A stretch of DNA of 64,000 nucleotides from the NCBI GenBank assembly GCA_963817235.1, contig CAWFNS010000006.1:204163-268162 (forward strand), given 5' to 3'. The notes under the pieces are model-generated. The model was not told the DNA's origin. It was given only the letters and a program-made list of their open reading frames with translations, and searched no databases. The DNA comes from an uncultured Actinomycetes bacterium. Lineage in GTDB: Bacteria > Actinomycetota > UBA4738 > HRBIN12. The translations under genes and the position numbers were made by a program. This document shows, one piece after another, positions 1 to 64,000 of the stretch; positions within the stretch are counted from its first letter, which is position 1, and every line of letters begins with the position of its first letter.

Positions 1-196
1 GGTTCGCCAGGGAGACGACCCACGCCAGGACGTCGGAGAACTCCAGCTCGAGGTTCGCGCGGTCGCCGGTGCGGATCGCGCGGGCGAGCTCGCCGACCTC
101 CTCCGTCAGCCACCGGAACGTCGCGTCGGGGCCGCGCTGCCGATCGCGGGCTTCGTACGTCCGCGCCATCGTCTGCTGGAATCCGGCGAGGTCCAT
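1..196 (-). CDS. MazG-like NTP pyrophosphohydrolase, N-terminal part only (gene continues beyond window start)
   Basis: Reverse translation from ATG at 196 gives MDLAGFQQTMARTYEARDRQRGPDATFRWLTEEVGELARAIRTGDRANLELEFSDVLAWVVSLAN. It contains the EExGE...ExxD helix pair typical of the MazG family. Truncated, so absent from the ORF track. Confidence 0.6.
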   Translation of the reverse strand, partial: MDLAGFQQTMARTYEARDRQRGPDATFRWLTEEVGELARAIRTGDRANLELEFSDVLAWVVSLAN

Positions 197-220
197 GGCG
201 CGGAGACTAGCCTTCGGGTC

Positions 221-265
221 TTGTCTACCGACCGGTAGATAATGCATCATCTACCACGTGGTAGA
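221..265 (+). promoter_or_regulatory. Promoter/operator module 1 upstream of the acyl-CoA reductase gene
   Basis: -35-like TTGTCT at 221-226. Palindrome TCTACCGACCGGTAGA at 224-239. -10-like CATCAT at 245-250. Perfect palindrome TCTACCACGTGGTAGA at 250-265, which covers the GTG start at 258. Near-identical module at 3109-3152. Confidence 0.6.
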
Positions 266-2540
266 GAACCGGGGCTCGATCGTCCAGGCGCTGGCCGGCA
301 AGCGCGTCTTCCTGACCGGCGTGACCGGCTTCCTCGGGCAGGTGATCCTCGAGCGGCTCCTCTTGGACTTCCCCGAGACCGCCGTGACGGTGCTCGTTCG
401 CTCGCAGACCTCCGCCTCCGCCGAGGAGCGGCTCCACTACCTGACGCGCAAGCCGGCGTTCGACGCGCTCCGCGCGCGTCTGGGCGGCGACGATGCGTTG
501 CTGCGGCTGCTGGACGACCGGGTGTCGGTCGTCGACGGCGACTTCACGCAGGGGGAGCCCTCGCTGCCGGCCGGCATCGACGTCGTGATCCACTCCGCCG
601 CGACGGTGAGCTTCGATCCGCCGATCGACGACGCGTTCCGGACGAACGTCCTCGGCGCGCAGAACCTGTATCGGGGCGTCCTCGCGGCCGGGAACGCGCC
701 GCACCTGGTCCACGTCTCGACGGCGTACGTCGCCGGCGTGCAGAAGGGCGTGATCCCGGAGGGGCCGCTGGAGCACCGGGTGGACTACGCCGTCGAGGCC
801 GAGATGGCGATGCGCGCCCGCTCCGAGGTCGAGCTCCAGTCGCGCAAGCCGGAGATGCTCGAGCACTTCATGGCGCGCGCCGCGAAGGATCACTCGCGCG
901 CCGGGCCGAACACGGTCTCGACCGATGCGGAGGAGCGACGGAAGGCCTGGGTCGACGCGCGGCTGATCGAGTACGGGCGGATGCGGGCGCGCACGCTCGG
1001 GTGGCCCGACGTGTACACGTTCACGAAGGCGATGGGCGAGCGGGCCGTGGAGGATCTGGCGCACGCCGAGGGCCTGAGCCTGTCGATCGTCCGTCCGAGC
1101 ATCATCGAGTCGGCGCTGGCGCACCCCGCGCCCGGGTGGATCGACGGGTTCAAGATGGCGGACCCGATCATCCGCGCCTACGGCCTGGGCCAGATCCCCG
1201 AGTTCCCCGGTATCCCCGAGGGCATCGTCGACCTGATCCCGGTCGACTACGTCGTGAACGCGATCGTCGCCGTGGCGGCGTCGCCGCCGCCGCGCGGCGA
1301 GCCCGCGCACTACAACGTTTCGAGCGGCGACCGGAACCCCCTGCGGTTCTTCGAGCTGTACGAGTACGTCCGCGAGTACTTCGAGGCGCATCCTCTCCCC
1401 GAGCGGGGTCGCGGCGAGCACAAGGTGCCGACCTGGGACTTCCCCGGCGACCTGACCGTCGAGCGCATGCTCCGCCGCGCGGAGCGCTTCACCGATCTGG
1501 CCGAGAAGGTCGTGACGCACCTGCCGAAGTCGAAGGCGATGCGGGACGCCGTCACCCGGGTGGACCGCGACAAGGCGCGTGTGGACTTCGTGAAGCGGTA
1601 CTCCGATCTCTACGGGATGTACACCGAGACCGAGGTCGTCTACACGGACGAGCGCGTCGTCGCGCTCTGGAGCGGTCTGTCCGACGAGGACCGGGCGCGG
1701 TTCCCGTTCGACGCCGGCGTGCTCGACTGGAAGCACTACCTCCAGGACGTGCACTGTCCGGCGGTGACGCAGTCGCTCCGGGAGCTGTCGCGCAAGGACC
1801 GGGAGAAGCCGACGGTCACGATCCGGCGCGCCGACGAGCCGGCCCTCGCGGTGTTCGACATGGAGGGAACCATCATCTCCTCGAACGTCGTCGAGTCCTA
1901 CGTGTGGGCGCGCTTCGCCGATCTGGAGGCGAACGAGTGGCCGGCCGAGCTCGTGAGCGTGTTCGGGCGGATCCCCGGCTACCTCCAGACCGATCGCCGC
2001 GACCGGGGCGACTTCCTGCGGACGTTCTTCCGCCGCTACGAGGGGGCGAGCGTCGAGCAGCTCGACCGCCTGATCGACGGTCACGTCGCCGAGTTCATGC
2101 TCCAGAAGGCCTCGCCGGCCGCGATCCGCCGCGTCCGCGAGCACCGCGCGGCCGGCCATCGCACCATCATGATCACCGCCGCCGCGGAGCCGTTCGTCCG
2201 GCCGCTCGCGCCGCTGTTCGACGTGCTGATCGGCGCGGAGCTCGAGGAGCGCGACGGCCGGTACACCGGGTTCATGTCGCAGCCGCCGCTCGTCGGGGAG
2301 GCGAGGGCCGCCTGGTTGCGACGGTACGCCCAGCAGGAGGGCGTGGATCTGCGACGGTCCTTCGCGTACGCCGACTCGTACTCGGACCTGCCGCTGCTGC
2401 GCGCGGTCGGACATCCCGTCGCCGTGTCGCCGGACTCGCAGCTGTACCGGTTCGCCCGTCGTCGGCGCTGGCCGATCGAAGAGTGGGCGATGTCGAAGGG
2501 CATGCCGAAGGTGCGCTTCCCGAAGCCGGCCGTCCGCTAG
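258..2540 (+). CDS. Fatty acyl-CoA reductase (NAD_binding_4/SDR-type) fused to a C-terminal HAD-IB (SerB-like) hydrolase domain
   Basis: 760-aa ORF. Rossmann motif FLTGVTGFLG and YTFTK (YxxxK) in the N-terminal ~400 aa. The C-terminal ~250 aa begins with HAD motif I-like FDMEGTI and ends with YADSYSDLPLL (HAD motif IV-like). Confidence 0.8.
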   Translation: MVENRGSIVQALAGKRVFLTGVTGFLGQVILERLLLDFPETAVTVLVRSQTSASAEERLHYLTRKPAFDALRARLGGDDALLRLLDDRVSVVDGDFTQGEPSLPAGIDVVIHSAATVSFDPPIDDAFRTNVLGAQNLYRGVLAAGNAPHLVHVSTAYVAGVQKGVIPEGPLEHRVDYAVEAEMAMRARSEVELQSRKPEMLEHFMARAAKDHSRAGPNTVSTDAEERRKAWVDARLIEYGRMRARTLGWPDVYTFTKAMGERAVEDLAHAEGLSLSIVRPSIIESALAHPAPGWIDGFKMADPIIRAYGLGQIPEFPGIPEGIVDLIPVDYVVNAIVAVAASPPPRGEPAHYNVSSGDRNPLRFFELYEYVREYFEAHPLPERGRGEHKVPTWDFPGDLTVERMLRRAERFTDLAEKVVTHLPKSKAMRDAVTRVDRDKARVDFVKRYSDLYGMYTETEVVYTDERVVALWSGLSDEDRARFPFDAGVLDWKHYLQDVHCPAVTQSLRELSRKDREKPTVTIRRADEPALAVFDMEGTIISSNVVESYVWARFADLEANEWPAELVSVFGRIPGYLQTDRRDRGDFLRTFFRRYEGASVEQLDRLIDGHVAEFMLQKASPAAIRRVREHRAAGHRTIMITAAAEPFVRPLAPLFDVLIGAELEERDGRYTGFMSQPPLVGEARAAWLRRYAQQEGVDLRRSFAYADSYSDLPLLRAVGHPVAVSPDSQLYRFARRRRWPIEEWAMSKGMPKVRFPKPAVR

Positions 2541-3049
2541 CCGTCCTCCGGCTCGGCCAACTCCGGCACCAGCTCGGCCGGGTCGTCGCCCAGGAGGTAC
2601 CGGGCGCTCGTGCCCTTCGTGGCGGCGATGTCCTGCGGGTTGTAGAGGCCGCACGTCTGCAACGAGAGGCAGCCGCAGCCGATGCAGCTCGTCAGCTCGT
2701 CCCGGAGCCGCTCGAGCGTGCCGATCCGCTCGTCCAGCTCGCCCCGCCACGAACGGCTGAGCTTGGCCCACTGCGCCTTCGTCGGTGCCCGGTCGGGCGG
2801 CAAGGTCGCGAGGGCCGCCGCCACCTCCTGGAGCGACATGCCCATCCGCTGCGCGATCCGGATGAACGCGACGCGACGGAGCACGTGCCGGGGGTAGACG
2901 CGGTGGCCGCCGCTGGTCCGTTCCGAGCGGATCAGCCCGAGCGACTCGTAGAAGCGCAGGGCCGACGTCGCGACGTCGCTGCGGGCCGCGACCTCGCCGA
3001 TCGAGAGCCCGTCGTTCGGAGACTTCGGCTCGGTGGCGGTGCTTCGCAT
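2537..3049 (-). CDS. soxR: SoxR-type MerR-family redox-sensing transcriptional regulator
   Basis: MerR HTH IGEVAARSDVATSALRFYESLGLI, plus the C-terminal [2Fe-2S] cysteine signature CIGCGCLSLQTCGLYNP. Confidence 0.9.
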   Translation of the reverse strand: MRSTATEPKSPNDGLSIGEVAARSDVATSALRFYESLGLIRSERTSGGHRVYPRHVLRRVAFIRIAQRMGMSLQEVAAALATLPPDRAPTKAQWAKLSRSWRGELDERIGTLERLRDELTSCIGCGCLSLQTCGLYNPQDIAATKGTSARYLLGDDPAELVPELAEPEDG

Positions 3050-3108
3050 GTGATAGCAATCCTAAAGTTCCCTCGAGGTTTGTCCCGGGTCGAGGAAAGA
3101 CTTGCTAC

Positions 3109-3152
3109 TTGTCTACCAACCGGTAGAGATGCATAATCTGCCACATGGTAGA
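3109..3152 (+). promoter_or_regulatory. Promoter/operator module 2 upstream of the ADH operon
   Basis: -35-like TTGTCT at 3109-3114. Palindrome TCTACCAACCGGTAGA at 3112-3127. -10 CATAAT at 3132-3137 (17-bp spacer). Palindrome TCTGCCACATGGTAGA at 3137-3152, which covers an ATG at 3145. Confidence 0.6.
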
Positions 3153-3189
3153 CAAAGGCTCGGGGGCGCTCGCGGGGCGAGAGTCGTGA
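3145..3189 (+). other. Possible leaderless 14-codon mini-ORF (MVDKGSGALAGRES) coupled to the ADH start
   Basis: The ATG at 3145 sits 7-8 nt after the -10 box. The stop TGA at 3187-3189 overlaps the GTG at 3186-3188 (GTGA). The first codons (ATG GTA GAC) mirror the start of the reductase gene (GTG GTA GAG). It could instead be the true ADH start, disrupted by an indel. Confidence 0.3.
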
Positions 3190-4404
3190 CGACCCTTGCG
3201 CTGGAGTACTTCCGTAGCGTGCCCCGATACGTTGGCGCCCGAACCGTCGGCGCGAAAGCCCCGGGGTTGATCGCCGGACCGCTCGCGCCGCTCCGCCTGG
3301 CGCAGATCAAGGATCCCGCCCCGCCGAAGGGCCGCGACGGCTGGGTGCGCGTGAAGCCGGTCCTGTCCGGCATCTGCGGCAGCGATCTGTCGACCCTGGC
3401 CGGGCGCTCCTCGTTCTACTTCTCGCCGCTCGTGTCGACGCCGTTCGTCCCCGGCCACGAGGTGGTCGGCGAGCTCCTCGACGCGGTCGACGACATCCCC
3501 GTGGGCGGCCGCGTCGTGCTCTCGTCGGTGCTGGGATGCGAGGCTCGCGGCGAGGACCCGCTCTGCCCGAACTGCGCGGCCGGCGACGTCGGCCGCTGCG
3601 ACCGCGTCACCGTCGGGCACCTGAAGCCCGGCCTGCAGACCGGCTACTGCGCGCAGACGGGCGGCGGCTGGAGCCGGCAGTTCGTCGCGCATCGCTCGCA
3701 GCTCCACGCGGTCCCCGACGCGACCTCGGACGAGGCCGCCGTGCTGGTCGAGCCGTTCGCGTGCGCGATCCACGCCGCGCTCCGTGCCCGGATCGAGCCG
3801 GGGCAGACCGTCGTGATCGTCGGGGCCGGGACCGTCGGGATCCTCACGCTCATCGCGGTGCGGCTGCTCACGCAGCCGGGACAGGTCATCGTCGCCGCGA
3901 AACATCCGAAGCAGCGCGCGGCCGCGCGTCTGGCCGGCGCGGACGAGGTCGTGCTTCCCGCGCACACGGCGAAGGCCGTGCGGCGGGTCAGCAGCGCGGT
4001 GAAGCTCACGCCGGAGCGCGGCCAGGACTTCCTGCTCGGCGGCGCCGACGTGGCGATCGAGTGCGTCGGCTCTCGCGGCGGACTCGATCTGGCGCTGCGG
4101 ACGGTCCGGGCCGGCGGCCGTGTGGTCGTGAGCGGCATCCCCGGCGCCGGCGCGGATCTCACGCCGCTGTGGTTCCGCGAGCTCGAGCTGGTCGGCGCGT
4201 ACACCTCCGGCACGGAGACCATGCCCGACGGATCGCGCGTGCGGACGTTCGATCTGGCGCTCGGCGCGGCCGGGAACCTGCCCGGTGCTCGAGCAGCTGG
4301 TCGGGGCCACGTATCCGCTGGACCGGTGGCGCGAGGCGATCGACCACGCGATGTCCGCCGGGAAGCTCGGCACGTTCAAGGTGGCGTTCGCGCCGCAGGG
4401 ATAA
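3186..4404 (+). CDS. Zinc-dependent medium-chain alcohol dehydrogenase/reductase (frame disruption near 4275-4295)
   Basis: Motifs GICGSD, PGHEVVGE, the structural-Zn cluster CEARGEDPLCPNCAAGDVGRC, and Rossmann GAGTVG. The C-terminus LEQLVGATYPLDRWREAIDHAMSAGKLGTFKVAFAPQG is in another frame and ends at TAA 4402-4404. Confidence 0.8.
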
Positions 4405-4420
4405 GGAGAGCCGCAGACAG

Positions 4421-6011
4421 ATGCCCAGACCAGGGTTCGTGTTGGAGGTGGACGAGCGGACGCCGCCCTTGATCGTCCACGAGGGCGAGGGCTACCGGAT
4501 GCAGCGGTTCCCGCTGGGCACGCGCGTCGTGTACCCGCCGGATCCGCTGCCGGGCCTGCGCGACCTCAACGCGCAGATCCGTCGCGCGCTGCTCGAGCCG
4601 GCCGGCGATCAGGAGCCGCTGCCCGAGCTGTTGTTCGCGGGGATGAAGCTCACGATCGCGGTCGACGACCTCTCGGTCCCGCTGCCGCCGATGGTGACCC
4701 CGGACGTGCGTCAGCGCGTGCTCGAGCACGTGATCGAGCTGGCCGCCCGCGCCGGGGTGGAGGACCTCGAGATCGTCGTGGCGACGGCGCTGCACCGCCG
4801 GATGACGCCCGAGGAGATCCGCCGGATGGTCGGCGAGCGCGTCTACCGCTCCTTCTGGCCCGATCGCCTGTACAACTTCGACGCCGAGGACAAGGACGGG
4901 CTCGCGTACATCGGCCAGACCGACATGGGCGAGGACGTCGAGATCATGAAGCGGGCGGCCGAGTCCGACCTGATCGTCTACGTGAACATCAACCTCGTGG
5001 CGATGGACGGCGGCCACAAGTCGGTCGCGATCGGCCTGGCCAGCTACAAGAGCCTTCGGCACCACCACAACGTGCACACGATGCTCGAGTCGAAGAGCTA
5101 CATGGATCCGCGTCCGGGACACTCGGCGATCAACGACTCGAGCATCCGGATGGGCAGGCTCCTCGCCGCCAACGGCGTGAAGGTGTTCCAGATCGAGACC
5201 ACGGTGAACAGCGAGACCTTCCCGTCGCAGCTCGGGTTCCTCAACAAGCGGGAATGGGAGTGGTCCGTGAAGGACCAGGCCCTGATGATGGCCGCGAAGA
5301 AGGGGAACGACCTCGCGCCGCCGCGCGTGCGGCGGGAGTTCTTCCGTCGGATCGAGGCGTCGTACAAGGTCACCGGCGTCAACGCCGGCGAGGTGGAGGC
5401 GGTCCACGAGCGGACGCTCGAGAACCTGCACCGCCAGCAGCTGGTCGAGGTGAGCGGCCAGTCCGACGTCGTGGTGATGGGGATCCCGTACCTCGGGCCG
5501 TACAACGTCAACTCGATCCTGAACCCGATCCTCGTGCACTGCCTCGGGCTCGGGCTACCTGTTCAACATGTACCGGAACGCGCCGCTCGTGCGCGAGGGC
5601 GGCGTCGCGATCCTGTACCACCCGGTGCCGTGGGAGTTCCACACGATCCACCACCCGAGCTACATCGACTTCTTCGAGGAGGTCCTGGCCGACACGACGG
5701 AGCCGAAGGAGATCGAGGACCGCTACGAGGAGCGGTACGCGACCGACCCCTGGTACACGCACCTGTACCGCACGTCGAACGCGTATCACGGCGTGCACCC
5801 GTTCTACATGTGGTACTGGGGCGCGCACGGCCGGGACCACTGCGGCAGCGTGATCTTCGTCGGCGGCGAGCCGAAGACGGTGGCGCGCCTGGGCTACCGC
5901 CGCGCCGACTCGCTCCGCGACGCGTTGGAGATGGCGAAGGACACCGTGGGCTCGTCGCCGTCGATCACGTACTTCCACGCGCCGCCGATCATGATCGCCG
6001 ACGTCCGGTAG
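4421..6011 (+). CDS. LarA-like (DUF2088, nickel-pincer-dependent racemase/epimerase family) protein (frame disruption near 5535-5565)
   Basis: The internal ATG at 4421 of ORF 3536..6193 (MPRPGFVLEV...) joins ORF 5568..6011. Motifs ATALHRR and MDGGHKS...RHHHNVH resemble the catalytic His, the cofactor-tethering Lys and the Ni-ligand His of LarA. Confidence 0.7.
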
Positions 6012-6015
6012 AGCG

Positions 6016-6925
6016 ATGGGCGCGCGCGACGAACTGCAGGAGATGGCCCGGGGGTTCCGGTGGGGGCGCCGACCCCTGGTGCCGCGCTCGGCCGAGCCGT
6101 ACACCGAGGAGCGTGAGGACGGAGGGTTCCCGACGGACTGGGCCCGGACCGCGGGCGGCGTCGCCGCGCGACAGGCGATCCTCCAGGGGTTGATGCATCC
6201 GCTCGTGAAGAACGAGCTGTCGCTCCGGGTCTACGGTCTCGACCGGCTGCGCGACGTGCGCGGCCCGGTGATCTTCTACTCGAACCACTCGAGCCACCTG
6301 GACGCGACGCTGATCATGTGCACCCTGCCCGACCGGTTCCAACGCAAGACGGCCGTCGGCGCCGCGCGCGACTACTTCTTCGACGTGTGGTGGCGGCAGG
6401 CGTTCACCGCGCTCGTGTTCGCCGCGTTCCCGATCGATCGCGGTCGCGGCGGCCAGGGCGCGATCGACAAGGCCCGGGAGCTCGTCCGCGACGACTGGTC
6501 CATCGTGGTCTTCCCCGAAGGCACGCGATCGCCGGACGGGCATCTCCAACGGTTCCGGCACGGGGCGGCGCGCCTCGCGCTGGAGCTGGAGGTCCCGTGC
6601 GTGCCGATCGCGATCGTCGGCGCGTTCCAGGCGATGCCGAAGGGCAAGTGGTGGCCGCGGGAGGGCCGGCCGGTCGTGACCATCCGCTACGGGGAAGCGA
6701 TCGAGGCCACAGACGGCCGAGACGCACCAGTCGCTGTCGTTGCGGATGCAGCAGGCCGTGGCGCAGCTGTTCGACGAGGATCGGACGTCGTGGTGGGAGG
6801 CGATCGGTCGTGCCGACCGCGGTGAGACGCCGTCGCTCGCGGGGCCGTCCGGTTCGGCCTGGCGCCGCACGTGGGAGGGGACGCGGCCGGTGGCGCGCCG
6901 CGGCGAGCCGAAAGCCTGGCGATAG
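6016..6925 (+). CDS. plsC: 1-acyl-sn-glycerol-3-phosphate acyltransferase family (PlsC/AGPAT-like) (frame disruption near 6695-6740)
   Basis: NHSSHLD (HX4D) and FPEGTRS acyltransferase motifs. The C-terminal part (MQQAVAQLFDEDRTSWWEAI...) is in ORF 6740..6925. Confidence 0.8.
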
Positions 6926-6929
6926 CCGC

Positions 6930-7544
6930 ATGCCGCGGACGGGGGGAGAGCGCCGCCGAACCACGATCATCGAAGAGGCGATCCGACAGTTCGGGCGGGA
7001 CGGGTTCAAGGGCGCGTCGCTCGAGCACATCGCGCAGGCGGTCGGGGTCCGCAAGCAGACGCTCCTGTACTACTTCCCCACGAAGGACGCGTTGCTCGAG
7101 GCCTGCTTGACGGCCGCCGGCGATCGGCTCGCGGCCGACATCGGCGCCGCGCTCGCGGACGCCGAGTCGTATTGGGAGAAGGCGGAGGCGGTGATCCACG
7201 CCGTCTTCCGGCTGGCGGCGGACTGGCCCGAGTTCCCGATGTTCGTGCGTGAGGCCGGTCGCTTGGGACCGGAGGCGTTCGACCGGTTCGCGGCCGTGAT
7301 CGATCCGCTCCGCGAGCGCGCGATCGGCTTCCTGCAGACCGGGATGGACGGCGGGGAGATCCGGAAACAGGACCCGGCGATGCTGCTGTTCACGCTCTAC
7401 ACCGCGGTCGTCGGGGCGCTCACCGAGGCATCGGTGCTGAACGCGGTCGTGGGCAACGATGAGAGCCGTGCGTCACTGAAGCGGCGGGAGATCGAGACGC
7501 TGGCGTTCGTCCGGGCGGCGATGCGCCCGCCGGCTCAGGAGTAG
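6930..7544 (+). CDS. TetR-family transcriptional regulator
   Basis: Internal ATG of ORF 6318..7544. N-terminal HTH IIEEAIRQFGRDGFKGASLEHIAQAVGVRKQTLLYYFPTKDALL. It starts 5 nt after the acyltransferase stop, so it is the last gene of the operon. Confidence 0.85.
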   Translation: MPRTGGERRRTTIIEEAIRQFGRDGFKGASLEHIAQAVGVRKQTLLYYFPTKDALLEACLTAAGDRLAADIGAALADAESYWEKAEAVIHAVFRLAADWPEFPMFVREAGRLGPEAFDRFAAVIDPLRERAIGFLQTGMDGGEIRKQDPAMLLFTLYTAVVGALTEASVLNAVVGNDESRASLKRREIETLAFVRAAMRPPAQE

Positions 7545-8137
7545 AACTCGACGATCAACCGCTCTTCGAGCGGGACCGGCAGCGGGATCTCGTCGCGCTC
7601 GGGGAGACGCGACAGCGTGCCCGAGACCTCGTCCTTGTTCCGGTACAGGTAGACGGGCGGGTCGGGCGTGATCTCGAGCGCCTCGCGGACCGGGATGAAG
7701 TTCCGGGCCTTCTCCGACACCGTGATCGTCTGGCCGGGCTTGACCTGGGCGCTCGGGACGTCCGTGCGACGGCCGTCGATCGAGACGTGGCCGTGGGAGA
7801 CGAGCTGGCGCGCTTGGGGGGTCGACAGGGCGAACCCGAGCCGGAGGCAGACGGTGTCCAGCCGGGTCTCGAGCTGCCGCAGGAGCTCCTCGCCCGTCAC
7901 GCCCGTCCGGGACGTGGCGCGCTCGAAGTAGCGACGCATCTGCTTCTCGTTCACCCGGTAGATCGCCCGCAGCTTCTGCTTCTCCAGCAGGCGCGTCTGG
8001 TACTCGGAGATCCGCTTGCGACCGCGGCCGTGCTGGCCGGGCGGGTAGGGACGCTTGTTGGCGGGGCAGTTGGGGCGGCCGCACAGGGGCGCGCCGACGC
8101 GCCTGCAGGTGCGGTGCTTGGGTCCGGTCTTGTTCAT
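7535..8137 (-). CDS. rpsD: 30S ribosomal protein S4
   Basis: Starts at M63 of ORF 7535..8323: MNKTGPKHRTCRRVGAPLCGRPNCPANKRPYPPGQHGRGRKRISEYQTRLLEKQKLR... Contains an S4 domain (LDTVCLRLGFALSTPQARQLVSHGHVSIDG). Confidence 0.93.
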   Translation of the reverse strand: MNKTGPKHRTCRRVGAPLCGRPNCPANKRPYPPGQHGRGRKRISEYQTRLLEKQKLRAIYRVNEKQMRRYFERATSRTGVTGEELLRQLETRLDTVCLRLGFALSTPQARQLVSHGHVSIDGRRTDVPSAQVKPGQTITVSEKARNFIPVREALEITPDPPVYLYRNKDEVSGTLSRLPERDEIPLPVPLEERLIVEFYS

Positions 8138-8189
8138 GCGGACGCCAAGGCTACCAGAGGATCCATGGCTGTGACCTGCGACGATGCGG

Positions 8190-11100
8190 TCAGCCGGCCG
8201 CCAGGACCGCCGCCGCCTCGGGGGCTGCGCGGACGACGGCGGCGTGCTCGGGCGTGAGCGTCGCGATCCACGTCTCCAAGATCTCGCTGGGCTCCGCGGC
8301 GTTGGCTGAACCCGCGTCGGCATCGTCGCCCGCGGTATAGGCGCACCGGGAGCGCGCGGCCCACGCCTGCCAGCGAGGCGTCACGCCGCCCAGTTGCTCG
8401 GCCAGCTCCGTGGCGATCTTGAACTCGGCGAGTCCCTCCTCCCGCCGGCCGAGGGTCACCAACGCCTCGCCCAGCAGCACCCGGGCCGCCGATTCGTACT
8501 TCGGTCGCGTCGCTCGTCGCGCGCGCTCGATCGCGTCGAGCGCCGAGCTCGCCGTCGCGCCGGCGTCCTCCGCTTCGCGAGCGATCTGCGTGCGGACCAA
8601 GGCGAGGCGGCAGCCGCCGTTCCACGGGCGCCAGGCCTTGCCGTTGATCGCGGCATCCCACAGCTCCGGCCATCCGCGTTGCGCGGCGCCGACGTCGCCA
8701 TCCATCAGGTCGGCGAGGAGCAGATCGATCCTGCCTTGGAGGAGCGGCATCCCCCATTCGCCGTGCGTCTGGACCAGTTCGACCGCCGCCTCGTTGCGCC
8801 GGCGGGCCTCGTCGACGAGGAACAGATCGCGATACCCCATCGAGGAGTAGTTCAGCGGCGCCGCTCCCCAGCGAGGCACCCCCAGCTCCTGCGCCTGCGC
8901 GACGATCCGCTCGAGGATGTCGAGGCCATCCTCGGTGCGCCCCATCGCGAGGAGCGTCAGGCCGTGCCACGCGCCTCCGCGGACGAGCGGCTCCACGGCG
9001 TGGGTCGCACCGCCGACGTCGAAGACCTGCCGCGAGAGCTCCTCCGATCGCGCGTAGTCGCCCATCCAGTACGCGCACTCGAACAGCGCCTCCTCGGCAA
9101 GCGCGAAGCGGCTCGGCCGGCTGCCGGCGACGCGGAGCTCGAGCGCGCGTTCGCCGGTGGCGACGGAGTCCGGCAGGACGCCGGCGTTGAGGCCGGCGAG
9201 ACTCAGGCAGGCGAGGGCTGCCGCCGTCTGGTCGCGGTCGCCGACCGCCTCCGCCCGTTCGACGGCGCGGTGTGCGATCTCCTCCGCGGCCGGATCCTCG
9301 AGCCACGTCGCGGACCAGCCGAGGACCAGCAGCGCCTCGACCTCGTCCTTGCCGGCGAGCCGCGGGAGGATGTCGTGCACCTCGGACGTGACGGTCTCGA
9401 ATTCGCTGAGCTCGACCATGATCATCGCCCGGCGGAGCCGGATCCGATCCGCCGTCGCTTGGTCGTCGGAGGCGAGCTCGACCGCCTGATCGAGCAGCGC
9501 CACGGCCTCGTCGCTGGCCCACGACTCCGCCGCGCGCTCGGCCGAGATCAGCAGGTACTCAACGGCCTTCGCGCTCTCGCCCGCCTCCCGCCAATGGTGG
9601 GCAAGCAACCAGGAGAGTTCCCGCCGCCTGCCCAGATCGCGATGCTCGATGTAGCCGGCGATGCTCGCGTGGCGCTCCCGCCGGACGGCCTTGGGAAGGG
9701 TCCCGTAGGCGACCTCCCGGATCAGCATGTGGCGGAACGAATACTCGACGTCGCCCGCGACCTGGCTGCGCGGCTCCCGTCGGATCAGGTCCCGCGCCTC
9801 CAACGTGTCGAGGCGGTCATCGAGGTCCGGATCCGGATGGATCGCGCCGAGCACGCCTGCCCAGAAGGTGCGCCCGATCACCGACGCATCGAGGAGCGCG
9901 GCCCGGGGTTCGACGGGCAGCAGATCGATCCGCGAGGCGATCGCCTCCCGGACCGCGGTGGGCAGGACGCGGTCCTCGCCCGGGCGATCGGTCATGGACG
10001 CCGCCAGTTCCTCGATGAACAGCGGGTTCCCGCCGGAGACCTCGACGATCTTGCCGATCGCCGGGTCCGCGCCACCGCCGAGGACGGCGGCCGCGATCGC
10101 CGAGGCGTCCTCGGTCGAGATCGGACCCAGGGGGATCGTCGTCTGCGGGATCATCCCTCCGCCCCAGGACCGACCCGCGGCGGCGGCCTCCGGTCGGGTG
10201 AGCATCAGGAACACCACGGGGACGTCCCGAACGCGCTCCGCGAGGTGTTCGATCAACTCGAGCTGGCTGGCCCCTGCCCAATGGATGTCCTCGAACCGGA
10301 GCATCCCGGGCCGCACCGCCCCCCAGCCTTCGATGAAGCGCCGCATGGCGTAGAACAGCTGGGTCCGGTCGTCGGTCGGCGCGTCCTCGCCGAGGCCCAG
10401 GAGCAGCGACAGGTACCGGGTGACGTCGGCCGCCTCTTCTGCGGGCAGGAGCTCGGCGACCGACGACGCGAGCTTCGCTCGGGCGACGCCGCCCGGGTCG
10501 CTCTCGAGGATCCCGGCGATCGAACGGATCTGTTCGCTCGACGCGGGATAGCCGGCGACCTCTTCGTACGGCAGACAGCGACCGCTCGCCGAGCCGGCCC
10601 CCTCCGCATCGACGCGCCGCAGGAACCCGCGGGACAGCCGTGATTTCCCGATGCCCGGGGGACCGAGGATCGTGACGACGTGCGGCCGGCGCTCCTCGCG
10701 CACGGTGGCCCAGACCGACGCGAGCTGGTCCATCTCGCGGTCGCGACCGATCAGCGGCGTCCGATCCGAACCCACCGACCCCGTGTCGGACGCACCGAGG
10801 GCGATCCAGGCGGCGACCGGCTCGCGTTTGCCTTTCGCGTCGATCGCCTCGATCGGCTCGTACCGGATCGTGCGCCGCGTTGCGCGGTAGGTCTCGGCGC
10901 CGACGATCACGCCGCCGGGCGGCGCCGCTCCCTGGAGCCGCGCCGCCGTGTTGATCACGTCGCCGGTGGCGAACGCCTCGCCCAGCTCGGGCCGGGCCGA
11001 GACGGCGACCAACGCCTCGCCCGTGTTCACCGCCGCCCGAGCTTGCAGCTGCAGACCGGGGTGCTCGGCGTTCAGCTCGCCGATCGCCTCCAGCACGCGC

Positions 11101-11432
11101 AGCCCAGCTCGGACCGCCCGCTCCGCGTCGTCGCCGTGGGCGACGGGCGCACCGAACACGGCCACCACGGCGTCCCCGATGAACTTCTCGACGGTCCCTC
11201 CGAACCGCTCGAGCTCGTCGCGGGCCCGCTCGTGGTACCAGCGCAGCTCTTCCCGGACCTCCTCGGGGTCGGCGTCCTCGGCCCGCGCCGTCGAGCCGAC
11301 CAGATCGACGAACAGCGCCGATACGAGCTTGCGCTCATCGGTCGTCGCGGCACGTGCCAGCTCGACCCCGCAGGACTGGCAGAACCGCGCGTCATCTCCG
11401 TTGTCGTGGCCGCACCGTGGGCACGCCGGCAT
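8190..11432 (-). CDS. Zinc-ribbon / class III adenylate-guanylate cyclase / STAND (AAA) ATPase / TPR-like multidomain protein
   Basis: 1080 aa. N-terminal CPRCGHDNGDDARFCQSCG. Cyclase homology domain (LFVDLVGSTARAE...KFIGDAVVAVFG). P-loop ILGPPGIGKSRL. Long helical-repeat C-terminus with no recognisable HTH output. Confidence 0.85.
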   Translation of the reverse strand: MPACPRCGHDNGDDARFCQSCGVELARAATTDERKLVSALFVDLVGSTARAEDADPEEVREELRWYHERARDELERFGGTVEKFIGDAVVAVFGAPVAHGDDAERAVRAGLRVLEAIGELNAEHPGLQLQARAAVNTGEALVAVSARPELGEAFATGDVINTAARLQGAAPPGGVIVGAETYRATRRTIRYEPIEAIDAKGKREPVAAWIALGASDTGSVGSDRTPLIGRDREMDQLASVWATVREERRPHVVTILGPPGIGKSRLSRGFLRRVDAEGAGSASGRCLPYEEVAGYPASSEQIRSIAGILESDPGGVARAKLASSVAELLPAEEAADVTRYLSLLLGLGEDAPTDDRTQLFYAMRRFIEGWGAVRPGMLRFEDIHWAGASQLELIEHLAERVRDVPVVFLMLTRPEAAAAGRSWGGGMIPQTTIPLGPISTEDASAIAAAVLGGGADPAIGKIVEVSGGNPLFIEELAASMTDRPGEDRVLPTAVREAIASRIDLLPVEPRAALLDASVIGRTFWAGVLGAIHPDPDLDDRLDTLEARDLIRREPRSQVAGDVEYSFRHMLIREVAYGTLPKAVRRERHASIAGYIEHRDLGRRRELSWLLAHHWREAGESAKAVEYLLISAERAAESWASDEAVALLDQAVELASDDQATADRIRLRRAMIMVELSEFETVTSEVHDILPRLAGKDEVEALLVLGWSATWLEDPAAEEIAHRAVERAEAVGDRDQTAAALACLSLAGLNAGVLPDSVATGERALELRVAGSRPSRFALAEEALFECAYWMGDYARSEELSRQVFDVGGATHAVEPLVRGGAWHGLTLLAMGRTEDGLDILERIVAQAQELGVPRWGAAPLNYSSMGYRDLFLVDEARRRNEAAVELVQTHGEWGMPLLQGRIDLLLADLMDGDVGAAQRGWPELWDAAINGKAWRPWNGGCRLALVRTQIAREAEDAGATASSALDAIERARRATRPKYESAARVLLGEALVTLGRREEGLAEFKIATELAEQLGGVTPRWQAWAARSRCAYTAGDDADAGSANAAEPSEILETWIATLTPEHAAVVRAAPEAAAVLAAG

Positions 11433-11492
11433 CCACGAAGCCTAGGGCTCGAAGGCGGCGAGGCGCCAGCCGACCGCGACTAGCATCGCCTC

Positions 11493-12416
11493 GTGGACGA
11501 ACGGGACCGAGCGGTCGGGTCGATCCTCGGGTCTGGCCGTCGGCGACGCGCTCGGTGCGCCGTTCGCCGGCCGGCCGCGCGCGAGGCGATCCCGGATCCG
11601 ATCCCGGCGTTCGAGGTGCCGCGTGACGGGAGTCGCCTCCGGCGCACCGGGACGGAGGCCAGCGGCGATGGCGCGGAACCTGGTGACCTCGCTGCTCGCG
11701 AACGGGGGCGCGCTGGATCTGGAGGACGTGCTCGCCCGGCAGCTCGCGTGGTTCGCCGACCGGGCCCGGAGCCGTCGACCCGCAGACGGCGCGGGTCCTG
11801 AGCCGATACCGCGCAGGGCGATCCGAACGCGGCGCGCTGGTACGTCGAGACGATGGGGCCGGAGGTGAGCGGTGGCAACGGTGCGGTGCGGTACTGCGGT
11901 CCACTCGGGGTGCTGCGGACCCGCGAGCCGGAACGCTTGTCGACCGAGGCGCCCGCGCTCGCCGCCCTGACCCACTGGGACGAACGGTGCGGCACCTCGT
12001 GCGCGGCGGTGACGCTCGCGATCGCGCGCTGGTCGCGGGGAGGAGCCGGCTCCCGCGGTGATCGGGGCGATGGCGGCGGGTCGAGGGCGCACGACGGTGC
12101 CGAGGAGCTCGAGTACCTGATCGACCAGGTGGGCCGCGCGCGCCAGATCGACCGGCGCCACATCGACTTCACGCTGTTCGCGGCGGGCGCGGGGTTGCAG
12201 GTGACCGGCGAAGGGCTCGGGTTCGAGGCGGGGCTGCGGCACGTGGTGTCGCTCGGCGGCGACACCGCGGCGAACGCGGCCGTGGCGGGCGCCCTGCTGG
12301 GCGCCCGCCACGGCCGAGCGGCGATCCCGCCCGGGTGGCTCGATCGCCTCGCGGACCGCGAGGCGATCGAGCGCGAGGCCGCCGAACTCGCCGAGCTGGT
12401 CGCGACCGGCGTGTAA
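11493..12416 (+). CDS. ADP-ribosylglycohydrolase family protein (several frame disruptions between 11540 and 11870)
   Basis: Fragments LAVGDALGAPF, MARNLVTSLLANGG and C-terminal LGGDTAANAAVAGALLGARHGRAAIPPGW (ORF 11853..12416) are characteristic of the DraG/ARH family. The N-terminal pieces lie in ORFs 11493.. and 11623.. Confidence 0.65.
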
Positions 12417-12475
12417 CGCCGCAGGCCCGATAACGTACGGTGCCGCGAGGAACCGAACCGGGAGGGTCCGAACCG

Positions 12476-13700
12476 ATGGCCGAGATCCAGGTCTACGGCG
12501 CCAGCTGGTGCCCCGATTGCCGGCGAGCGAAGAAGTTCCTGTCGGACCAGCGGGTCGCGTTCGACTGGCACGACATCGACGGCGACGAGGCCGGGATCCG
12601 CGAGGTCGAGGCCCGCAACGACGGGAGGCGGATCATCCCGACGATCGTGTTCGGCGACGACTCGCACCTGGCCGAGCCCTCGAACGAGGAGCTTGCCGAC
12701 AAGCTCGGCCTGGCCCGTTCCGCGATGCAGCACGTGTACGACCTCGTGATCGTCGGCGGCGGGCCCACCGGCCTCACGACCGCGATCTACGCGGCGCGCG
12801 AGAACCTCGAGACGCTCGTGATCGACTCGAAGGGCCTGGGTGGGCAGGCGGGGGTGACCGAGCGCCTGGACAACTATCCGGGGTTCCCCGAAGGGATCGG
12901 CGGCGCCGAGCTGGCAGACCGGTTCGTGAAGCAGGCCGAGCGCTACGGCGTCGAGCTGCTCCAGGCGGTCAGCGTCACGGCGATCACGGACGAGGGGCAT
13001 CGCGAGCTGGACGTCGAGACCGCGACCGGCGACCACTACCACGCGCGCGCGGTGCTGATCGCGACCGGCTCGAGCTACCGGCGGACCGACGCCGAGGGCG
13101 AGGACGAGCTGATCGGCGCCGGCGTGCACTTCTGCGCCACGTGCGACGGCCCCTTCTACAGAGGGTCGAGCGAGTTGCTCGTGATCGGCGGCGGGAACTC
13201 GGGGCTCGAGGAAGGGCTCTTCCTCACCCAGTTCACGGACATGGTGGTCGTGGTCGAGCGCGGCGACCGCTTGCGCGGCTCCAAGCTCCTGCAGGACAAG
13301 GTCCTGCACCACGCGAAGATGGACGTGCTGCTCGAGCACGGCGTGACGGCGTTCCGCCCGAAGGACGGCGGCTCCGGCAAGCTGGGGACGGTCGAGCTCG
13401 AGGACCTCCGCACGGGCGCTCGCTCGGAGCGGCACCCCGACGGCGTGTTCGTGTTCATCGGGCTCGATCCGAACACGGGGTTCCTCGGCGAGCGGATCGC
13501 GCTGGACGACCGGCGCTTCGTCGCCACCGACGCGACGTTCATGACGAGCGTGCCGGGGGTGTTCGCGGCCGGCGACGTCCGAGGAGGCTCCACGAAGCAG
13601 CTCGCCTCGGCGGTCGGCGAGGGCGCGGCCGTCGCGATCCAGATCCGCGGCTACCTCGACCGGCTCGACCGCGAGCGTCGACGAAGGGATGGGCGCATGA
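12476..13700 (+). CDS. Glutaredoxin-like (CPDC) domain fused to thioredoxin-disulfide reductase
   Basis: M13 of ORF 12440..13981. N-terminal MAEIQVYGASWCPDCRRAKKFL. FAD motif VIVGGGPTGLTTA. Redox-active FCATCDG. NADPH motif VIGGGNSGLEE. The 3' end is inferred from a TGA at 13698-13700 in the +1 frame, which overlaps the next ATG. Confidence 0.8.
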
Positions 13701-13981
13701 CCCCTGCGGAGATCTTCGACCTGATCATCAAGGCCGACGAGAAGCTGAAGTACTCGACCGAGGCGAACATGGAGCTGCGACGGTCGCAGGCGATCGAGCT
13801 GTTGCTCCAGGCGCGCACCGAAGCGCAGGCCGCCGGCGTCGAGCAGCTGGTGCAACAGGCGGAGACGCGGCTGACGGACCTGGGCGTCGACCCGCGGCGA
13901 ACTAGCCGCCGGCGTTCCAGCCGCGGAACGCCGTCCAGCAGCGTCGCCGACTGGTGCGCGGGCTCAGATCCGCTTCGGTGA
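13697..13981 (+). CDS. Small conserved hypothetical helical protein (MTPAEIFDLIIKADEKLKYSTEANMELRRSQAIELLLQARTEAQAAG...)
   Basis: The ATG at 13697 forms an ATGA overlap with the probable reductase stop. The 3' end is uncertain because it overlaps the convergent anti-sigma gene from 13902. Confidence 0.4.
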   Translation: MTPAEIFDLIIKADEKLKYSTEANMELRRSQAIELLLQARTEAQAAGVEQLVQQAETRLTDLGVDPRRTSRRRSSRGTPSSSVADWCAGSDPLR

Positions 13982-14161
13982 GCTCGCCGGTGAGCCGGAT
14001 CGTCTCGCGGAGCTCGTCGAGGATCATCGAACAGCCGTCGCACGACGCGAGGTGGGCCTCGACGCGCGCGCGGTGCGGCGCGGGAAGCTCGCCGTCGAGG
14101 AAGTCGCTCAGCAGCTCGACGACCTCGCGGCAGGTGATCTGGCCGGCTTCGAGCTGCTCAT
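13902..14161 (-). CDS. Small soluble zinc-binding anti-sigma factor (ZAS, RsrA-like) (frame disruption within the first codons)
   Basis: Not in the ORF track. The ATG at 14161 overlaps the sigma stop (ATGA). After a 1-nt shift the frame reads EQLEAGQITCREVVELLSDFLDGELPAPHRARVEAHLASCDGCSMILDELRETIRLTGELTEADL... with C-x26-H-x3-C-x2-C spacing. Stop TAG at 13902-13904. Confidence 0.65.
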
Positions 14162-14808
14162 GCTTGGCTCACGCTCCGGAAGTGCTCCTCGATCGCACGG
14201 CGGACGCGGGCGCGCGCCCGGTGCAGGAGCACCCGTTGATTGGTCTCGCTCAGGTCGAGCGCGTTACGGACCTCCTCCGAGGACCAGCCCTGGACGTCCC
14301 GGAGCCGGATCACCTCGGCCTGCAGCGGGGGGAGCGCGGCGATCGCGCGACCGATCACGCGGATCGTCTCGGATCCCTCCGCGCGCTGCTCCGGCATGCC
14401 GCGCCAGTCGAACGGGAGCGTCGACCAGCTGCCCGCGGCCGGATCGTCGGCGCCGCGGAACGCGCTCGGGTCGATCGAGGGCTCGTCGAGGTCGTCGCCG
14501 GCGAGCGTCGCGAACGGCACGCTCCGACCCTCCCGCTGGCCCCTCGTCTTCGCGATGTTCACGAGGATCCGGAAGATCCACGTCCGCAGCGTCGAGCGTC
14601 CCTCGAACGACCCGAGTCCACGGAGGACCCCGACCCACGCGTCCTGGACCACCTCGTCCGCGACCGCGTCGGTGGACACGTACATCCGGGCGACCCGGCG
14701 CATCGATGGTCCGAGCGCGGTGACGAGCATCATGAAGGCGTCCTCGTCGCCGGCGCGGAGGCGCGCGACCAACTCGAGATCGGTGGGAGAGATGGACGGA
14801 GCCGCCAC
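14158..14808 (-). CDS. ECF-type RNA polymerase sigma-70 family factor
   Basis: 216 aa. Region 2 (DEVVQDAWVGVLRGLGSFEGRSTLRTWIFRILVN) and region 4 (LQAEVIRLRDVQGWSSEEVRNALDLSETNQRVLLHRARARVR). Confidence 0.9.
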   Translation of the reverse strand: MAAPSISPTDLELVARLRAGDEDAFMMLVTALGPSMRRVARMYVSTDAVADEVVQDAWVGVLRGLGSFEGRSTLRTWIFRILVNIAKTRGQREGRSVPFATLAGDDLDEPSIDPSAFRGADDPAAGSWSTLPFDWRGMPEQRAEGSETIRVIGRAIAALPPLQAEVIRLRDVQGWSSEEVRNALDLSETNQRVLLHRARARVRRAIEEHFRSVSQA

Positions 14809-14841
14809 GGGCGGCAGCCTAGTCAGGAGCGCCGAAGCAGG

Positions 14842-15917
14842 CTAGGGGCGCATCGCGGCCCAGGGCCGGTCGTAGCCGTAGAGCGAGTCGTACTGGACCT
14901 GACCGCCGGGGCCGGGGTGCCGAGCGTGGATGATGCGTCCCCCGCCGATGTACAGCGCCACGTGCGGGGAGACGTCCCCGTAGTAGACGATGTCGCCGGG
15001 CTGGATCTCGGACAGCGGCACGTGCGGGAGCGACGAGTACTGCTCGTACGCGGAGTGCGGCAGCGAGACGCCGGCGCGGCCCCACGCCCACATCGTCAGG
15101 CCCGAGCAGTCGAAACCGACGTTCGGATCGGCCGCGCCGAAGACGTACTGCGTGCCGACCACCGACGCGGCCGCGGAGATCGCGATCTGGGCGGCCGACG
15201 CGTTCGCGGGCGGGGGCGGGGCGGTCGGCACGTCGGCCGGTGGACCGCTGATGCCGTTCTGCTCCTCGAGCGCCGCCTGGCGGGCGGCGGCTTCCTGGGC
15301 GGCGATCGCGGCGAGCCACTGGTTCCGCTGATCCTGCGAGCTGCAACGCCAGCTGACGCTGCTGTGCCAGGTTCGACTGGATCTGCTCGCGCTCGCTCGT
15401 CATGTCGTTGAGGTGCGCCTGTGCGTCCGAGACCGCCTGCGCGTACTGCTGTGCCGCCCACGTGGCCAGCTGCCCGGCGGCGTCGGCCTTCGTGGCGAGG
15501 TCCGCGTCGGACTGCGCGATCGCGCCGATGAACTCGAGCTTGTCCGAGAATTCCGTGAAGCTTTGCGCGCCAAGCAGGACGTCGAGCGAGGACCCCATGC
15601 CGGTGTAGGTGTTGACGGCGGACTCGGCCAGCTGGGCACGCGCGGTGTCGGCCTGCTTCGCGGCCGAGTCCTTCATCGCCTTCGCGGCCGCGAGATGCGT
15701 CTGCGCCTGCTGGAGCTCGACCTTCGCCGTGTTCCACTTCTCGACGGCCGCCTCGAACTGGTTCTGGAGCTGGGCGAGCTGCCGTCTTCGCGTCCTCGAC
15801 CTGCTGCTTGGACGGCGGCGCCGCCGCGGAGGTCGTGGTGAGCGAGAAGACGAAGGTGGGGACGACGACGAGCGCGGCCAAGATGAGCCGCTTCACTCTC
15901 GTCTGGGTGCCGGTCAT
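14842..15917 (-). CDS. Secreted NlpC/P60 (C40) cell-wall hydrolase with N-terminal coiled-coil, RipA-like (at least 3 frame disruptions)
   Basis: Signal/TM segment MTGTQTRVKRLILAALVVVPTFVFS (M26 of ORF 15096..15992). Coiled-coil part in ORF 14819..15676. Catalytic domain in ORF 14842..15231 (YVFGAADPNVGFDCSGLTMWAW...GDVSPHVALYIG). Confidence 0.8.
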
Positions 15918-16098
15918 CGTCCTCCGAGGGTCGGGATATGGCGAGGGCCCGGTGGGTGTGGTCACCGAGCCCAGCGGGGACACCCTAGCCACCCGGACGA
16001 CGGGGCGTCAAACACGCCCGAACACGTGTTCGCAGGTCGCACGGACGACCTACGGTTCGGGGGCGGCCGCGTTCCGCGGTCCGCCCCCGATCGTTCGG

Positions 16099-16172
16099 GT
16101 CGGGACGGCGGGATTTGAACCCGCGACCTCAGCGTCCCGAACGCTGCGCGCTACCAAGCTGCGCTACGTCCC
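16099..16172 (-). tRNA. tRNA-Pro: tRNA-Pro (anticodon CGG)
   Basis: The reverse strand reads CGGGACGTAGCGCAGCTTGGTAGCGCGCAGCGTTCGGGACGCTGAGGTCGCGGGTTCAAATCCCGCCGTCCCGA. It has a 7-bp acceptor stem, anticodon loop TTCGGGA and a GGTTCAAATCC T-arm. CCA is not encoded. Confidence 0.9.
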
Positions 16173-16197
16173 GAGGCCCAGATTGTAGCCCGCGCGT

Positions 16198-17079
16198 TCA
16201 GGAGGCCGTCGGGCGGCGCGAGAGCTCGAGCACGGTGGCCTGCGGCCTACAGCAGAAGCGGAAGGGCGCGAACTTGCTCGTGCCGAGGCCCGGCGAGGTG
16301 TGGAGCACGGCGCCTCCCATCTGGAACAGCCCCGCCACGAGCCGCCGCGGCATCGAGCAGTTCGTCACGAGCGCGCCGATGAGCGGCAGACAGACCTGGC
16401 CCCCGTGCGTGTGGCCGGCCACGAGGAGCTCGTAGCCGAGCGCGGCCGTCTCGGGCGCCGAGTCGGGCGAGTGCATGACGGCCAGGCCGAAGCGCTCGGG
16501 CGCCCCGCGGGGGGCGACACGCAGATCGTGCCGTTGGATGTGCGCGTCGCCGAGCCCGAGCAGCTCGAGCGGCAGGCCGTCCACCTCGACGAGCCGGCGG
16601 GAGTTCGTGAGATCGGCCCAGCCGTCGTCGCTGAGCTGTTCGATCAGCTCGGGCGCTCGTCCGCGCATCGGCCGGGGGCGCTTCACCTGCTCGTCGCCGA
16701 AGTAGCTGAAGTACGAGCGCGGCCGCGCCGCGTAGTAGTCGTTCGAGCCGAGCACGAACCACGACGCCATCCGTCCACGGACCGCGCGCACCCCGGCGAC
16801 CGCGGCCTCGACGGCCTCCGGCTCGGCCAGGAAGTCGCCCGTGACGACCGTGACGTCGGCGGCGGGCAACGACGCGAGGAAGCGTGCCTTCTTCGGATCG
16901 TCGCGGACGAAATGGAGATCGGACAGGTGCAGCACCGAGAGGCGCTCGGGCCCGTCGGATGGCAGGATGGCGAGGCGATAGCGACGCAGGCGGAACCACG
17001 TTCGCTCGATCGCGACGCCGTACGTGACGCAGGCGACACCGACGAGCGCGATCGCGAGCACCACGATGAGCACGGGCAC
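16198..17079 (-). CDS. Membrane-anchored metallophosphoesterase (calcineurin-like)
   Basis: 293 aa. N-terminal TM segment, then LHLSDLHF, VVTGDF, GSNDYY and AGHTHGGQ phosphoesterase motifs. Confidence 0.85.
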   Translation of the reverse strand: MPVLIVVLAIALVGVACVTYGVAIERTWFRLRRYRLAILPSDGPERLSVLHLSDLHFVRDDPKKARFLASLPAADVTVVTGDFLAEPEAVEAAVAGVRAVRGRMASWFVLGSNDYYAARPRSYFSYFGDEQVKRPRPMRGRAPELIEQLSDDGWADLTNSRRLVEVDGLPLELLGLGDAHIQRHDLRVAPRGAPERFGLAVMHSPDSAPETAALGYELLVAGHTHGGQVCLPLIGALVTNCSMPRRLVAGLFQMGGAVLHTSPGLGTSKFAPFRFCCRPQATVLELSRRPTAS

Positions 17080-17096
17080 GGGGAAGGAGTGTACGG

Positions 17097-17552
17097 GTGG
17101 CCGGGACGTTGAAGGAGCAGCTCCGCGAGGAGATCACCGACGCGCTCCGCGCCGGCGACAAGGTCCGGCTGGGCGCGCTGCGTCTGTTGTCGGCCGCCGT
17201 CACGAACCAGGAGAAGGAGCTCCGGCGCGAGCTCTCCGACGACGAGCTCCGCGCCGTGGCGGGCAAGGAGATGAAGAAGCGTGCCGAGTCGATCGAGGCG
17301 TTCGAGGGCGCCGGCCGGCAGGAGCTCGCGGACAAGGAGCGCGCCGAGCGTGACGCGATCGCGGCCTACGCGCCGGAGCAGCTCGGCGAGGAGCAGGTGG
17401 ACGCGCTCATCGACGAGGCCATCGACGCGACCGGGGCCGCCGGGCCGCAGGACTTCGGCGCCGTGATGGGGAAGGTGATGGCGACGGCGAAGGGGAAGGT
17501 GGACGGGTCGGTCGTGCAGCGGAAGGTCCGGGAGCGGCTCGGCTCGCCCTAG
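17097..17552 (+). CDS. GatB/YqeY domain-containing protein
   Basis: 151 aa. LREEITDALRAGDKVRLGALRLLSAAVTNQEKE and the C-terminal GKVMATAKGKVDGSVVQRKV are typical of YqeY. Confidence 0.8.
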   Translation: MAGTLKEQLREEITDALRAGDKVRLGALRLLSAAVTNQEKELRRELSDDELRAVAGKEMKKRAESIEAFEGAGRQELADKERAERDAIAAYAPEQLGEEQVDALIDEAIDATGAAGPQDFGAVMGKVMATAKGKVDGSVVQRKVRERLGSP

Positions 17553-20011
17553 TGCCCGCCGGGACTCGAGCTCGGGCTCGTGGTCGGGCTGGCGGCGCCG
17601 GCCCCGACGATCAGCTGGACCGAGCTCCCCTCGTCGACGATCGTGCCGCCGACCGGATCCATCGACAGGACCACGCCGACCCTGCTGGCGCGCGTCACCG
17701 GTTGCTCGACCACGTTCGCGGAGACATGGATCGCCGAGAGCTGCGACTCCGCGTCGCCGATCGACAATCCGACCACGTCGGGCAACGTGACCTTCGATGC
17801 GACGCCGTCGCTGATCGACAACGCCACGGTCGAGCCGGAGACGGCCTGGGAGCCGCCCGCCGGCGTCTGCTCCACGACGGTGCCCGCCGGCAGGTACGAC
17901 CCGATGACCTGCGTCGTCACGTTGAACTGCGCGTCCTGGAGGATGGTCCTCGCCTCATCGATCGGCTTGCCGATCACGTACGGCACGCCGACCAGCGACG
18001 CGCTCGGGAACTCGAGCGGGGGCATCCCCTTGAGGACCTGCTCCATGTACGCCCTCCAGATGGGCGCCGCGATCGATCCTCCGAACACGTCGTAGCCCCA
18101 GTACTCCGATAACGGATACGGGGTGCCCTGGGAGCCGACCCACACGGCCGTCGTCACCTGTCGCGTATAGCCGGCGAACCAGACGTTCGTGTTGCTGTCG
18201 GCGGTGCCGGTCTTGCCGCGGATCGGCCACGGTCCCCAGCCGCTGCGAACGTCGAGGCGGCGGTGCCGTAGGTGACCGGTCCCTTCAGGAGGTCGGTGAC
18301 CAGGTTCGCGATCGGCGCCGGGATCACCTGCTGGCAGTCGGGGCGTTGCCGGTACAGGATCTGGTTCCCCCTGCGGATCTCCGCGACCGCGTACGGCAGG
18401 CAGTGGACGCCCCCGTTCGCGAGCGTCTGGTAGCCGGACGCCTGGTCGAGCGGGGAGATGCCGACCGCGCCGGTCGCCAGCGAGCAGACGGCGGGCAGCG
18501 GCGACGTGATCCCCATCCGGTGCGCCATCGCGACGACGTTCTCGGGGCCGACGTCGAGCATCAGGTGCGCGAACACGGCGTTCACGGAATCCGCCGTCGC
18601 CGTGTACAGGTTCATGTTGCCGAGGCTCGATCCCTCGGCGTTGATCACGACCCACGGCTGTCCGTTCGTCTCGCATCGGGGATCGTTGATCGCGCCCTGA
18701 ACGCCGGAGTAGCTCGCGTAGGGCGAGATCCCCTGTTCGAACGCGGCGGCCAGCAGGTACGGCTTGAACGACGACCCGGGCTGATGCAGGGTCGTGACGG
18801 TGTTCACCTGATCCTTGTCGTAGTGCTTGCCGGAGAGCATCGTCCTGATCGCGCCGGTTTCGGTCTCGAGCGACACGATCGCCAGATCGGCGGGCGGCTT
18901 GTGTTGCGGATACAGCGGCGTGCGCGCCCACGGCAGGTTCGCGGCTTGCTGCGCGGCCTTCTGCCAGTTCGCGTCGAGCGTGGTGATGATCGACAGGCCG
19001 CCTTCGGAGAGCGCCTTCGAGCGCGCCTCCGGCGTGGCGCCCAGCACCGAGTACCAGCCGTTCGGGTCGTCGAGGATCTGCTGCTTCACGTAGTCGACGA
19101 GGAACGGCGGCTGCGGGAGGTTGATCTCTCCGACGTTCTTCGCCAGCCCGAGCGGCTGCGCCTTCGCGGCGTCGCCGGCCTCGGCCGAGATGCCGCCGTT
19201 CGTCGGGCCGAGCGCGATCATCCGGTTCAAGACGTCGTTGCGGCGCAGCCATGCCTTCTTCGGGCGCTTGAGGGGGTCGTAGTACGCGGGCGCGCGGATC
19301 AGCCCGGCGAGGAGCGCCCCCTGCGCGAGCGTGAGCTTCGACGCCTCCTTGTGGAAGTAGAACTGCGACGCGGTCCCGATGCCGTAGACGTTGTTCCCCA
19401 GGTAGACCTCGTTCAGGTACATCGAGAAGATCCGGTCCTTCGAGTACGTCTGCTCGACGCGCATCGCGAGCGCCGCCTCCTGGAACTTCCTCGCGAACGT
19501 CCGGTCGTTCGGATCGAGGCCCAGGGTGTTCTTCACGAGTTGCTGGGTGATCGTCGAGCCGCCCTGCACGACCGTGCCGGAGCGGAGGTTCGCGGCCACG
19601 GCTCGGGCGAGGGAGGTGAGGTTCAGCGCGCCGTGCTCGTAGAAGCCCGAATCCTCGATCGCGAGCACCGCGCTGCGCGCGGAGGGGCTGATCTCGTTCA
19701 ACGGGACGATCTCGCGGTTGTCCAGGTAGACGTGCGCGAGGACCGTCGTGCCGTCGCTCGCGTAGATCGTGGATCGCTGCGGGATCGGCGGGATCCGCGT
19801 GAAGGAGGCGCCCTCCTGCCTGCAGCCGCTGATCGATCTTCTGGATGCCGTAGCCCAGGCCGAGGAAGGGCGGAGAGATCACGAAGGCGGTCAGGCCGGC
19901 GGCGGCGACGACGACGGGAACCAGCAACAAGAAGGCGACCGGCTTGTAAGCCCATCGGTCGCTGAAGGCGAGTCGTGGCGCCCGGCGGGGCGCGGGTGGG
20001 GAGGTACGCAT
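17549..20011 (-). CDS. Class A penicillin-binding protein (transglycosylase/transpeptidase) with two C-terminal PASTA domains (frame disruptions near 18240 and 19790)
   Basis: N-terminal TM segment (MRTSPPAPRR...KPVAFLLLVPVVVAAAG). Glycosyltransferase motifs EDSGFYEHG and GGSTITQQLVKN (ORF 18154..19701). Transpeptidase SSFKP motif. PASTA repeats in the C-terminal part of ORF 17549..20698. Confidence 0.85.
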   Translation of the reverse strand: MRTSPPAPRRAPRLAFSDRWAYKPVAFLLLVPVVVAAAGLTAFVISPPFLGLGYGIQKIDQRLQAGGRLLHADPADPAAIHDLRERRHDGPRARLPGQPRDRPVERDQPLRAQRGARDRGFGLLRARRAEPHLPRPSRGREPPLRHGRAGRLDDHPATREEHPGPRSERPDVREEVPGGGARDARRADVLEGPDLLDVPERGLPGEQRLRHRDRVAVLLPQGGVEAHARAGGAPRRADPRARVLRPPQAPEEGMAAPQRRLEPDDRARPDERRHLGRGRRRREGAAARAGEERRRDQPPAAAVPRRLREAADPRRPERLVLGAGRHAGGALEGALRRRPVDHHHARRELAEGRAASREPAVGAHAAVSATQAARRSGDRVARDRNRRDQDDALRQALRQGSGEHRHDPASARVVVQAVPAGRRVRTGDLALRELLRRSGRDQRSPMRDERTAVGRDQRRGIEPRQHEPVHGDGGFRERRVRAPDARRRPRERRRDGAPDGDHVAAARRLLAGDRRGRHLPARPGVRLPDARERGRPLPAVRGRGDPQGEPDPVPATPRLPAGDPGADREPGHRPPEGTGHLRHRRLDVRSGWGPWPIRGKTGTADSNTNVWFAGYTRQVTTAVWVGSQGTPYPLSEYWGYDVFGGSIAAPIWRAYMEQVLKGMPPLEFPSASLVGVPYVIGKPIDEARTILQDAQFNVTTQVIGSYLPAGTVVEQTPAGGSQAVSGSTVALSISDGVASKVTLPDVVGLSIGDAESQLSAIHVSANVVEQPVTRASRVGVVLSMDPVGGTIVDEGSSVQLIVGAGAASPTTSPSSSPGGH

Positions 20012-20051
20012 CAGGGATCTTCCGCGAGGATACCCCGACCCGCTCGGTACC

Positions 20052-21415
20052 ATGGAACCGCCCATGTCCCCGCGCCGCGCGGCCGTCCTCCTGCTGGCGT
20101 TCTCCCTGCCGTTGCTGGCGTCCGACGCCGCCGGCGCGACGACGGCCGCAACCACGGCCGCGACGCCGAGCGTGGACATCGTGAAGGTCGAGGGCGCGCT
20201 CGACCGCCCGCTGATCGCGTTCGTGAACGACGCGCTGGATGCCGCGGAAGCGGCGCACGCGACGGTGGTGCTGGAGCTCGATTCCGCCGGCTCGTTCGGG
20301 GAGGCGGGCGTCGCGCTCGCCGACCGGATCGCCTCCATGCCGATCCCGGTCCTCGTGTGGATCGGCCCGGTGCCGGCGAAGGCGAGCGGCGCCGGCCTCC
20401 TGTTGCTGTACGCCTCGTCGCTGGCGGCGGTCGCACCCGGATCGCAGACGGGACCGCTCGACCCGGTCGACCTGCTCCACCCCGGAAGCTCGCCGCCGGG
20501 TCTGAACGCGATGATCGACGGCTGGCTCGCCGCCCGCGGCCGCTCCGTCGATCGAGCCGAGGAGAACGACGCGCTGACGGCGCAGCAGGCGATCGACGGC
20601 GGGTTCGCCTCCGTCCACGCGACGTCGGTGCTCGAGCTGCTGAACATCGTGGACGGGACGACCGTGCCGACCTCGGCCGGACCGACCGTCCTGCACACGA
20701 AGATCGCCGAGACCGACGCGGAGGCGCAGACGCGGCGGCGTCACGATCCGGTTCCACGAGCTCGGACCCGTGAAGCGGGTCGCCCACGGCGTCGCGTCGC
20801 CGTCGATGATCTACATCCTGTTGGTGTTCGGCCTGGCGTGCCTGTCCTTCGAACAGACCCAGCCGGGGTTCGGCTTCGCCGGCTTCGCCGGGGTGTTCCT
20901 GCTGGCGCTCGCCGTGTGGGGCATGACGTTCGCACCCGCCGTCGTGGCTCGGGCTCGGCGTGCTCCTCGCCGGCGTCGGCGCGATGGTGCTCGACGTGCG
21001 GATGCGGCGCTTCGGGGTCGCCACGTGGGTGGGGATCGCCCTGTTCCTCGCCGGTTCGGTGCTCCTGTACTCGGGGGTGGCGCCGGTGATCCGGATCTCG
21101 CCGTGGCTGATCGGCGCGACCACGGTCGCGACGTTCCTGTTCTACGGCTTCGGGCTCACGGTGGCGACGCAATCCCGCGATCGCATCGTGTCGACGCAGC
21201 GGGGCCTGATCGGCCTGACCGGGGAGGCGCGTGGGCGGCTGGCGCCGGACGGACCCGTCTACGTGAAGGGGGCGCTCTGGCGGGGCCGGACCCTCGGCCT
21301 CCCGATCGATCCGGGGACGAAGGTCCGCGTGCGCGGCGTCGACGGCATGGTGCTGCGGGTCGAGGCCGACGCCGATCCTCGTGACGAGCGCCAAGCGTTG
21401 CCCGCCAACGATTGA
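20052..21415 (+). CDS. NfeD-family membrane-bound ClpP-class serine protease (frame disruptions near 20745 and 20945)
   Basis: Signal peptide plus a ClpP-like domain (VVLELDSAGSFGE...KASGAGLLLLYAS). Polytopic middle part (ORF 20770..). C-terminal NfeD OB-fold (VYVKGALWRGRTLGLPIDPGTKVRVRGVDGMVLRVE, ORF 20960..21415). Confidence 0.7.
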
Positions 21416-21506
21416 CGTGTGAGCCTGCGGCCCTCGAGCTGTGGAGTTCCCGTGATCGGAGCCTCGAACGTGAATCCCGGCGGAGCGATCCGGGCGAACT
21501 ACGGGT

Positions 21507-21785
21507 ATGGAGCTCGCTCGGGCGACCTGGTGGGAGGAGGCGGCGTGCCGAGGGCACGACGCCGCGTACTTCTTCGCACCCGGGTATTTCGAGAAGCGAG
21601 CCGAGAAGCAGCGTCGTGAGGCGGTCGCGAAGGCCCTCTGCGCCCGGTGCCCCGCCCGCGAGCCATGCCTGGAGTACGCGCTGCGGACCCGGGACCCGCA
21701 CGGCGTGTGGGGCGGGCTGAACGAGATGGAACGCCGCGCCGTCCTGCGCTCCCGCGACGCGGACGGCGAACGCCAGGCCGGCTGA
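21507..21785 (+). CDS. WhiB-like (Wbl) Fe-S transcriptional regulator
   Basis: 92 aa. Four Cys (C14, C45, C48, C54 of the 92-aa ORF: AACRG...LCARCPAREPC) and a GVWGG turn. Confidence 0.9.
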   Translation: MELARATWWEEAACRGHDAAYFFAPGYFEKRAEKQRREAVAKALCARCPAREPCLEYALRTRDPHGVWGGLNEMERRAVLRSRDADGERQAG

Positions 21786-21829
21786 CCACCTCCGCGACCG
21801 GGCGCGAGGATGCGTGCGAGGATGCGCGC

Positions 21830-22308
21830 ATGGACGACGACCAGATCCTCGCCCGTCTCGGCGAACTCGGCCTCGAACTGCCCACCGCGACTCACCTCCG
21901 CTCGCCGCCTACGTCCCGTGCGTGGTGCACGGCGGGCTGGCGACGGTCGCCGGCCAGCTCCCGTTCGTGGACGGCGCCATGCTGAACGCGGGCTTCCTCG
22001 GCGAGCACGTCAGCGTCGACGAGGGCGCCGCGGCCGCACGCCGGGCCGCCCTGTTGGGCCTCGCGGCGCTGCGGACGGGCCTCGGGGGCTCGTTCGCGCG
22101 GCTGGAGCGGATCGTGCAGGTGACCGTCTTCATCGCCGCCGTGCCGGGCTTCGTGGACCATCCGAAGGTCGCGAACGGCGCGAGCGAGCTGCTCGCGGAC
22201 GTGCTCGGCGACCTCGGCACGCACGCGAGGGTGTCGGTCGGCGCCTCGTCGCTGCCGCTCGGCGCCCCGGTCGAGGTCGCGATCGTCGCCGCGGTCGCTC
22301 CGGCGTAG
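21830..22308 (+). CDS. RidA/YjgF-family protein (frame disruption near 21890-21900)
   Basis: [18 protein letters not shown] (ATG at 21830) joins ORF 21814..22308 ([20 protein letters not shown]...[11 protein letters not shown]...[18 protein letters not shown]). Confidence 0.7.
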
Positions 22309-22317
22309 CGCTCGCGC

Positions 22318-24163
22318 CTACCGGGCCGGCGCGCGCGGGAAGCGGAGGTCGCCGTCGCGCCGCGTCACGCCCTGACGATCGAGGTACTCGGCGAGCGGCA
22401 CCGCGTACTTCCGGCTGGTGCCCAGGGCTTCGCGGAGGGTGGCGACCGTGAGTCCGTCGTCGGCATGGTCGTACGCGAGCTCGGTGGCGCGCTCGACGAG
22501 CGACGGCGCGACGATCAGCTCGGGCGAGATCCGCACGACGGCGCCGGCGCGCCCCGCCGCGTCCAGGAGCGCGCGAGCGAACCCGGCCGCCACGAGCTCC
22601 TTCACCGTCGGCGGCTGCGCCTCGTGCGGTCCGGAGACGGCGGCGACCAGCTGCTCGACGTCGGCGGCGCGCGGCTCGAGCCGCACCTCGTGCGTGCGCA
22701 GCCGGACCGTCGACCCGGATCGTTCGAGGAGCCCGTCGGCCGCGAGCAGCTCCACGAGGACGTCGGCCACCTCGCGGGGCGGTCGGACACCCGTCGACCG
22801 CGCCGCCCGCAGGACGGCGTCGCGGACGCTCGCGAGCGTCGCCCCCTCTTCCAAGGGGTGGTCGCGGTGGTACGCGCTCAGGAACGTCTCGGCGGCGGCC
22901 GCGGCCGCGTCGCGGACGGTCGCCGAGACGCACCAGCCGGCCGCTCCCGGGGGCGGCGGGCCGCCGGTGAGGACCGCGATGTCGTCGGCGCGCACGGCCC
23001 CTCGCTCGTCCACGAGGAGCGCCGGCAGTTCGGTGCGATCCGCGACGGCCCGCCGGGCCAAGAACCCGAGGTGCCGGGGATCGGCCGCGCGCACGGGCGG
23101 CGCGACGTCCAGCACCTCGCCGCCGCCGACCGTGATCCGGCGACCGACCTCGCGCAGCACGTAGCGATCGAACACGTCCAGCACCAGCGGCCTCGCGGTG
23201 CGGATCCGGACGAAGCGCTCCCCGCTCGGTCCCTCGAGGAACCGAACCTTCGCCTCGGTCTCGGCGGCGCCGGCGTGCACCATGAAGGCGCCGCGGGTGG
23301 GGATGCCCCGCGCGAGGCCCCGGATCGCCCGGATCGTGCCGTCGAACGTCGTCGTCGGCCGCCACGCGCCCGGCGAGGCCAGGACGTCGCCGCGTTCGAG
23401 ACGATCGCGGTCGGCCCCGACGAGGTTCGCTGCCACGCGCGAGACGGGGCACGCGCGGTCCTCCTGTTCCTTGTGGGTCTGGAGGCCGCGGATCCGGGCT
23501 CGCTCGCCGTTCGGATACAGCTCGACTCTCCTCGCCGGTCTGCAGGCAGTCGCCGGTGAGCGTCCCGGTCGCGACCGTGCCCGCCCCTTTGATCGCGAAG
23601 ATCCGATCCACGAACAGCCGCGTCCTCGCGTCTTCGGGGGCGGGCGCCTCCGCGATCGCCCGGTCGAGCGCCGCGATCAGGTCCGGCACGCCCTCGCCGG
23701 TCTGCGACGACACCGCGACGATCGGCGAGGCCTCGAGCGCGGTGCCCGCGACCTGTTCGCGCACCTCGTCGTGCGCGATGGACAGCGTCTCCTCGTCGAC
23801 CAGATCGCGTTTCGTGAGGGCGATCACCCCACCCGCCACCCCGAGCACGTCGAGGATCTGCAGGTGCTCCTCCGATTGGGGCTTCCATCCCTCGTCGGCC
23901 GCGACCACGAACAGGACGAGGCGCACCGGCCCGACCCCGGCGAGCATGTTGCGCACGAAGCGTTCGTGTCCCGGCACGTCGACGAACCCGATCTCCCGGC
24001 CGCTCGGGAGGGTGCACCACGCGTACCCGAGGTCGATCGTGAGCCCCCGCCGCTTCTCCTCGGCCCAGCGATCGGGGTCGATGCCGGTGAGGCGGACGAT
24101 CAGCGACGACTTGCCGTGATCGACGTGCCCGGCGGTGGCGATCACGCGGAGCTCTCCGGCCAC
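22318..24163 (-). CDS. selB: Selenocysteine-specific translation elongation factor SelB (frame disruption near 23527-23535)
   Basis: GTG at 24163. G-domain [26 protein letters not shown]. Domain II is in another frame ([21 protein letters not shown]...). Winged-helix C-terminus in ORF 22318..23436 ending [19 protein letters not shown]. Confidence 0.85.
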
Positions 24164-24165
24164 GC

Positions 24166-25556
24166 TCAGGCTCCGTCGTCGGGAACGTCGCCCTCCAGGG
24201 CGTAGAGCACCGCGCGGGCCAGGTCCTTCGTGCGCTCCTCCGGCACGGTCCGCACGTCGAGCAGCACGTGGTCCTCGGCGACCCGGGGGAACACCGACGG
24301 CGAGCCGGCGCGCAGGCGGGCCGCGAACGACGGGGGATCGTCGACCTTCACGCGCACCCCCCACGACGGGAGGGAGGTTCCCGGCATCGAGCCGCCACCG
24401 ACGACGGAACCGCATCGCACCACGTGCGCGCTGGCGCCCTCGAGGTCGCCGCCGATCGCCGCCGCCAGCCGGTGGGCGCGCTCGGCCAGGTGCTGCGCGC
24501 TCGCGTGGATCATGGCGTGCACGGGCACCTCGTCGTCGGCCCCGACAGCGTAGAGACGGAGCGTCGCCTCGAGCGCGGCGACCTGGAGCTTGTCGACCCG
24601 CACGGCGCGAGCCATCGGATGCGCCCGGAGCTTCGCGATCAGGTCGGCGCGCCCGACGATGCAGCCGACCTGCGGGCCGCCGAGCAGCTTGTCGCCGCTG
24701 CACGTGACGAGGTCCGCGCCGTCCCGCAGCGCACCGCGAAGGCTGGGTTCGTCGGCCGCGGCGCCCCGCTCGTGGTCGAGCAGGCCGGAGCCGACGTCGT
24801 AGAGGAACGGGATCGCGTGCTTCGACGCGAGCGTGGCCAACTCGGACGCGGTGGCCTCGGCCGTGAAGCCGATCACGCGGTAGTTCGACGGATGGACCTT
24901 CAGGATCGCGGCGGTCCGCGCATCGAGCGCCGAGCGGTAATCGGCGAGGCGCGTGCGGTTCGTCGTGCCGACCTCGACCAGCTTCGCGCCCGAGGCGCGC
25001 ATGATGTCCGGGATCCGGAACGCGCCGCCGATCTCGATCAGCTCCCCGCGGGACACGAGGACGGGCTTGCCCTTCGCGAGCGTCTGGAGGGCCAGGAGCA
25101 GCGCGGCGGCGCAGTTGTTGACGACGAGCGCGTCCTCGGCGTCGGTCAGGGCCGCGAGGATCAGCTCGGCACGGCTCGACCGCCTGCCCTCGGCTCCCGG
25201 TCTCGCGGTCGACCTCCAGATCCGAGTACCCGGCCGCCGCGCGCGTCACGGCGCGGACCGCGGCGTCGGCGAGCGGCGCGCGACCGAGGTTCGTGTGCAG
25301 CACGACGCCGGTCGCGTTGATCACCGGCGTGAGCCCGAACGTCGCGGCACGCCGCTCGTTCGATCGCGCGGGCGAGGATCTCGTCGTCGTCCGGCGGCTC
25401 GATGCCGCGCGCGGCACCCGCCCTGACCTCGGCGAGCGTGGACGTGAGCGTCCGTTTCAGGACCGCCCGCCCCACCGTCTTCGATGCGCGGATCGCCGGC
25501 GCCGAGCGGAGCAGGGCATCCACCGACGGCAGCTTGCGGCGCACGTCGCGGGCCAT
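24166..25556 (-). CDS. selA: L-seryl-tRNA(Sec) selenium transferase SelA (2-3 frame disruptions between 25150 and 25350)
   Basis: N-terminus [16 protein letters not shown] (ORF 25161..25556). Middle part [18 protein letters not shown] (in ORF 22130..25417). PLP-lysine motif [10 protein letters not shown] in ORF 24166..25056. Confidence 0.85.
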
Positions 25557-25591
25557 GGCCGGAGCCTACCGCGGTAAGATGCCGCACACTG

Positions 25592-26782
25592 ATGGCCGAC
25601 ACGGACGTCCATCCCGCCTTCCAGAGCTCCGAGGTGATGAGCCTCGTCCGCGGCGGCGGCGTCGACATCATCCCGGCCGGCGACTTCGCCACCGAGGAGA
25701 TGATCCTCAACATCGGTCCGCAGCATCCCTCGACGCACGGGGTGCTCCGGATCATCGTCGAGCTGGACGGCGAGGTGATCACGCGCGCCGAGCCGGTGAT
25801 CGGCTACATGCATCGCGGCGCCGAGAAGCTCGCGGAGTTCCGTGACGCGCGGCAGACGCTCGTGTTGATGAACCGCCACGACTGGCTGTCCGCGTTCAAC
25901 AACGAGCTCGGCTGGACGATCGCGATCGAGCGGCTCGCCGGCATCGAGGCGCCCGACCGCGCGCAGTGGATCCGCACGATGCTCGCCGAGTTCAACCGGA
26001 TCATGAACCACTTGGTGTTCATGGGCTCCTACCCGTTGGAGCTCGGCGCGATGACGCCGATCTTCTACGCGTTCCGCGAGCGCGAGATGGTGCAGGACCT
26101 CGTCGAGACGGCGACCGGCGCCCGGATGCATCACTCGTTCGCCCGCGTCGGCGGGCTGAAGGACGATCTGCCGCGCGGCTTCCTGAAGCAGGTCGCGCCG
26201 GTGCTCGCCGCGGTGCGGCGCACGGTCAAGGAGTACGAGACCTTGATCATGGGCAACGAGATCATCTTCAAGCGGTGCCGCGACGTCGGGCTGCTGCCGC
26301 AGTCGACCGCGATCGCGTACGGGTGCTCCGGCCCCACGTTGCAGTCGACCGGCGTCGCCATGGATCCGCGGAAGGACAGCCCGTACGAGAAGTACGGCGA
26401 GGTCGAGTTCGAGGTGCCGGTCGGCACGCGTGGGGACTCCTACGACCGGCTCTGGGTCCTCGTGGAGCGGGTGAAGCAGTCGTGCGACATCATCGAGCAG
26501 TGCGTCGACAAGCTCCCGCCCGGGCCGTACCTGGCCAGCGGCATGCCGAAGGCGCTGAAGATCCCCGAGGGTGAGGTCTACGTCCGCACGGAGAACCCGC
26601 TCGGCGTGATGGGCTACTACGTGATCGGCAACGGGAAGAAGGAGCCGTACCGGCTGAAGATGCGGACGGCGAGCTTCTCGAACGTCAGCGTGATCCCGGC
26701 GATGCTGCCCGGCACGCTGGTTCCCGACCTCATCTCGATCCTCGGCTCGATCTTCTTCGTCGTCGGCGACGTCGACAAGTAG
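25592..26782 (+). CDS. nuoD: NADH-quinone oxidoreductase subunit D homologue (stand-alone)
   Basis: Internal ATG of ORF 25484..26782. NIGPQHPSTHGVLR, IGYMHRGAEK and C-terminal GSIFFVVGDVDK are typical of NuoD/Nqo4. No other nuo genes lie in the window. Confidence 0.85.
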   Translation: MADTDVHPAFQSSEVMSLVRGGGVDIIPAGDFATEEMILNIGPQHPSTHGVLRIIVELDGEVITRAEPVIGYMHRGAEKLAEFRDARQTLVLMNRHDWLSAFNNELGWTIAIERLAGIEAPDRAQWIRTMLAEFNRIMNHLVFMGSYPLELGAMTPIFYAFREREMVQDLVETATGARMHHSFARVGGLKDDLPRGFLKQVAPVLAAVRRTVKEYETLIMGNEIIFKRCRDVGLLPQSTAIAYGCSGPTLQSTGVAMDPRKDSPYEKYGEVEFEVPVGTRGDSYDRLWVLVERVKQSCDIIEQCVDKLPPGPYLASGMPKALKIPEGEVYVRTENPLGVMGYYVIGNGKKEPYRLKMRTASFSNVSVIPAMLPGTLVPDLISILGSIFFVVGDVDK

Positions 26783-26805
26783 CCGGCCGTTATCCTTCCC
26801 GCACG

Positions 26806-28242
26806 ATGGCGCTTCCTTCCTTCAGCGACGATTTCCCGGCCTGGTACCAGGAGGTCGTCCGTCAGGCCGATCTGGCGGAGAACTCGGTGGTCCGCGGCAC
26901 GATGGTGATCAAGCCGTACGGGTACGCCCTGTGGGAGGCGATCCGCGACGCGCTCGACATCCGGTTCAAGCAGACCGGGCACCAGAACGTGTACTTCCCG
27001 ATGTTCATCCCGCTCAAGCTGCTCGAGCGCGAGAAGGAGCACGTCGAGGGGTTCGCGCACGAATTCGTGTTGGTGACGCACGTGCCGGGCGAGGACCTCG
27101 CCGAACCGCTGGTCGTGCGCCCGACGTCGGAGACGATCATCTGGAACACCTACGCCAAGTGGGTGCAGAGCTACCGCGACCTGCCGCTCCTCTACAACCA
27201 GTGGGCCAACGTCGTCCGATGGGAGCTGCGCCCCCGCCTGTTCCTGCGGACCAGCGAGTTCCTCTGGCAGGAGGGGCATACCGCGCACGAGACGAAGCCG
27301 GAGGCGTGGGCCGAGGCGAAGCAGATGCTCGAGGTGTACCGGCAGGTCGCCGAGGACGTGATGGCGATGCCCGTCCGGCTCGGCCGGAAGACGCCGGCCG
27401 AACGCTTCCCCGGTGCGGAGGAGACGCTCACGATCGAGGCGTTGATGCGCGACCGCAAGGCCTTGCAGGCGGGGACCTCGCACTACCTCGGACAGAACTT
27501 CGCGAAGGCGTACGGGGTGACGTTCCTCGGTCGCGACGGCGAAGAGCACTTCGCGGAGGCCACGTCGTGGGGCGCGTCCACGCGGCTGGTGGGCGGCCTG
27601 ATCATGGCGCACGGGGACGAGAAGGGCCTCCGTTTGCCGCCGAAGGTGGCGCCCTGGCAGGTCGTGATCGTGCCGATCTATCGCAGCGACGACGAGGCGA
27701 CGCGCGTCCTCGCCGAAGGCGCTCGCCTCGCCGACGCGTGGCGCGACGCCGGCCTCCGCGTGAAGGTCGACGACCGCGACGACCTGCGGCCGGGGTTCAA
27801 GTTCGCCGACCACGAGCTGCGCGGCGTCCCGGTGCGCGTGGAGATCGGTCCTCGCGACCTGGACGCCGGGCAGGTGACGCTCGTCCGACGCGACACCGGT
27901 GCCAAGAGCCCGATCGCGATCGCGAGGCCGGACCACGACGCTCGATCGCGCTGATGGACGAGATCCAGCAGCGCGTCTGTTCGACGATGCGCTCGCGGTT
28001 CCGGGACGCGCACACGTTCACCGCGTCGTCGCTCGACGAGCTCCGCGCGAAGATCGAGGATCCGGGAGGGTTCGTGATCGGCGGTTGGTGCGGCGACGCG
28101 GCGTGCGAAGCCGACGGTCAAGGCCGAGACGAAGGCGACGATCCGCTACCTGCCGCTCGACGGACCAGAGCCCGCCGACGGCCCCTGCATCGTGTGCGGC
28201 CGTCCGTCGGTGGACACCGCGACCTGGGCCGTCGCCTACTGA
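26806..28242 (+). CDS. proS: Prolyl-tRNA synthetase, archaeal/eukaryote-like short form (frame disruptions near 27935 and 28115)
   Basis: Class II motifs (YFPMFIP, VRPTSET, FLRTSEFLWQEGHT, GTSHYLGQNF). Anticodon-binding domain. C-terminal Zn-binding domain ending ...CIVCGRPSVDTATWAVAY with a terminal Tyr. No bacterial INS editing domain. Confidence 0.85.
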
Positions 28243-29294
28243 GCCTCGGAGAGCCAGCCCGGCGACGGCAGTCCCGGGGTCGCCAGGACGAGCCACCGGA
28301 GCCGGCCGAGCGCCGCGGGGTCGATCAGGATCGTCGCCCTGCTCCGGCCCGACCACGTGCGGACGGCCTCGAGCCCCACGCGCGCCTGCAGCAGGTCCTG
28401 CTGCCGTTCGAGCTCGGACCGGAACCAGCCTTCGAACCCGAGCGCCATGAGCGCGGCCTGCTGCGTCACGCTCGGGAACGCCGTGAGGCCGCGCCGCTCG
28501 GCGTAGGAGGCGAGCGAGCCGAAGTCGACCCCGGAGGTGATGTCCGTCGATCCGGGCGCGTGCAGCACGTCCTCGACGACGCGGTGATCGCGGTAGCCGT
28601 GGACCGGCCCACCGGTCGTGCCGATGCCGCCGTAGTCGATCAGCAGCGCGTAGCCTCGCGTGAGGGTCGACGCCAGCCGATCGACGAACGCGTGGGCGCC
28701 GACCGGGATCACCTGCTCGCCGGGTCCGCCGGCCGCAGCGGTCACATCGTCGTCCTGCTCGGCCAGCGTCTCGACGAACCGATCCCCCTCGGCCGCGATC
28801 CGGACCTCGCGACCGTCGCGGACGATGCGGAACGGCAGGTTGTCCAGGAGCTCGTTCGCGATGACGACGTCGGCCGGCCCGTCGAGCTCGGTGCGCACGC
28901 CGATCCCGTCGATCGCCTCCAGCGACGCGCGCGCCGCCGCGCCGATCTCGACACCGACGTAGGCCGGCTCCAGATCCGCGAGCGCTTCGATGAGCTGACG
29001 TGCGAGCGTGCCGTCGCCGGCGCCGACCTCCGCGATCCGGAACGGCGCCGGGCGACCGAGCGCCTCGTGCATCCCGCGGACCGCTCGCCCGAGCAGCTCG
29101 CCGAAGATCGGATGGACGTGCGGGCTCGTGACGAAGTCACCGCGTGCGCCGACCGGTGTGCCTTCGAAGTAGCCGCCCGGCCCGTAGAGGGCGCGCTCCA
29201 TGAACTCGGAGAACGAGATCGGTCCGTGGTCGCGGATCGCGGCACGGATCGCGTCGGCGGCTCGTCTCCTGCACGCCTCGAAGTATGCGGTGAC
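28236..29294 (-). CDS. MidA/DUF185-type SAM-dependent methyltransferase (5' end uncertain, no canonical start codon found)
   Basis: C-terminal part of ORF 28236..29975. ISFSEFMERALYGPGGYF, GDFVTSPHVHPIFGELL, FRIAEVGAGDGTLARQL, VIANELLDNLPF. Confidence 0.7.
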   Translation of the reverse strand, partial: VTAYFEACRRRAADAIRAAIRDHGPISFSEFMERALYGPGGYFEGTPVGARGDFVTSPHVHPIFGELLGRAVRGMHEALGRPAPFRIAEVGAGDGTLARQLIEALADLEPAYVGVEIGAAARASLEAIDGIGVRTELDGPADVVIANELLDNLPFRIVRDGREVRIAAEGDRFVETLAEQDDDVTAAAGGPGEQVIPVGAHAFVDRLASTLTRGYALLIDYGGIGTTGGPVHGYRDHRVVEDVLHAPGSTDITSGVDFGSLASYAERRGLTAFPSVTQQAALMALGFEGWFRSELERQQDLLQARVGLEAVRTWSGRSRATILIDPAALGRLRWLVLATPGLPSPGWLSEAQ

Positions 29295-29297
29295 GCC

Positions 29298-29960
29298 GTG
29301 GCCTGCGAGGATAGGCGCCGTGGACGTTCCTCGATCCGGCCCGCGGCATCCGTTATCTGCGTGCGTGACGGCCGCGACGGCGACCCCGAGGTGCTGGTCG
29401 TGGAGCGGAGCGCCGCCAGCCGGTTCCTCCCCGGGTACGTGGCGTTCCCGGGCGGCGCGGTCGAGCCCGCGGACGCGTCGAGCGCCGCGCGGTGGTTCGG
29501 CAACGGCGGCGAGGTGCAGCGGGCGGCGGCGATCCGCGAGCTGATCGAGGAGGTGGGGCTGGCGTTGACGGCGGGAGGCCTGATCCGCTCGGGATCGCAC
29601 CAGCAGGTCGATGAGATGCCGCCCGCCGCCGATCGACTCGTCGAGATCTGCCACTGGGTCGCTCCGGAGGAGGTCCCGGTCCGGTTCGACGCTCGCTACT
29701 TCGTGGTGTCGGCGGGTCCCGGGCTCGAGCCGGAGCCGGACGGGACCGAGGTGGTCCGGGCCTGGTGGACGTCGCCCCGCGCCCTGCTGGCGGAGTGGGT
29801 GGCCGGCGCCCGCAAGCTCTACTGGCCGACGTGGTTCACCGTCAGCGAGCTGGCGGCCTGTACGTCGGTGGACACGGTGATCGCGCTCCGGTTCACCACG
29901 CGGGAGCCCGACCCCGAGGAGATGGCCGCGATGCCCACCCACGTGACGGAGCAGGGGTAG
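29298..29960 (+). CDS. NUDIX hydrolase
   Basis: Tail of ORF 26931..29960. Nudix box FPGGAVEP...AAAIRELIEEVGL. The start (GTG at 29298) is tentative. Confidence 0.7.
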   Translation: MACEDRRRGRSSIRPAASVICVRDGRDGDPEVLVVERSAASRFLPGYVAFPGGAVEPADASSAARWFGNGGEVQRAAAIRELIEEVGLALTAGGLIRSGSHQQVDEMPPAADRLVEICHWVAPEEVPVRFDARYFVVSAGPGLEPEPDGTEVVRAWWTSPRALLAEWVAGARKLYWPTWFTVSELAACTSVDTVIALRFTTREPDPEEMAAMPTHVTEQG

Positions 29961-29964
29961 GCGC

Positions 29965-30853
29965 GTGGTCCGCATCGTCCGGGTCCTCGCGCCGAACCCG
30001 AGCGTCTACACGCTCGAGGGAACGAACACGTGGATCGTCGGCGACGGCCCGACGATCGTGATCGATCCGGGTCCCGCGATCGCGGCCCACCTGGACGAGG
30101 TCCGCAGCGCGGCGGGCGACGTCGCGCACGTCCTCGTCACCCACGACCACGAGGACCACGGCGAGGGAGCGGGCGCGCTGGCCGAACGGGTCGGCGCACC
30201 GGTGTGGGCGTGGCGGCTCGACGGCGCGCAGCGCCTGAAGGACGGGCAGACGTTCGGGGCCGCCGGCGTCGAGCTGACGGCCGTGCACACGCCCGGTCAC
30301 AGCGCCGACCACGTGGTGTTCTTCGATCGCGGATCGCGCGCCCTCTTCACCGGGGACGCGGTCCTCGGGCGCGGCACCAGCTTCATCGATCCGCCCGACG
30401 GCGACCTCGCGAAGTACCTGGCGTCGTTGCGACGGATGCTCGATCTCGACGCGACGACGATCCATCCCGGACACGGTCCGATCGTGCTGGACGCGAACGC
30501 GAAGCTCCACGAGTACCTCGCGCATCGCGCCGAACGCGAGGAGGAGGTGCTCGTCGCGTTGCGGACCGGTCCGCGCGACGTGGACGGGCTCGTCGCGGAG
30601 ATCTACCCGGAACAACCGGACGAGGTGCGCGCAGCTGGCGGCCCGGACGGTGACCGCCCAGTTGCTCAAGCTGGCGGCGGAGGGACGCGTCGACAAACGC
30701 GGACGGGGCGCCAAACAGACGTGGGAGATCGCGGAGCCGCGGACGTGCGCCCGGTGCGGCCGAGACATCAAGGGGAAGGCGCGGTACTGCGGGCCGTGTT
30801 CGCTGGCGTTGCTCCAGGGGGCCGACGACACGCCGCAGGGAGCGAGCGGGTAG
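29965..30853 (+). CDS. MBL-fold metallo-hydrolase with C-terminal winged-helix/zinc-ribbon-like tail (frame disruption near 30635)
   Basis: THDHEDH (HxHxDH), TPGHSADH, HPGHG. The tail LLKLAAEGRVDKRG...CARCGRDIKGKARYCGPC is in ORF 30650..30853. Confidence 0.8.
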
Positions 30854-30870
30854 CGCGCCGAGCCGCCCGA

Positions 30871-31446
30871 TCAGGACCGAACCACGCGCAAGCGAGCGCC
30901 GACCACGTAGCGGCCGCGCCGCCGCCGGGCGATCCGACCGGACGCGAGCAACGCGGCGAGCGCACGGTTCGCGGACTCGCGAGAGGTGCCGGCCAGCCCC
31001 GCGATGTCCTCCTGCGTCAGGGTCAGCGGGATGAGCGTCCCGCCTTCGACCGGCCGCCCGAACCGCGCCGCCAGATCGATCAGCCGGTGCTCGACGCGGG
31101 TCCGGACGTCCCGCCAGGCCAGATCGCAGGCCAGGCGCGTGGCCCGATGCGAACGCGCGGCCAGGAGCGGGGCCGACGCGGAGACCGCCAGCGGCCGGAG
31201 CCTGGCCGGCCGGATCGCGCCGACCGTGAGCATCGAGGGTGCCGATCCCGGTTCGCCGACCAGGTCGCCGGGCCCGAGGAGGTCGACGATCAGCTCACGT
31301 CCCTCCGGTGAGAGCGTGGCGGTGCGCAGGATGCCGGACTCGATCGTCCACAAGCCGCGGCTGACCTCGCCCTGGCGGATCAGGCACCGCCCGGCGGGCA
31401 GGATCACGAGGGGGAGTGGTTCGAGCCCCTCCGGGCGCTGGAGCAT
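30871..31446 (-). CDS. Crp/Fnr-family transcriptional regulator
   Basis: M36 of ORF 30871..31551. cNMP-binding beta-barrel (LIRQGEVSRGLWTIESGILR...GPGDLVGE). C-terminal HTH LTQEDIAGLAGTSRESANRALAAL. Confidence 0.8.
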   Translation of the reverse strand: MLQRPEGLEPLPLVILPAGRCLIRQGEVSRGLWTIESGILRTATLSPEGRELIVDLLGPGDLVGEPGSAPSMLTVGAIRPARLRPLAVSASAPLLAARSHRATRLACDLAWRDVRTRVEHRLIDLAARFGRPVEGGTLIPLTLTQEDIAGLAGTSRESANRALAALLASGRIARRRRGRYVVGARLRVVRS

Positions 31447-31544
31447 CCGCACCACCCGCGCGCGACCGTACCCGTCGGCACCGACACGGACTTCCCCTGG
31501 CCGTCGCCGAGCCGATAGGCTGTGCCGACACCGAGGAGGGGACC

Positions 31545-31967
31545 GTGGCAAAGCCCAAGCTCGACGAGGTTCTCGGATACGTTCCGCTGTTCCATGACCT
31601 GCCGAAGCGCCATCTCAAACAGCTCGCGAGCCTGTGCGACGTGGCCGAGTACATGCCCGACGCGGCGATCGTGAAGGAGGGTGAGCCGGGCGACGCGTTC
31701 TTCGTGGTCCTGAAGGGACAGGCGAAGGTGACGGTGCACAACCGGTTCGTGCAGCGGCTCCTCCCCGGCGATCACTTCGGTGAGATCGCCGTCCTCGACG
31801 GCGGCGAGCGGACGGCGACCGTCCGCAGCGAGACGCCGATGCAGCTGGTGATCCTCACCCGCCGCGATCTGATGAAGGCGTTGAAGGCCGATCCGAGCCT
31901 GTCGGTGAACCTGCTGACCGAACTCTCGAAGATGATCCGGCGCCTCACCAAGAGCCCCGTCGGCTGA
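31545..31967 (+). CDS. Stand-alone cyclic-nucleotide-binding domain protein
   Basis: GTG at 31545 preceded by GAGGAGGGG. VPLFHDLPKRHLKQLA...IVKEGEPGDAFFVVLKGQAKV...GDHFGEIAVLDGGERTATV. Confidence 0.8.
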   Translation: MAKPKLDEVLGYVPLFHDLPKRHLKQLASLCDVAEYMPDAAIVKEGEPGDAFFVVLKGQAKVTVHNRFVQRLLPGDHFGEIAVLDGGERTATVRSETPMQLVILTRRDLMKALKADPSLSVNLLTELSKMIRRLTKSPVG

Positions 31968-31983
31968 GCGGGCCGCGCTCGCG

Positions 31984-32355
31984 ATGAGGGTCGAGTTCTA
32001 CGCGCCCGACGACGAGGCGAAGTCGACCGTCGCCACGGCCGCGTGGGACGGCCGTGACGTCACGATCACGTGCGACGACGAGCACCGGCGTGCCGAGCTG
32101 GCCCATGCGTTCCGCCGGACCTCGGTCGTGACCGACGATGCCGCCTACCGGCGGCTGGGCACGTCGGGCGAGGCGGCGATCCAGCCGGGCGATCTGGAGT
32201 GGTTCCGCGCGTCGGCGCAGGTGCGTGTTCGGGCGGAGGTCGGCCTGCATGCGAGGTTCGTCCCCGGCGCGATCATCGGCGGCTTCGACCCGGCCGCGGG
32301 GTACCGCACGTTCGAGGATCAGATCGAACGGCTCGACGCGCAGACACGCGACTGA
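31984..32355 (+). CDS. Hypothetical protein
   Basis: 123-aa ORF with GC3-rich codon usage, compactly placed between neighbouring genes. No motif recognised. Confidence 0.5.
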   Translation: MRVEFYAPDDEAKSTVATAAWDGRDVTITCDDEHRRAELAHAFRRTSVVTDDAAYRRLGTSGEAAIQPGDLEWFRASAQVRVRAEVGLHARFVPGAIIGGFDPAAGYRTFEDQIERLDAQTRD

Positions 32356-32366
32356 CGTCCGGCGGC

Positions 32367-35300
32367 TCAGCCGTTCTCGGCGAGCCAGGCGCTGCCCGCG
32401 TCGCAGAAGCTCCGGAAATCGCAATGCGTGCACCATCGACCGGGCGTCGGCTCGAAGGCCCGATCGCCGATCGCCGTCAAGGAGGCCTCGACGCGGGTGC
32501 GCACGTCGGTCGGGTCGGTCATCGGCTGGGACACGATCTCGTCCTTCGCCAGGTAGCAGTAGCTGAGGGTCAGGTCCTCGGGGCGTTTGCCCCAGATCTC
32601 GACCGAGGCCAGCCCGTAGAGCTCCAGCTGCAACGGGTCGGCCGTCCCCATGCCGGTCTTCCAGTCGACGATCTCCCACGGGCCGTCGGGCTCGCCGTAG
32701 ATCGCGTCGATGCGTCCTCCGACCGTGAAGGCGCCGACCCGAAGGAGGAACGGCCGCTCCGCGAACAGCGGCACGACGCCGGCGAACCGCGACGCGAGGA
32801 ACGCGTCGCGCAGGCGTCCGACGCGGCCGGGGTCGCCGGCGAGCTCCTCGTGGGTGAGATCGACCGGGTCGTCGGCCTCGAGCAGCTGCCCTTGGCCGCT
32901 CGCCCGGCGCTCGATCCACCGGTGGATCTCGGTGCCGATGCGCGCGGCCGGTCCGCTGAACCGGGGAAGCGGGCGGACGCTGGTCCAGTAGAAGCGCTTC
33001 GGGCAGGTCGCGTAGTCGATGACGCCGCCGACGCTCACCGTGGTGAGGACCCGATCGCGGTCCCCACCGGCGTCGCCCGCCGAGCGCTCGCGCAGGTGGG
33101 AGGCCAGGGTCCGGCGGTCGGAGGCCAGCTCCTCGAACGACCGGCGGTCGGCCTCGCCGAGCGCTTCCACGAGGGACGGTTGGACGGCATCGAGCGCAGC
33201 GTGCCGCCAGCCGTCCTCGAACAGTTCGTCGCCGTCGTCCGGCCGGGCGGGTCCGGGCCAGGGCCGCACGAACGATGCGCGCAGGCCGAGCATCGGGTTG
33301 TCGGCCGAGGCCTCCGCGGGGCCGCGCTCGACGGCCGCCATCCCGGTCGCGGCGCCCCAGTCCAGCAGCTCATCCAGGAAGCGGCTCGCCTTCTTCGGCA
33401 TCTGGTTGTCGCCGTACCAGAACGCCCCGCTCACGTGGAGGGTCCGGCGTGCACGCGTGAGCGCGACGTAGGCGGTGCGGCGTTCCTCGACGATCTCCTG
33501 CGCGGCCAGCGCCTCCTTGAAACGGCTGACGTTCCCGTCGAAGGTCGGAAGGATCGCGGCGTCCCCGCGGAGCTCGAAGTCGAGCGACTTGCCCCGCTCC
33601 GCCGGGTTCTGCGGCACGGTCGGGTTCGGCAGCAGTCCGTGCGCGACGCCCGGCACGAACACGTGGTCGAACTCCAGGCCCTTCGCGACGTGGATCGTCA
33701 TGACCTTCACCGAGTCCTCGTCCGAGGGCTGCACCGGCGCCCAGTCCTGCTTGTCGAGCGCCTCGACGGCGTCGACGTACTCGAGGAACGCGCGCAGGGT
33801 CAGTTCTCCCTCGACGGGCTCGAACCCGTGGACCTCGTCGAGGAACGCGGCGAGGTTCCGCCGGGCGGCGAGCGCGTGCCCCCGGTCGACGTCCGCGTCC
33901 AGCTCGTCCACGATGCCGATCCGACGGATCACCTCGCCGAGGAACTCACCGACCGGCTTCCGCGCCTCCACGCGGAGCTCGCGGAGTTCGTCGCGGAACT
34001 CCAGCAGGCGAGCCCTGCCCTCGTCCGAGAGGTCCTCGATCTCATCGAGCCGCTCGAGGGCCTCGGCGAACAGGAACGGCTCCGCCTCGACGTCGTCCTC
34101 CGTCATGTACTCGCGCATCGCCTTGCTCTGGATCGTCGCCAGTCGGGCGACCAGCGCCAGATCCTTGAAGCCGACGCGGTAGCGCGGGCCGAGGAGGATC
34201 CGGGCGAGCGCGACGGAGGCCTTGGGGTCAAGCACGGCGCGCGCGTACGCGAGGACCTCCACCACCTCCGGCTGCTTCAGCAGGCCGGCGAGGCCCAGGA
34301 TCTCGACCGGCACGTCGTGCTCGTCGAACGCGCGCTGGAGCAGGCCGAACAGGCGCGAGGTCCGGCAGAGCACGGCGACGTCGGACCACCGGGCGCCGTC
34401 CTCGTGGAGCCGCGACACGGCGCGCGCGATCGCCCGCGCCTCGGTCCACTCGTCCTGCACGCGCGTGACCCACACCGCACCGTCGCCGTTCGGCGGGTAC
34501 GGGCGGAGCTGCTTGTCGGGGTCGGGCCGTTGCGCCTCGGGGACCGGCGCGATGATCGTGTCCGCCGCCGCCAGGATGCGGGCCCCCGATCGGAAGTTCG
34601 TGTAGAGCGGCAGCCGCGCGGCGGGCCGGCCGTCCGCCCGGGGGAACCGCTGCGGGAAGTCCAGGAGGTTGTAGAGCGACGCGCCGCGCCACGCGTAGAT
34701 GTTCTGATCGGGGTCCCCGACCGCCATCACCGGGTGGCCCTGCCCGAACAGCGTCCACATCAGCTCGGCCTGCGCGACGTTCGTGTCCTGGTACTCGTCC
34801 AGCAACACGGCCTGGAACCGCGCGCGGTGGTCGGCGACGATCTCCGGGATGGCGCGCAACGACCGAGATCGCGCGGTCGATCTGATCGCCGAAATCGAGC
34901 ACGCCGAGCTCGCGCTTCAGCTCCCGGTAGCGGCCGGCGGCGTGCGCCAGCTCCAGCCGTTCCTGCGCCGCCGTGTACACGCGGTTCGACCGCGCGTTCT
35001 TCAGCAGCTCGAGCCGTGCCGCGACGTGCGCTTCGATCTCCGGTGGTGTGACGCGGTGGTTCTGCGCCTGCTCGTCCAGCTCCAGGATCTTCGAGACCAG
35101 CGACGGCTGCCACGTGGCGGAGGCGTGCTCGAACGTCATCTCGTCGAGCACGCGGCCGCACAGCTCGCTGCGCTGCGCCTGCGTCAGCACGCGCGCGCCC
35201 GGCTCGAAGCCCGCGAGCACCCCGTACCGCTCGAGGATCGACGCCGCGAACCCGTGGTAGTTCAGGATCTCCGGTTCCTCCCCCTCGGGGAGCTCGAGCG

Positions 35301-35604
35301 CGGCGAGCGCGCGGCGGACGCGGAGCCGCAGGTTCTCCGTGGCCTTGTTCGTGAAGGTGAGGCAGAGCACGTTGCCCGGCAGCACGCCCTCGGCGGGGTC
35401 GACACCCTCGATCCGGCCGAGGGCCGCGAGCGCGAGGTAGACGACGCGGGCCGCCATCACCGAGGTCTTGCCCGAGCCGGCCCCCGCCACGAGCACGCAC
35501 GGTTCGAGCGGCCACGCGATCGCGTCCCACTGCTCCTCGGTGGGATCGGCGCCCATCGCGGTCGCGATCTCCGCGGGCACGAGCGTCGGGCGCACCGCGG
35601 TCAC
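32367..35604 (-). CDS. adnB: UvrD/PcrA-type helicase with C-terminal RecB-like nuclease, AdnB-like (frame disruption near 34860)
   Basis: GTG at 35604 overlaps the upstream stop (GTGA). Walker A VAGAGSGKTS. LLDEYQDTN. C-terminal nuclease with Cys cluster RWCTHCDFRSFC. Confidence 0.75.
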
Positions 35605-38459
35605 GTCGCCACCTCGAAGACCGGCCGCCCCTCGGGCCACAGCGGGCAGAGGCTCCGGAAGTCGCACCAGTAGCAGTCGGCCTGCGGGTTCGGCCGGTAG
35701 ACCTCCTCCGCGAGGAGCCGACGCTGCTCGGCGATCAGCCGCGACAGCGCGGCGCGGACGGCGGCCTGGTACGCCTCCTCCTTGCCGTGCGTGACCATCC
35801 ACGGCTTCACCACGATCTCGCCCGTGCGCCAGTGCCCCTTCAGGTACGCGAGCTCGATCGCGCGAACCGGCCGGAACGGCGCCAGCTCTTCCGACTCCTG
35901 CACCGCGAGGTAGTAGATGCCCAGCTGGAGGCTCTCCTCCGCTTTCGGCCCGGCGTCGGGGTTGCCGGTCTTGAAGTCGGTGATCCGCGTGCCGCCGGAC
36001 TCGAGCTCCCCGATCCGGTCGATCACCCCGACGATCGTCACGCCGTCGAACCCGAACTCGAAGAACGCCTCGTTCGCGAGCGACCGGCCCTCGCCGTAGG
36101 CGTGCCACCAGTTCGGGAACATCTTCGTCTCGACCAGGTGGCGGTACGCGGCGGAGACGGCCTTCGACGGGAACTCCTGCTCGCGCCATCGCTCGTCGAC
36201 CGCCTGCAGGATCGCCTCTTTCGTCTTCGGGATCTCGCCGATCTCGCACCGCTCGATCAACCCGTGCACGAGCTTCCCGACCCAGGCCTGGTACCCGGCG
36301 GCGCGGCCGAGCCCGAGCTCGTCGCCGAGCACGTGCTGCAGCTCGCAGTTCTCGAGCGTCGACAGCCGCGAGTAGCTGAGCCGGAGCGCGTCGTGCAGCG
36401 GCCGGCCGGTCTCGGTCCAGTCGCGCTGGAACCACCATCGGGAGGCGTCGGTCCCCAGCGCCCGCAGCCCCTCGAGCGCGGCGAGGCGGCGCCACGCCGC
36501 GAGTCCGGGGTCGGCGAGCTGTCGCCGCCAGAGCGCGGCGGCCTCGGGGGTGGAGACGGGCTGATCGAAGGGCGGCTCGGGCGCCGGCTGCCAGGTGGCG
36601 CCGACCTCGCGCACGAACCGCGTGCGCTGCGTGAGCTCGTCGGCGTCGGCGTGCGTGTCGGAGGCGACCAGGACGACCCGCCGTCGCGCGCGGCCGAGCA
36701 CCAACCGGAACAGCCGGCGCTCGTCCTCCAGGCGATCGCGGATGCGCTCCGACCGGGACGGGGTGTGCCGCAGCGCGTCCAGGTCGAACATCGGCTCGGG
36801 GCGCGAGAGCGACGGGAAGTTCCCCTCGACCGCGCCGGCGACGACAACGGCGTCGAACTCGAGGCCCGCGGTCCCGTGCGCGGTGAGCACCTGGACCGCG
36901 TCGGTCCGAGCGGCGTCCAGAGCCGTCCACCCCGGCCCGTGTTCGCCGGCGTCCAGCGCCTCGAGGAACGCCGACACGCTCGCGTCGCCGCCCTCGCCGG
37001 CGTCGGCGACCGCGTTCGCGAAGCTCACGACGGTGTCGAGCGCGCGCCGGTCCTCGGCGTCCTCGACCAGCCGGCGCGAGCACGGGAGCTGCTCCCAGAG
37101 CACGCGGAAGGCGTCCTGCACCGACATCCCCGCGAACAACGCTGCCTTCGCGAGGGTCTCGCGCGCGGCGACGAGCGCGTCCGCCTCGGCCGGATCGAGG
37201 CCGTCCGTCAGCTCGAGCGCGTCGGCGGCCGGCCGTCCGGCCGCCGTCACCCGTCGGACCAGTCCCCTGGCGGCCGCGGGCGACAGGCCGACGACGTCGG
37301 ACGTGAGCAACGGCTCGATCAGCTCCTGGCGGGCGGGCTCGTCGGCGACGAGCCAACGCAGCGCCAGGACGTAGGGGTGGGTCGCGGGAGCGCTGCGGAG
37401 CGACAGGCCGCGCTCCGGCACCGCGCGCGGGATCTGCGCGTCGTCGAGGGCCCGCAGGAGGTTCCCGACGTGCGTGCCCTGCCGGCGAACGACGACCGCG
37501 AGCCCGCCCCACGGCGTCGCGTCCTCCACGTGGAGGCGCCGGAGCTCGCGCGCGATGGCGGCGTGTTCCTCGGAGGCGTGCGGGGCGACCCACGCGACCA
37601 CCGTCGGCGGTGCGTCGGCCCGGTGGTTGACGCGCAGCTCCACCCGGACGGAACCGTCGAAGACCTCCCCGAACCGATCGAGCGGCACCCGCGTCGTCCC
37701 CTGGAACGAGAAGACGTGCGCGTCGGGATCGGCGCCCACCACGAGGTCCGGCGCCGCGAGCCCGCGGAGGATCGCCTCCGCCGCGAGCGTCGTGTCCTGG
37801 TAGTCGTCGACGAGGACGTGGTCGAACAGCGCCGGGAGCTCGGCGGTGGCCAAGGCCGCGCGCTGCAGCAACCCCGCGAAGTCCACCTGGTTCGCCGACG
37901 CCAGCACGTCGAGGTACTCCCCGTAGAACCGAGCGAGTTCCTGCCATCCCGACAGGCCGGCGTGCGTCGCCGCCTCGGCAAGATCGTCCGGCATCCACAG
38001 GGACTCCTGCGCGCGGGCGAGCAACTGCCGGACCTCGTCGGCGAACCCCCGGACGCCGAGCAGCCCGCCGTAGGCGGGCCACGCGTCCGGGTCCTGGCCG
38101 GCCAGCAGCTCGCGCACCGTGGCGAACTGGTCCGCGGCGGAGAGCACCTCGGGCGGCTCGCCCTCGCGTTCCTTGAGGACGCGGTGCGCGAGCCCGTGGA
38201 ACGTCAGGACGCGGAGCCCGGGCAGCGAGGCGTCGAGCCGCGCCAGGAGGGCGGCGCGGTCGTCATCGCGGGCCCGGCGGGAGCCGACGACGAGGGCGAC
38301 CCGTTCCGGCTGCGCGCCCGCTTCGATCAGCCGCGCGAACCGCTCGCGGAGGGCGGCGGTCTTGCCGGTTCCCGCGCCGCCGGTGACCAGCATCGAACCA
38401 TCCCGGTGCTCCAAGATCCGGGACTGCTGGGCGTCGGGGGAGAAGGGCGGGGCCGCCAC
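35601..38459 (-). CDS. adnA: UvrD-like helicase/RecB-like nuclease subunit, AdnA-like
   Basis: Lower part of ORF 35601..39275. GGAGTGKTAAL, LVDDYQDTT, nuclease module and C-terminal ADCYWCDFRSLC. The start (GTG at 38459) is tentative because the frame stays open into the upstream gene. Confidence 0.7.
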   Translation of the reverse strand: MAAPPFSPDAQQSRILEHRDGSMLVTGGAGTGKTAALRERFARLIEAGAQPERVALVVGSRRARDDDRAALLARLDASLPGLRVLTFHGLAHRVLKEREGEPPEVLSAADQFATVRELLAGQDPDAWPAYGGLLGVRGFADEVRQLLARAQESLWMPDDLAEAATHAGLSGWQELARFYGEYLDVLASANQVDFAGLLQRAALATAELPALFDHVLVDDYQDTTLAAEAILRGLAAPDLVVGADPDAHVFSFQGTTRVPLDRFGEVFDGSVRVELRVNHRADAPPTVVAWVAPHASEEHAAIARELRRLHVEDATPWGGLAVVVRRQGTHVGNLLRALDDAQIPRAVPERGLSLRSAPATHPYVLALRWLVADEPARQELIEPLLTSDVVGLSPAAARGLVRRVTAAGRPAADALELTDGLDPAEADALVAARETLAKAALFAGMSVQDAFRVLWEQLPCSRRLVEDAEDRRALDTVVSFANAVADAGEGGDASVSAFLEALDAGEHGPGWTALDAARTDAVQVLTAHGTAGLEFDAVVVAGAVEGNFPSLSRPEPMFDLDALRHTPSRSERIRDRLEDERRLFRLVLGRARRRVVLVASDTHADADELTQRTRFVREVGATWQPAPEPPFDQPVSTPEAAALWRRQLADPGLAAWRRLAALEGLRALGTDASRWWFQRDWTETGRPLHDALRLSYSRLSTLENCELQHVLGDELGLGRAAGYQAWVGKLVHGLIERCEIGEIPKTKEAILQAVDERWREQEFPSKAVSAAYRHLVETKMFPNWWHAYGEGRSLANEAFFEFGFDGVTIVGVIDRIGELESGGTRITDFKTGNPDAGPKAEESLQLGIYYLAVQESEELAPFRPVRAIELAYLKGHWRTGEIVVKPWMVTHGKEEAYQAAVRAALSRLIAEQRRLLAEEVYRPNPQADCYWCDFRSLCPLWPEGRPVFEVAT

Positions 38460-38556
38460 GTCCGCGATGCTACCGGGCCTCGCCGACACCTCGGTCAGAG
38501 ATCGGGGCGGGGCGGGACCTCTGCCCGGTCGGGACGCAGGCGCCGGGTCCACCTGT

Positions 38557-39659
38557 TCACCGACGGGATCGACGAACCGCCGTTGGAACCAGCGCTCGAT
38601 GTCGGCCGGGGCGATCGCGCCGACCAGGCTCCCGTTCGAGAGCACGAGCGCGTCGCGGCCGGCTATCCATTCGACGACGTCGTCCAGCCGGTCGGTCGGC
38701 GCCACGACCGTCGTCTGGCTGAGCGGCGTCATGCCGTCGCGGACCGGACGGAGCGGATCGCGCCCACCGACCTTCCTGGCGGAATCCATCGACACCGTGC
38801 CGACGACGCGACCGGCCTCCGTCACCGGGAAGGTCCGATCCGGGACGTCGCGGAGCCACCGGGCCGACGCCTCCGAGAGCGAGATCGACGCGGGGATCTG
38901 CTCGGTCGGGGGCGGCCGCATCGCGTCGGCCGCGGTGCCGTGAGCGAGGATGTCTCGAGCCTTCACGCGTTGCGGGGTGCCTCGGCCGGTCGTCACCAGC
39001 ACGAAGCCGAGGTAGCCGAAGAAGAGCCACAGCCCGGTCGTGCTCCGGAACGTGAGGATCGCGGCACCGATCAGCGCCGCGCCCACCACGACCGCGCCGT
39101 ACCCGGCCACGAGCACGGCCGTCCGGCGGTTCTTCGTGATCGCCCACGTGGCGGCGAGCAGCATCCGCCCGCCGTCCAGAGGGAACCCCGGGAGCGCGTT
39201 CGCGCGCCCGATGAAGAGGTTGAGCCCCGCCAGTTGGCGGAGGATGTCGCGCGTGAGCGCCGAGGTCGACCGCACCCGCCGCGAACCAGAACGCCGCCGC
39301 GAGGACCAGCGTCGTCGCGGGTCCGACGAACGCGATCACGAACTCAGCGAACGGGTCCCTTCGCGCTCGACGCGGTCTCGGTGGCGCCGCCCCAGAACAC
39401 GAGGGTGATCCCGGCGACCGGCAGGCCGAACCCGCGCGCGGCGATCGCGTGTGCTGCTTCGTGCAGCAGGACGCCCCCGAAGAACAGCGATGCCCTCGAA
39501 GATCGTGAGCCAGACGGCCCGGGCCGGGCTCGGCACCGCGCGCTCGAGGCTCGTGTAGATGATGAACCCCCAGAGCAGGACGACCCAGATCCACGAGGTG
39601 GCCACGTAGATCGGGATGCCACGGACCGTGACCAGCTTGAACCGGTTGCCGATGGGCAT
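38557..39659 (-). CDS. M50 site-2 metalloprotease with tandem CBS domains (at least 3 frame disruptions; 3' end unresolved)
   Basis: MPIGNRFKLVTVRGIPIYV (ORF 39336..39659). HEAAH zinc motif in ORF 39344..39622. NALPGFPLDGGR and the CBS pair in the upper part of ORF 35601..39275. Confidence 0.7.
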
Positions 39660-39701
39660 CCTCCGAGGGTACCGGCTCGCGGGTTTGGCGGCGCCGGGCC
39701 G

Positions 39702-40604
39702 CTACCCGAGGTCGAGGCCGAGCAGCTCGCCCAGCTCGTGCCCGTTCCGCACGGCGAAGTCCTGGTAGCAGTTGTTCATCAGGACGTGGGTCTCACGCGT
39801 TTCCTTCGCGAGCGCGTCGATCCTGGGGACCCATTCCGAGAGCTCGTCCTTCGTGTAGTCGTACCGGAAGCGCTCGCTGGCGGTCTCGGCCTTCGAGGTC
39901 CACGCCTCCTTGCTCCGACCGTGGAAGCGGACCATGGAGATGTCGGACGCGGTGGCCGCCGCGACCGGCGGGATGCTCGAATCGAACCCCTGCGGCATGT
40001 CCACGCACACGTACGGCAGGTTGCGCTCCTGCAGGAACGACAGCGTCTCCTCCGCGTTCCGCTCCTCCATCCAGCTCTTGTGCCGGAACTCGACCGCCAC
40101 GCGGTAGTCGGGCAGCCGCGCGGCGCATTCCTCGATGTACGCCTTGCTCGTCTTCGAGATGACGAACCACTGCGGGAACTGGAAGAGCACGGCGCCGAGC
40201 TTCCCGGCCGAGTGCAGCGGCATCAGCGCGTCGCGGAACCGCTGCCACACCTCCTCCACGACCTCGTCGGGGAGCTTGTCTCGATACACGCGGCGTTTCC
40301 CCTCCGGGAGGAGGGGCTGGAGGTCCTTGTAGATCGACTCGGCCCGCGTCGGGTGGTTCGTGAGGAGCGAGTAGGCCTTGATGTTGAAGGTGAATGCCGG
40401 TGGTGTTCGCTCGATCCACAGCACGGAGTTCTGTTCCGACGGCGGGAAGTAGTAGGTGGAATCCACCTCGACGATCGGGAAGCGCGACGCGTAGAACTGC
40501 AGGCGTTTCTCGGCCGTGTGCGCGTCCGGCGGGTAGAAGTTCCCGTCCTTGATCAGCGTCTTGTCCGTCCAGGAGGACGTGCCGATCAGGATCTGCCCGG
40601 CCAC
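39702..40604 (-). CDS. DUF72 (UPF0759/YecE-like) family protein
   Basis: 300 aa. IGTSSWTDKTL...FYPP, FPIVEVDSTYY, LFQFPQWF and VEFRHKSW are characteristic of DUF72. Confidence 0.75.
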   Translation of the reverse strand: MAGQILIGTSSWTDKTLIKDGNFYPPDAHTAEKRLQFYASRFPIVEVDSTYYFPPSEQNSVLWIERTPPAFTFNIKAYSLLTNHPTRAESIYKDLQPLLPEGKRRVYRDKLPDEVVEEVWQRFRDALMPLHSAGKLGAVLFQFPQWFVISKTSKAYIEECAARLPDYRVAVEFRHKSWMEERNAEETLSFLQERNLPYVCVDMPQGFDSSIPPVAAATASDISMVRFHGRSKEAWTSKAETASERFRYDYTKDELSEWVPRIDALAKETRETHVLMNNCYQDFAVRNGHELGELLGLDLG

Positions 40605-40607
40605 GGA

Positions 40608-41036
40608 TCAGTCGGCGTCGACCGACGTACTCGGGTCCGCTTCCCTCTTCGTGCGTGCCGACTTGCGTCGGAGCGTCTTGTCGGCGGCGGCCTGCGCCAC
40701 GTCCTTGGCCTTCATCAGCAGCCGGCGCGCCCACATGTACTCGGTGGCGAGGATCCCGAGACCGACGAAGATCAGCGCCCATCCCGGAAGGATCGGCAAC
40801 GCGAGCCCCGCGATCCCGAGGAGCAGGACGACGGTTCCGGCGACGGTGACCGCGATGCGCTTGCCGCTGCGGCGGATGAACCGGCCGATCGCCTTGAACG
40901 GGACGAACGCGGGGTGATCGTGCCAGCGACGCGCGGCGGCCGGCGCGACGGCTTCGAGCTCGGCGACGACGGCCGACGCGTCGACCTCCTCCGGTTCGTC
41001 GCCCCAGATGTCTGGCTGCCGCTCAGGCTCGGTCAT
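40608..41036 (-). CDS. PGPGW-motif small membrane protein
   Basis: 142 aa with two TM helices around LPILPGWALIFVGLGILATEY. Confidence 0.65.
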   Translation of the reverse strand: MTEPERQPDIWGDEPEEVDASAVVAELEAVAPAAARRWHDHPAFVPFKAIGRFIRRSGKRIAVTVAGTVVLLLGIAGLALPILPGWALIFVGLGILATEYMWARRLLMKAKDVAQAAADKTLRRKSARTKREADPSTSVDAD

Positions 41037-41196
41037 CAGGTCGCCAGTCTCTCATGAGGTCCGACCCGGGTGTTCGTCGAGGCCGATCGCATGCTTGTCA
41101 CTCTTTCCACCGCGCTCGTATTGCCTGTGGATTGGAACACGGCGTAGAACTTCGATGCAGAGAGGGCGCCGCGTGACGCGGACGGGGAGGGGGCCC

Positions 41197-42606
41197 ATGG
41201 CAACGATGGTTGGTGCTCGACGACCGAGAGTGCGGGCGGCGACGCCGAGGATCCTTGGCCGTCCGGGTGTATTCATGGGTTGTCACCGCAGTGTTTGTTT
41301 CCGCGTCGATAATCGGTTGGCGCCGATCTGCTGTCACGACGATGGAGAACGTCGACGAGTTGATCGCCTTCACGCTCGCAGCGATGGCTGCGGACTTCCT
41401 CCGCGTTCGGCTCTGGCGCGAGATGTCATTTTCTGTTTCCCTCCCTGTCCTCCTAGCAGCAGGAATGATCCTGCCCCCTTGGCAGGCCGCAGCGGTCGCC
41501 TTTGTCGGGTCAATGGATGTCCAAGAGATTCGCCGAGGAGTGCCCTTCTCTCGCATGGTGTTCAATCGTTCGGAGATTGGGCTGAGCGTGATGGCGGCCT
41601 CTGCAGGGTTTCACGCGCTAGCGGGTGACAGCGTGAGTTGGCCCTCGGTACTTGTGCCATCGCTCGTCGCTCTTGCTTAGACGCCGCAGTCAACGCGGCG
41701 CTTGTTGCCTGGCCGGTGGCCAAACTCCACGCCGTTTCGACTGGTGATGTCGTGCGGCGGATGTTCGGTCCCAGGTATGGCGAGAGTCTGCTTCGGTACG
41801 TTGGAGTGGGTCTGATGGCGCCTCTTATCGCTATCGTGTGGCTGACAACTGGTGCATACGGGCTGGCGGCATTTCTCATCCCCTCGGGCTTGGCCTGGTC
41901 GTCCTACGTCGAAGCTGAACGGCTGCGCCGAGGCCTCGGTACAAATCGAGACGAAGAACCAGAGCCTCATGCTGGCGCTTGACGGCGATCGCTTCTGAAA
42001 GGCGAGACGAACGCCTCGTCCTCGCCGGCGAGCTGCATGATTCAGTGCTTCCTGCAATGTTCAAGGTCCAGCTCATGGGGCAGGTGATGCGGCAAGACCT
42101 GGCCGAGGGCAAGCTGCTCGATCTCGAAGATGACCTGCCTCCACTCAATGAGGCGATATCCGAAGCCCAAGATACGAGTCAGAGGCGTGACTGGCGGCTT
42201 GCGAGAATCGTCCGTTGGTCCCGGCGGTCTGGCAAGCGCGCTCAAGAGCCTCGCGGGTGACTTAGAAGCGGTCTCCTCGACGAGATTCGAACTCGATTTA
42301 GACGAAGTCGAGGCGACCGATACGGCCCAGCTCGTTGCCTACCACGTCGGGCGTGAGGCGATGATGAACGCATCCAAGCACTCGAAGGCGGATCTTGTTT
42401 CCGTGTCTTTGAAGCAGACGACTGACGGCGTCAGTCTCGAGATACGGGATTCCGGCGTCGGCTTTGCGCCGCGATTCGATAGCAAGCCGCTTCATTTCGG
42501 CATGGAACTCATGGCCGAGCGAGCGGAGGCAGCTGGCGGGAGGCTCTCCGTCGAGTCGTTCCTCGGGAAGGGCACGACTGTCGTCTCTGTTCCTCCCGAA
42601 GGCTGA
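41197..42606 (+). CDS. Orphan sensor histidine kinase 1, HisKA_3/HATPase_c with polytopic N-terminal domain (3-4 frame disruptions; possibly decayed)
   Basis: ATG at 41197 after GGGGAGGGGG. The pieces are ORFs 41210.., 41638.., 41979.. and 42130..42606. H-box LAGELHDSVLP, N-box REAMMNASKHS, G1 IRDSGVGF, G2 FGMELMAERA. Lower GC than the flanks. Confidence 0.65.
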
Positions 42607-42644
42607 ATCAATCGCGGACGAGGGCAAGCGCCTCGCATAGTCAG

Positions 42645-42674
42645 AAGAGGCCCCCGGTTTCCCGGGGGCCTCTT
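42645..42674. terminator. 13-bp GC-rich hairpin between convergent genes (probable bidirectional intrinsic terminator)
   Basis: AAGAGGCCCCCGG-TTTC-CCGGGGGCCTCTT, located 39 nt after the kinase-1 stop and 25 nt after the mini-gene stop. No long U-tract on either strand. Confidence 0.6.
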
Positions 42675-42698
42675 GGAATCTCAGAAGAGTCGAGTCGC

Positions 42699-42788
42699 TT
42701 AGCCTGGCACTTTCCAGTGCGCCCCACCGGCAAGGGCGAGGGCAGCGATCGACCCGAGGGCCAAAACCACCCTGCGGACGAGCTTCAT
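42699..42788 (-). CDS. 29-aa signal-peptide-like mini-protein MKLVRRVVLALGSIAALALAGGAHWKVPG
   Basis: Not in the ORF track (too short). ATG at 42788 preceded by GGAGAAAGGGAGGA with a 5-nt spacer. TAA at 42699-42701. Has an n-region KLVRR, a hydrophobic core and an ALA motif. Followed by the hairpin at 42645-42674. Confidence 0.45.
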   Translation of the reverse strand: MKLVRRVVLALGSIAALALAGGAHWKVPG

Positions 42789-42928
42789 GAACGTCCTCCC
42801 TTTCTCCGGACCCCCAGTTGGGGGACACGCACGTCACTATCGGGGGACCCCTCCCGGGGGACAAGGCGGAATAACGGCCTACTTCATATGAACTATCGTG
42901 CCTACTTGCCTGGCAGGCTGCGGGCGTC

Positions 42929-44466
42929 ATGATGTTTGGCCGTGGACGAGGAGGAGCGCTCCCGGGCGGCGAAGCTGCTGATTGTCGAGATCGGCGTGAT
43001 TGTTCCGACCGTCGTTCTTATCGCGATCCTAGTCCCGCGCCAGGACCCTTCCTTCAGAGTCGTGCTTCTCTTGTGGTCTCTCCTAATCACTGCCATCGAG
43101 TTTCTTCCCGTGCCCGCATGGCGTGGTCTAACGATTAGCGTCGGATTCCCAGTCCTGATGAGCTGGCGATCTTGTACCCAGTCAGGCACGGCCGGCTTGC
43201 TCACTCTGCTGGGCACTGCAGACCCCGAGAATTCCGAAGGGAAGTCGGAATCGCACCGGCTCTCTTCAACCGGAGCCAGGTTGCCCTGTCAGTTCTGGCG
43301 GCGAGTGCTGTGTTTCACGTCTTTCAGCCTCCGGATCCAGCCAAAGACTGCTCGAAGCCAATCCGCTGATCATCGTTGGCGCAGCAGCTTCTTGCCGCGG
43401 TCGCCGACTATGCCGTCAACGTGAGCTTGGTGACGTCTACATGAGTACGAAGCTCGAAATCCCGCCTCTTCAGATGCTGCGGCAGCTCACTATCGGCAAT
43501 GTGCGCGATTTCCTCGTTGGGTACCTTGGGCTTGGACTTCTTGGTCTGACTCAAGCTGTGCTCTTTCAAGGCAATCTGGCGCCTTCTCGCTTCCCGTCTT
43601 CCTGGCGCCGTCTCCTGTTCGCTCGCCAGATGTTCTTCCGCACCCACGCTCTCGAGGAGGCGCACGTCGAGCTCAAGGAACGCGAAGAGATCCTTCGAGA
43701 CCTTTCGAACACGATGGCCGAGGAGCGCGCCGACGAGCGATTACAGATCGCCGGCTATCTCCATGATGACCTCGCCCAGGTGCTGTTCCGGCTCAGCCTC
43801 CAGGTCGACGTTGCGCGCAAGCTCCTCGACAAGAACGACTTCGTGGATCTCCGTCAGCAGCTCGAGAAGATCCGCGAGTCGAAGCAGGAGACCTCGGACC
43901 GGATCCGCGCGCTCATCCGCGAGCTGCACCGCTCCCCGCTCGGCGCGAAGGGTCTCGCGGAGGCGCTCGAGTCGTTCACGGACGAGGTCGGGCGCGACTC
44001 GGGCGTGCAGTTCAAGCGGGACGTCCAGGACCTCGATCTGCCGGCGCCGATCGCGTTGTTGGTCTTCCAGATCGCCCGCGAGGCGATCTTCAATGCTCTG
44101 AAGCATGCGCGGGCCACCGAGATGTCGATCTCGGTGACGGAGGACGAAGAGGACATCGTCTTGCGGCTGATGGACAACGGCGTCGGGTTCGACACCTCGG
44201 CGCCCGGTCCTGAAGGGCACTACGGCATGGCGACGATGCGCGAACGCGCGAAGGTCGGTGGAGGCTCGTTCGACGTCGCGAGCGAACCCGGGAAGGGAAC
44301 CACGATCGTGGTGCGGTTCCCGATCGCGCTGCTCCAGCAGGATCAGGCGCCCGAGGGCTCGTCGCCGAACGGCTCGGCGGGCCACGTCGTCCCCGGCGCG
44401 ATCGGAGGATCGCCGCGCACGAGCGAGGGCGCGGGGCCGAGGTCCGAGGCCGGCCGTCCCCGCTAG
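42929..44466 (+). CDS. Orphan sensor histidine kinase 2, HisKA_3/HATPase_c, paralogue of kinase 1 (frame disruptions in the membrane domain, about 43150-43440)
   Basis: Pieces are ORFs 42929/42936.., 43172.. and 43441..44466. H-box IAGYLHDDLAQVL, N-box REAIFNALKHA, G1 MDNGVGF, G2 HYGMATMRERA. Its N-terminal domain shares the FNRS[EQ]..LSV.AASA.FH motif with kinase 1. Confidence 0.75.
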
Positions 44467-46404
44467 AGGTGCTGGCGGAACCACCCCACGATCCGTTCGA
44501 TCCGATCCACGCGGCGGTCCGGCCGGCCGTTCGTCTTGAGGCCGTGCGGCTCGTTCGGGTACCTGATCATCTCCACCGTCGCGCCGGCGCGATGCAGGAC
44601 CGCGAAGGCGATGTCGGTGTTGATCGGTGGGCATCGCAGATCGCCGTCCGTGTGCAGCAGCAGCATCGCTGCTCGAGCTCGATGCAGCGACCGGTACGGT
44701 GAGGCGGCGACGAGCTCCTCGACGTGCTGCGGGACCCGCGACTCACCGACGGCCGACGCGGCGATCTCGAACGGGAAGTCGGCGCCGCCCCACTCCGCGA
44801 CGTGATCCGTGACGGGGTTCTCGCTGACCAATGCTCGGAACCGATCCGGATGGTGGCCGGCCAGGTGGTTCACGAGGTACCCGCCGTAGGACGCGCCCAT
44901 CGCGCCGACGCGATCGGCATCCACGATGCCGTCGGCCGCGAGCCGATCCAGGAGCGCGAGCAGCTCCCGCGTGTCGGGATCGCCCCAGTCGCCGAACAGC
45001 CGGCGAGCGAGATCCTCTCCGTACCCGACGGAGCCCGACGGGTTCGCGTAGACGACGTGGAACCCGGCGCTCGCCACCGCGGTCATGTCGAGCCACGGCG
45101 TCGCCGAGTGCATCGCGTGGGGGCCGCCGTGGATCTGCAGGACGGTCGGGCGGCGACCGCGTCCGCCGCTGAGGAACCACGCGTCGATCGACCGCGGCCG
45201 CGTCGCGAACTCGCTGATCCGCTCGGGGTCGCGCCGGAACGGTCCGAACCACCGGCCGCCGTCGGTCGTGATCCGTCGAGCGCCGCCGTCCGCGACCTCG
45301 TAGAGCTCGGGAGGGCACGCGCGGTCGGTCGCCAGCAGCACGACGCGCCCGCCGGCGGTCCGCTCCTCGATCGAGACCATCTCGCCATCGACCAGCCGCT
45401 CGATCGATCCGTCGAGACCGATCCGATGCGGCAGGGCGGTTCCGTGATCCGAGACGGAGACGACGAGGTTCCGCTCGTCGAGCCAGTGCGGCTCCTGCGC
45501 GCCGAGCAACCCGCCCGTGAACAGGTCGCCGTACGCGAAGTTGCCGATCGGACGGTCGAGCTCTTCCGCCAGTTGGACCCAGCCCCTGCCGTCCCGCACG
45601 AACAGCGCGCTGTTCTGCCATCCCGCGATGAACGGCAGCCGGTTCGCGATGACGGCCAGACGACCTTCCGGCGACCAGGCCGCCCCCATCGCGCCGCCCG
45701 GGAACGACGTGAGCGGGCGGAGCCGACCTCCGTCCGGCGAGACGAGGAACGGTTGCGGCACCTCGCCGTCGATCGTCCCGTCGGGCGTGGCCGCCAGGAC
45801 GGCGATCGACGTCCCGTCCGGCGCCCAGATCGCGCTCGCGGCGTTGCGGCGTGGCCGGCGTGATCCGTCGCGGCTTCCCTCGGCCCGACGCGGACGCGAT
45901 CCACACCGCGGACAACTGATCGATGACCCCGGCGCCGTCGAGCCGCCAGAACGGCGTCGTGATCCGGCGCACGGTCGGATCCGACGCGACGCCCTCGATG
46001 AATCGCTGCTCGCCGTTCGGGGCGATCACGGCGACCCGCCGCCCGTCGGGCGCCCACTCCGCGGCGGCGACCCCGTCGGGGAAGCCGGGGAGCATCGACG
46101 CCTCGCCGCCCCCGAGCGGCATCACCCAGACCTGCGGCTTCTCGCCTTCGCGATCCGACACGAACAGCACCCGGCCGCCGTCCGGAGAGATCCGCGGGCG
46201 TCCGTCCGACGCGTCCGGGTCCGTGAGCCGTTCGGGACGGCCGCCGTCCACGGCGACCCGCCACAGGCGCGACCGGTACCGATCGCGTTCGATCGTCTGC
46301 CGTGCGTACACCGCCGTCGAGCCGTCGGGCGCGAGATCGAAGCCCGTGATCCGGACCTGCGAGCGGACGTCCGCGCCGCGGAACGGACGGGGGGCGTTGG
46401 CCAT
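44463..46404 (-). CDS. S9-family serine peptidase (prolyl oligopeptidase/acylaminoacyl-peptidase-like) (frame disruption near 45850)
   Basis: Beta-propeller N-terminus in ORF 44743..46404. Catalytic domain in ORF 44463..45761 with GASYGGY (Ser), HTDGDLRCP (Asp) and NEPHGL (His). Confidence 0.8.
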
Positions 46405-46460
46405 CGGTCGAGCTCCTTCGGAACGGTTCGCGCGAACGCTACCCCGTTCGCCGGTACCGT

Positions 46461-47541
46461 GTGACGCCGATGGACGAACGATGGCGCTTCGAAGGGGTGC
46501 GGCTCCCGGACGGTGAGCTCGACGCGCTGTGGATCGGGGACGGGCTGCTCCGGCGGAGCGCCGTGGACGGCGCCGAGCTCCTCCCGGGACGGTTCGTCCT
46601 GCCGGGTCTCGTCGATGCGCACGCGCACCCGACGATCGATATGGCCGAGCGAGGAGCCCCGTGGGGGAGCGAGGCGCTCGTCGAGGCGAACCTGGAGGAG
46701 AACGCGTTCGCGGGCGAGTTGCTGATCCGCGAGATCGGCGCCGTGGGCGACCGATGGAGCCTCGAGGGGATCGGCGAACGCCTCCCGCGGATGCAGCGGG
46801 CGGGACGCTTCGTGGCTCCGGCTGGCGGGTACTACGACTGGCTGGGGGTGTTCACCCAACCGGAGGCGGCGCGAGACGAGGTCGGTCGCCAGATCGCGGC
46901 CGGCGCCACCTGGATCAAGGTGGTCGGCGACTGGCCGGTCGACGGCGGCATCAGGGTGAACTACGAGCCCGAGGTCCTGCGCGGCCTCGTGGATGCGGCG
47001 CACGCGGCCGGCGCGAGGGTCGGCGCCCACGTCATGTCGCGTGCGGCGACCGAGGTGGCGATCGAGGCGGGCGTCGACTCCCTGGAGCACGCGCCGTTGC
47101 TGGACGAGGCTCTGCGTCCGACGGATGGCCGAACTCGGCGCGGCGTGGACGCCGACCCTGGCGGCGGTCGGGCCGTTGCTCGATGGCTCCGAGGATCCGG
47201 TCCGGCTGGCGTTCATGGCGGGGGAGCTCCGGGAGGCCGGCGAGCGCTATCCGACCGTGCTGCGGACGGCCCGCGCGCTCGGGGTGCCGGTGCTCGCCGG
47301 CACCGACGTCCTGCCGCCCGGATCGATGGCGGTCGAGATCGCGGCCTTGCATCGATGGGGTCTGTCGCCGACGGAGGCGCTCGAGTCGGCGACGACCGTC
47401 GCTCGCGCGTACCTCGGAGAACCGGCGTTGGACACGGGTGCCCGCGCCGACCTCGTCACCTACGACGCGGACCCGCGGGAGGACCCCGAGGTGCTGCGGA
47501 CGCCGGCGTCCGTGCTCCTGCACGGCCGTCGCATCCGGTGA
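46461..47541 (+). CDS. Amidohydrolase-family metal-dependent hydrolase (frame disruption near 47105)
   Basis: LPGLVDAHAHP (HxH). GARVGAHV...SLEHA. The C-terminal part is in ORF 46993..47541 (AGTDV...ADLVTYDADP). Confidence 0.7.
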
Positions 47542-47561
47542 GCGACGGTACGCTCGGAGCG

Positions 47562-48425
47562 ATGTCGGACGACCTCGGCTACTTCGGTCCGCGGAGCGTG
47601 AGCTGGCGCGTGCACCGCGAGGTCACCGTGCTCTTCGGCGGCGCGCGAGCGTTGCTGCTGCAGGCCGCGCACCCGCTCGTGGTGGCCGGCGCGAACCAGA
47701 CCGGGATGTACGACCGCAACCCGTGGCGGCGACTCCAGCGCACGCTCGTCCTGACGTACACGATCACGTTCGGCACGAAGGCCGAGGCGCACGCGGCGGC
47801 GGACAAGATCAACGAGGTCCATGCGCGCATCAACGGGATCGATCCCGTGACCGGCCTCCCGTACGACGCGCTCGACCCCGAGCTGCTGCTCTACGTCCAC
47901 GCCTGCCTCGTCGACTCCGCGCTGCTGTTCGAGGAGCTCACCGTCGGCGAGCTGGACGATCGCGGGCGGCAACGGTTCCACGAGGAGCAGATGCTGGCGG
48001 CGGAGCTGGTGAAGGTGCCGAGGGAGATCATCCCGCCGACCGTGCCCGAGCTCCGCGCGTGGCTCGCGGCGTTCGTGGCGCGGGGCGACGTCCGGGTGAC
48101 CGAGGGGGCGCGGCGTGTCTACGACCTCTTCCTGCATCCGCCTGCGGAGGCGGAGTGGCGCGCGATCCTCCCGGGGGTGTCGCGGCTCGCGTTCGCCACG
48201 CTCCCGGCGCCGGTCCGCGAGATGTACGGCATCGGGATGACGCCGGCCAAGTCGGCCGCGCTGCGGGCGACGTTCGCGTCCATCCGGGCGGTGCGGCCGT
48301 TCCTTCCGGCGCGGGTCCGCTACCTGGCGCCGTACAACGAGTGGCGCCTGCGGCAACGGGGGCACGAGGTCGGGCCCGGTGTGGCCGAGCACCGGCGTTC
48401 GCTCGGGATCCGTCTCGGCGCCTAG
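47562..48425 (+). CDS. DUF2236/MpaB-like oxygenase family protein
   Basis: Internal ATG of ORF 46461..48425. FGPRSVSWRVHREVTVLFGGARALLLQAAHPLV and HEEQ motifs. Confidence 0.6.
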   Translation: MSDDLGYFGPRSVSWRVHREVTVLFGGARALLLQAAHPLVVAGANQTGMYDRNPWRRLQRTLVLTYTITFGTKAEAHAAADKINEVHARINGIDPVTGLPYDALDPELLLYVHACLVDSALLFEELTVGELDDRGRQRFHEEQMLAAELVKVPREIIPPTVPELRAWLAAFVARGDVRVTEGARRVYDLFLHPPAEAEWRAILPGVSRLAFATLPAPVREMYGIGMTPAKSAALRATFASIRAVRPFLPARVRYLAPYNEWRLRQRGHEVGPGVAEHRRSLGIRLGA

Positions 48426-48434
48426 ACTCCGCGG

Positions 48435-49208
48435 GTGGCCGACGTGGAGGGCCTGTTGCTCGACATCGACGGCGTGCTCGCGGTGTCGTGGGAGCCGATC
48501 CCCGGATCGGTCGAGGCGATGGCGTGGATCCGCGACCAGCAGATCCCGTTCCGGCTCATCACGAACACCACGACGCACACGCGTCGCGACCTGGCCGCGA
48601 CGCTCCGCGCGGCGGGGTTCGACGTCGAGCCGGATCGGATCGTGACGGCCGTGACGGCGACCGCCTCCTACCTGACCGAACGGCACCCCGGCGCCGGCGT
48701 GTACGTGCTGACCGACGGCGATCCGGGCGAGGACCTGGAAGGGGTCGCAGTGGTCGAGCGGCCGCAGGACGCCGACGTGATCGTGCTCGGCGGCGCGTCC
48801 GATGCGTTCAGCTACCCGGCGATGAACGCGATCTTCCGCCGGCTCATGGATGGGGCGGCGTTGGTCGGCATGCACCGCAACCTCTATTGGAAGACGGCGC
48901 GCGGATGGGAGCTGGACTCCGGCGCCTTCCTGGGCGGACTCGAGGAGGCGGCGGGGACCACCGCCACGATCTGCGGCAAGCCGGCGTTCGCGTACTTCGA
49001 CGCCGCCCGCGCCGCGCTGGGGATCCCGGCCGAGCGGGTGGCGATGGTCGGCGACGACGTCGTCAACGACATCGAAGGCGCGCGGGCCGCGGGACTCATC
49101 GGCGTGCTGGTGCGGACCGGCAAGTTCCGGGACGAGGATCTGGCGAAGGGCTCGCCCGACGCCGTCCTCGGATCGCTCGCCGACCTCCCGGCCTGGTTGC
49201 GGGGCTGA
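48435..49208 (+). CDS. HAD-superfamily subfamily IIA hydrolase
   Basis: LLDIDGVL (motif I), ITNTTT (motif II), GKP, MVGDDVVNDIEGA (motif IV). Confidence 0.8.
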   Translation: MADVEGLLLDIDGVLAVSWEPIPGSVEAMAWIRDQQIPFRLITNTTTHTRRDLAATLRAAGFDVEPDRIVTAVTATASYLTERHPGAGVYVLTDGDPGEDLEGVAVVERPQDADVIVLGGASDAFSYPAMNAIFRRLMDGAALVGMHRNLYWKTARGWELDSGAFLGGLEEAAGTTATICGKPAFAYFDAARAALGIPAERVAMVGDDVVNDIEGARAAGLIGVLVRTGKFRDEDLAKGSPDAVLGSLADLPAWLRG

Positions 49209-49212
49209 TCGC

Positions 49213-49894
49213 ATGTCGAACACGGCGCGGACGCGGCACGCACGGACCCTGTTCGCCGGCATCGCACCGGAGTACGAGCGGATGGGCGCGGTGCTGTCGT
49301 TCGGGCAGGATCCGCGCTGGCGTCGGTTCCTCGTCGGCCGGGTGCGCGCGGCCCCCGGCTCGGCGGTCCTCGACGTGGCGAGCGGCACGGGGCTGGTCGC
49401 GCGCGCGCTCGAGGCGCGCGGGTACCGCGTCACGGCGCTGGATGCCAGCGAGGAGATGCTCGGCGCGAACACGGGACGCCGCGTGCTCGCGCACGCGGAG
49501 CGGCTGCCGTTCGGCGACGACTCGTTCGACGCGCTCACGTTCACGTACCTGCTCCGGTACGTGGACGACCCGGGCGCCACGCTCGACGAACTGGCCCGCG
49601 TCGTCCGACCCGGCGGGCCGATCGCGTCGCTCGAGTTCGCGGTGCCCGCCGCCCGCTGGGCCGAACCGCTCTGGCGTTCGTACACCCGGTTCGTGATGCC
49701 GGCCGTGGGATCGGTCGTCTCGCCCGCGTGGGCGCACACGGGCCGGTTCCTGGGGCCGTCGATCGAGGACTACTGGCGCGAGCACCCGCTGGGACGAGCA
49801 GCTCGCGGCGTGGGACGCCGCCGGCATCGGCGGCGTGCGCTGGCGACGGATGTCCAACGGCGCGGCGATCGTGCTGTGGGGGCGGAAGCGATGA
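49213..49894 (+). CDS. Class I SAM-dependent methyltransferase (UbiE/MenG-like) (frame disruption near 49790)
   Basis: ATG at 49213 within ORF 48850..50628. VLDVASGTGLVA, LPFGDDSFDALTFTYLLRYV. The C-terminus is recovered in another frame and ends at TGA 49892-49894, which overlaps the next ATG. Confidence 0.7.
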
Positions 49895-50628
49895 CGACGC
49901 AGGATCGGCCGGCGTTCTACGCGCTGCCGGCCGGTGGCTGGCGCGACTACGTGACGCTGCTGCATCCGCCGTACACGCTCTGGCACCTGTCGTACGTCGC
50001 GATCGGCGCGTGCGTGGTCGCGGACGTCAACTTCGGCTACCTCGGGTGGACCCTCCTGGCGTTCTTCGGCGGCGTCGGCCTCGGTGCGCACGCGCTCGAC
50101 GAGCTCCGCGGCCGTCCGCTCGGCACGGCCATCCCGTCGCCCGTGCTGGTGGGGATCGCCGCCGTCGGACTGGTGGGCGCGATCGTGATCGGCCTCTACG
50201 GCGTGGTCCTCGTGTCCACCTGGCTGCTGGCCTTCATCGTCGTCGGCGCCTTCCTCGCGCTCGCGTACAACCTCGAGTGGTTCGGCGGCGCCTTCCACTC
50301 CGATCTGTGGTTCGCGCTCGGCTGGGGCGCCTTCCCGGCGCTGACCGCCGCGTTCGCGCAGACCGGGAGCCTGTCGATCGCGGCGGTCGCGGCCGCCGCG
50401 GGATGCGCGGCGCTGTCCGCCGCGCAGCGCGTGCTGTCCACGCCGGTGCGGCAGCTGCGTCGCCACGCCGTCACGATCGAGGGCCGCGTCGCCTTCGACG
50501 ACGGCACCGACCTGGCGCTCGACGGCGCCTGGCTCCGCTCGACCCCCGAGCGGGCGCTCCGGCTGCTCTCGCTGAGCGTTCCGTTGCTGGCCGTCGCGAT
50601 GGTCGCGGCGGCGCTCGGCCGACGCTGA
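49891..50628 (+). CDS. Polytopic membrane protein of unknown function
   Basis: MTTQDRPAFYAL... with about 7-8 hydrophobic helices. ATGA overlap with the methyltransferase gene. Confidence 0.55.
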   Translation: MTTQDRPAFYALPAGGWRDYVTLLHPPYTLWHLSYVAIGACVVADVNFGYLGWTLLAFFGGVGLGAHALDELRGRPLGTAIPSPVLVGIAAVGLVGAIVIGLYGVVLVSTWLLAFIVVGAFLALAYNLEWFGGAFHSDLWFALGWGAFPALTAAFAQTGSLSIAAVAAAAGCAALSAAQRVLSTPVRQLRRHAVTIEGRVAFDDGTDLALDGAWLRSTPERALRLLSLSVPLLAVAMVAAALGRR

Positions 50629-50637
50629 GGTCCGCGG

Positions 50638-52575
50638 CTACCGCGCGGCCGCGACGATCCCGAGGACCTCGTCGGCGTAGCGTTCGAGCTTCGTGGGTCC
50701 GACGCCGTCGATCGCGGCCAGGTCGGCCCAGTCATGCGGGCGGCGTTCGGCGATCTGCACGAGCGTCGCGTCGTGGAACACGACGTAGGCGGGGACGCCG
50801 TCGGCCTTCGCCCGCTGGCGCCGCCAATCCTTCAGCCGGTCGAACAGCGTCCCGCGCTCGGCCGTCCGGATCGCGACGCCGTCCGCCGTCCGCCGGCGCG
50901 TGGGCGTCCTGACCGGCGGCGCGCTCACCCCGATCTCGGCGAGGAACGGGCTCTGCGCGGCGCGCGCGTCCGAAGGCCATGAAAGGAACAGGTGCGTGCG
51001 TGCGCGCGTGATGCCGACGTAGAGCAACCGGCGTTCCTCCTCCGGATCGGCTTCCGACCGGCGCGAGCGGAACGGGAGCTCGCCGTCGAGGAGCCGCGGG
51101 AGGAACACCGCGTCGAACTCCAGCCCCTTGGCCCGGTGGTACGTCATCAACTGCACGCCGCGGCCCTCGCGGTCCGCCGCGAACCGCCGTTCGAGCTCCG
51201 CGAGGAACCCCGCCGCGGTCGCTCCTTCGCCCAAGGATGCCGCGTGTTCGGCGGCGAGCGCGCGGAGGCGTCCGAGGTCCGCCTGGCGCGTCGCCTCCTC
51301 GTCGCTGTCGGGCGAGGCCTCCGCATCGAAGCCGAGCTCGTCGGTGACGGACCGCACGGCGTCGACCAGATCGACCGTCGCGTCGACGCGACGGAGCCGA
51401 GCCAGGACCGATCGCGGGCCCGGCCGGCGCAGGAACGCGCCGTCGCGCACCTGGTACGGGATGGCGGCCGCGGCGAACGCCTCCTCGTACGGTTCGGATC
51501 GGGCGTTGATCCTGGACAGGACCGCCATCCGGTCCCAGGGCGTGCCCTCCACGCTCAGCTTCCGGCACGCGTCCACGACGAACGCGACCTCGGCGGCCTC
51601 GTCCGGCAGCGCACGGGCGGTGGGGCTCGGCCCGTCCGGCTTCGTGGCCCGCAGCTCCTTCGCGAACCCACCCAGGTGCCGGGCCAGCGCGTTCGCCACC
51701 GTCAGGACCTGGGGCGAGGAGCGATGGTTCTCTTCGAGCCGCACGACGGTGGCGTTCGGGTAGCGGTCCGGGAAGCCGAGCAGGTGCTCGGGCGACGCCC
51801 CCGTGAACGAGTAGATCGTCTGGTAGTCGTCCCCGACGACGCAGAGCTCGTCGCGTCCGCCCAGCCACCGTTCGAGCAGCGCCTGCTGCAGGGGGTTCAC
51901 GTCCTGGTACTCGTCGACGGTGACGGCGGCGATCCGCGCGCGCACTTCGTCCGCCGCCGCCGGGTGCTCGTCGAACAGCCGGACGGCGAGGCCCAGCATG
52001 TCCTCGAAGTCCAGCCGGCCGGTGCGTTGCTTCCGCCGCTCGTAGCCGTCGTAGACCCCGAGCATCAGCTCGGCCGGCATCGGCGGCTGGTGCGGGCCCA
52101 AGGACCCGAGGTAGCGCGACGGCGCGATCATGCGGTTCTTGGCCCACTCGATCTCGCCCGCCAGCTCGCTGCGCGGGAGGAACTTGTAGGGGGGTGGCAG
52201 GGCGGCAGCCAGCGAGGCGATCAGGGGCGCCTTCGAGTCGAGGATCGCCGGGAGCCGCTCGCCGGTGTGCCGCTCCCAGAGGCGGGACAGCTGCGACAGC
52301 GCCGCGGCGTGGAAGGTCCGGGCCTCGACACCCTCGGCGCCGAGGCGGCCGAGGCGCTCCTTCAGCTGGCGGGCGGCCTTGTCCGTGAAGGTGACCGCCA
52401 GGATCTGCCGCGCCTCGAACGTGCCCGTGGCCACCTGGTTCGCGATGCGATGCGTGATCGTCGTGGTCTTCCCGGTCCCGGCTCCGGCGAGGATCGCGAC
52501 CGGGCCGCGGACCGCGTGGGCGGCCGCCCGTTGGGCGTCGTTCAGCCCCGCGAGGATCCCGCCGTCCGCGCCCAT
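50638..52575 (-). CDS. UvrD-family ATP-dependent DNA helicase with C-terminal HRDC domain (UvrD2-like)
   Basis: 645 aa. AGAGTGKTTTI, TFHAAAL, VDEYQDVNPLQ, TYHRAKGLEFD, VGITRA. HRDC-like tail LKDWRRQRAKADGVPAYVVFHDATLVQIA...IDGVGPTKLERY. Confidence 0.85.
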   Translation of the reverse strand: MGADGGILAGLNDAQRAAAHAVRGPVAILAGAGTGKTTTITHRIANQVATGTFEARQILAVTFTDKAARQLKERLGRLGAEGVEARTFHAAALSQLSRLWERHTGERLPAILDSKAPLIASLAAALPPPYKFLPRSELAGEIEWAKNRMIAPSRYLGSLGPHQPPMPAELMLGVYDGYERRKQRTGRLDFEDMLGLAVRLFDEHPAAADEVRARIAAVTVDEYQDVNPLQQALLERWLGGRDELCVVGDDYQTIYSFTGASPEHLLGFPDRYPNATVVRLEENHRSSPQVLTVANALARHLGGFAKELRATKPDGPSPTARALPDEAAEVAFVVDACRKLSVEGTPWDRMAVLSRINARSEPYEEAFAAAAIPYQVRDGAFLRRPGPRSVLARLRRVDATVDLVDAVRSVTDELGFDAEASPDSDEEATRQADLGRLRALAAEHAASLGEGATAAGFLAELERRFAADREGRGVQLMTYHRAKGLEFDAVFLPRLLDGELPFRSRRSEADPEEERRLLYVGITRARTHLFLSWPSDARAAQSPFLAEIGVSAPPVRTPTRRRTADGVAIRTAERGTLFDRLKDWRRQRAKADGVPAYVVFHDATLVQIAERRPHDWADLAAIDGVGPTKLERYADEVLGIVAAAR

Positions 52576-52643
52576 GCGGCGACCCTAGCAGCGGGTCACG
52601 ACGCGGCGGGGGCCTTATCCGCGCGGGCGCGTACCCTCGTTCC

Positions 52644-54054
52644 ATGACGACGGCGACCACGATCGGCGAGCTGCGCGCCTCCGGCTACGAGGACCGCTCC
52701 GTGAAGGAGGAGCTCCGCGCGAACCTGCTGGCGAAACTCGAACGCGGCGAGGAGCTGTTCCCCGGCATCCTGGGCTTCCAGGACACGGTCCTGCCGGGCC
52801 TCGAGCGCGGGATCCTCGCCGGCCACGACCTGATCCTGCTCGGCGAACGCGGCCAGGCGAAGACCCGCCTCGTGCGCGCGGTGGTCAACCTGCTTGACGA
52901 TTCGATGCCGGTGATCGAGGGCTGCGAGGTGAACGACCATCCCTTCCGGCCGATCTGCGCGCGGTGCCGCGACCTGGTCGCGTCCGACGGTGACACGGTG
53001 CCGATCGTCTGGGTCGGACGTGACGAGCGCTACAGCGAGAAGCTGGCCACGCCGGACACGAGCGTCGCCGACCTGATCGGCGACGTGGACCCGATCCGCG
53101 TGGCCGAGGGCCGCTACCTCGCCGACGAGCTCACGATCCACTACGGCATGATCCCGCGGACCCACCGCGGCATCGTGGCGATCAACGAGCTGCCCGATCT
53201 TCCCGAGCGGATCCAGGTGTCGCTGTTCAACATCCTGGAGGAGCGCGACGTGCAGATCCGCGGCTATCGGATCCGACTGCCGCTCGACATCCTGCTGGTG
53301 GTCACGGCGAACCCGGACGACTACACGCACCGAGGGCGGATCGTCTCGCCGCTCAAGGACCGGTTCGGCACGCAGGTCCGCACGCACTATCCGGAGACGC
53401 CCGCCGAGGAGATCCGCATCATGGACCAGGAGGCGCGAGCCGACGCCGGCGCGGTCCCGGTCCGGGTGCCGGTCTTCATGAAGGAGATCGTGGCGTCGCT
53501 CACGCAGGAGCTGCGTCGCTCGCCGCACGTGAACCACCGCAGCGGCATCAGCGTCCGGTATTCGATCGGGAACGTGGAGACCCTCCAGGCCGCCGCGGTG
53601 CGGCGGGCCGCCCGGACCCACGAGCCCGAGGCCGTGCCCCGGGTCGTCGACCTGCCGGCCGTGCTCCGCTCCTCCGAAGGGCCGTGTCGAGTTCGACACG
53701 GTGGAGGAGGGCCGCGAGCACGACATCCTGACCCGCGCGATGCGGCAGGCGGAGCTCGACGTGTTCCGCCGCCGGCTCTCGGGGTTCGACTTCACCGGCG
53801 TCCTCGGACGCTTCGACGATCCGGCGTTCGCGGTGGACACGTCCGAGCTGACGCCCGCGTCGGAGCTGCTGGCGACGTTCGGCGACCTGCCGGGTCTCGC
53901 GAAGCTGCTCGAGCGGCTCGGGGTCCGCGAGGAGAGCCCGGGCGTCGCGGCGAGCGCGCTCGAGTTCGCGCTCGAAGGGCTGCACCTGTCTCGGCGGCTG
54001 AACAAGGACGAGGAGGACGGCGTCGCGCGCTACGCGGGTCCCGACGCCTCGTAG
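52644..54054 (+). CDS. AAA+ ATPase of the Mg-chelatase (ChlI)-like family (frame disruption near 53685)
   Basis: Walker A LLGERGQAKT. Walker B-like GIVAINELPDL. Arginine-finger region VVTANPDDYTHRGRIVSPLKDRF. The C-terminal 117 aa are in ORF 53701..54054. Confidence 0.75.
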
Positions 54055-54066
54055 ACTCCCGCGCCG

Positions 54067-54453
54067 ATGCCGGAGGTCCACAAGTACGTCGGGTTCGCCG
54101 TGGTCGGCGTCTTCACGATCGGGTGGGTGTGGGGCCTCGTCGCGCTGATCGCGCGGCGCGATCCCGGCCCGCGCTTCTGGACCTGGCTCGTCGTCGCACA
54201 GGTGATCGCCGGGGTCCAGGCGGTGCTCGGCATCATCCTGCTGCTGCTCGGGTACCGGCCGGACACGTGGCTGCACTACGTCTACGGCTTCGGGCCGATC
54301 GTGATCTTCGCGATCGCGCACTCGATGGCGCGCGAGCTTCCCGGCGGCGGAGGCGGCAGGCTCTCGCAGCCGTGGGTCGTGTTCGCGGCCGCTGCGTTCA
54401 TCTGCTTCGGGCTCGCCGGACGGGCGTTGATGACCGGCCTCGGCCTGGCGTGA
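54067..54453 (+). CDS. Small 4-TM membrane protein
   Basis: 128-aa ORF with four hydrophobic helices, packed between the AAA+ and VWA genes. Confidence 0.55.
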   Translation: MPEVHKYVGFAVVGVFTIGWVWGLVALIARRDPGPRFWTWLVVAQVIAGVQAVLGIILLLLGYRPDTWLHYVYGFGPIVIFAIAHSMARELPGGGGGRLSQPWVVFAAAAFICFGLAGRALMTGLGLA

Positions 54454-54497
54454 TCCCTTCCGGCCACGCTCGCGGCGGCAGCGCCTAGGCTGGAGGG

Positions 54498-56443
54498 GTG
54501 GCGAGCTTCCGGTATTCGCGCTGGGACGGAACGCAGGATCCGTTCGCGGACGACGTGCCGGCCTCGGACCTGCTCGAGGAGCTCTCCGACGACATCCTGA
54601 TGGGCGACTCGCCCGAGGCGGCCCTCCGTCGCCTGATGCGTCGTGGGATGCAGGGCCGGTTCTCCGGGCTGGATGCGCTGCGCCGTCGCCTGCAGCAACG
54701 GAGGGACGAGGAGCAGGAGCGCCTCAACCTGGCGGGTCCGCTTGGAGGAGTTGAAGGAACGGCTCGACGAGATCGTCGATCGCGAGCGCTCGCGGTTGTC
54801 GTTCGAGCCGAGCGATGACGCCAGGATGCGCGAGACCTTCCTCGACGCGCTGCCGCCGGACGTGCCCGGGCAGATCGGCGAGCTCAAGGAGTACCGGTTC
54901 ATGGACCCCGAGGCGCAGCGGCTGTTCGACGAGCTCCTGGAGCACGTCAAGGAGCAGGTGCTCGGCTCGTACTTCCGGCAGCTCGCCCAGGGGATGCGCG
55001 ACGTGACGCCGGAGCAGATGGCTCGGTTCAAGGACATGCTGTCCGAGCTGAACGGATTGCTCGAAGCACGGGCCCGCGGCGAGGACACGCAGCCGGCGTT
55101 CGAGGACTTCATGCAGCGCTACGGCGATCTGTTCCCGGAGAACCCGAGGACGCTCGACGAGCTGCTGGAGCAGATGGCGCGCCGGATGGCGGCGATGTCG
55201 CGGCTGCTCGCGTCGCTGTCGCCCGAGCAACGCGAGGAGCTCCAGGGCCTGGTCGACCAGGTGATGCAGGACATGGACCTGGCCTTCGAGATGGACCGCC
55301 TCGGCGCGAACCTCCAGGGGATGTTCCCCGACGCCGGATGGGGCGAGGGCGAGTGGGGCGAGGGCGAGGACGCGATGCCGATGTCGGCCACGGTCGACGC
55401 GCTGGAGCGGATGCACGACTACGAGGAGCTCGACCGATCGATCGAGGGCGCGTATCCGGGCGCCGCGCTCGAGGACGTCGACGAGGAGGCGCTCCGCCGC
55501 ACGCTCGGCGAACCGTCGGTGCAGGATCTGCGCCGCCTCAAGCAGATCGAGAAGATGCTCGAGGACGCCGGGACTCGTCCAGCGCACCGGCGGCCGGCTC
55601 GAGGTGACGCCGCGCGGCGCGAAGAAGATGGGCGAACGCGCCTTGACCCGCGTCTTCGAGCGCCTGACGCGCGACCGGGAAGGCACGCACGAGGCGCGCG
55701 ACCCCGGCGGCCTGGCGGAACCGACCGGCCAGACGCGGCCGTGGCGGTTCGGCGACCACGGCACGATCGCGGTGCAGCGCACGGTGTTCAACGCGGTCAC
55801 CCGAGGTGGCGTGCGGGAGGAAGGCAGCGTGCGGCTCGATCCGGAGGACTTCGAGCTGATCGAGGCCGAGGAGCGGACCGAGACGGCGACGGCGCTGCTC
55901 CTGGACCTCTCGTTCTCGATGCCGCTGCGCGGTCACCTGGTGCACGCGAAGAAGATGGCGCTCGCCCTGCACGCGCTGATCGAGGGTCGCTATCCGCACG
56001 ACACCCTCTACCTGATCGGGTTCAGCGACTACGCGCGCCGCCTGAAGCCCGAGGACCTCGCGGCGCCCGGCTTCGAGCGGACCTACGGCACGAACATGCA
56101 GCACGCGTTCCTGCTCGCGGGTCGGCTGCTGGCCCAGCACCCCCGCGCGATGCGGCAGGTGATCATGGTGACCGACGGCGAACCGACGGCGCACCTCGAG
56201 GGAGAGCACGCGTACTTCGCGTGGCCGCCGGAGGCGGAGACGATCCGGCGGACGCTCGCCGAGGCGGTCCGGCTGACCCGCAGCGGCGTGACGCTGAACA
56301 TCTTCATGCTCGAGGAGTCCGACGGGCTCGCGCGATTCATGGAGCGACTGGCCGAACGCACCCGCGGCCGCGTGTTCCTGATGGACGACCGGCAGGTCGG
56401 GGACTTCGTGTTGCGCGACTACGTCCGTCGACGCGCCCGGTAG
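54498..56443 (+). CDS. von Willebrand factor type A (VWA) domain protein (frame disruptions near 54740 and 55575)
   Basis: N-terminus MASFRYSRWDGTQDPF. Long acidic helical middle part (ORF 54643..). C-terminal VWA with MIDAS motif DLSFSM and VIMVTDGEPTA (ORF 55604..56443). Confidence 0.75.
55339..55368 (+). repeat. In-frame 15-bp tandem duplication TGGGGCGAGGGCGAG x2 (WGEGE-WGEGE) inside the VWA gene
   Basis: Direct reading of the sequence at 55339-55368. Confidence 0.8.
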
Positions 56444-56452
56444 GCTCCGGCC

Positions 56453-57082
56453 GTGCACGGCTGGCGCAAGGCGGCGGTCTGGGTCGGCGCGTTCGTCGTG
56501 GCCATCGCCGCCGGCGCGATCGTGGCGGCGCACAGCAACCCGTTCCCCCCCGGCGTCGACGACGGAGGGGCGGCGCCGAGCGCGTCGCCGACGCCGACCG
56601 TCGACCACTGGCTGCTGCATACGACGACCGTGGCCGCGCACGTCCTCCACGTCGGCGGGACGTGCCGCGGGACGTGGATCCTGGACGCTCCCCTTCGGGC
56701 GACGCTCGACGGCGCGGTCCTCGGGACCGGCACGGCGTCGCTCGACGGTGCCGTGACCTGCCCGTTCACGACCGCGCAGGTCGCGGCCCGCCTGATCCCG
56801 GTGGACATCACCGGCCATATCGGCGACGGCGCGATGGTGCTCGTGTTCCGCGCGGAGGAAGGGACGAGGCCGGCCGGCTCGGTGGACCTGGCAGGGTTCG
56901 CGGCGGCGCTCCCCGTGATCCGGCTGACGGTCGTGGGCACCAGCGCCACCGGCACCCGAACGACGTCGGTGTCGGACCACGATCTGGGGACGTACCGGTC
57001 GGTCATGCGCGCGTGGGCGACGTGCATGTCGTGCGGACCGGCGCCGGTCACCCCGTCCGGTCCCACCACAGCGTCACCGTGA
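56453..57082 (+). CDS. Hypothetical N-terminally anchored/secreted protein
   Basis: 209 aa. TM/signal segment AAVWVGAFVVAIAAGAIVAA, followed by a Thr/Gly/Val-rich region with 5 Cys. Confidence 0.5.
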   Translation: MHGWRKAAVWVGAFVVAIAAGAIVAAHSNPFPPGVDDGGAAPSASPTPTVDHWLLHTTTVAAHVLHVGGTCRGTWILDAPLRATLDGAVLGTGTASLDGAVTCPFTTAQVAARLIPVDITGHIGDGAMVLVFRAEEGTRPAGSVDLAGFAAALPVIRLTVVGTSATGTRTTSVSDHDLGTYRSVMRAWATCMSCGPAPVTPSGPTTASP

Positions 57083-57890
57083 CGTGACGCTCCGGACCGG
57101 CGGACCAGATCCCGTCGGCGTCGCGGACCAGCCGTTCGCCCAGGGCTGCCTCGATCTCGGGGTCGCGGTCCGCGGGCAGGCAGAGCCGCCGTCGGACGAC
57201 GGCGACGGCGTCACCGCGCTCCGCGAAGCCACCGCCCCCGCCCGGGCGCGACAGGCGGTCGGAGCGCATCGGATCGAACCCGGCTTCTTCGAGCACCGCG
57301 GCCGCGTCGTCCGCCGACGGTCCCTCCGGCCGATCGAGGTCGTGGAAGCGGAGCCAGAGGTCGCGCATCCAGGCCCACGGGTGGCGCTCGGTCAGCTCCA
57401 GCACCACGCGGCGCCGCGCGTGGGCGTCGAGCGCGAGGGCGAACGATCCGAGGTCCGCGACGTTGTACAGCACGTGACCGCACACGACGACATCGGCGGC
57501 GTCCACCTCGGGCGCCACGTCCGGCCACCTCCCCCGGACCGTCGCCGTCGCCACGCGCGCATCGCGGGCGGCGGCGGCGAACGACGCCAGCATCTCCTCG
57601 CTCTCATCGACCCCCGTGATCCGCGTGGCGAGCCGTGCGAGCGGCAGGGAGGTCGCGCCGCTCCCGCAGCCGACGTCGAGGACCGATCCGCCCCTCCCGA
57701 GCGCCTCGGCCGCCCGATCGGTGGTGGGGGTGGGGTTGCCCCGGTCGTCGCGCGCTCGGCGCGCCGTCCGGAAGAGCTCTGCGGGGAAGGCGTAGGGAGG
57801 CTCCGGCGCGGCCGCCAGGATCGGGTCGGGGATCGTCCACGCGGCCAGATCCCGCCGCCAGCGAGCGTCGGCGGGCCCCCGATCGGACAT
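57048..57890 (-). CDS. Class I SAM-dependent methyltransferase
   Basis: 280 aa. VLDVGCGSGATSL motif I, DVVVCGHVLYNV. Confidence 0.75.
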   Translation of the reverse strand: MSDRGPADARWRRDLAAWTIPDPILAAAPEPPYAFPAELFRTARRARDDRGNPTPTTDRAAEALGRGGSVLDVGCGSGATSLPLARLATRITGVDESEEMLASFAAAARDARVATATVRGRWPDVAPEVDAADVVVCGHVLYNVADLGSFALALDAHARRRVVLELTERHPWAWMRDLWLRFHDLDRPEGPSADDAAAVLEEAGFDPMRSDRLSRPGGGGGFAERGDAVAVVRRRLCLPADRDPEIEAALGERLVRDADGIWSAGPERHVTVTLWWDRTG

Positions 57891-57972
57891 GGACGCAGCC
57901 TAACGGAGCACTGTGGGGCGCGCTGAAGTGCAACTGGCCAATCAACCTGGCAATCGGCATGATGACAGGAAC

Positions 57973-58704
57973 ATGAACGACGAAAGTCTCCAGCGCGCGA
58001 ACGCGTTCCTCGCTGCCGTCGCCGATCGCGTCGCCATCGGGGACGTGCTCGACGAAACGCCGGCCGAGATCGGGCGCGCGCTCGGGCTTCCCGACGCCCT
58101 GTCCACCGCGCGCGCCGTCCGCGCCTTGATCGCGCGACGCCGTCTCGAGCCGGCCAATGGCTCGTACCGGTTGCTCGATCCCCGCCCGGTCGATGCGGGC
58201 GAGAAGGAGGCGCTCGGCCGGCGGCCGCGCAAACCGCGGGCCGGCAAGCCGGGCAGGCCCCGTTCGATCGCTCCCTCGGCCGAGATGGCCGAGATGGCCG
58301 AGATGGATGGACCGGGGTACTCGGACCTGGGCCGGGCGGTCGCCGACAAGCTCGTGGACCTCGGCCGGGAGAACGCGCAGCTGCGGGCGGAATCGCGCCA
58401 GCTCCGGGAGGAGACCCGGGAGGCTCGAGCCGCGCGCGATGACGCGGAGCGGCGGGCTCGCGGACTCGCCGAGCGGACGCGCGAGCTGGAGGCACGCGCC
58501 GAGATGGCCGAGTCCAACCTCCGTTCGCTGCTGGCGTCGGCGCGGGGCCACGATGCGAAGTCCGACGCGCCGGTCGGCGATGCGGAGATGGCCGCCATCC
58601 TCGGCGTCCTGAAGGGCGACGACGAGGAGGGCGAACCGCAGCCCGACGAGGTGGCGGAGCCCCTGCGCGAGGAACCCGCGGTGCAGGGCTCGGACGCGTT
58701 CTAG
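57973..58704 (+). CDS. Hypothetical winged-helix-like / coiled-coil protein with acidic tail
   Basis: M21 of ORF 57913..58704 (AGGA 8 nt upstream). N-terminal PAEIGRALGLPDALSTARAVRALIARRRLE. Basic linker, AEM x3 repeat and a heptad-like ENAQLRAESRQLREETREARAARDDAERRARGLAERTRELEARAEMAE. Confidence 0.5.
   Translation: MNDESLQRANAFLAAVADRVAIGDVLDETPAEIGRALGLPDALSTARAVRALIARRRLEPANGSYRLLDPRPVDAGEKEALGRRPRKPRAGKPGRPRSIAPSAEMAEMAEMDGPGYSDLGRAVADKLVDLGRENAQLRAESRQLREETREARAARDDAERRARGLAERTRELEARAEMAESNLRSLLASARGHDAKSDAPVGDAEMAAILGVLKGDDEEGEPQPDEVAEPLREEPAVQGSDAF
58279..58305 (+). repeat. In-frame 9-bp tandem repeat GCCGAGATG x3 (AEM x3)
   Basis: Direct reading of the sequence at 58279-58305. Confidence 0.85.
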
Positions 58705-59769
58705 GGCTGTTCGCCCAGACCCACGAGGTAGCACGCGGCGTCGTGCCCCGTCGCCGCTTCCGACGCCATGAGGTCGTTCGTGCGGCACCGCTCGAGGATG
58801 CCCAGCTCCTCGGCCCGGCCGGAGGCCACGACCGGACACCGCGGATGGAACCGGCACCCCCCCGGGATCCGCGTCGGATCCGGCGGCTCGCCCCGGAGGA
58901 TCATCCTTCGAGGTCCCGCCCGCCTCCGGCACCACGTCCAGGAGGGCCCTCGTGTAGGGGTGACGAGGACGCTGCAGGACCTCTTCGGTGGGCCCGATCT
59001 CGACGATGCGCCCGAGGTACATCACCGCGACCCGATCGGCCACGGTCCAGGCCAGGCCGAGGTCGTGGGTGACGATCATGATCGAGATCCGCAGCTCGTC
59101 GCGCAGCTTCAGCAGCAGCGCGAGGATCTCGCCGCGGACCGATGCGTCGAGGTTCGAGACGGGCTCGTCGGCGACGATCACGGTCGGGTCGAGCACGAGG
59201 GCGCCCGCGATCACGACCCGCTGGCGCTGGCCGCCGGAGAGCTCGTGCGGGTAGAGGAGGAAGAAGCGCTCGGGAGGCCGCAGCCCGGCCCGCGACAGGG
59301 CCCGCGCGACGAGCTTGTCCTCGCCCTCCTTGTCCGGGCCTTCGTGGATCCGGTGGATCCGAAGGCCCTCGGCGACGATCTCGTAGATCGTCTGGCGCGG
59401 GTTGAGGGACGCCGTCGGGTCCTGGAACACCATCTGGACGTTCCGCCGGTACGGGCGCAGATCCTTCGCGCCGTGGGCCAGCCGGTCGCCCCGGTACCGG
59501 ATCTCTCCCGCGTTGGGTTCGATCAAGCCCATGATCGCGCGTGCGGTCGTCGTCTTGCCGCACCCGGACTCGCCGGCGACCGCGAGCACCTCGCCTTCGT
59601 ACAGGGTGAAGCTGACGTCGTCGACCGCCTTCGCGTCGACGCCCTTCTTGCCCATCAGCCCGGCGAAGAAGCCGACGCGGCCCTTGAAGTTCACCTCGAG
59701 GTGCTCGACCTCGATCACCGGCGGACCCGGTTCGGTGGGCGCGGGGGTGATCGGCTCCGGATCGCTCAC
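58701..59769 (-). CDS. Oligopeptide/dipeptide ABC transporter ATP-binding protein (OppF/DppF-like) (frame disruption near 58915)
   Basis: GTG at 59769. GESGCGKTT, LSGGQRQRV, VADEPVSNLD. C-terminal oligopeptide-type extension GGCRFHPRCP in ORF 58701..58904. Confidence 0.85.
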
Positions 59770-60750
59770 GTCGTCCCCTGGAACGCGGGCGCGCCCGAGA
59801 CGTGGATGCACGCGGCGCGCCGGGCCGGGCCCGCGTCCCACAGCCGGAGCTCCGCCGAGCTGCACGCGTCGACGGCCTCGGCGCATCGGGGATGGAACGG
59901 GACAGCCCGACGGGATGTGCTGGGGGTCGGGCGGGTCGCCCCCGAGCCCGCTCGGCTTGCCCCGGAAGCGGGTGTCGCCGATCTCGGGGAACGCGGCGGC
60001 GAGGGCCTTCGTGTAGGGATGCGTCGGCGAGTGGAAGACCTCGTCGGCCTTCCCTTCCTCCACGATCAGACCGGCGTACATGATCGCGAGCCGGTCGGAC
60101 ACCTCGACGAGGACGGACAGGTCGTGCGTGATGAACAACATCGCCAGACCGAGGTCGTGCTGGAGGGACCGGAGCAGCTGCAGGACCTGCGCCTGCACCA
60201 TCACGTCGAGGGCCGTCGTCGGCTCGTCGGCGATCACGAGCGTCGGGCTGCACGCGAGCGCCATCGCGATCATCACCCGTTGCTTCTGGCCCCCGGAGAG
60301 CTCGTGCGGGAAGTCGTCGATCCGCCGCGGCGGCAGGCCCACCTGCTCGAGCAGGGCGCCGGCCAGCACGTAGGCCTCCTTCTCGCCGGCCATGTTGTGC
60401 ACGGTGATCGCCTCGGCGATCTGGTCGCCGATCTTGCGAACGGGGTTCAGGGCGTGCAGGGCTCCCTGGAAGATGATCGACGCGCCGGTCCAGCGCACCG
60501 CCCGCAGTTTCCCGGGCGTGAGCTCCAGGATGTCCTGATCGTTCAGGAGCATCTGCCCCTCGATCTTCGTGGCCGGGGAATGCAGCCGGAGGATCGCGCC
60601 GGCGATCGTGGACTTCCCGCACCCGGACTCGCCGGCGAGCCCGAGCACCTCGCCCTTCTCGATGTCGAAGGACACGCCGCGCACCGCCGGGACCGGCCCG
60701 CCCTTCGTCGAGTAGGACACGGTCAGGTCGCGCACCGACAGGACGCTCAT
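59766..60750 (-). CDS. Oligopeptide/dipeptide ABC transporter ATP-binding protein (OppD/DppD-like) (frame disruption at a GGG run, 59899-59901)
   Basis: ATG at 60750. GESGCGKST, LSGGQKQRV, IADEPTTALD. Removing one nt restores SGCPFHPRCAEAVDAC. Confidence 0.85.
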
Positions 60751-61712
60751 CGTTCGCGCAGCCTCGGGTTGATGATCTCGTCGAACGCGAACCCGCACAG
60801 CGTGAAGCCGAGCACGACGAGGACGATGCACATGCTGGGCGCCAGCAGCCACCACCACGCGCCGATCGAGGTCGCGCCCGCCTCGAACGCGAACTCGATG
60901 ATCGTGCCCCACGTGATGTTGAACGGATCGCCGAGCCCCAGGAACGACAGCGCCGACTCCGACAGGATCGCGATCGCGACCGTCAAGATCGTGTTCGCGA
61001 GGATCACGGGCATGACGTTCGGCAGGACGTGCCGGGTCACGACGTACCAGTCGCTCGCGCCGAGCCCGCGTCCTCGCTCGACGTACTGGTGCTCCTTCAC
61101 CGACAGGACCTGGGCGCGGACGAGCCGGGCCGTGCCCGGCCAGGACGTGAAGCCGATGATGCAGATGATGATGAACAGCGACTGCCCGAAGATCGACGCC
61201 AGGACGATCGCGAGCGCGAGCCAGGGGATCACCAAGAACATGTCGGTGACCCGCATCAACGACACGTCCGTGAGTCCCGCCCGATAGCCGGCGACGATGC
61301 CGATGAACGCCCCGACCGTCATCGAGATCACGGTGGCCGCGAGCCCGACGAGCAGCGACGTCTTCGAACCCGCGATCACGAGGCTCAGCACCGAGATGCC
61401 GGTGTCGTCGGTGCCGAGCGGGTAGGCGCGGCTCGGCGGCGCCAGGACGGGACCCTTCGTGAGCGTCGGGTCGGTCGCCGCGGGGTTCGCGAAGAAGATC
61501 GCGAACAGGGCCATCCCGATGAAGAAGATCAGGATGACCAGGCCGAGCATCCCCATCACGCTCCGGCGGTACTGCTTCCAGAACCGGCCCATCGCCTGGC
61601 GGCGGCGCGCGCGGCGGATCTTCCGCGGGTTCTTCGGGTCGAGGTCCTTGGCGTCGAGAGATCCCCCGAGGAGTTGCTGCTCGGCGGCGGCCGCCGCCTT
61701 CGTCCGCGCCAT
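60747..61712 (-). CDS. ABC transporter permease (OppC/DppC-like)
   Basis: ATG at 61712 within ORF 60747..62390. N-terminal extension, TM helices, binding-protein-dependent transport signature region (GASDWYVVTRHVLPN). Confidence 0.85.
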   Translation of the reverse strand: MARTKAAAAAEQQLLGGSLDAKDLDPKNPRKIRRARRRQAMGRFWKQYRRSVMGMLGLVILIFFIGMALFAIFFANPAATDPTLTKGPVLAPPSRAYPLGTDDTGISVLSLVIAGSKTSLLVGLAATVISMTVGAFIGIVAGYRAGLTDVSLMRVTDMFLVIPWLALAIVLASIFGQSLFIIICIIGFTSWPGTARLVRAQVLSVKEHQYVERGRGLGASDWYVVTRHVLPNVMPVILANTILTVAIAILSESALSFLGLGDPFNITWGTIIEFAFEAGATSIGAWWWLLAPSMCIVLVVLGFTLCGFAFDEIINPRLRER

Positions 61713-62699
61713 CAGGCCGTCCTCACGCGCGGATCGAGGTAGCCGTAGAGCAGGTCCGCCACGAGGTTCGCCACGATCACCGCGGCGGCGAAGAACAGGA
61801 ACAGGCCCTCCAGGAGCGGGAAGTCCTTGCTCCTGATCGCTTCGAGCTCCAGGTAGCCGACGCCCGGATAGGAGAAGACCGTCTCGACGGTGATCGCGCC
61901 GCCCAGCACGAACGCGAACGACAGCGCGATCAGGGTGACGGTCGGCAGCAGCGCGTTGCGCACCGCGTGCCTGTTCAGGACCACCTTCTCCCGCAGGCCC
62001 TTCGCCCGTGCGAGCGTGATGTAGTCCTCGCCGAGCACGTCCAGCAGCGACGATCGCATGATCAGGTAGAACTCTCCGACGTAGGCCAGCGTGAGCGTGA
62101 GCCACGGCAGGAACATGTGGTTCAGGACGTCCGTGACATGCGCGAGGCCCGTGTAGTCGCCCGTCGCGGATTGGAACCCCCCGGTCGGGAACCATCCCAA
62201 CGCGGTGCCGAACAGCAGGAGGAACAGGATGCCGAGCACGAACTCGGGGATCGCGTAGAGGACGAGCGAGCTCCCCATGAACGAGACGTCGCCGAACCCG
62301 CCGCGCCGCCAGCCGCCGTAGATCCCCATCCAGATGCCGAGCGCCGTCGACGCGATCGTGCTCGTCCCCACCAGCAGCAGCGTCGGCCACAGGTTCCGGA
62401 AGAACACGCTCGAGACCGACTCACCGGGGCTGACGAACAGCGATTGTCCGAGGTTGAGCCTGGCCGTGTCCTTCAGGTACGCGATGAACTGCCCGGGGAA
62501 GACCGGGAGGTCCAGCCCGAGGTCGTGCCGCAGCGCGGTCCTGTTGCGCCTCGGTCATGTTGTGCCCGGAGGAGCGCACGAGGAGTTTCACCGGGTCGGC
62601 CGGGATGATCCGGAACAGGAAGAAGTTGAAGATCAGGATCAGGACGAGCGTGAGGAACGCCTGGAACACCTTGCCCAGGACGTACGCTCGACCTCCCAC
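61712..62699 (-). CDS. ABC transporter permease (OppB/DppB-like) (frame disruption(s) about 62410-62560)
   Basis: N-terminus in ORF 62421..62699 (YVLGKVFQAFLTLVLILIFNFFLFRIIPADP). Body in ORF 61712..62407 (ARAKGLREKVVLNRHAVRNALLP). Confidence 0.8.
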
Positions 62700-62720
62700 C
62701 GGGTCGTTCCGCTCCCTCCG

Positions 62721-64000
62721 CTAGGCGCGTTCCTCGTCCGGCTTTCGCCGGCGCACCAGCACCACGATCACGATGATCGCCGCGATGCCGAGCAGGAGGG
62801 CGCCCCACACGCCGGTCGAGATGCCGCCGCTCCCCGCGTTCGCCTGGCCGGCGCTCACCGGGTGCATCGTGATGGCCGAGTAGGTCGTGTACTGGTTCAG
62901 CAGGTACCCGTTGGGGTCCGGGGAGAGCCGGAACCCGGTCCACCGGTCGCTCCGGTAGGCCTCCAGCGTGTCGTCGTAGTACGTGATGATCTCCGGGTTC
63001 TCCTTGTAGAGGAGCTGCTGCATCTGGAACACGATCTTCTGGCGCGCATCCAGATCGGTCGCCGCCTTCTGTTCCTCGTACAGCTGGTCGTACTTCTTGT
63101 TGCTCCAGCAGGCGTCGCTCCAGACCTCGCACTGGTCGGTCGTGAACACCGACAGGATGAAGCTCGGGTCGGGATCGGGGCCCCAGCCCCACATGTACAT
63201 GTCGAAGTCGTTCGCGGTCCAGAACGCGAGCGTCTTCTGGTACGAGTCGGCCTGGGTGGTCACCTGGATGCCGATCTGCTTGAGGTAGCCGGCGATGTAG
63301 CGGGCGGCGCGGACCCGGCTCGAGTCCTCCGATTCGATGTCGAGCCGGAAGTCGAGCGGTTTGCCGCCGCCCGGCATCTCCCGGACGCCGTCGCCGTTCG
63401 TATCGACGTAGCCGGCGTCATCGAGGATCTTGTTCGCGCCCGCGATGTCGAACGGGATCGTCTCGTCGGGCGTGGGTTGCCAGTGCCAGAACTGCCGATC
63501 TGGGTGGCACGATCGACGTGCCGGGTTGCCCGAACCCGCGCAGGACCCGGTCAACGAGGTCCTGTTTGTCGATCGCCATCGCGATCGCCGTGCGGACCCG
63601 CGGATCCAGCAGCGCCGGGTGCCCGGTTCCGATCGGGTTGCTCGACGAATCCGGCGCCGGATAGTCGCCGCGCGTGTTGAAGATCAGGTTGGCGAACCCC
63701 GACGGGACCCCGGCGTTCGTGGTGACGCCGTCGACGCCCTTGAGGGAGTTGAACAGGTCCGGCGAGATGCCGCTGGCGTAGTCGATATCGCCCGTCTTGA
63801 GGGCGTTGACCATCGCCTCGACGTTGTCGTACTTCTTGATGACGTAGTTGTCGATCTGGGGCGCGCCGCCCCAGAAGTTCTTGTTGGCGGACAGCGACCA
63901 GGTATGCGACGTCTTGTTCCACTGGTCCATCTGGAACGCCCCCGAGCCGACGAGCGGGAACACGGGGGAGTTGTCGGTGCTGGCCTTCTTCACGCTGAGC
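62721..64000 (-). CDS. Family-5 (peptide/nickel) ABC solute-binding protein, partial (5' end outside window; frame disruption near 63490) with C-terminal TM anchor
   Basis: ORFs 63418..63993 and 62721..63554. Ends ...SAGQANAGSGGISTGVWGALLLGIAAIIVIVVLVRRRKPDEERA. Confidence 0.8.

What the first reader, a model, noticed from the sequence alone, without database searches (positions are those of the whole stretch)
221..265. A ~45-bp double-palindrome promoter/operator module is duplicated in front of two lipid-related transcription units
What the sequence shows: TTGTCT-overlapping TCTACCGACCGGTAGA, then TAATGCATCA, then TCTACCACGTGGTAGA at 221-265. The same arrangement recurs at 3109-3152 (TTGTCT / TCTACCAACCGGTAGA / GATGCATAA / TCTGCCACATGGTAGA), in the same orientation. 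I found no other TCTACC...GGTAGA pair in the window. In both copies, operator 1 lies between the -35 and -10 hexamers. Operator 2 covers the predicted +1 and the start codon, which is a classic repressor geometry.

Inference: the fatty acyl-CoA reductase-HAD gene and the ADH/LarA-like/acyltransferase/TetR operon form one regulon. The operon-encoded TetR (6930-7544) is the most likely cognate repressor. SoxR (2537-3049) is the alternative.
Basis: partly seen in the sequence, partly recalled or inferred. Interest (0 to 1): 0.6.

Follow-up and report, generated by a model that had tools for sequence, protein, structure and literature searches.

The report
Duplicated TetR operator-promoter cassette
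Two copies of a 45-bp promoter carrying two repressor-binding palindromes control one ancient five-gene cluster that ends in its own TetR-type repressor gene; it is a well-conserved but ordinary example of local gene control in an uncultured soil actinobacterium.

Summary
Modules at 221-265 and 3109-3152 each hold TTG(-35) / Op1 / (C)AT(C/A)AT(-10) / Op2, with consensus operator TCTACC-R-NN-Y-GGTAGA. These four sites are the only strong matches in the 3-Mb genome: 25-28 bits, against 18 for the next best.

Relatives show the ancestral state. One module sits in front of one tightly packed operon, FAR-HAD > Zn-ADH > LarA-like > acyltransferase > TetR. The ATG/GTG at positions 9-11 of Op2 is the FAR start codon, so the geometry is that of a leaderless promoter.

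In 51 loci that cover both ends, the operator and the operon's TetR co-occur perfectly (34 with both, 17 with neither). soxR is present only in this genome and one relative, and it has its own different palindrome. The TetR's closest solved relative is RutR. RutR has the same recognition-helix motif, and its box (TTGACCAnnTGGTCAA) has the same 16-bp ACC...GGT layout.

The second module is a copy of the first that includes FAR's first codons. It is confined to two small sub-clades. Its start codon now opens a 14-codon mini-ORF whose TGA overlaps the ADH start, which preserves the ancestral FAR-ADH stop/start coupling.

Verdict: a new member of a known kind (an autoregulated TetR repressor with tandem operators). 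No binding or transcription-start data could be obtained.

The parts
221..265 (+). Module 1: leaderless promoter of the FAR-HAD gene, with two operators
   Evidence: Conserved in 46 FAR-proximal modules of relatives.
221..226 (+). -35-like hexamer TTGTCT of module 1; its last 3 nt are the first 3 nt of Op1
   Evidence: TTG directly 5' of Op1 in 45 of 46 FAR-proximal modules (the exception is L076).
224..239 (.). Op1 of module 1, TCTACCGACCGGTAGA (7+2+7 palindrome)
   Evidence: PWM score 26.1 bits.
245..250 (+). -10-like hexamer CATCAT, 18 nt after the -35; its last T is Op2 position 1
   Evidence: Read from the sequence. Relatives mostly have (C/G)ATAAT at this place.
250..265 (.). Op2 of module 1, TCTACCACGTGGTAGA (perfect 16-bp palindrome); contains the FAR start GTG at 258-260
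   Evidence: PWM score 28.1 bits. The start codon at Op2 positions 9-11 opens the FAR ORF in all 46 relatives' modules.
258..2540 (+). Fatty acyl-CoA reductase (NAD_binding_4 + Sterile) fused to a HAD-IB hydrolase, 760 aa; first gene of the ancestral operon
   Evidence: Pfam, NCBIfam.
2537..3049 (-). soxR (TIGR01950, 200.9 bits against a cut-off of 116.9); a lineage-specific insertion between FAR and module 2; not part of the module's circuit
   Evidence: Present at this locus only in G000 and G012.
3109..3152 (+). Module 2: a duplicated promoter/operator cassette in front of ADH
   Evidence: It is the only sigma-70-like promoter hit in 8.4 kb (TTGTCT-17-CATAAT). Found in two sub-clades only.
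3112..3127 (.). Op1 of module 2, TCTACCAACCGGTAGA
   Evidence: PWM score 27.0 bits.
3132..3137 (+). -10 hexamer CATAAT of module 2
3137..3152 (.). Op2 of module 2, TCTGCCACATGGTAGA (keeps the TCTGCC variant typical of relatives' Op2)
   Evidence: PWM score 25.2 bits.
3145..3189 (+). 14-codon leaderless mini-ORF (MVDKGSGALAGRES), a remnant of the FAR N-terminus; its TGA overlaps the ADH GTG at 3186 (GTGA)
   Evidence: Homologous mini-ORFs of 14 or 10 codons with an ATGA/GTGA overlap occur in G012, G004, L061, L065 and L089. The ancestral FAR stop overlaps or abuts the ADH start.
3186..4472 (+). Zn-dependent medium-chain dehydrogenase; its best named relatives are polyol and sugar-acid dehydrogenases
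4469..6011 (+). LarA-like gene (closest to the NPN-dependent hydroxyacid isomerase family LarAH14/15/16); apparent 1-nt frameshift near 5547-5554 in this assembly
6016..6925 (+). PlsC-type acyltransferase; 302 aa in relatives; apparent frameshift near 6680-6717 in this assembly; its stop lies 4 nt before the TetR start
6930..7544 (+). TetR-family regulator (RutR-like DNA-reading head); last gene of the operon; the proposed cognate repressor

Best explanation
Each module is a core promoter for a leaderless mRNA, carrying two 16-bp binding sites (TCTACC-R-NN-Y-GGTAGA) for the TetR-family protein encoded at 6930-7544. One dimer on Op1 would occupy the -35/-10 spacer. A second dimer on Op2 would cover the -10 edge, the transcription start and the start codon. 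Together they would keep RNA polymerase off the promoter. The repressor gene is the last gene of the operon it controls, with its start 4 nt after the acyltransferase stop, so the circuit is autoregulated. Repression is presumably lifted when a small-molecule ligand binds the C-terminal domain. That ligand is unknown; my guess is a substrate or intermediate of the pathway, such as an acyl-CoA, a fatty aldehyde or a fatty alcohol.

Ancestrally, one module drove FAR-HAD > ADH > LarA-like > acyltransferase > TetR. In the sub-clade holding this genome, the cassette plus the first FAR codons was copied to the front of ADH. Later, soxR was inserted between FAR and the copy. The copied start codon now opens a 14-codon mini-ORF whose stop overlaps the ADH start. 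This probably hands ribosomes on to ADH by termination-reinitiation, as the FAR stop did before.

Shown here: sequence anatomy, uniqueness in the genome, conservation, co-occurrence with the TetR, and homology of the copy to the original. Inferred: binding, repression, the transcription start, the inducer and the translational coupling.
For: Uniqueness: the four sites are the only strong matches in the genome. In 96-98% complete relatives the exact motif occurs only at this operon.

Conservation pattern typical of a protein site: the arms are about 99% invariant, the central NN is free, and positions 7 and 10 are R and Y (from 96 operators).

Phyletic link: 34 of 34 loci with the TetR gene have the operator, and 17 of 17 loci with the same four enzymes but no TetR lack it. 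The boundary falls at 57-58% FAR identity. The genus members that the strict pattern missed have a CCTACC variant or a contig break.

TetR head: the recognition helix GVRKQTLLYYFPTKDAL is nearly invariant across 43 orthologues. RutR is the closest solved relative by sequence and by fold (TM 0.76-0.78). It has GVSKTNLLYYFPSKEAL and a 16-bp box TTGACCAnnTGGTCAA (PMC2475637), which shares the same ACC-N4-GGT core.

Promoter and leaderless geometry: TTG / 17-18 nt / (C)ATAAT, then 7 nt, then ATG/GTG, which opens the full FAR ORF in 46 of 46 modules. The generic promoter scan's single hit in 8.4 kb is module 2. The divergent mazG shows the same TAnnnT + 6-9 nt + ATG geometry in 9 genomes.

Co-transcription of TetR: the acyltransferase stop lies 2-10 nt before the TetR start.

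Origin of the copy: the mini-ORFs begin MVENR, MVESR or MVDK, like FAR. The ancestral FAR-stop/ADH-start overlap is documented.
Against: There is no direct evidence of binding, repression or transcription start. The co-occurrence is phylogenetically nested and amounts to essentially one gain, so it is weaker than the 51 loci suggest. The -35 is poor (TTGTCT) and module 1's -10 is only CATCAT. The start codon lies 7 nt after the -10, so the 5' end could be 0 or 1 nt upstream of it. RutR itself can act positively at some promoters, so the sign of regulation rests on site position alone. The ligand is a guess: the fold search gives only generic TetR matches. The frame conservation of the mini-ORF rests on just two independent lengths, 41 and 29 nt, both 2 mod 3.
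Confidence: 0.8

Rival explanations
1. A regulator encoded elsewhere in the genome, not the operon's TetR, binds the palindromes. The operon's TetR would then have a different, unrecognised site.
For: Nothing here shows binding. Genomes of this kind carry many HTH regulators. The co-occurrence reflects roughly one evolutionary gain and could be a coincidence of lineage.
Against: The motif occurs only at this operon in near-complete genomes, as expected for a local regulator. No other conserved palindrome was seen in the module. The 16-bp ACC-N4-GGT layout fits the RutR-like reading head of this TetR. The TetR gene is welded to the operon.
Confidence: 0.1
2. The TetR binds the sites but acts as an activator or dual regulator rather than a plain repressor.
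For: Some TetR-family proteins act positively. RutR at carAB (abstract of PMC2952853) and FasR (named among the NCBIfam hits) are examples.
Against: Both sites lie inside the core promoter, in the spacer and over +1, where a bound dimer should exclude RNA polymerase. Activator sites normally lie upstream of -35. In the basal lineage the single site is Op2, over +1.
Confidence: 0.07
3. SoxR (2537-3049) is the protein that binds the modules.
For: It is adjacent to module 2. MerR-type sites typically lie between -35 and -10, as Op1 does.
Against: soxR is at this locus only in G000 and G012, whereas the module is present in more than 45 species. G004 has module 2 without soxR. The promoter spacer is 17-18 nt, not the 19-20 nt typical of MerR-type promoters (general knowledge). 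A separate SoxR-box-like palindrome, CCTAAAGTTCCCTCGAGG, lies at 3061-3078 and is conserved in G012.
Confidence: 0.02
4. The repeats are not regulatory. They would be a chance repeat, a mobile-element end or a recombination site.
For: The cassette has been copied at least once, and a decayed third copy exists in some relatives (L037 at 6138).
Against: The position relative to the FAR start codon is fixed in 46 species. The arms are invariant while the centres vary. There are no flanking transposase genes and no target duplications. Chance expectation is far exceeded.
Confidence: 0.01

Closest known systems
Tn10 TetR with its tandem operators tetO1/tetO2
   Same: A TetR-family dimer on each of two neighbouring palindromic operators that overlap the core promoter. 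The system is autoregulated and ligand-released. Even the half-site resembles it (tetO TCTATC versus TCTACC here; tetO recalled from memory).
   Different: tetO is a 15-bp site with a 1-nt centre, and tetR is transcribed divergently from tetA. Here the sites are 16 bp with a 4-nt centre, spaced 25-26 bp start to start. The regulator is the last gene of the operon, the mRNA is predicted to be leaderless, and the start codon lies inside Op2.
Escherichia coli RutR and the RutR box
   Same: It is the closest solved homologue by sequence (E 4e-11) and by fold (TM about 0.77). The recognition helix shares the motif LLYYFPxK. The 16-bp palindrome has the same A-C-C-N4-G-G-T core (PMC2475637).
   Different: Identity is only 24-25%. 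The TIGR03613 score is 59.7 against a cut-off of 368, so this is not a RutR orthologue. The outer bases differ (TCT versus TTG). RutR senses uracil and controls pyrimidine genes, often from sites inside genes.
Leaderless short ORFs at the head of mycobacterial operons (PMC4633059; bioRxiv 10.1101/834739)
   Same: A 5'-AUG mini-ORF is the first cistron of a polycistronic leaderless transcript in an actinobacterium.
   Different: The mycobacterial polycysteine ORFs are amino-acid-sensing attenuators. This mini-ORF has no conserved peptide. It is a remnant of the FAR N-terminus, and its conserved feature is a stop that overlaps the next start codon.
Acyl-CoA-responsive TetR regulators (Bacillus FadR; mycobacterial MftR, PMC8728441)
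   Same: They are TetR-family repressors of lipid-linked operons. Bacillus FadR structures are among the fold matches.
   Different: No specific sequence relationship was found (NCBIfam FadR 27 bits against a cut-off of 200). The ligand here is unknown.

Membership tests
TetR-family transcriptional regulator (protein 6930-7544) | N-terminal TetR-type helix-turn-helix domain (PF00440) | tested here: met
   TetR_N, 49.6 bits against a cut-off of 24.
TetR-family transcriptional regulator (protein 6930-7544) | All-helical two-domain fold of about 9-10 helices | tested here: met
   The AlphaFold2 model has 9 helices and pLDDT 77.7. 405 PDB matches at E<=0.001; the 50 best listed are all TetR-family regulators.
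TetR-family transcriptional regulator (protein 6930-7544) | Binds a palindromic operator near its own gene or operon and is released by a ligand | not testable with these tools
   The palindromes are present and co-occur with the gene. Binding and ligand response need experiments.
RutR (pyrimidine utilisation regulator) equivalog | Score above the curated cut-off of TIGR03613 / NF011584 | tested here: not met
   59.7 bits against 368, and 46.3 against 230. It is RutR-like, not RutR.
Leaderless promoter / leaderless mRNA | A -10 element a few nt upstream of an ATG/GTG that is the 5' end of the mRNA, with no Shine-Dalgarno leader | tested here: inconclusive
   The sequence geometry fits in 46 of 46 modules, with 7 nt from the -10 to the start codon. 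The neighbouring mazG shows the same geometry.
SoxR regulon promoter | A SoxR-box palindrome in an over-long (19-20 nt) -35/-10 spacer | tested here: not met
   The module's spacer is 17-18 nt and its palindrome is unrelated. A SoxR-box-like site lies elsewhere, at 3061-3078.
Translationally coupled gene pair (mini-ORF / ADH) | The stop of the upstream ORF overlaps or abuts the downstream start, and downstream translation depends on upstream translation | tested here: inconclusive
   A GTGA/ATGA overlap is present in all 6 module-2 loci read (window, G012, G004, L061, L065, L089) and at the ancestral FAR/ADH junction. The dependence has not been tested.

The most novel reading that the evidence does not exclude
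The copied cassette is more than a spare promoter. The vestigial 10-14-codon leaderless mini-ORF would be kept by selection as a ribosome delivery device. A 70S ribosome would start at the 5'-terminal AUG inside the operator, terminate on the (A/G)UGA, and re-initiate on ADH, which has never had its own ribosome-binding site. This would be a natural case in which splitting an operon required copying promoter, operators and translation start as a single unit. It would also be a case in which an operator half-site dictates the first residues (M/V-V-E/D) of a protein.
Probability: 0.4. Interest if true: 0.5.

Novelty: new member of a known kind. Interest (0 to 1): 0.33.

Why it matters
The work gives an uncharacterised TetR clade from uncultured soil Actinomycetota a precise predicted operator and a one-operon regulon. 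That is directly testable, and usable as an orthogonal repressor/operator pair. It also ties five genes into one functional unit (reductase-phosphatase fusion, dehydrogenase, LarA-like isomerase, acyltransferase and regulator). This helps anyone trying to work out what this widespread actinobacterial four-enzyme cluster makes. Finally, it offers a clean evolutionary series: one operator, then two, then a duplicated cassette, then an inserted gene. That series shows how an operon can be split without losing its control or its translational coupling. None of this would surprise a specialist in bacterial gene regulation.

Tried and rejected

2. My first idea was that the soxR insertion forced the duplication. 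I rejected it because G004, at 98% FAR identity, has module 2 directly after FAR with no soxR. In addition, a second sub-clade has a different gene upstream, a small Cys-rich ORF on the opposite strand.

3. Other regulon members: none found in this genome or in near-complete relatives. The exception is a decayed extra copy of the cassette 3.8 kb upstream in three relatives. It sits next to ORFs with no clear family.

4. Homology between the 3' part of the mini-ORF and the 3' end of FAR: by eye the resemblance is too weak in this GC-rich sequence to claim.

5. Ligand inference from the modelled fold: only generic TetR matches were found.

6. Genus members that seemed to lack the motif: explained by a CCTACC variant of Op1, by contig ends, or by absence of the TetR gene from the assembly.

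7. A literature search for a described TetR with a leaderless operator layout like this one: nothing specific was found.

Full report
**1. The observation**

The window reads TTGTCTACCGACCGGTAGATAATGCATCATCTACCACGTGGTAGA at 221-265. It reads TTGTCTACCAACCGGTAGAGATGCATAATCTGCCACATGGTAGA at 3109-3152, in the same orientation. Allowing two mismatches, TCTACCN4GGTAGA matches only these four sites in 64 kb. The chance expectation is 0.62, and none of 100 shuffles reached four.

The window is contig 6 of a 2.99-Mb, 71% G+C, 13-contig assembly that is about 76% complete. In the whole assembly the exact motif occurs only at these modules. A weight matrix built only from relatives' operators scores the four sites at 25-28 bits. 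The next best sites, both inside coding sequence, score 18.2 and 14.5 bits.

**2. The genes**
- A MazG-type gene runs leftward from 196.
- 258-2540 encodes a 760-aa fatty acyl-CoA reductase (NAD_binding_4 + Sterile) fused to a HAD-IB hydrolase.
- 2537-3049 on the minus strand encodes a true SoxR (TIGR01950, 200.9 bits against a cut-off of 116.9).
- 3186-4472 encodes a Zn-dependent dehydrogenase whose best named relatives act on polyols and sugar acids.
- Next come a LarA-like gene, closest to the LarAH14/15/16 hydroxyacid isomerases, and a PlsC-type acyltransferase.
- 6930-7544 encodes a TetR-family regulator. rpsD converges on it.

**3. What relatives show**

The double palindrome was found in 24 of 61 related genomes, and the reversed control pattern gave no hits. 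The misses were later explained (section 5). A scan of named genomes with the FAR-HAD protein returned 80 loci. The carriers are uncultured soil Actinomycetota MAGs.

In these genomes a single module precedes one compact gene string: FAR-HAD > ADH > LarA-like > acyltransferase > TetR.

The anatomy of the module is constant. TTG comes first, followed directly by Op1. A 9-10-nt spacer ends in (C/G)ATAA, and its final T is the first base of Op2. An ATG or GTG sits at positions 9-11 of Op2. In all 46 FAR-proximal modules that codon opens the FAR frame, which runs 746-807 aa or to the contig end. As a result every FAR begins M/V-V-E/D.

Over 96 operators the arms are about 99% invariant. Position 7 is a purine, position 10 is a pyrimidine, and the two central bases are free. 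This is the footprint of a dimeric DNA-binding protein.

The -35 (TTGTCT), the 17-18-nt spacer, the -10, and the 7 nt to the start codon describe a promoter for a leaderless mRNA. This is a common arrangement in actinobacteria (PMC4633059; bioRxiv 10.1101/834739). A generic promoter scan of 8.4 kb gave one hit, which is exactly module 2. The divergent mazG gene shows the same TAnnnT + 6-9 nt + ATG geometry in nine genomes. Leaderless starts therefore look like the local habit.

**4. Which protein binds**

The four enzyme genes form a cluster that is widespread in Actinomycetota. Examples include Rugosimonospora, Phytohabitans, Actinoallomurus, and MAGs of Mycobacteriales, Pseudonocardiaceae and Nitriliruptorales.

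Among 51 loci that cover both the FAR 5' end and the region after the acyltransferase, 34 have the TetR gene and all 34 have the operator. The other 17 lack the TetR gene and all 17 lack the operator. The boundary lies between neighbouring branches of the FAR tree, with L087/L088/L094 on one side and L086/L090 on the other. This amounts to essentially one evolutionary gain, so it is supportive rather than statistical proof.

Several further points agree:
- In relatives the acyltransferase stop lies 2-10 nt before the TetR start (4 nt here), so the regulator is co-transcribed with what it controls.
- The TetR recognition helix GVRKQTLLYYFPTKDAL is nearly invariant in 43 orthologues, matching the invariant operator arms.
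- The nearest solved protein is E. coli RutR, by sequence and by fold (TM 0.76-0.78; model pLDDT 77.7).
- RutR has GVSKTNLLYYFPSKEAL. Its box TTGACCAnnTGGTCAA (PMC2475637) has the same 16-bp layout and the same ACC-N4-GGT core as TCTACCRnnYGGTAGA.
- The protein is not a RutR orthologue (59.7 bits against a cut-off of 368).

SoxR is excluded as the binder. It lies at this locus only in this genome and in G012. The spacer is not over-long. A different, SoxR-box-like palindrome (CCTAAAGTTCCCTCGAGG, 3061-3078) sits next to soxR and is conserved in G012.

**5. Regulon size and apparent exceptions**

In relatives that are 96-98% complete, the exact motif occurs only at this operon. The regulator is therefore local and dedicated.

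Fifteen genus members were missed by the strict double pattern:
- Ten have the TetR orthologue.
- In the three whose contigs reach a promoter (G019, G011, G010), the operators are present. In G019 and G011 the FAR-proximal Op1 reads CCTACC, which explains the miss. G010 shows the expanded ADH-proximal module 2, whose operator spacing falls outside the strict pattern.
- In five others the fetched contig ends before the promoter, and two (G031, G032) gave only partial TetR hits at contig ends and were not followed up.
- Five lack both the TetR gene and the motif.

No genome shows the TetR without the operator.

**6. History of the operators**

The earliest-branching TetR-bearing lineage has only Op2, over the start site. 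Most lineages have Op1 and Op2. One group keeps Op1 while Op2 has decayed.

Module 2, in front of ADH, occurs only in two well-supported sub-clades inside one 22-species clade:
- A compact form, with operators 25 bp apart, is found in this genome, G012 and G004.
- An expanded form, with operators 40-41 bp apart, is found in L061, L065/G002, L089 and G010.

Module 2 is a copy of module 1. It includes the start codon and the first FAR codons: MVENR, MVESR or MVDK, against VVENR in FAR.

G004 is 98% identical in FAR and has module 2 immediately after FAR, with no soxR. The copy therefore was not simply a response to the soxR insertion. Instead, soxR entered later (or was lost in G004) at a junction that is generally insertion-prone. 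Other genomes carry toxin-antitoxin-like ORFs or a small Cys-rich ORF at the same place.

**7. The mini-ORF**

In module 2 the ATG inside Op2 (3145) opens MVDKGSGALAGRES. Its TGA (3187-3189) overlaps the ADH GTG at 3186.

In all six module-2 loci read, the equivalent ORF has 14 or 10 codons and ends in ATGA or GTGA on the ADH start, although the peptide itself is not conserved. In genomes without an insertion, the FAR stop overlaps or abuts the ADH start (ATGA, GTGA or TGATG), from the closest relatives out to Micromonosporaceae.

ADH therefore appears to have always been translated by coupling, and the copy preserved that arrangement. This is suggestive only. The two lengths (41 and 29 nt) give just two independent in-frame events.

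**8. Mechanism proposed**

TetR dimers on Op1 (in the spacer) and Op2 (over the -10 edge, +1 and the start codon) would block RNA polymerase at both promoters. Because the repressor gene is the last cistron, the circuit is autoregulated. An unknown ligand, most plausibly a pathway substrate or intermediate, would release the repressor. Binding, the sign of regulation, the 5' ends and the inducer are all inferred.

**9. Comparison and verdict**

The system works like Tn10 TetR with tetO1/tetO2 and has a RutR-like reading head. It is a member of the TetR family but not of any characterised subfamily.

It is a new member of a known kind. The conservation evidence is unusually clear, and the evolutionary series is tidy: one operator, then two, then a duplicated cassette with a vestigial leaderless start, then an inserted gene. 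It is not surprising to a specialist.

I put the TetR-repressor explanation at 0.8 and interest at about 0.33.

Noticed in passing
window 5547-5554 (LarA-like gene, 4469-6011): Apparent 1-nt insertion. Relatives encode a single 513-aa ORF, but here residues 1-362 and 360-513 lie in different frames, so the 574-aa ORF in the ORF list has a spurious Arg/Pro-rich tail. This may be an assembly error or a real frameshift.
   Followed up: partly
window 6680-6717 (acyltransferase, 6016-6925): A second apparent frameshift. Relatives have a 302-aa ORF that ends 2-10 nt before the TetR start. Here the C-terminal 80 residues are in another frame. Two frameshifts in one operon suggest indel errors in the assembly.
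   Followed up: partly
window 3061-3078: A SoxR-box-like palindrome, CCTAAAGTTCCCTCGAGG, lies 12 nt upstream of the soxR start codon. It is conserved as CTTAGAGTCCCCTTGAGG in G012 (L030). It is probably SoxR's own site and is separate from module 2.
   Followed up: partly
window 2537-2540: The convergent FAR and soxR genes share their stop codons in the 4-nt palindrome CTAG, and no terminator-like hairpin lies between them. Transcripts from module 1 would therefore run antisense into soxR.
   Followed up: no
window 194-209 (minus strand): mazG also looks leaderless, with TAGTCT followed by 7 nt and then ATG. This geometry is conserved in 9 genomes. In this genome Op1 lies at about -28 to -43 of that start, so the TetR might also affect mazG. 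The adjacency is not conserved in many relatives.
   Followed up: partly
L037 6138-6175 (also L026 at 13890 and L029 at 6000): A third, half-decayed copy of the cassette (TTG + intact Op1 + degenerate Op2) lies 3.8 kb upstream of the operon in three relatives. It sits between ORFs with no clear family.
   Followed up: partly
L061 1860-2140; L065 8900-9260; L089 2330-2530; L130: In the sub-clade with the expanded module 2, a small Cys-rich ORF lies on the opposite strand just upstream of Op1 (...CKVCKFMFPP...GSCRFVRGVIEGSKTCDEF...). Op1 there is shifted 15 bp away from the -10 and may serve a divergent promoter.
   Followed up: no
L021, L022, L027, L031, L034 (FAR-ADH gap, 800-1040 bp): By eye, the FAR-ADH junction holds small toxin-antitoxin-like ORFs in several relatives (MazF/RHH-like, AbrB-like, VapB-like and HigBA-like). 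No second module was detected there. The junction seems to be an insertion hot spot.
   Followed up: no
L071 versus L073: A contig labelled Candidatus Limnocylindrales (Chloroflexota) carries a FAR-HAD nearly identical to that of an Actinomycetota MAG (end branches 0.0014 and 0.0016). The bin is probably mislabelled.
   Followed up: no
window 258-6925 and loci L085-L116: The four-enzyme cluster (FAR-HAD, Zn-ADH, LarA-like, PlsC-type acyltransferase) is conserved, without the TetR, in cultured genera (Rugosimonospora, Phytohabitans, Actinoallomurus). Its product could be studied there. The ADH and LarA-like relatives point to a polyol or sugar-acid moiety rather than a purely fatty substrate.
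   Followed up: partly

Follow-up and report, generated by a model that had tools for sequence, protein, structure and literature searches.

A TetR-controlled actinobacterial gene cassette with a LarA homologue as a candidate counterpart of the myxobacterial elb ether-lipid cluster

Among genetically studied systems, the closest to the locus described here is the elb (ether lipid biosynthesis) operon of Myxococcus xanthus, in which elbA-E correspond to MXAN_1531-1527 and the locus reads, by domain content, as Epimerase, HAD, Lar_N, NAD_binding_4+Sterile+AMP-binding+PP-binding+Acyltransferase, and Epimerase. Disruption of elbD abolishes most of the alkyl and vinyl ether lipids (PMC9131029, reviewing Lorenzen et al. 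2014), and the elb route does not depend on MXAN_1676, the AGPS homologue (PMC9131029). ElbC (MXAN_1529) is also listed among the LarA homologues (LarAH) by Desguin et al. 2020, in group 15, the sister of group 14, and that study draws no tie between group 15 and the elb operon. Table S1 of the same study (Sci Rep) tabulates, as LarAH group 14, the gene neighbourhood that is the subject of this report, with COG0204, COG0560, COG1063 at 88% and COG3320 at 50%; the association appears in the supplementary table only, the group is labelled 'unknown function', and no activity was found for it. The statement in an earlier, sequence-only reading of the present DNA that no characterised pathway has this gene combination does not hold, the neighbourhood being already listed by Desguin et al. 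2020 and the elb operon being a genetically studied counterpart.

The window, by which we mean the whole 64-kb stretch of DNA that was analysed, begins its cassette with an intact gene at 258..2540 (+ strand, GTG start at 258) encoding a protein of 760 aa. That this protein is a fusion of a fatty acyl-CoA reductase (FAR) with a HAD-IB domain, as had been claimed, is borne out by the reading frame, by domain profile matches (NAD_binding_4, E 2e-53; Sterile/FAR_C; HAD PF12710, E 6e-34; above the TIGR01490 HAD-IB cutoff) and by the positions of the TGVTGFLG (20-27) and YTFTK (253-257) motifs. The NAD_binding_4 and Sterile regions occupy residues ~1-515, of which 8-505 match the FAR structure PDB 7eoz (E 3e-48), and the HAD-IB phosphatase domain residues ~530-740. 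By homology, the FAR part is of the alcohol-forming type and the predicted counterpart of the ElbD N-terminal domain, and the HAD part that of ElbB. The motif DMEGT is indeed present at 534-538 in place of DxDxT, but it reflects a clade-level alternation at the second acidic position, which is D in 36 family members and E in 27.

The operon does not lie immediately behind the fusion gene, as had been described, since soxR intervenes on the minus strand (2537..3049, 170 aa; 200.9 bits with TIGR01950, whose cutoff is 116.9). This redox-sensing MerR-family regulator carries the CIGCGCLSLQTC cluster motif, and a SoxR-box-like inverted repeat, TCCTAAAGTTCCCTCGAGGT, read from the sequence at 3060..3079 and kept in the relatives L082 and L081, adjoins its start codon; the repeat may resemble the soxS box of E. 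coli. No soxR was detected by tblastn across 80 genome loci, and the closest relatives (L081-L084) have a MerR-family gene at this position; soxR is a lineage-specific insertion outside the conserved cassette.

The operon proper encodes, all on the + strand, a Zn-dependent alcohol dehydrogenase (ADH; 3186..4404, 405 aa), a LarA homologue with a Lar_N domain (4421..6011, 529 aa), an AGPAT/PlsC-family acyltransferase (6016..6925, 302 aa) and, as its final gene, an intact TetR-family repressor (6930..7544, 204 aa). Each of the first three is broken by one extra base (a C at ~4283 in a CCC run, a G at ~5554 in a GGG run, and a base near 6711), and the lengths given are those after its deletion; neither these frameshifts nor soxR figured in the earlier reading. 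The packed arrangement of four genes that it described stands, with stops and starts at 4404/4421, 6011/6016 and 6925/6930 leaving gaps of 16, 4 and 4 nt, spacings that are valid only once the frameshifts are bridged. The ADH, which starts at GTG 3186 rather than at 3102, where the first in-frame start lies, is a polyol-dehydrogenase-type Zn-dependent MDR protein whose catalytic Cys/His/Glu ligands and four structural-zinc Cys are conserved family-wide; the solved structures closest to it are those of ketose reductase, xylitol and sorbitol dehydrogenases, idonate 5-dehydrogenase and galactitol-1-P 5-dehydrogenase, and it groups with polyol C2-dehydrogenases. The acyltransferase has the motifs NHSSHLD (HX4D) and FPEGTRS, matches PlsC (PDB 5kym) and is the predicted counterpart of the ElbD C-terminal domain.

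Both transcription units are preceded by the shared operator module that had been claimed. Module 1 (221..265, +) combines a -35 box TTGTCT (221-226) and a -10 box CATCAT (245-250) with two TetR-type palindromes, TCTACCGACCGGTAGA at 224-239 and TCTACCACGTGGTAGA at 250-265, and module 2 (3109..3152, +), its duplicate, has TTGTCT (3109-3114) and CATAAT (3132-3137) at a 17-nt spacer, with palindromes at 3112-3127 and 3137-3152. These are the only four copies of TCTACC-N4-GGTAGA in the 64 kb, a number attained in 0 of 100 shuffles. The GTG start of the FAR-HAD gene lies inside the second palindrome, so that its mRNA is probably leaderless. Module 1 recurs ahead of FAR-HAD in relatives that carry TetR, in contrast to the DNA around it, which is not conserved, and across relatives the palindrome and the TetR gene occur together, the operator tracking the presence of TetR. 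The TetR protein, presumed to bind all four palindromes, would cover both promoters at their -35 box and start site and be released by a ligand, probably lipidic. Insertion of soxR between the FAR-HAD and ADH genes may have been followed by duplication of the promoter/operator, which we propose keeps the fusion gene and the operon co-regulated.

Neighbourhood conservation, which the sequence-only reading had itself named as a refuting test, upholds the gene linkage: FAR, HAD and ADH lie upstream, in order and contiguous, at 68 of the 69 related loci from Actinomycetota whose upstream flank is long enough, and the acyltransferase lies downstream at all 79 whose downstream flank is. This shows that, across Actinomycetota, the genes for FAR-HAD, the Zn-ADH, the LarA-like and the AGPAT-like enzyme stay together as one contiguous cassette, with catalytic residues conserved in all of its enzymes; in the window's clade it also carries the TetR gene and the conserved double-palindrome operator over the promoter.

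The LarA homologue scores 882.5 bits against NF052592 (cutoff 740), which places it by profile in the LarAH14/15/16 (ElbC) family. Within that family it belongs to group 14; it starts MPRPGFVLEVDERTPP and has the signature D / Ile-Leu-Val / H / gap / K / H. Across the family the ligands of the nickel-pincer cofactor (Lys, His and Asp) are invariant, and larE, larB and larC occur within 5 kb of the cassette at 12 of 80 loci, once as a continuation of the operon; larBCE genes were found nowhere within the 64-kb window. A nickel-pincer cofactor is plausible on these grounds, and the protein is presumed to be a nickel-pincer-nucleotide enzyme that relies on one catalytic His. Groups 14 and 15 are missing the second catalytic His (H174 equivalent), and the carboxylate-binding Arg (R75 equivalent) is replaced by Leu, Ile or Val in 79 of 79 aligned members, so that the enzyme probably carries out a non-racemising, hydride-mediated step. 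Its nearest structures are single-His LarA homologues (9q2u, 9q3j; E 1.5e-21), namely LarA_Sp and LarA_Bw of group 17 (PDB 9q2u, 9q3k, 9q3j), with which both the N- and the C-terminal domains align. The two families share the catalytic His, the cofactor-linking Lys, the Ni-binding His, the absence of the second catalytic His and a His- and aromatic-rich C-terminal region; group 17, however, has glycolytic or sugar-phosphate gene contexts and an Asn-Pro-Tyr motif, whereas the window family has a lipid-gene context, N-[IV]-N-L with a two-residue deletion, and an invariant YHGVHPFYMWYW block.

In pairwise comparison the window's LarA homologue is 47.5% identical to ElbC over 524 aa (E 1e-177), the FAR domain 31% identical to ElbD over 546 aa (E 2e-52), the HAD domain 31% identical to ElbB (E 6e-29) and the acyltransferase 38% identical to residues 1266-1399 of ElbD (E 1e-25). 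ElbC itself is above the NF052592 cutoff (848.8 bits), and ElbB, like the window HAD domain, is above that of TIGR01490. These comparisons show that ElbC, the only elb protein to have lacked a functional assignment, is a member of the LarA family of nickel-pincer enzymes, which could account for ether-bond formation in these bacteria. On the best reading, to which we give about an even chance, the locus is a variant of the elb cluster from Actinomycetota that is repressed by TetR. The product would then be a 1-O-alkyl(-2-acyl)glycerol-type lipid, through steps modelled on the eukaryotic ether-lipid route and on elb genetics. The FAR domain, with NADPH, would turn acyl-CoA into a fatty alcohol or aldehyde; the AGPAT-like enzyme would acylate a glycerol-phosphate or DHAP backbone, either at sn-1 (priming) or at sn-2 of 1-alkyl-G3P; the LarA homologue, with its nickel-pincer cofactor, would perform its hydride-mediated, non-racemising step at the secondary alcohol of the backbone; the polyol-type ADH would interconvert the C2 keto and hydroxyl groups in the manner of an alkyl-DHAP reductase, where Myxococcus would use the SDRs ElbA and ElbE; and the HAD-IB domain would strip the phosphate. 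The LarA homologue's step is probably an AGPS-independent formation of the ether bond, because it is the sole enzyme left without a step and this is the sole step left without an enzyme. The earlier proposal is confirmed in part as observation and supported in part as interpretation: the idea that the genes are regulated together and serve an unusual lipid pathway is supported, and of its three suggested products the ether (1-O-alkyl) lipid gains real ground because four components are homologous to those of the elb operon.

A module for fatty alcohols, wax esters, neutral lipids or Kennedy-type remodelling, without an ether bond, is an unlikely alternative, in which the HAD domain would be a phosphatidate phosphatase, the acyltransferase a PlsC, and the ADH and LarA homologue would act on a soluble side substrate (a polyol-phosphate or a hydroxy acid). 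FAR enzymes supply wax-ester synthesis, HAD-AGPAT fusions of Actinomycetota have been proposed, as yet unproven, to act as phosphatidate phosphatase and PlsC in triacylglycerol synthesis, the ADH is closest to soluble polyol dehydrogenases, and the single-His homologues of group 17 occur in sugar-phosphate contexts. A WS/DGAT-type wax synthase, however, is not conserved nearby, and both the strict linkage of the four genes with the LarA homologue and the recurrence of the same four families in an ether-lipid operon of an unrelated phylum argue for a single shared pathway and not a mixture.

Quite improbable is the route to long-chain 1,2-diols or lipids related to them, in which the LarA-like enzyme would racemise the 2-hydroxy centre of a 2-hydroxyacyl intermediate before or after FAR reduction. 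Characterised LarA-family members do racemise or epimerise 2-hydroxy acids, and FAR and acyltransferase modules would suit diol-lipid assembly. The stereo-inversion that had been suggested is nevertheless not supported, the second His, required for two-face proton transfer, being missing and a hydrophobic residue standing in place of the Arg. Purified Frankia LarAH14 (Franean1_4168) was inactive on seven alpha-hydroxyacids (Desguin et al. 2020), a panel that held no long-chain 2-hydroxy acids. A fatty-acid 2-hydroxylase is not conserved among the 80 loci, and elb, the closest genetically studied counterpart, yields glycerol ethers rather than diols.

The three frameshifts are assembly errors and not gene decay, because such breaks recur across the window (in SelB, in a UvrD-like helicase and in SelA, which is split into three frames) and the genes are intact in close relatives, including one with a 92%-identical FAR-HAD protein, 84% DNA identity over the region and genes of 405, 529 and 302 aa. 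A reading of the operon as a cluster of decaying pseudogenes, with a pathway that does not function in the present organism, is accordingly very hard to credit: three uncompensated 1-nt insertions do fall in three adjacent genes, with none in ~8 kb of flanking coding sequence within 1-12.4 kb, but codon-position GC bias remains at least 0.9 after every shift, the insertions at ~4283 and ~5554 lengthen CC and GG runs by one base, and match lengths are not multiples of three in several related MAGs, which are presumably long-read assemblies.

The reading of the cassette as an elb variant can finally be set against the described ether-lipid systems. Window and elb share a FAR1-like reductase (NAD_binding_4 + Sterile), a HAD-IB protein (TIGR01490), an NF052592 LarA homologue and an AGPAT-type acyltransferase, and both clusters are devoid of an AGPS gene. 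They differ in gene order, in the fusion partner of the FAR domain (HAD in the window, ACS-ACP-AGPAT in ElbD) and in the control of the window cassette by TetR and operator in a host from a Gram-positive phylum. Counting against an elb-type assignment, the cassette has neither the acyl-CoA synthetase nor the ACP domain of ElbD, and so presumably draws on free acyl-CoA or acyl-ACP; ElbA and ElbE, the SDRs, are absent, a polyol-type Zn-ADH with no elb counterpart standing there instead. On the elb side, FAR and AGPAT activities were not detected for purified ElbD, none of the biochemical steps has been reconstituted and an elbC mutant is not described (PMC9131029); some elb-like clusters of sponge symbionts retain only elbD and elbB, suggesting that an ElbC-type enzyme may not be needed universally, and ElbD homologues occur in Pontiella, where ether lipids were not found. 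A literature search returned no report of ether lipids in the cassette-bearing actinobacterial genera. The eukaryotic, AGPS-type route (FAR1, GNPAT, AGPS, alkyl-DHAP reductase, AGPAT, PAP) serves as the functional comparator: the cassette has candidates for its FAR, acyltransferase, C2 keto-reductase and phosphatase functions. It lacks an FAD-dependent alkylglycerone-phosphate synthase, and its sole unassigned enzyme is the nickel-pincer LarA homologue.

The cassette opens with an intact 760-aa ORF (258..2540, +) for a FAR-HAD fusion, in which NAD_binding_4 and Sterile (FAR_C) domains are joined to a HAD domain that passes the TIGR01490 HAD-IB model. A convergent soxR gene (2537..3049, −; TIGR01950, 201 bits; cluster motif CIGCGCLSLQTC) overlaps it by 4 nt and is followed by genes for a Zn-ADH (3186..4404, +), a Lar_N protein, here called LarA-like (4421..6011, +), an HX4D acyltransferase (6016..6925, +) and a TetR regulator (6930..7544, +; TetR_N domain, E 3e-13). 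The gaps along these last four genes are 16, 4 and 4 nt, values that are valid only if a +1 frame change is bridged in the gene for each of the Zn-ADH, the LarA-like protein and the acyltransferase, whose corrected products measure 405, 529 and 302 aa. The sequence-only reading thus had the genes and spacings right but overlooked the frameshifts and soxR.

Alignment to the relative L082, whose FAR-HAD protein is 92% identical to that of the window and whose DNA is 84% identical across the region, places the extra bases at ~4283 (CCC vs CC), ~5554 (GGG vs GG) and ~6711, and the L082 genes are intact with exactly the reconstructed lengths. Frame changes were also sought across the window, which has a G+C content of ~71% and a strong third-position bias, with a GC3/codon-position Viterbi track; its strand separation was poor, so that sites were checked by translation and Pfam. 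Judged by Pfam, SelA is split across three frames, with profile positions 1-47 and 55-366 in different ones, SelB is broken between its GTPase and C-terminal domains, and a UvrD-like (UvrD/AddA-like) helicase is broken at profile positions 194/203. Related MAGs of one series, which we take to be the output of a long-read project, likewise give matches whose lengths are not divisible by three. Given the intact relative, the same breaks elsewhere in the window and the odd match lengths of these MAGs, the cassette frameshifts are very probably assembly indels and not biology. Pseudogenisation of the operon, the reading that takes the broken frames at face value, was rejected in view of the intact relatives and the frame breaks elsewhere in the window. 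It follows that, in such an indel-prone assembly, ORF-based readings of the window need frame correction.

Single-base frameshifts are spread along the whole window: outside the cassette, frame-broken genes lie at 22321-25586 (−), 32451-35607 (−) and 46407-47523 (+), and the codon-position track alone gives further candidate frameshifts at ~15338, 20733/20932, 45845, 53678 and 55574; an amidohydrolase also appears split by translation, with a Pfam match to its N-terminal piece only. No tRNA-Sec was found in the window, though selA and selB are present at 22.3-25.6 kb; the sole tRNA is a tRNA-Pro(CGG) (16097-16174, −). About 2.6 kb at 41000-43700, possibly an island of foreign or non-coding DNA, has a lower G+C content (58-63% vs ~71%), lacks a codon-position signal and gives no match in Rfam. 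Just downstream of rpsD, a gene at 8190-11432 (−) encodes a 1080-aa protein with zinc-ribbon, adenylate/guanylate cyclase and AAA_16 domains; it is syntenic in L082 and unrelated to the cassette.

A genome-collection scan with the LarA-like protein as query returned at least 598 relatives, and the best 80 of these, at 62-90% identity, were examined with their loci. All 80 come from Actinomycetota (among them Frankia, Actinomadura, Kribbella, Nocardioides, Micromonospora, Actinoallomurus, Acidimicrobiales and many MAGs), except one short contig labelled Candidatus Velamenicoccus (L080). The FAR, HAD and ADH sequences stand directly upstream, in order and on the same strand, in 68 of the 69 loci with enough upstream DNA, the single exception having the same genes with an insertion of ~850 bp, and the acyltransferase lies downstream in 79/79 loci. 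TetR is found downstream in 19/72 loci and soxR in none. When the flanking ORFs of the 80 loci were clustered, with a GC3 filter that passed many shadow ORFs, the only recurring genes were the four core genes, TetR (19/72) and larBCE, the genes of nickel-pincer cofactor biosynthesis (12/80); a transporter, glycosyltransferase, CDP-alcohol transferase, WS/DGAT, AGPS (FAD-dependent alkylglycerone-phosphate synthase) or 2-hydroxylase was not among the conserved partners in these flanks. The cassette occurs abundantly both in genomes of Actinomycetota and in metagenomes from soil, and a word-based search gave thousands of full-length metagenome homologues of the FAR-HAD fusion.

The claim that the genes sit behind a shared operator module is borne out by palindrome counts, shuffles and conservation with TetR. 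Within the 64 kb, four copies of the 16-bp palindrome TCTACC-N4-GGTAGA are present, arranged in two pairs (224-239 with 250-265; 3112-3127 with 3137-3152) that are confined to the two promoters; none of 100 shuffles contained four matches. Each pair brackets a promoter-like TTGTCT-N17/18-CAT(A/C)AT, and the GTG start of the FAR-HAD gene falls inside the second palindrome, only 7-8 nt past the −10 box, which suggests a leaderless FAR-HAD mRNA. The whole module upstream of FAR-HAD is kept in distant TetR-bearing relatives, in which the surrounding DNA is not, and it is missing from most relatives without a TetR gene; L001, a locus whose contig stops short of the TetR position, has a single copy of it before the ADH gene. 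From this sequence pattern, TetR probably pairs with the palindromic operator, and the two together would offer a simple genetic handle for derepression. A further possibility, that acylation of DHAP and a TetR receptor belong to gamma-butyrolactone-type signalling, was rejected, there being no AfsA homologue and the TetR protein reaching only 37 bits with the ScbR model, for which the cutoff is 150.

The closest clade (L081-L084) has soxR between the FAR-HAD and ADH genes, together with a second copy of the module ahead of the ADH gene, and the arrangement is most simply explained by duplication of the TetR operator when soxR split the ancestral operon. This insertion within the cassette is common only to these closest relatives. 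A SoxR-box-like inverted repeat, TCCTAAAGTTCCCTCGAGGT (3060-3079), adjoins the soxR start codon and, judged by its position, seems to lie within a leftward promoter for soxR itself, the transcript of which would extend, in antisense orientation, into FAR-HAD at its 3' end.

In the proteins surrounding the LarA-like enzyme, the catalytic motifs are kept across the relatives. In the FAR domain, NAD_binding_4 and FAR_C (Sterile) occur together with the TGxTGFxG NADPH motif and YxxxK, the key positions of which (G, T, G, F; Y...K) are kept in 63/63 members. HAD motif I reads D-M-E-G-T in the window as compared with the expected DxDx(T/V); all family members have the nucleophile Asp, and the +2 position is always acidic, being Asp in 36 members and Glu in 27, so that what had been pointed out as an oddity of this protein is a clade-level alternation of D and E. 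In enolase-phosphatase E1, too, this position is occupied by Glu. The motif II Thr is kept in 62/63 members and motif IV (DSxSD) is invariant, while at the motif III position an alignment by eye places an invariant Arg where ElbB, the HAD-like hydrolase of the Myxococcus xanthus ether-lipid operon elbABCDE, has Lys. The acyltransferases have NHxSHxD and (F/Y)PEGTRS motifs in 76 members, with H, H, D, P and R invariant, and the window protein matches Pfam Acyltransferase (E 3e-25) and the PlsC structure 5kym (E 5e-14). The catalytic Zn ligands (Cys, His, Glu), the four structural-Zn Cys and GxGxxG are invariant in 74/74 members of the ADH family; the best solved matches of the window ADH are polyol/ketose dehydrogenases, namely ketose reductase and the dehydrogenases of xylitol, sorbitol and idonate. 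Nothing specific on a characterised FAR-HAD fusion was found in literature searches.

The frame-corrected LarA-like protein matches NCBIfam NF052592, the “LarAH14/15/16 family”, over the full profile (1-520/520) with 882.5 bits against a cutoff of 740, and also Pfam Lar_N (E 9e-40). The equivalents of D72, H108, K184 and H200 of L. plantarum LarA are invariant in 79/79 members (DD, LHRR, GGxKS, HHH), and the conserved blocks align to His115, Lys195 and His221 of structure 9q2u; the family thus keeps the ribose-binding Asp, the first catalytic His, the cofactor-linking Lys and the Ni-binding His. No second catalytic His (H174 equivalent) is present, its position being either deleted or occupied by N-[IV]-N-L, and the carboxylate-binding Arg (R75 equivalent) is Leu, Ile or Val in 79/79 members, so that the residue set of a canonical LarA-type 2-hydroxyacid racemase/epimerase is incomplete. 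Among solved structures, the LarA-like protein is closest to 9q2u and 9q3j, single-His enzymes of group 17 that likewise have no known function. Desguin et al. 2020 (PMC7583248 supplement), who defined the LarAH groups and labelled group 14 “unknown function”, found purified Frankia LarAH14 to be inactive in seven alpha-hydroxyacid reactions; together with the absence of these two residues, that speaks against the role of 2-hydroxyacyl racemase that the sequence-only reading had proposed. A 2026 paper still limits LarA-family chemistry to hydroxy-acid racemisation/epimerisation and lists the functions of the single-His homologues as unknown. The D-mannonate epimerase result for a Phytophthora “LarAH15” (JBC 2024) was set aside as irrelevant, since the protein belongs to the GntE branch and, despite its number, lies outside group 15 of 2020. 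The names clash: the 2024 “LarAH15” is a Phytophthora D-gluconate 2-epimerase of that branch (PMC11770544, JBC 2024), and the 2020 “group 15” consists of ElbC orthologues.

Genes for LarE, LarB and LarC, mostly above their NCBIfam cutoffs, are found within 5 kb of the cassette in 12/80 loci, and in L026 they directly continue the operon past the acyltransferase (6567-8834, +), which supports the use of the nickel-pincer cofactor by the LarA-like family. In L028, larE, two copies of larB and larC adjoin the cassette at 12619-15498 (−); larBCE also adjoin it in L058 (~3900-6100) and in L029, L030, L036, L039, L050, L051, L059, L070 and L073, and the carriers, among them the cultured Actinomadura sp. 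KC345, belong to Actinomadura, Thermomonospora, Actinoallomurus, Micromonospora and some MAGs. A tblastn search detected none of the three genes within the 64-kb window. In the group 16 paralogues (Frankia, Microlunatus, Propionibacterium) the cofactor Lys is gone, and most members also lack the catalytic His, yet AGPAT and HAD genes are still their neighbours.

The sister group of group 14 is group 15, made up of Myxococcota proteins with MXAN_1529 among them (Desguin et al. 2020); MXAN_1529 is elbC, since elbABCDE spans MXAN_1531 to MXAN_1527; in the ether-lipid literature ElbC is a protein of unknown function (PMC9131029). Disruption of elbD abolishes most alkyl and vinyl ether lipids, and for the most part this route does not depend on the AGPS homologue MXAN_1676 (PMC9131029). 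The LarA-like protein is 47.5% identical to ElbC over 524 aa (E 1e-177), the FAR domain 31% identical to ElbD residues 8-541 (E 2e-52), the HAD domain 31% to ElbB (E 6e-29) and the acyltransferase 38% to ElbD residues 1266-1399 (E 1e-25). ElbC (848.8 bits) and ElbB pass NF052592 and TIGR01490, respectively, the same models that the window proteins pass. Homologues of the whole elb-type core, namely the FAR1-like reductase, the HAD-like hydrolase, ElbC and the AGPAT-like domain, are therefore contiguous in the window, and both the homology to elb and the conservation of the cassette are close to certain. The terms “lactate racemase” and “ether lipid” never occur together in the literature searched, outside which the original 2014 elb paper lies, and the searches gave nothing specific on a link between DUF2088 and lipids; membership of ElbC in the nickel-pincer LarA family appears to be unremarked in the searched literature.

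This homology supports the earlier suggestion of an unusual lipid pathway, possibly of 1-O-alkyl type, and the chances are about even that the product is an ether-type glycerolipid. When mapped onto the eukaryotic route, FAR would supply the fatty alcohol, the AGPAT-like enzyme would perform a GNPAT- or AGPAT-type acylation, the Zn-ADH an alkyl-DHAP-reductase-like redox step at C2 and the HAD-IB domain a dephosphorylation. In this mapping no enzyme is assigned to the formation of the ether bond, catalyzed by AGPS in eukaryotes, and no step to the LarA homologue, and by elimination the LarAH14/15 (ElbC) family could be the AGPS-independent ether-bond-forming enzyme of bacterial elb-type pathways, an assignment that we regard as speculative and rather improbable. 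The non-racemising enzyme might borrow a hydride from C2 of acyl-glycerol-phosphate, or alternatively use the electrophilic C4 of its cofactor as AGPS uses flavin N5, and either way the sn-1 acyl group would be swapped for the fatty alcohol. A single-His nickel-pincer enzyme could transiently oxidize the C2 hydroxyl while leaving its configuration unchanged, and a substrate other than a carboxylic acid fits the missing carboxylate-binding Arg. It has to be noted that several points stand against this role: some elb-like clusters keep only elbD and elbB, the review PMC9131029 describes no elbC mutant, ElbD activities have not been reconstituted (PMC9131029), and an ElbD homologue is not a sure sign of ether lipids.

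The means by which the ElbD route forms its ether bond in the absence of AGPS has still to be explained (PMC9131029), and ElbC, as a single-His nickel-pincer LarA homologue, is a concrete and testable candidate. If the proposal is true, aerobic ether-lipid synthesis in bacteria would require nickel and larBCE and, given the thousands of fusion-protein homologues, such synthesis would be widespread in soil Actinomycetota; if the cassette makes alkyl glycerol ethers, the phylum would count among the candidate sources of environmental ether-lipid biomarkers. Within the LarA family, groups 14 and 15 are orphans with no known reaction, and the lipid genes around them suggest substrates quite different from the soluble hydroxy acids tested to date.

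The statement that no related characterised pathway exists was wrong, as elb-type clusters and the gene context of LarAH group 14 are already known: Table S1 of Desguin et al. 2020 gives COG0204 (AGPAT), COG0560 (HAD) and COG1063 (Zn-ADH) an 88% association with group 14, and COG3320 (thioester reductase) one of 50%. The M. xanthus locus has the domain order Epimerase (ElbA), HAD PF12710 (ElbB), Lar_N (ElbC), ElbD and Epimerase (ElbE), with ElbD itself comprising NAD_binding_4, Sterile, AMP-binding, PP-binding and Acyltransferase domains. AMP-binding and PP-binding domains (the ACS and ACP parts of ElbD) are absent from the cassette proteins and not conserved in the flanks of the 80 loci, and the SDR genes elbA and elbE (NAD-dependent epimerase/dehydratase) have no counterpart in the cassette, in which the oxidoreductase slot is taken, in contrast to the SDRs ElbA and ElbE, by a Zn-dependent MDR dehydrogenase, the polyol-type Zn-ADH. 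On the strength of these comparisons, the actinobacterial cassette is a re-shuffled elb-type cluster, a variant of the known systems in which the same four families are rearranged without the ACS-ACP domains and the SDRs.

What the first reader, a model, noticed from the sequence alone, without database searches (positions are those of the whole stretch)
42699..42788. Unannotated 29-codon signal-peptide-like gene between the two orphan kinases: a candidate exported short peptide
What the sequence shows, on the minus strand: GGAGAAAGGGAGGA-cgttc-ATG AAG CTC GTC CGC AGG ... TAA encodes MKLVRRVVLALGSIAALALAGGAHWKVPG. It has a basic n-region, a 14-residue hydrophobic core and an A-L-A motif, followed by the 9 residues GGAHWKVPG. 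A 13-bp GC hairpin follows 25 nt downstream. Its codon usage matches the low-GC island.

Established knowledge: Sec-exported short precursors that release C-terminal oligopeptides sensed by cognate receptors are known in Firmicutes (for example the Phr peptides).

Inference: this could be a secreted signalling peptide, or a small membrane modulator, working with the flanking sensor kinases. I know of no described equivalent in high-GC Gram-positives. It could equally be a chance ORF or a single-pass micro-protein.
Basis: partly seen in the sequence, partly recalled or inferred. Interest (0 to 1): 0.7.

Follow-up and report, generated by a model that had tools for sequence, protein, structure and literature searches.

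The report
Conserved 27-29-residue kinase-linked membrane microprotein gene
The 29-codon reading frame is a real, strongly conserved but unnamed gene for a tiny hydrophobic protein that always sits between two membrane sensor kinases in uncultured soil Actinomycetota. It most likely works with those kinases, either in the membrane or as an exported peptide.

Summary
An ORF at 42699-42788 (-) encodes MKLVRRVVLALGSIAALALAGGAHWKVPG. It has a strong Shine-Dalgarno site, and a 13-bp GC hairpin follows it.

It is not a chance ORF. The same gene lies on the opposite strand just upstream of the second kinase in all 76 related loci that include that DNA. A DNA-pattern scan found it in 120 further metagenome contigs.

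The family has 135 distinct peptides of 27-31 aa. The consensus is MK-x-x-[RK]-R-[IV]AIALGSL-x-A-x-ALAGGAH[WFY][KR]-x(1-3), with R6 and A-G-G-A-H invariant. Variation concentrates at third codon positions (median dN/dS 0.24), and every other frame is interrupted in some members.

Each copy has its own conserved promoter-like element, ribosome-binding site and terminator hairpin. Pfam, NCBIfam and the searched papers have no name for it; databases call members "hypothetical protein".

The two flanking kinases (MASE9 + HisKA_3 + HATPase_c) are intact in a syntenic contig and frameshifted in this window, probably through assembly errors.

Paralogous copies sit beside a SARP-type regulator, behind SARP-box-like direct repeats.

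Best reading (about 0.45): a single-pass membrane microprotein that modulates the kinases. Main rival (about 0.3): a signal-peptide-like precursor of a short exported peptide. These tools cannot separate the two.

The parts
42699..42788 (-). Coding sequence of the microprotein (29 aa plus stop): MKLVRRVVLALGSIAALALAGGAHWKVPG
   Evidence: Read directly. Homologues occur in 76/76 kinase-anchored loci and in 120 metagenome loci. Codon-position entropy is 0.72/0.37/1.41 and median dN/dS is 0.24. All other frames are interrupted in 10-158 of 175 distinct members.
42794..42807 (-). Shine-Dalgarno region GGAGAAAGGGAGGA, 5 nt upstream of the ATG
   Evidence: Read. A purine-rich SD-like element lies at -16 to -4 in 202 of 205 family instances.
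42836..42864 (-). Promoter-like element: TTGTCC (42864-42859), 17 nt, GATAGT (42841-42836). It would leave a 5' UTR of about 45-55 nt
   Evidence: The conserved block appears in the alignment of 181 upstream regions. The pattern TTG[TA]C[CA]-N17/18-[GCT]ATA.T occurs in 102/181 regions and in 0 shuffles. The generic sigma-70 scan did not call it. The transcription start is inferred, not shown.
42820..42862 (-). Three copies of GTCCCCC (42862-42856, 42848-42842, 42826-42820). The first overlaps the -35 element, the second lies in the spacer just before the -10, and the third lies in the 5' UTR followed by GGGGG. Candidate operator or UTR hairpin
   Evidence: These are the most enriched 8-mers upstream of the family; TGTCCCCC occurs in 121/181 regions. 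At least 2 GTCCCC occur in 114/181 regions. The function is inferred.
42645..42674 (.). 13-bp GC hairpin between the convergent microprotein gene and kinase K1. Likely a bidirectional terminator
   Evidence: Fold. A hairpin with non-conserved sequence follows 87% of 77 family members at z < -2, median z -3.3.
41206..42640 (+). Kinase K1 (MASE9-like membrane domain + HisKA_3 + HATPase_c), convergent with the microprotein gene. Broken by frameshifts in this assembly
   Evidence: Intact 476-aa orthologue in L002. tblastn mapping, indel list, Pfam.
42942..44466 (+). Kinase K2 (MASE9-like membrane domain + HisKA_3 + HATPase_c), divergent from the microprotein gene across a 153-nt intergenic region. 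Broken by frameshifts in this assembly
   Evidence: Intact 506-aa orthologues P0001 and P0002. Mapping, Pfam.

Best explanation
The ORF is a translated gene for a 27-31-residue hydrophobic microprotein. It is a fixed component of a conserved module in uncultured Actinomycetota: kinase K1 ->, <- microprotein, kinase K2 ->, often followed by a DUF5317 membrane protein.

Shown:
- The gene is conserved at the protein level.
- It keeps its own ribosome-binding site, promoter-like element and terminator hairpin.
- It is always adjacent to the kinases.
- Paralogous copies sit beside a SARP-type regulator.

Inferred mechanism:
- The peptide inserts as a single helix with its N-terminus inside. The basic residues K2, R/K5 and invariant R6 lie on the cytoplasmic side.
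- This places the invariant Gly-Gly-Ala-His-aromatic-basic motif at the outer membrane surface.
- There it binds the membrane-embedded MASE9 sensor domain of K2, and perhaps K1, and tunes kinase activity. This is how MgrB, SafA, YoaI or KdpF act on PhoQ, EnvZ or KdpD.
- Its conserved operator-like promoter suggests feedback control.
- The paralogues behind SARP-box-like repeats would let the SARP regulator feed into the same kinases, in the manner of a connector.
For: Real coding gene:
- It is present in 76/76 loci found through K2 homology (K2 identity 48-97%) and in 120 metagenome loci.
- There are 135 distinct peptides, with A20-G21-G22-A23-H24 and R6 invariant while third codon positions are nearly saturated.
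- pS is 0.60 against pN 0.24.
- The antisense frame that shares third positions is interrupted in 58/175 members.

Own expression signals:
- SD-like element in 202/205 instances.
- Promoter-like block in 102/181 upstream regions against 0 in shuffles.
- Terminator hairpins with non-conserved sequence.

Link to the kinases:
- 104 of 129 metagenome instances and 75 of 76 genome-locus instances lie within 700 nt of K1 or K2.

Membrane partner idea:
- Exactly 19 residues separate the invariant R6 from the basic residue 26, with no indel in 74 of 76 kinase-anchored loci.
- Small residues are strictly kept at positions 10, 12, 13, 16 and 20-23.
- MASE9 is thought to bind its ligand inside the membrane (10.1101/2021.11.05.467447).
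- Positions 25 and 26 covary preferentially with the membrane domain of K2: 18 of the top 20 columns, against a 54% background. Control characters reach this in 2.5-4% of cases.
- Precedents exist: KdpF-KdpD (PMC10730256) and YoaI-EnvZ (PMC11429745).
Against: - No localisation, topology or interaction could be tested here.
- The layout (basic n region of 6 residues, 13-residue hydrophobic core, then A-G-G-A) reads at least as well as a cleavable signal peptide.
- Small residues at -3 and -1 are invariant for cleavage after G22 or after A23.
- The hydrophobic-core positions show no preferential covariation with either kinase's membrane domain.
- The test for a conserved helix face was not significant, p = 0.07.
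- The covariation signal at positions 25 and 26 is weak. It rests on 34 tests confounded by phylogeny, and a ligand-receptor relation would predict it equally well.
- About 8 of 129 metagenome instances have no kinase or SARP regulator within 700 nt.
Confidence: 0.45

Rival explanations
1. Exported peptide signal. The whole product is a signal-peptide-like precursor. It would be cleaved by signal peptidase after G21, G22 or A23, or cut within the membrane as for SHP, iCF10 or iAD1. This would release a 4-8-residue peptide such as (G)AH[WFY][KR]x(1-3). The polytopic HisKA_3 kinases would sense that peptide, as ComP senses ComX, and the peptide gene would be under feedback control.
For: - The n/h/c layout fits, with invariant small residues at A-G-G-A.
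- The gene is monocistronic, has a strong SD and is transcribed divergently from its putative receptor gene. shp genes lie next to rgg in the same way (PMC3150281).
- Residues 25 and 26 and the tail differ between clades and between tandem paralogues (for example AHWRAG with AHFKVN), which resembles pherotypes.
- Positions 25 and 26 covary with the K2 sensor domain.
Against: - Only 3-6 residues follow the candidate sites.
- The tail after residue 26 varies in length (1-5 residues) and in sequence, whereas Phr-type signals are defined to their last residue.
- R6, A10, L11, S13, A16 and A20 and the exact length of the hydrophobic stretch are conserved more strictly than targeting alone requires.
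- A-H is invariant across kinases only 48-55% identical, which is unlike diversifying pheromones.
- No peptidase, ABC exporter, Opp system or RRNPP receptor is conserved in the neighbourhood.
- The searched literature and my own knowledge hold no described ribosomal peptide pheromone in Actinomycetota.
Confidence: 0.3
2. A membrane microprotein whose job is not kinase modulation. It would be an output of the regulators, for example a small subunit or stabiliser of another membrane complex such as DUF5317, a membrane-stress effector, or a type I-toxin-like pore former. The kinases or the SARP regulator would merely control its expression.
For: - Conserved operator-like repeats upstream, and SARP-box-like GTTAG repeats upstream of the paralogues, show that the gene is a regulated target.
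- Some copies lie away from kinases.
- A DUF5317 membrane protein is a frequent neighbour.
Against: - The strict position between K1 and K2 is kept over deep divergence. It is kept even where DUF5317 is absent, as in this window.
- No antisense RNA or overlapping transcript is evident. The hairpin separates the convergent genes.
- It is single-copy at a fixed locus, unlike type I toxins.
- A strong SD and promoter are unusual for a toxin.
Confidence: 0.17
3. A cis-acting leader or arrest peptide, whose translation matters rather than its product, or a chance ORF over a conserved DNA or RNA element.
For: - It is very short.
- It lies in a regulatory intergenic region.
- Some members end in R-A-G, faintly like the SecM/ApdA arrest motifs (my own recollection, not tested).
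Against: - A terminator hairpin and a convergent gene follow the ORF, so there is no downstream gene to regulate in the kinase context.
- Conservation is at the amino-acid level with saturated synonymous sites.
- The tail, including R-A-G, is not conserved.
- No Rfam family matches.
- The other frames are interrupted.
Confidence: 0.03

Closest known systems
Small membrane proteins that modulate sensor kinases: MgrB and SafA on PhoQ (own knowledge), YoaI on EnvZ (PMC11429745), mycobacterial KdpF on KdpD (PMC10730256)
   Same: All are under 65 aa (MgrB 47 and SafA 65 by my own recollection; KdpF 30 and YoaI within the <=50-aa small-protein class by the cited papers). Each has one hydrophobic helix flanked by basic residues. 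Each is expressed under the control of a signalling system and acts, or is proposed to act, on a membrane histidine kinase.
   Different: There is no sequence similarity. Here the gene is physically locked between two paralogous kinases across a whole lineage, whereas mgrB, safA and yoaI are unlinked to their target kinases. The kinases have a MASE9-type intramembrane sensor and no adjacent response regulator. The invariant GGAH[WFY][KR] motif has no counterpart. No interaction has been shown.
Short hydrophobic peptide pheromone precursors of Firmicutes: SHP/Rgg (PMC3150281), and PrgQ/iCF10 and iAD1 (own knowledge)
   Same: Precursors of about 20-30 residues that look like a bare signal peptide, with a basic N-terminus and a hydrophobic remainder. 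The gene has its own promoter and is transcribed divergently from the gene of the putative receptor.
   Different: The receptors there are cytoplasmic RRNPP/Rgg proteins reached through Opp import; here the neighbours are membrane kinases or a SARP-type regulator. No Eep, PptAB or Opp genes are linked. The C-terminal end is polar and basic (H-aromatic-K/R) rather than hydrophobic.
Phr/Rap and ComX/ComP of Bacillus
   Same: A short C-terminal peptide as the signal. ComP is a polytopic HisKA_3 kinase, and an aromatic residue is central to ComX.
   Different: Phr and ComX precursors are 38-73 aa with a pro-region, whereas only 3-6 residues are available here. No ComQ-like modifying enzyme or Rap protein is nearby.
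Type I toxins (TisB, Fst, Ibs and others; own knowledge)
   Same: Size and a single hydrophobic helix.
   Different: No antisense RNA is evident. The gene sits at a fixed single-copy syntenic position, has a strong SD and conserved promoter, and shows deep conservation of a specific motif.

Membership tests
Any curated protein family (Pfam-A, NCBIfam) | Significant match to a family profile | tested here: not met
   No family at E <= 1 in either library. Members already in the databases are 'hypothetical protein' with no Pfam domain.
Sec/SPase I-cleaved secreted peptide precursor (Phr type) | Tripartite signal peptide with small residues at -3 and -1 | tested here: inconclusive
The n(6)/h(13)/c(4) layout is present. 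A20-G21-G22 and G21-G22-A23 are invariant and compatible with cleavage. No SignalP was available.
Sec/SPase I-cleaved secreted peptide precursor (Phr type) | A pro-region, with the active oligopeptide at a defined C-terminus | tested here: not met
   Only 3-6 residues follow the candidate sites. The tail after residue 26 is 1-5 residues long and varies in sequence.
Sec/SPase I-cleaved secreted peptide precursor (Phr type) | Cognate Rap/RRNPP receptor gene adjacent | tested here: not met
   The neighbours are HisKA_3 kinases, PGPGW, DUF72, DUF5317, an S9 peptidase or a SARP-AAA-TPR regulator.
SHP/Rgg-type short hydrophobic peptide | Precursor of about 15-35 aa, transcribed divergently from its receptor gene | tested here: met
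   The product is 27-31 aa. It is divergent from K2 across about 150-300 nt, or divergent from or just upstream of the SARP regulator.
SHP/Rgg-type short hydrophobic peptide | Rgg (RRNPP) cytoplasmic receptor and an Eep/PptAB/Opp pathway | tested here: not met
   No such genes occur in the conserved neighbourhood. Elsewhere in the genomes was not examined.
Small transmembrane modulators of histidine kinases (a functional class, not a homology family) | A protein under about 65 aa with a single membrane-spanning helix | tested here: inconclusive
   Seventeen apolar or small residues (7-23) lie between the invariant R6 and H24-aromatic-basic, and the length is constant. No TM predictor was available and the hydrophobicity is moderate.
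Small transmembrane modulators of histidine kinases (a functional class, not a homology family) | Physical and functional interaction with the kinase | not testable with these tools
   Only indirect evidence is available: strict synteny and weak covariation of residues 25 and 26 with the K2 membrane domain.
Type I toxin-antitoxin | Overlapping or adjacent antisense RNA; variable, often multi-copy loci | tested here: not met
   There is one copy in the 64-kb window at a fixed syntenic position. A terminator separates it from the convergent gene. No Rfam match.
Leader or arrest peptide | A downstream gene on the same transcript whose expression it controls | tested here: not met
   A hairpin and then a convergent kinase gene follow it in the kinase context. 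Only 3 loci (L124, L148, L168) have a co-directional gene downstream.

The most novel reading that the evidence does not exclude
The microprotein is the precursor of a ribosomally made, exported oligopeptide signal, (G)AH[WFY][KR]x. A pair of MASE9 histidine kinases would sense it at or within the membrane. This would be the first peptide-pheromone-like system described in Actinomycetota. The clade-specific C-termini and the SARP-controlled paralogue pairs would act as pherotypes.

A more speculative sub-variant is cleavage after G21. That would expose NH2-Gly-Ala-His, a copper/nickel-binding ATCUN motif, and would make the peptide a metal-loaded signal.
Probability: 0.25. Interest if true: 0.8.

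Novelty: new variant of a known kind. Interest (0 to 1): 0.58.

Why it matters
Gene callers mostly miss this gene: of ten family sequences looked up, three, including the window's own, are absent from a 15-billion-protein collection, and it was not among the called genes of the three closest contigs.

It offers a concrete candidate partner or ligand for the MASE9 intramembrane sensor domain, whose signal is unknown. It also offers one for a pair of kinases that have no adjacent response regulator.

If it acts in the membrane, it extends the MgrB/SafA/YoaI principle to another phylum, in a form that is genetically hard-wired to its kinases. If it is exported, it would be a new class of actinobacterial peptide signal.

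Either way, it defines a family that could be given a profile model and annotated.

Tried and rejected
I reached the family through the kinase and through a degenerate DNA pattern.
- An exact look-up of the neighbouring DUF72 protein found nothing.
- Pfam and NCBIfam returned no family.
- Rfam returned only a tRNA elsewhere in the window.
- tblastn against plasmids found no match.
- The papers hold nothing for 'AGGAHW' or 'DUF5317'.
- The generic sigma-70 and terminator scan missed both the conserved promoter-like block and the hairpin, because there is no T-run.
- The test for a conserved helix face was not significant, p = 0.07 and 0.29, so I do not use it.
- Covariation of the hydrophobic core with the kinase membrane domains showed no consistent signal. 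Only residues 25 and 26 against K2 stand out, and weakly.
- I considered an antisense ORF on the + strand (42717-42932). It shares third positions with the mini-ORF but is interrupted in 58/175 members, so I rejected it.
- I considered recent horizontal transfer of a 'low-GC island'. I rejected it because the module is 7-8 points lower in GC than its flanks in all 56 genomes checked.
- I considered a double-glycine leader with a C39 ABC exporter, a lipobox and a Tat signal. There is no exporter, no Cys and no cargo; these judgements rest on my own knowledge.
- I did not run structure prediction.

Full report
**1. The observation**

The minus strand at 42788-42699 reads ATG AAG CTC ... GGC TAA. 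It encodes MKLVRRVVLALGSIAALALAGGAHWKVPG.
- GGAGAAAGGGAGGA lies at 42807-42794, 5 nt before the ATG.
- A perfect 13-bp GC stem (42674-42662 / 42657-42645, loop GAAA) starts 24 nt after the stop. The 71-nt stretch around it folds at -35.4 kcal/mol, and none of 200 shuffles folds as well.
- The hairpin lies 4 nt beyond the stop of the convergent kinase gene (42638-42640), so the two genes share it.
- The ORF has 65.6% GC and GC3 of 77%. The kinase island has 62% GC and the window 71%.

**2. The flanking genes**

Both flanking genes are HisKA_3/HATPase_c histidine kinases with a polytopic N-terminal domain that weakly matches MASE9.
- In this window each is split over several frames.
- Three syntenic ENA metagenome contigs carry the same gene order: DUF72, PGPGW, K1, K2, S9 peptidase, amidohydrolase.
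- In L002 both kinases are intact, at 476 and 506 aa.
- The window differs from L002 by about 25 single-base indels in K1 and K2, and by none in the mini-ORF.
- The S9 peptidase and the amidohydrolase are also frameshifted here.
- I read these frameshifts as errors of a long-read assembly rather than gene decay. The sister contigs are broken at different places.

**3. Conservation**

I used K2 (P0002) as an anchor and fetched 80 loci from GTDB species representatives. All are uncultured Actinomycetota MAGs.
- Every locus that includes DNA upstream of K2 carries the mini-ORF. That is 76 of 76, counting L001-L003. It lies on the opposite strand, roughly 150-300 nt from K2 and convergent with K1.
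- Five of these copies are cut by a contig end or an assembly error and were recovered with an HMM.
- K2 identity across these loci falls to 48-55%.
All encode family members.
- In total there are 205 instances and 135 distinct peptides of 27-31 aa. The start codon is ATG in 187, and an SD-like element is present in 202.
- The consensus is M-K-x-x-[RK]-R-[IV]-A-[IL]-A-L-G-S-L-x-A-x-A-L-A-G-G-A-H-[WFY]-[RK]-x(1-3).
- The window's VPG tail is one of the rarer long forms.

**4. It is protein-coding**

- In 74 distinct sequences from the kinase-anchored loci and the window, the mean entropy per codon position is 0.72, 0.37 and 1.41 bits.
- R6 and A20-G21-G22-A23-H24 never change, while their third positions are close to saturated.
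- Mean pS is 0.60 against pN 0.24, and median dN/dS is 0.24.
- The one antisense phase that would share third positions is interrupted by a stop in 58 of 175 distinct members. All other frames are interrupted in 10-158 members.
- A chance ORF, or a purely DNA- or RNA-level element, is therefore excluded.

**5. Its own expression signals**

- Upstream regions of the kinase-context copies align to a conserved block: cTTGTCCCCC...GGGGTCCCCCGATAGT...GTGTCCCCCa..tGGGGg...aGGAGg...ATG.
- TTGTCC-N17/18-GATAGT occurs in 102 of 181 regions and in no shuffle. It lies a median 57 nt from the ATG.
- GTCCCCC occurs three times in this block.
- Downstream, 87% of members have a strong hairpin whose sequence is not conserved.
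- The gene is therefore a monocistronic unit with promoter, SD, ORF and terminator.
- The transcription start and the role of the GTCCCCC repeats are inferred, not shown.

**6. A second genomic context**

- In 6 genome-locus instances and 21 metagenome instances, one or two tandem paralogues lie beside a protein of about 1250-1280 aa. A typical pair is ...AGGAHWRAG with ...AGGAHFKVN.
- That protein has Trans_reg_C, BTAD, AAA_16 and TPR domains, so it is a SARP/AfsR-like regulator.
- The paralogues are divergent from it or lie just upstream of it.
- They lack the GTCCCCC block. Instead they carry two or three (G)TTAG direct repeats spaced 10-12 nt apart: 12 of 23 such copies against 4 of 158 others.
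- That is the layout of SARP binding sites, by my own knowledge of SARPs.
- A DUF5317 membrane protein is often convergent with K2, but it is absent from this window.
- Eight metagenome instances have neither a kinase nor the regulator within 700 nt.

**7. What is known**

- No Pfam or NCBIfam family matches.
- Members present in the protein collections are 'hypothetical protein', for example GIU97609.1.
- No paper in the library holds the motif.
- MASE9 was defined as an intramembrane sensor domain whose ligand probably binds within the membrane.
- Small membrane proteins that act on sensor kinases are known. KdpF-KdpD is an example in mycobacteria, and YoaI-EnvZ in E. coli.

**8. Mechanism**

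Two readings fit the data, and neither could be tested directly.

(a) A resident single-pass microprotein, N-terminus inside, that presents GGAH-aromatic-basic at the outer surface and modulates the MASE9 kinases. In its favour:
- the invariant spacing between R6 and residue 26;
- the strict small-residue positions;
- the permanent linkage to the kinases;
- the precedents listed above.

(b) A signal-peptide-like precursor that is cut to release a 4-8-residue peptide sensed by the kinases. In its favour:
- the n/h/c layout and the invariant A-G-G-A;
- the divergent arrangement relative to the putative receptor gene;
- the clade-specific C-termini.

Covariation is weak evidence and fits both readings. 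Residues 25 and 26 covary mostly with the membrane domain of K2 (18 of the top 20 columns each; controls reach this in 2.5-4% of cases). The hydrophobic core shows nothing consistent.

I put (a) at about 0.45 and (b) at about 0.3. A regulated membrane effector unrelated to kinase control gets about 0.17, and a leader peptide or chance ORF about 0.03.

**9. Verdict**

The finding is real and the ORF is a gene. The family is unnamed and forms a new, kinase-locked variant of the small-protein-plus-sensor-kinase theme.

Noticed in passing
window 41200-47540: K1, K2, the S9 peptidase (44463-46404, -) and the amidohydrolase (46461-47540, +) are all frameshifted in this window. They are intact in one or other syntenic contig. 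Relative to L002 there are about 25 single-base indels in K1/K2, not confined to homopolymers. This looks like long-read assembly error rather than pseudogenes.
   Followed up: partly
window 41200-44466; loci L004-L083, positions about 3300-6450: The K1-microprotein-K2 module is 7-8 percentage points lower in GC than its flanks in all 56 genomes with full flanks (median 61.5% against 69.2%). The 'low-GC island' is a conserved property of the module, not a sign of recent transfer. The cause is unknown.
   Followed up: partly
window 42820-42864: Three GTCCCCC repeats are embedded in and just downstream of the promoter-like element. Two are followed by GGGG(G/T). They are conserved across most kinase-context loci and may be a candidate operator or a 5' UTR hairpin. 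No binding protein has been identified.
   Followed up: partly
L111 2067-2330; L139 570-830; L156 1080-1343; L028 549-700; L009 7105-7400: Tandem pairs of paralogous microprotein genes, one W-type and one F-type, lie next to a roughly 1250-aa SARP (Trans_reg_C + BTAD) + AAA_16 + TPR regulator. Three GTTAG direct repeats at about 11-nt spacing precede the first gene, which looks like a SARP box.
   Followed up: partly
L009 6352-7014 (-) and many metagenome loci (for example L095, L107, L129): A roughly 220-aa DUF5317 membrane protein is convergent with K2, often overlapping its 3' end, in most lineages. It is missing from this window, where an S9 peptidase takes that place. No paper in the library mentions DUF5317.
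   Followed up: partly
window 39702-41036: DUF72 (39702-40604, -) and a PGPGW-motif membrane protein (40608-41036, -) lie upstream of K1 and are divergent from it. This synteny is kept in many of the related genomes.
   Followed up: no
L045 4731-4820; L046 4715-4804: Two related MAGs carry a one-residue insertion in the invariant motif (AGGAAHWKA). These are the only length changes in the core among the kinase-anchored loci. They may be real or an assembly error.
   Followed up: no
window 9384-11345 (-): A region with 30% identity to the ATPase/TPR part of the SARP-type regulator, but without its N-terminal DNA-binding part. No microprotein copy lies next to it.
   Followed up: no
L124 4718-4801; L148 4489-4575; L168 1637-1723: An alternative arrangement. 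The microprotein gene lies upstream of the SARP regulator, is co-directional with it and is divergent from K1. K1 and K2 are then directly adjacent with no copy between them.
   Followed up: no
window 16100-16173 (-): A tRNA gene, the only Rfam match in the window.
   Followed up: no
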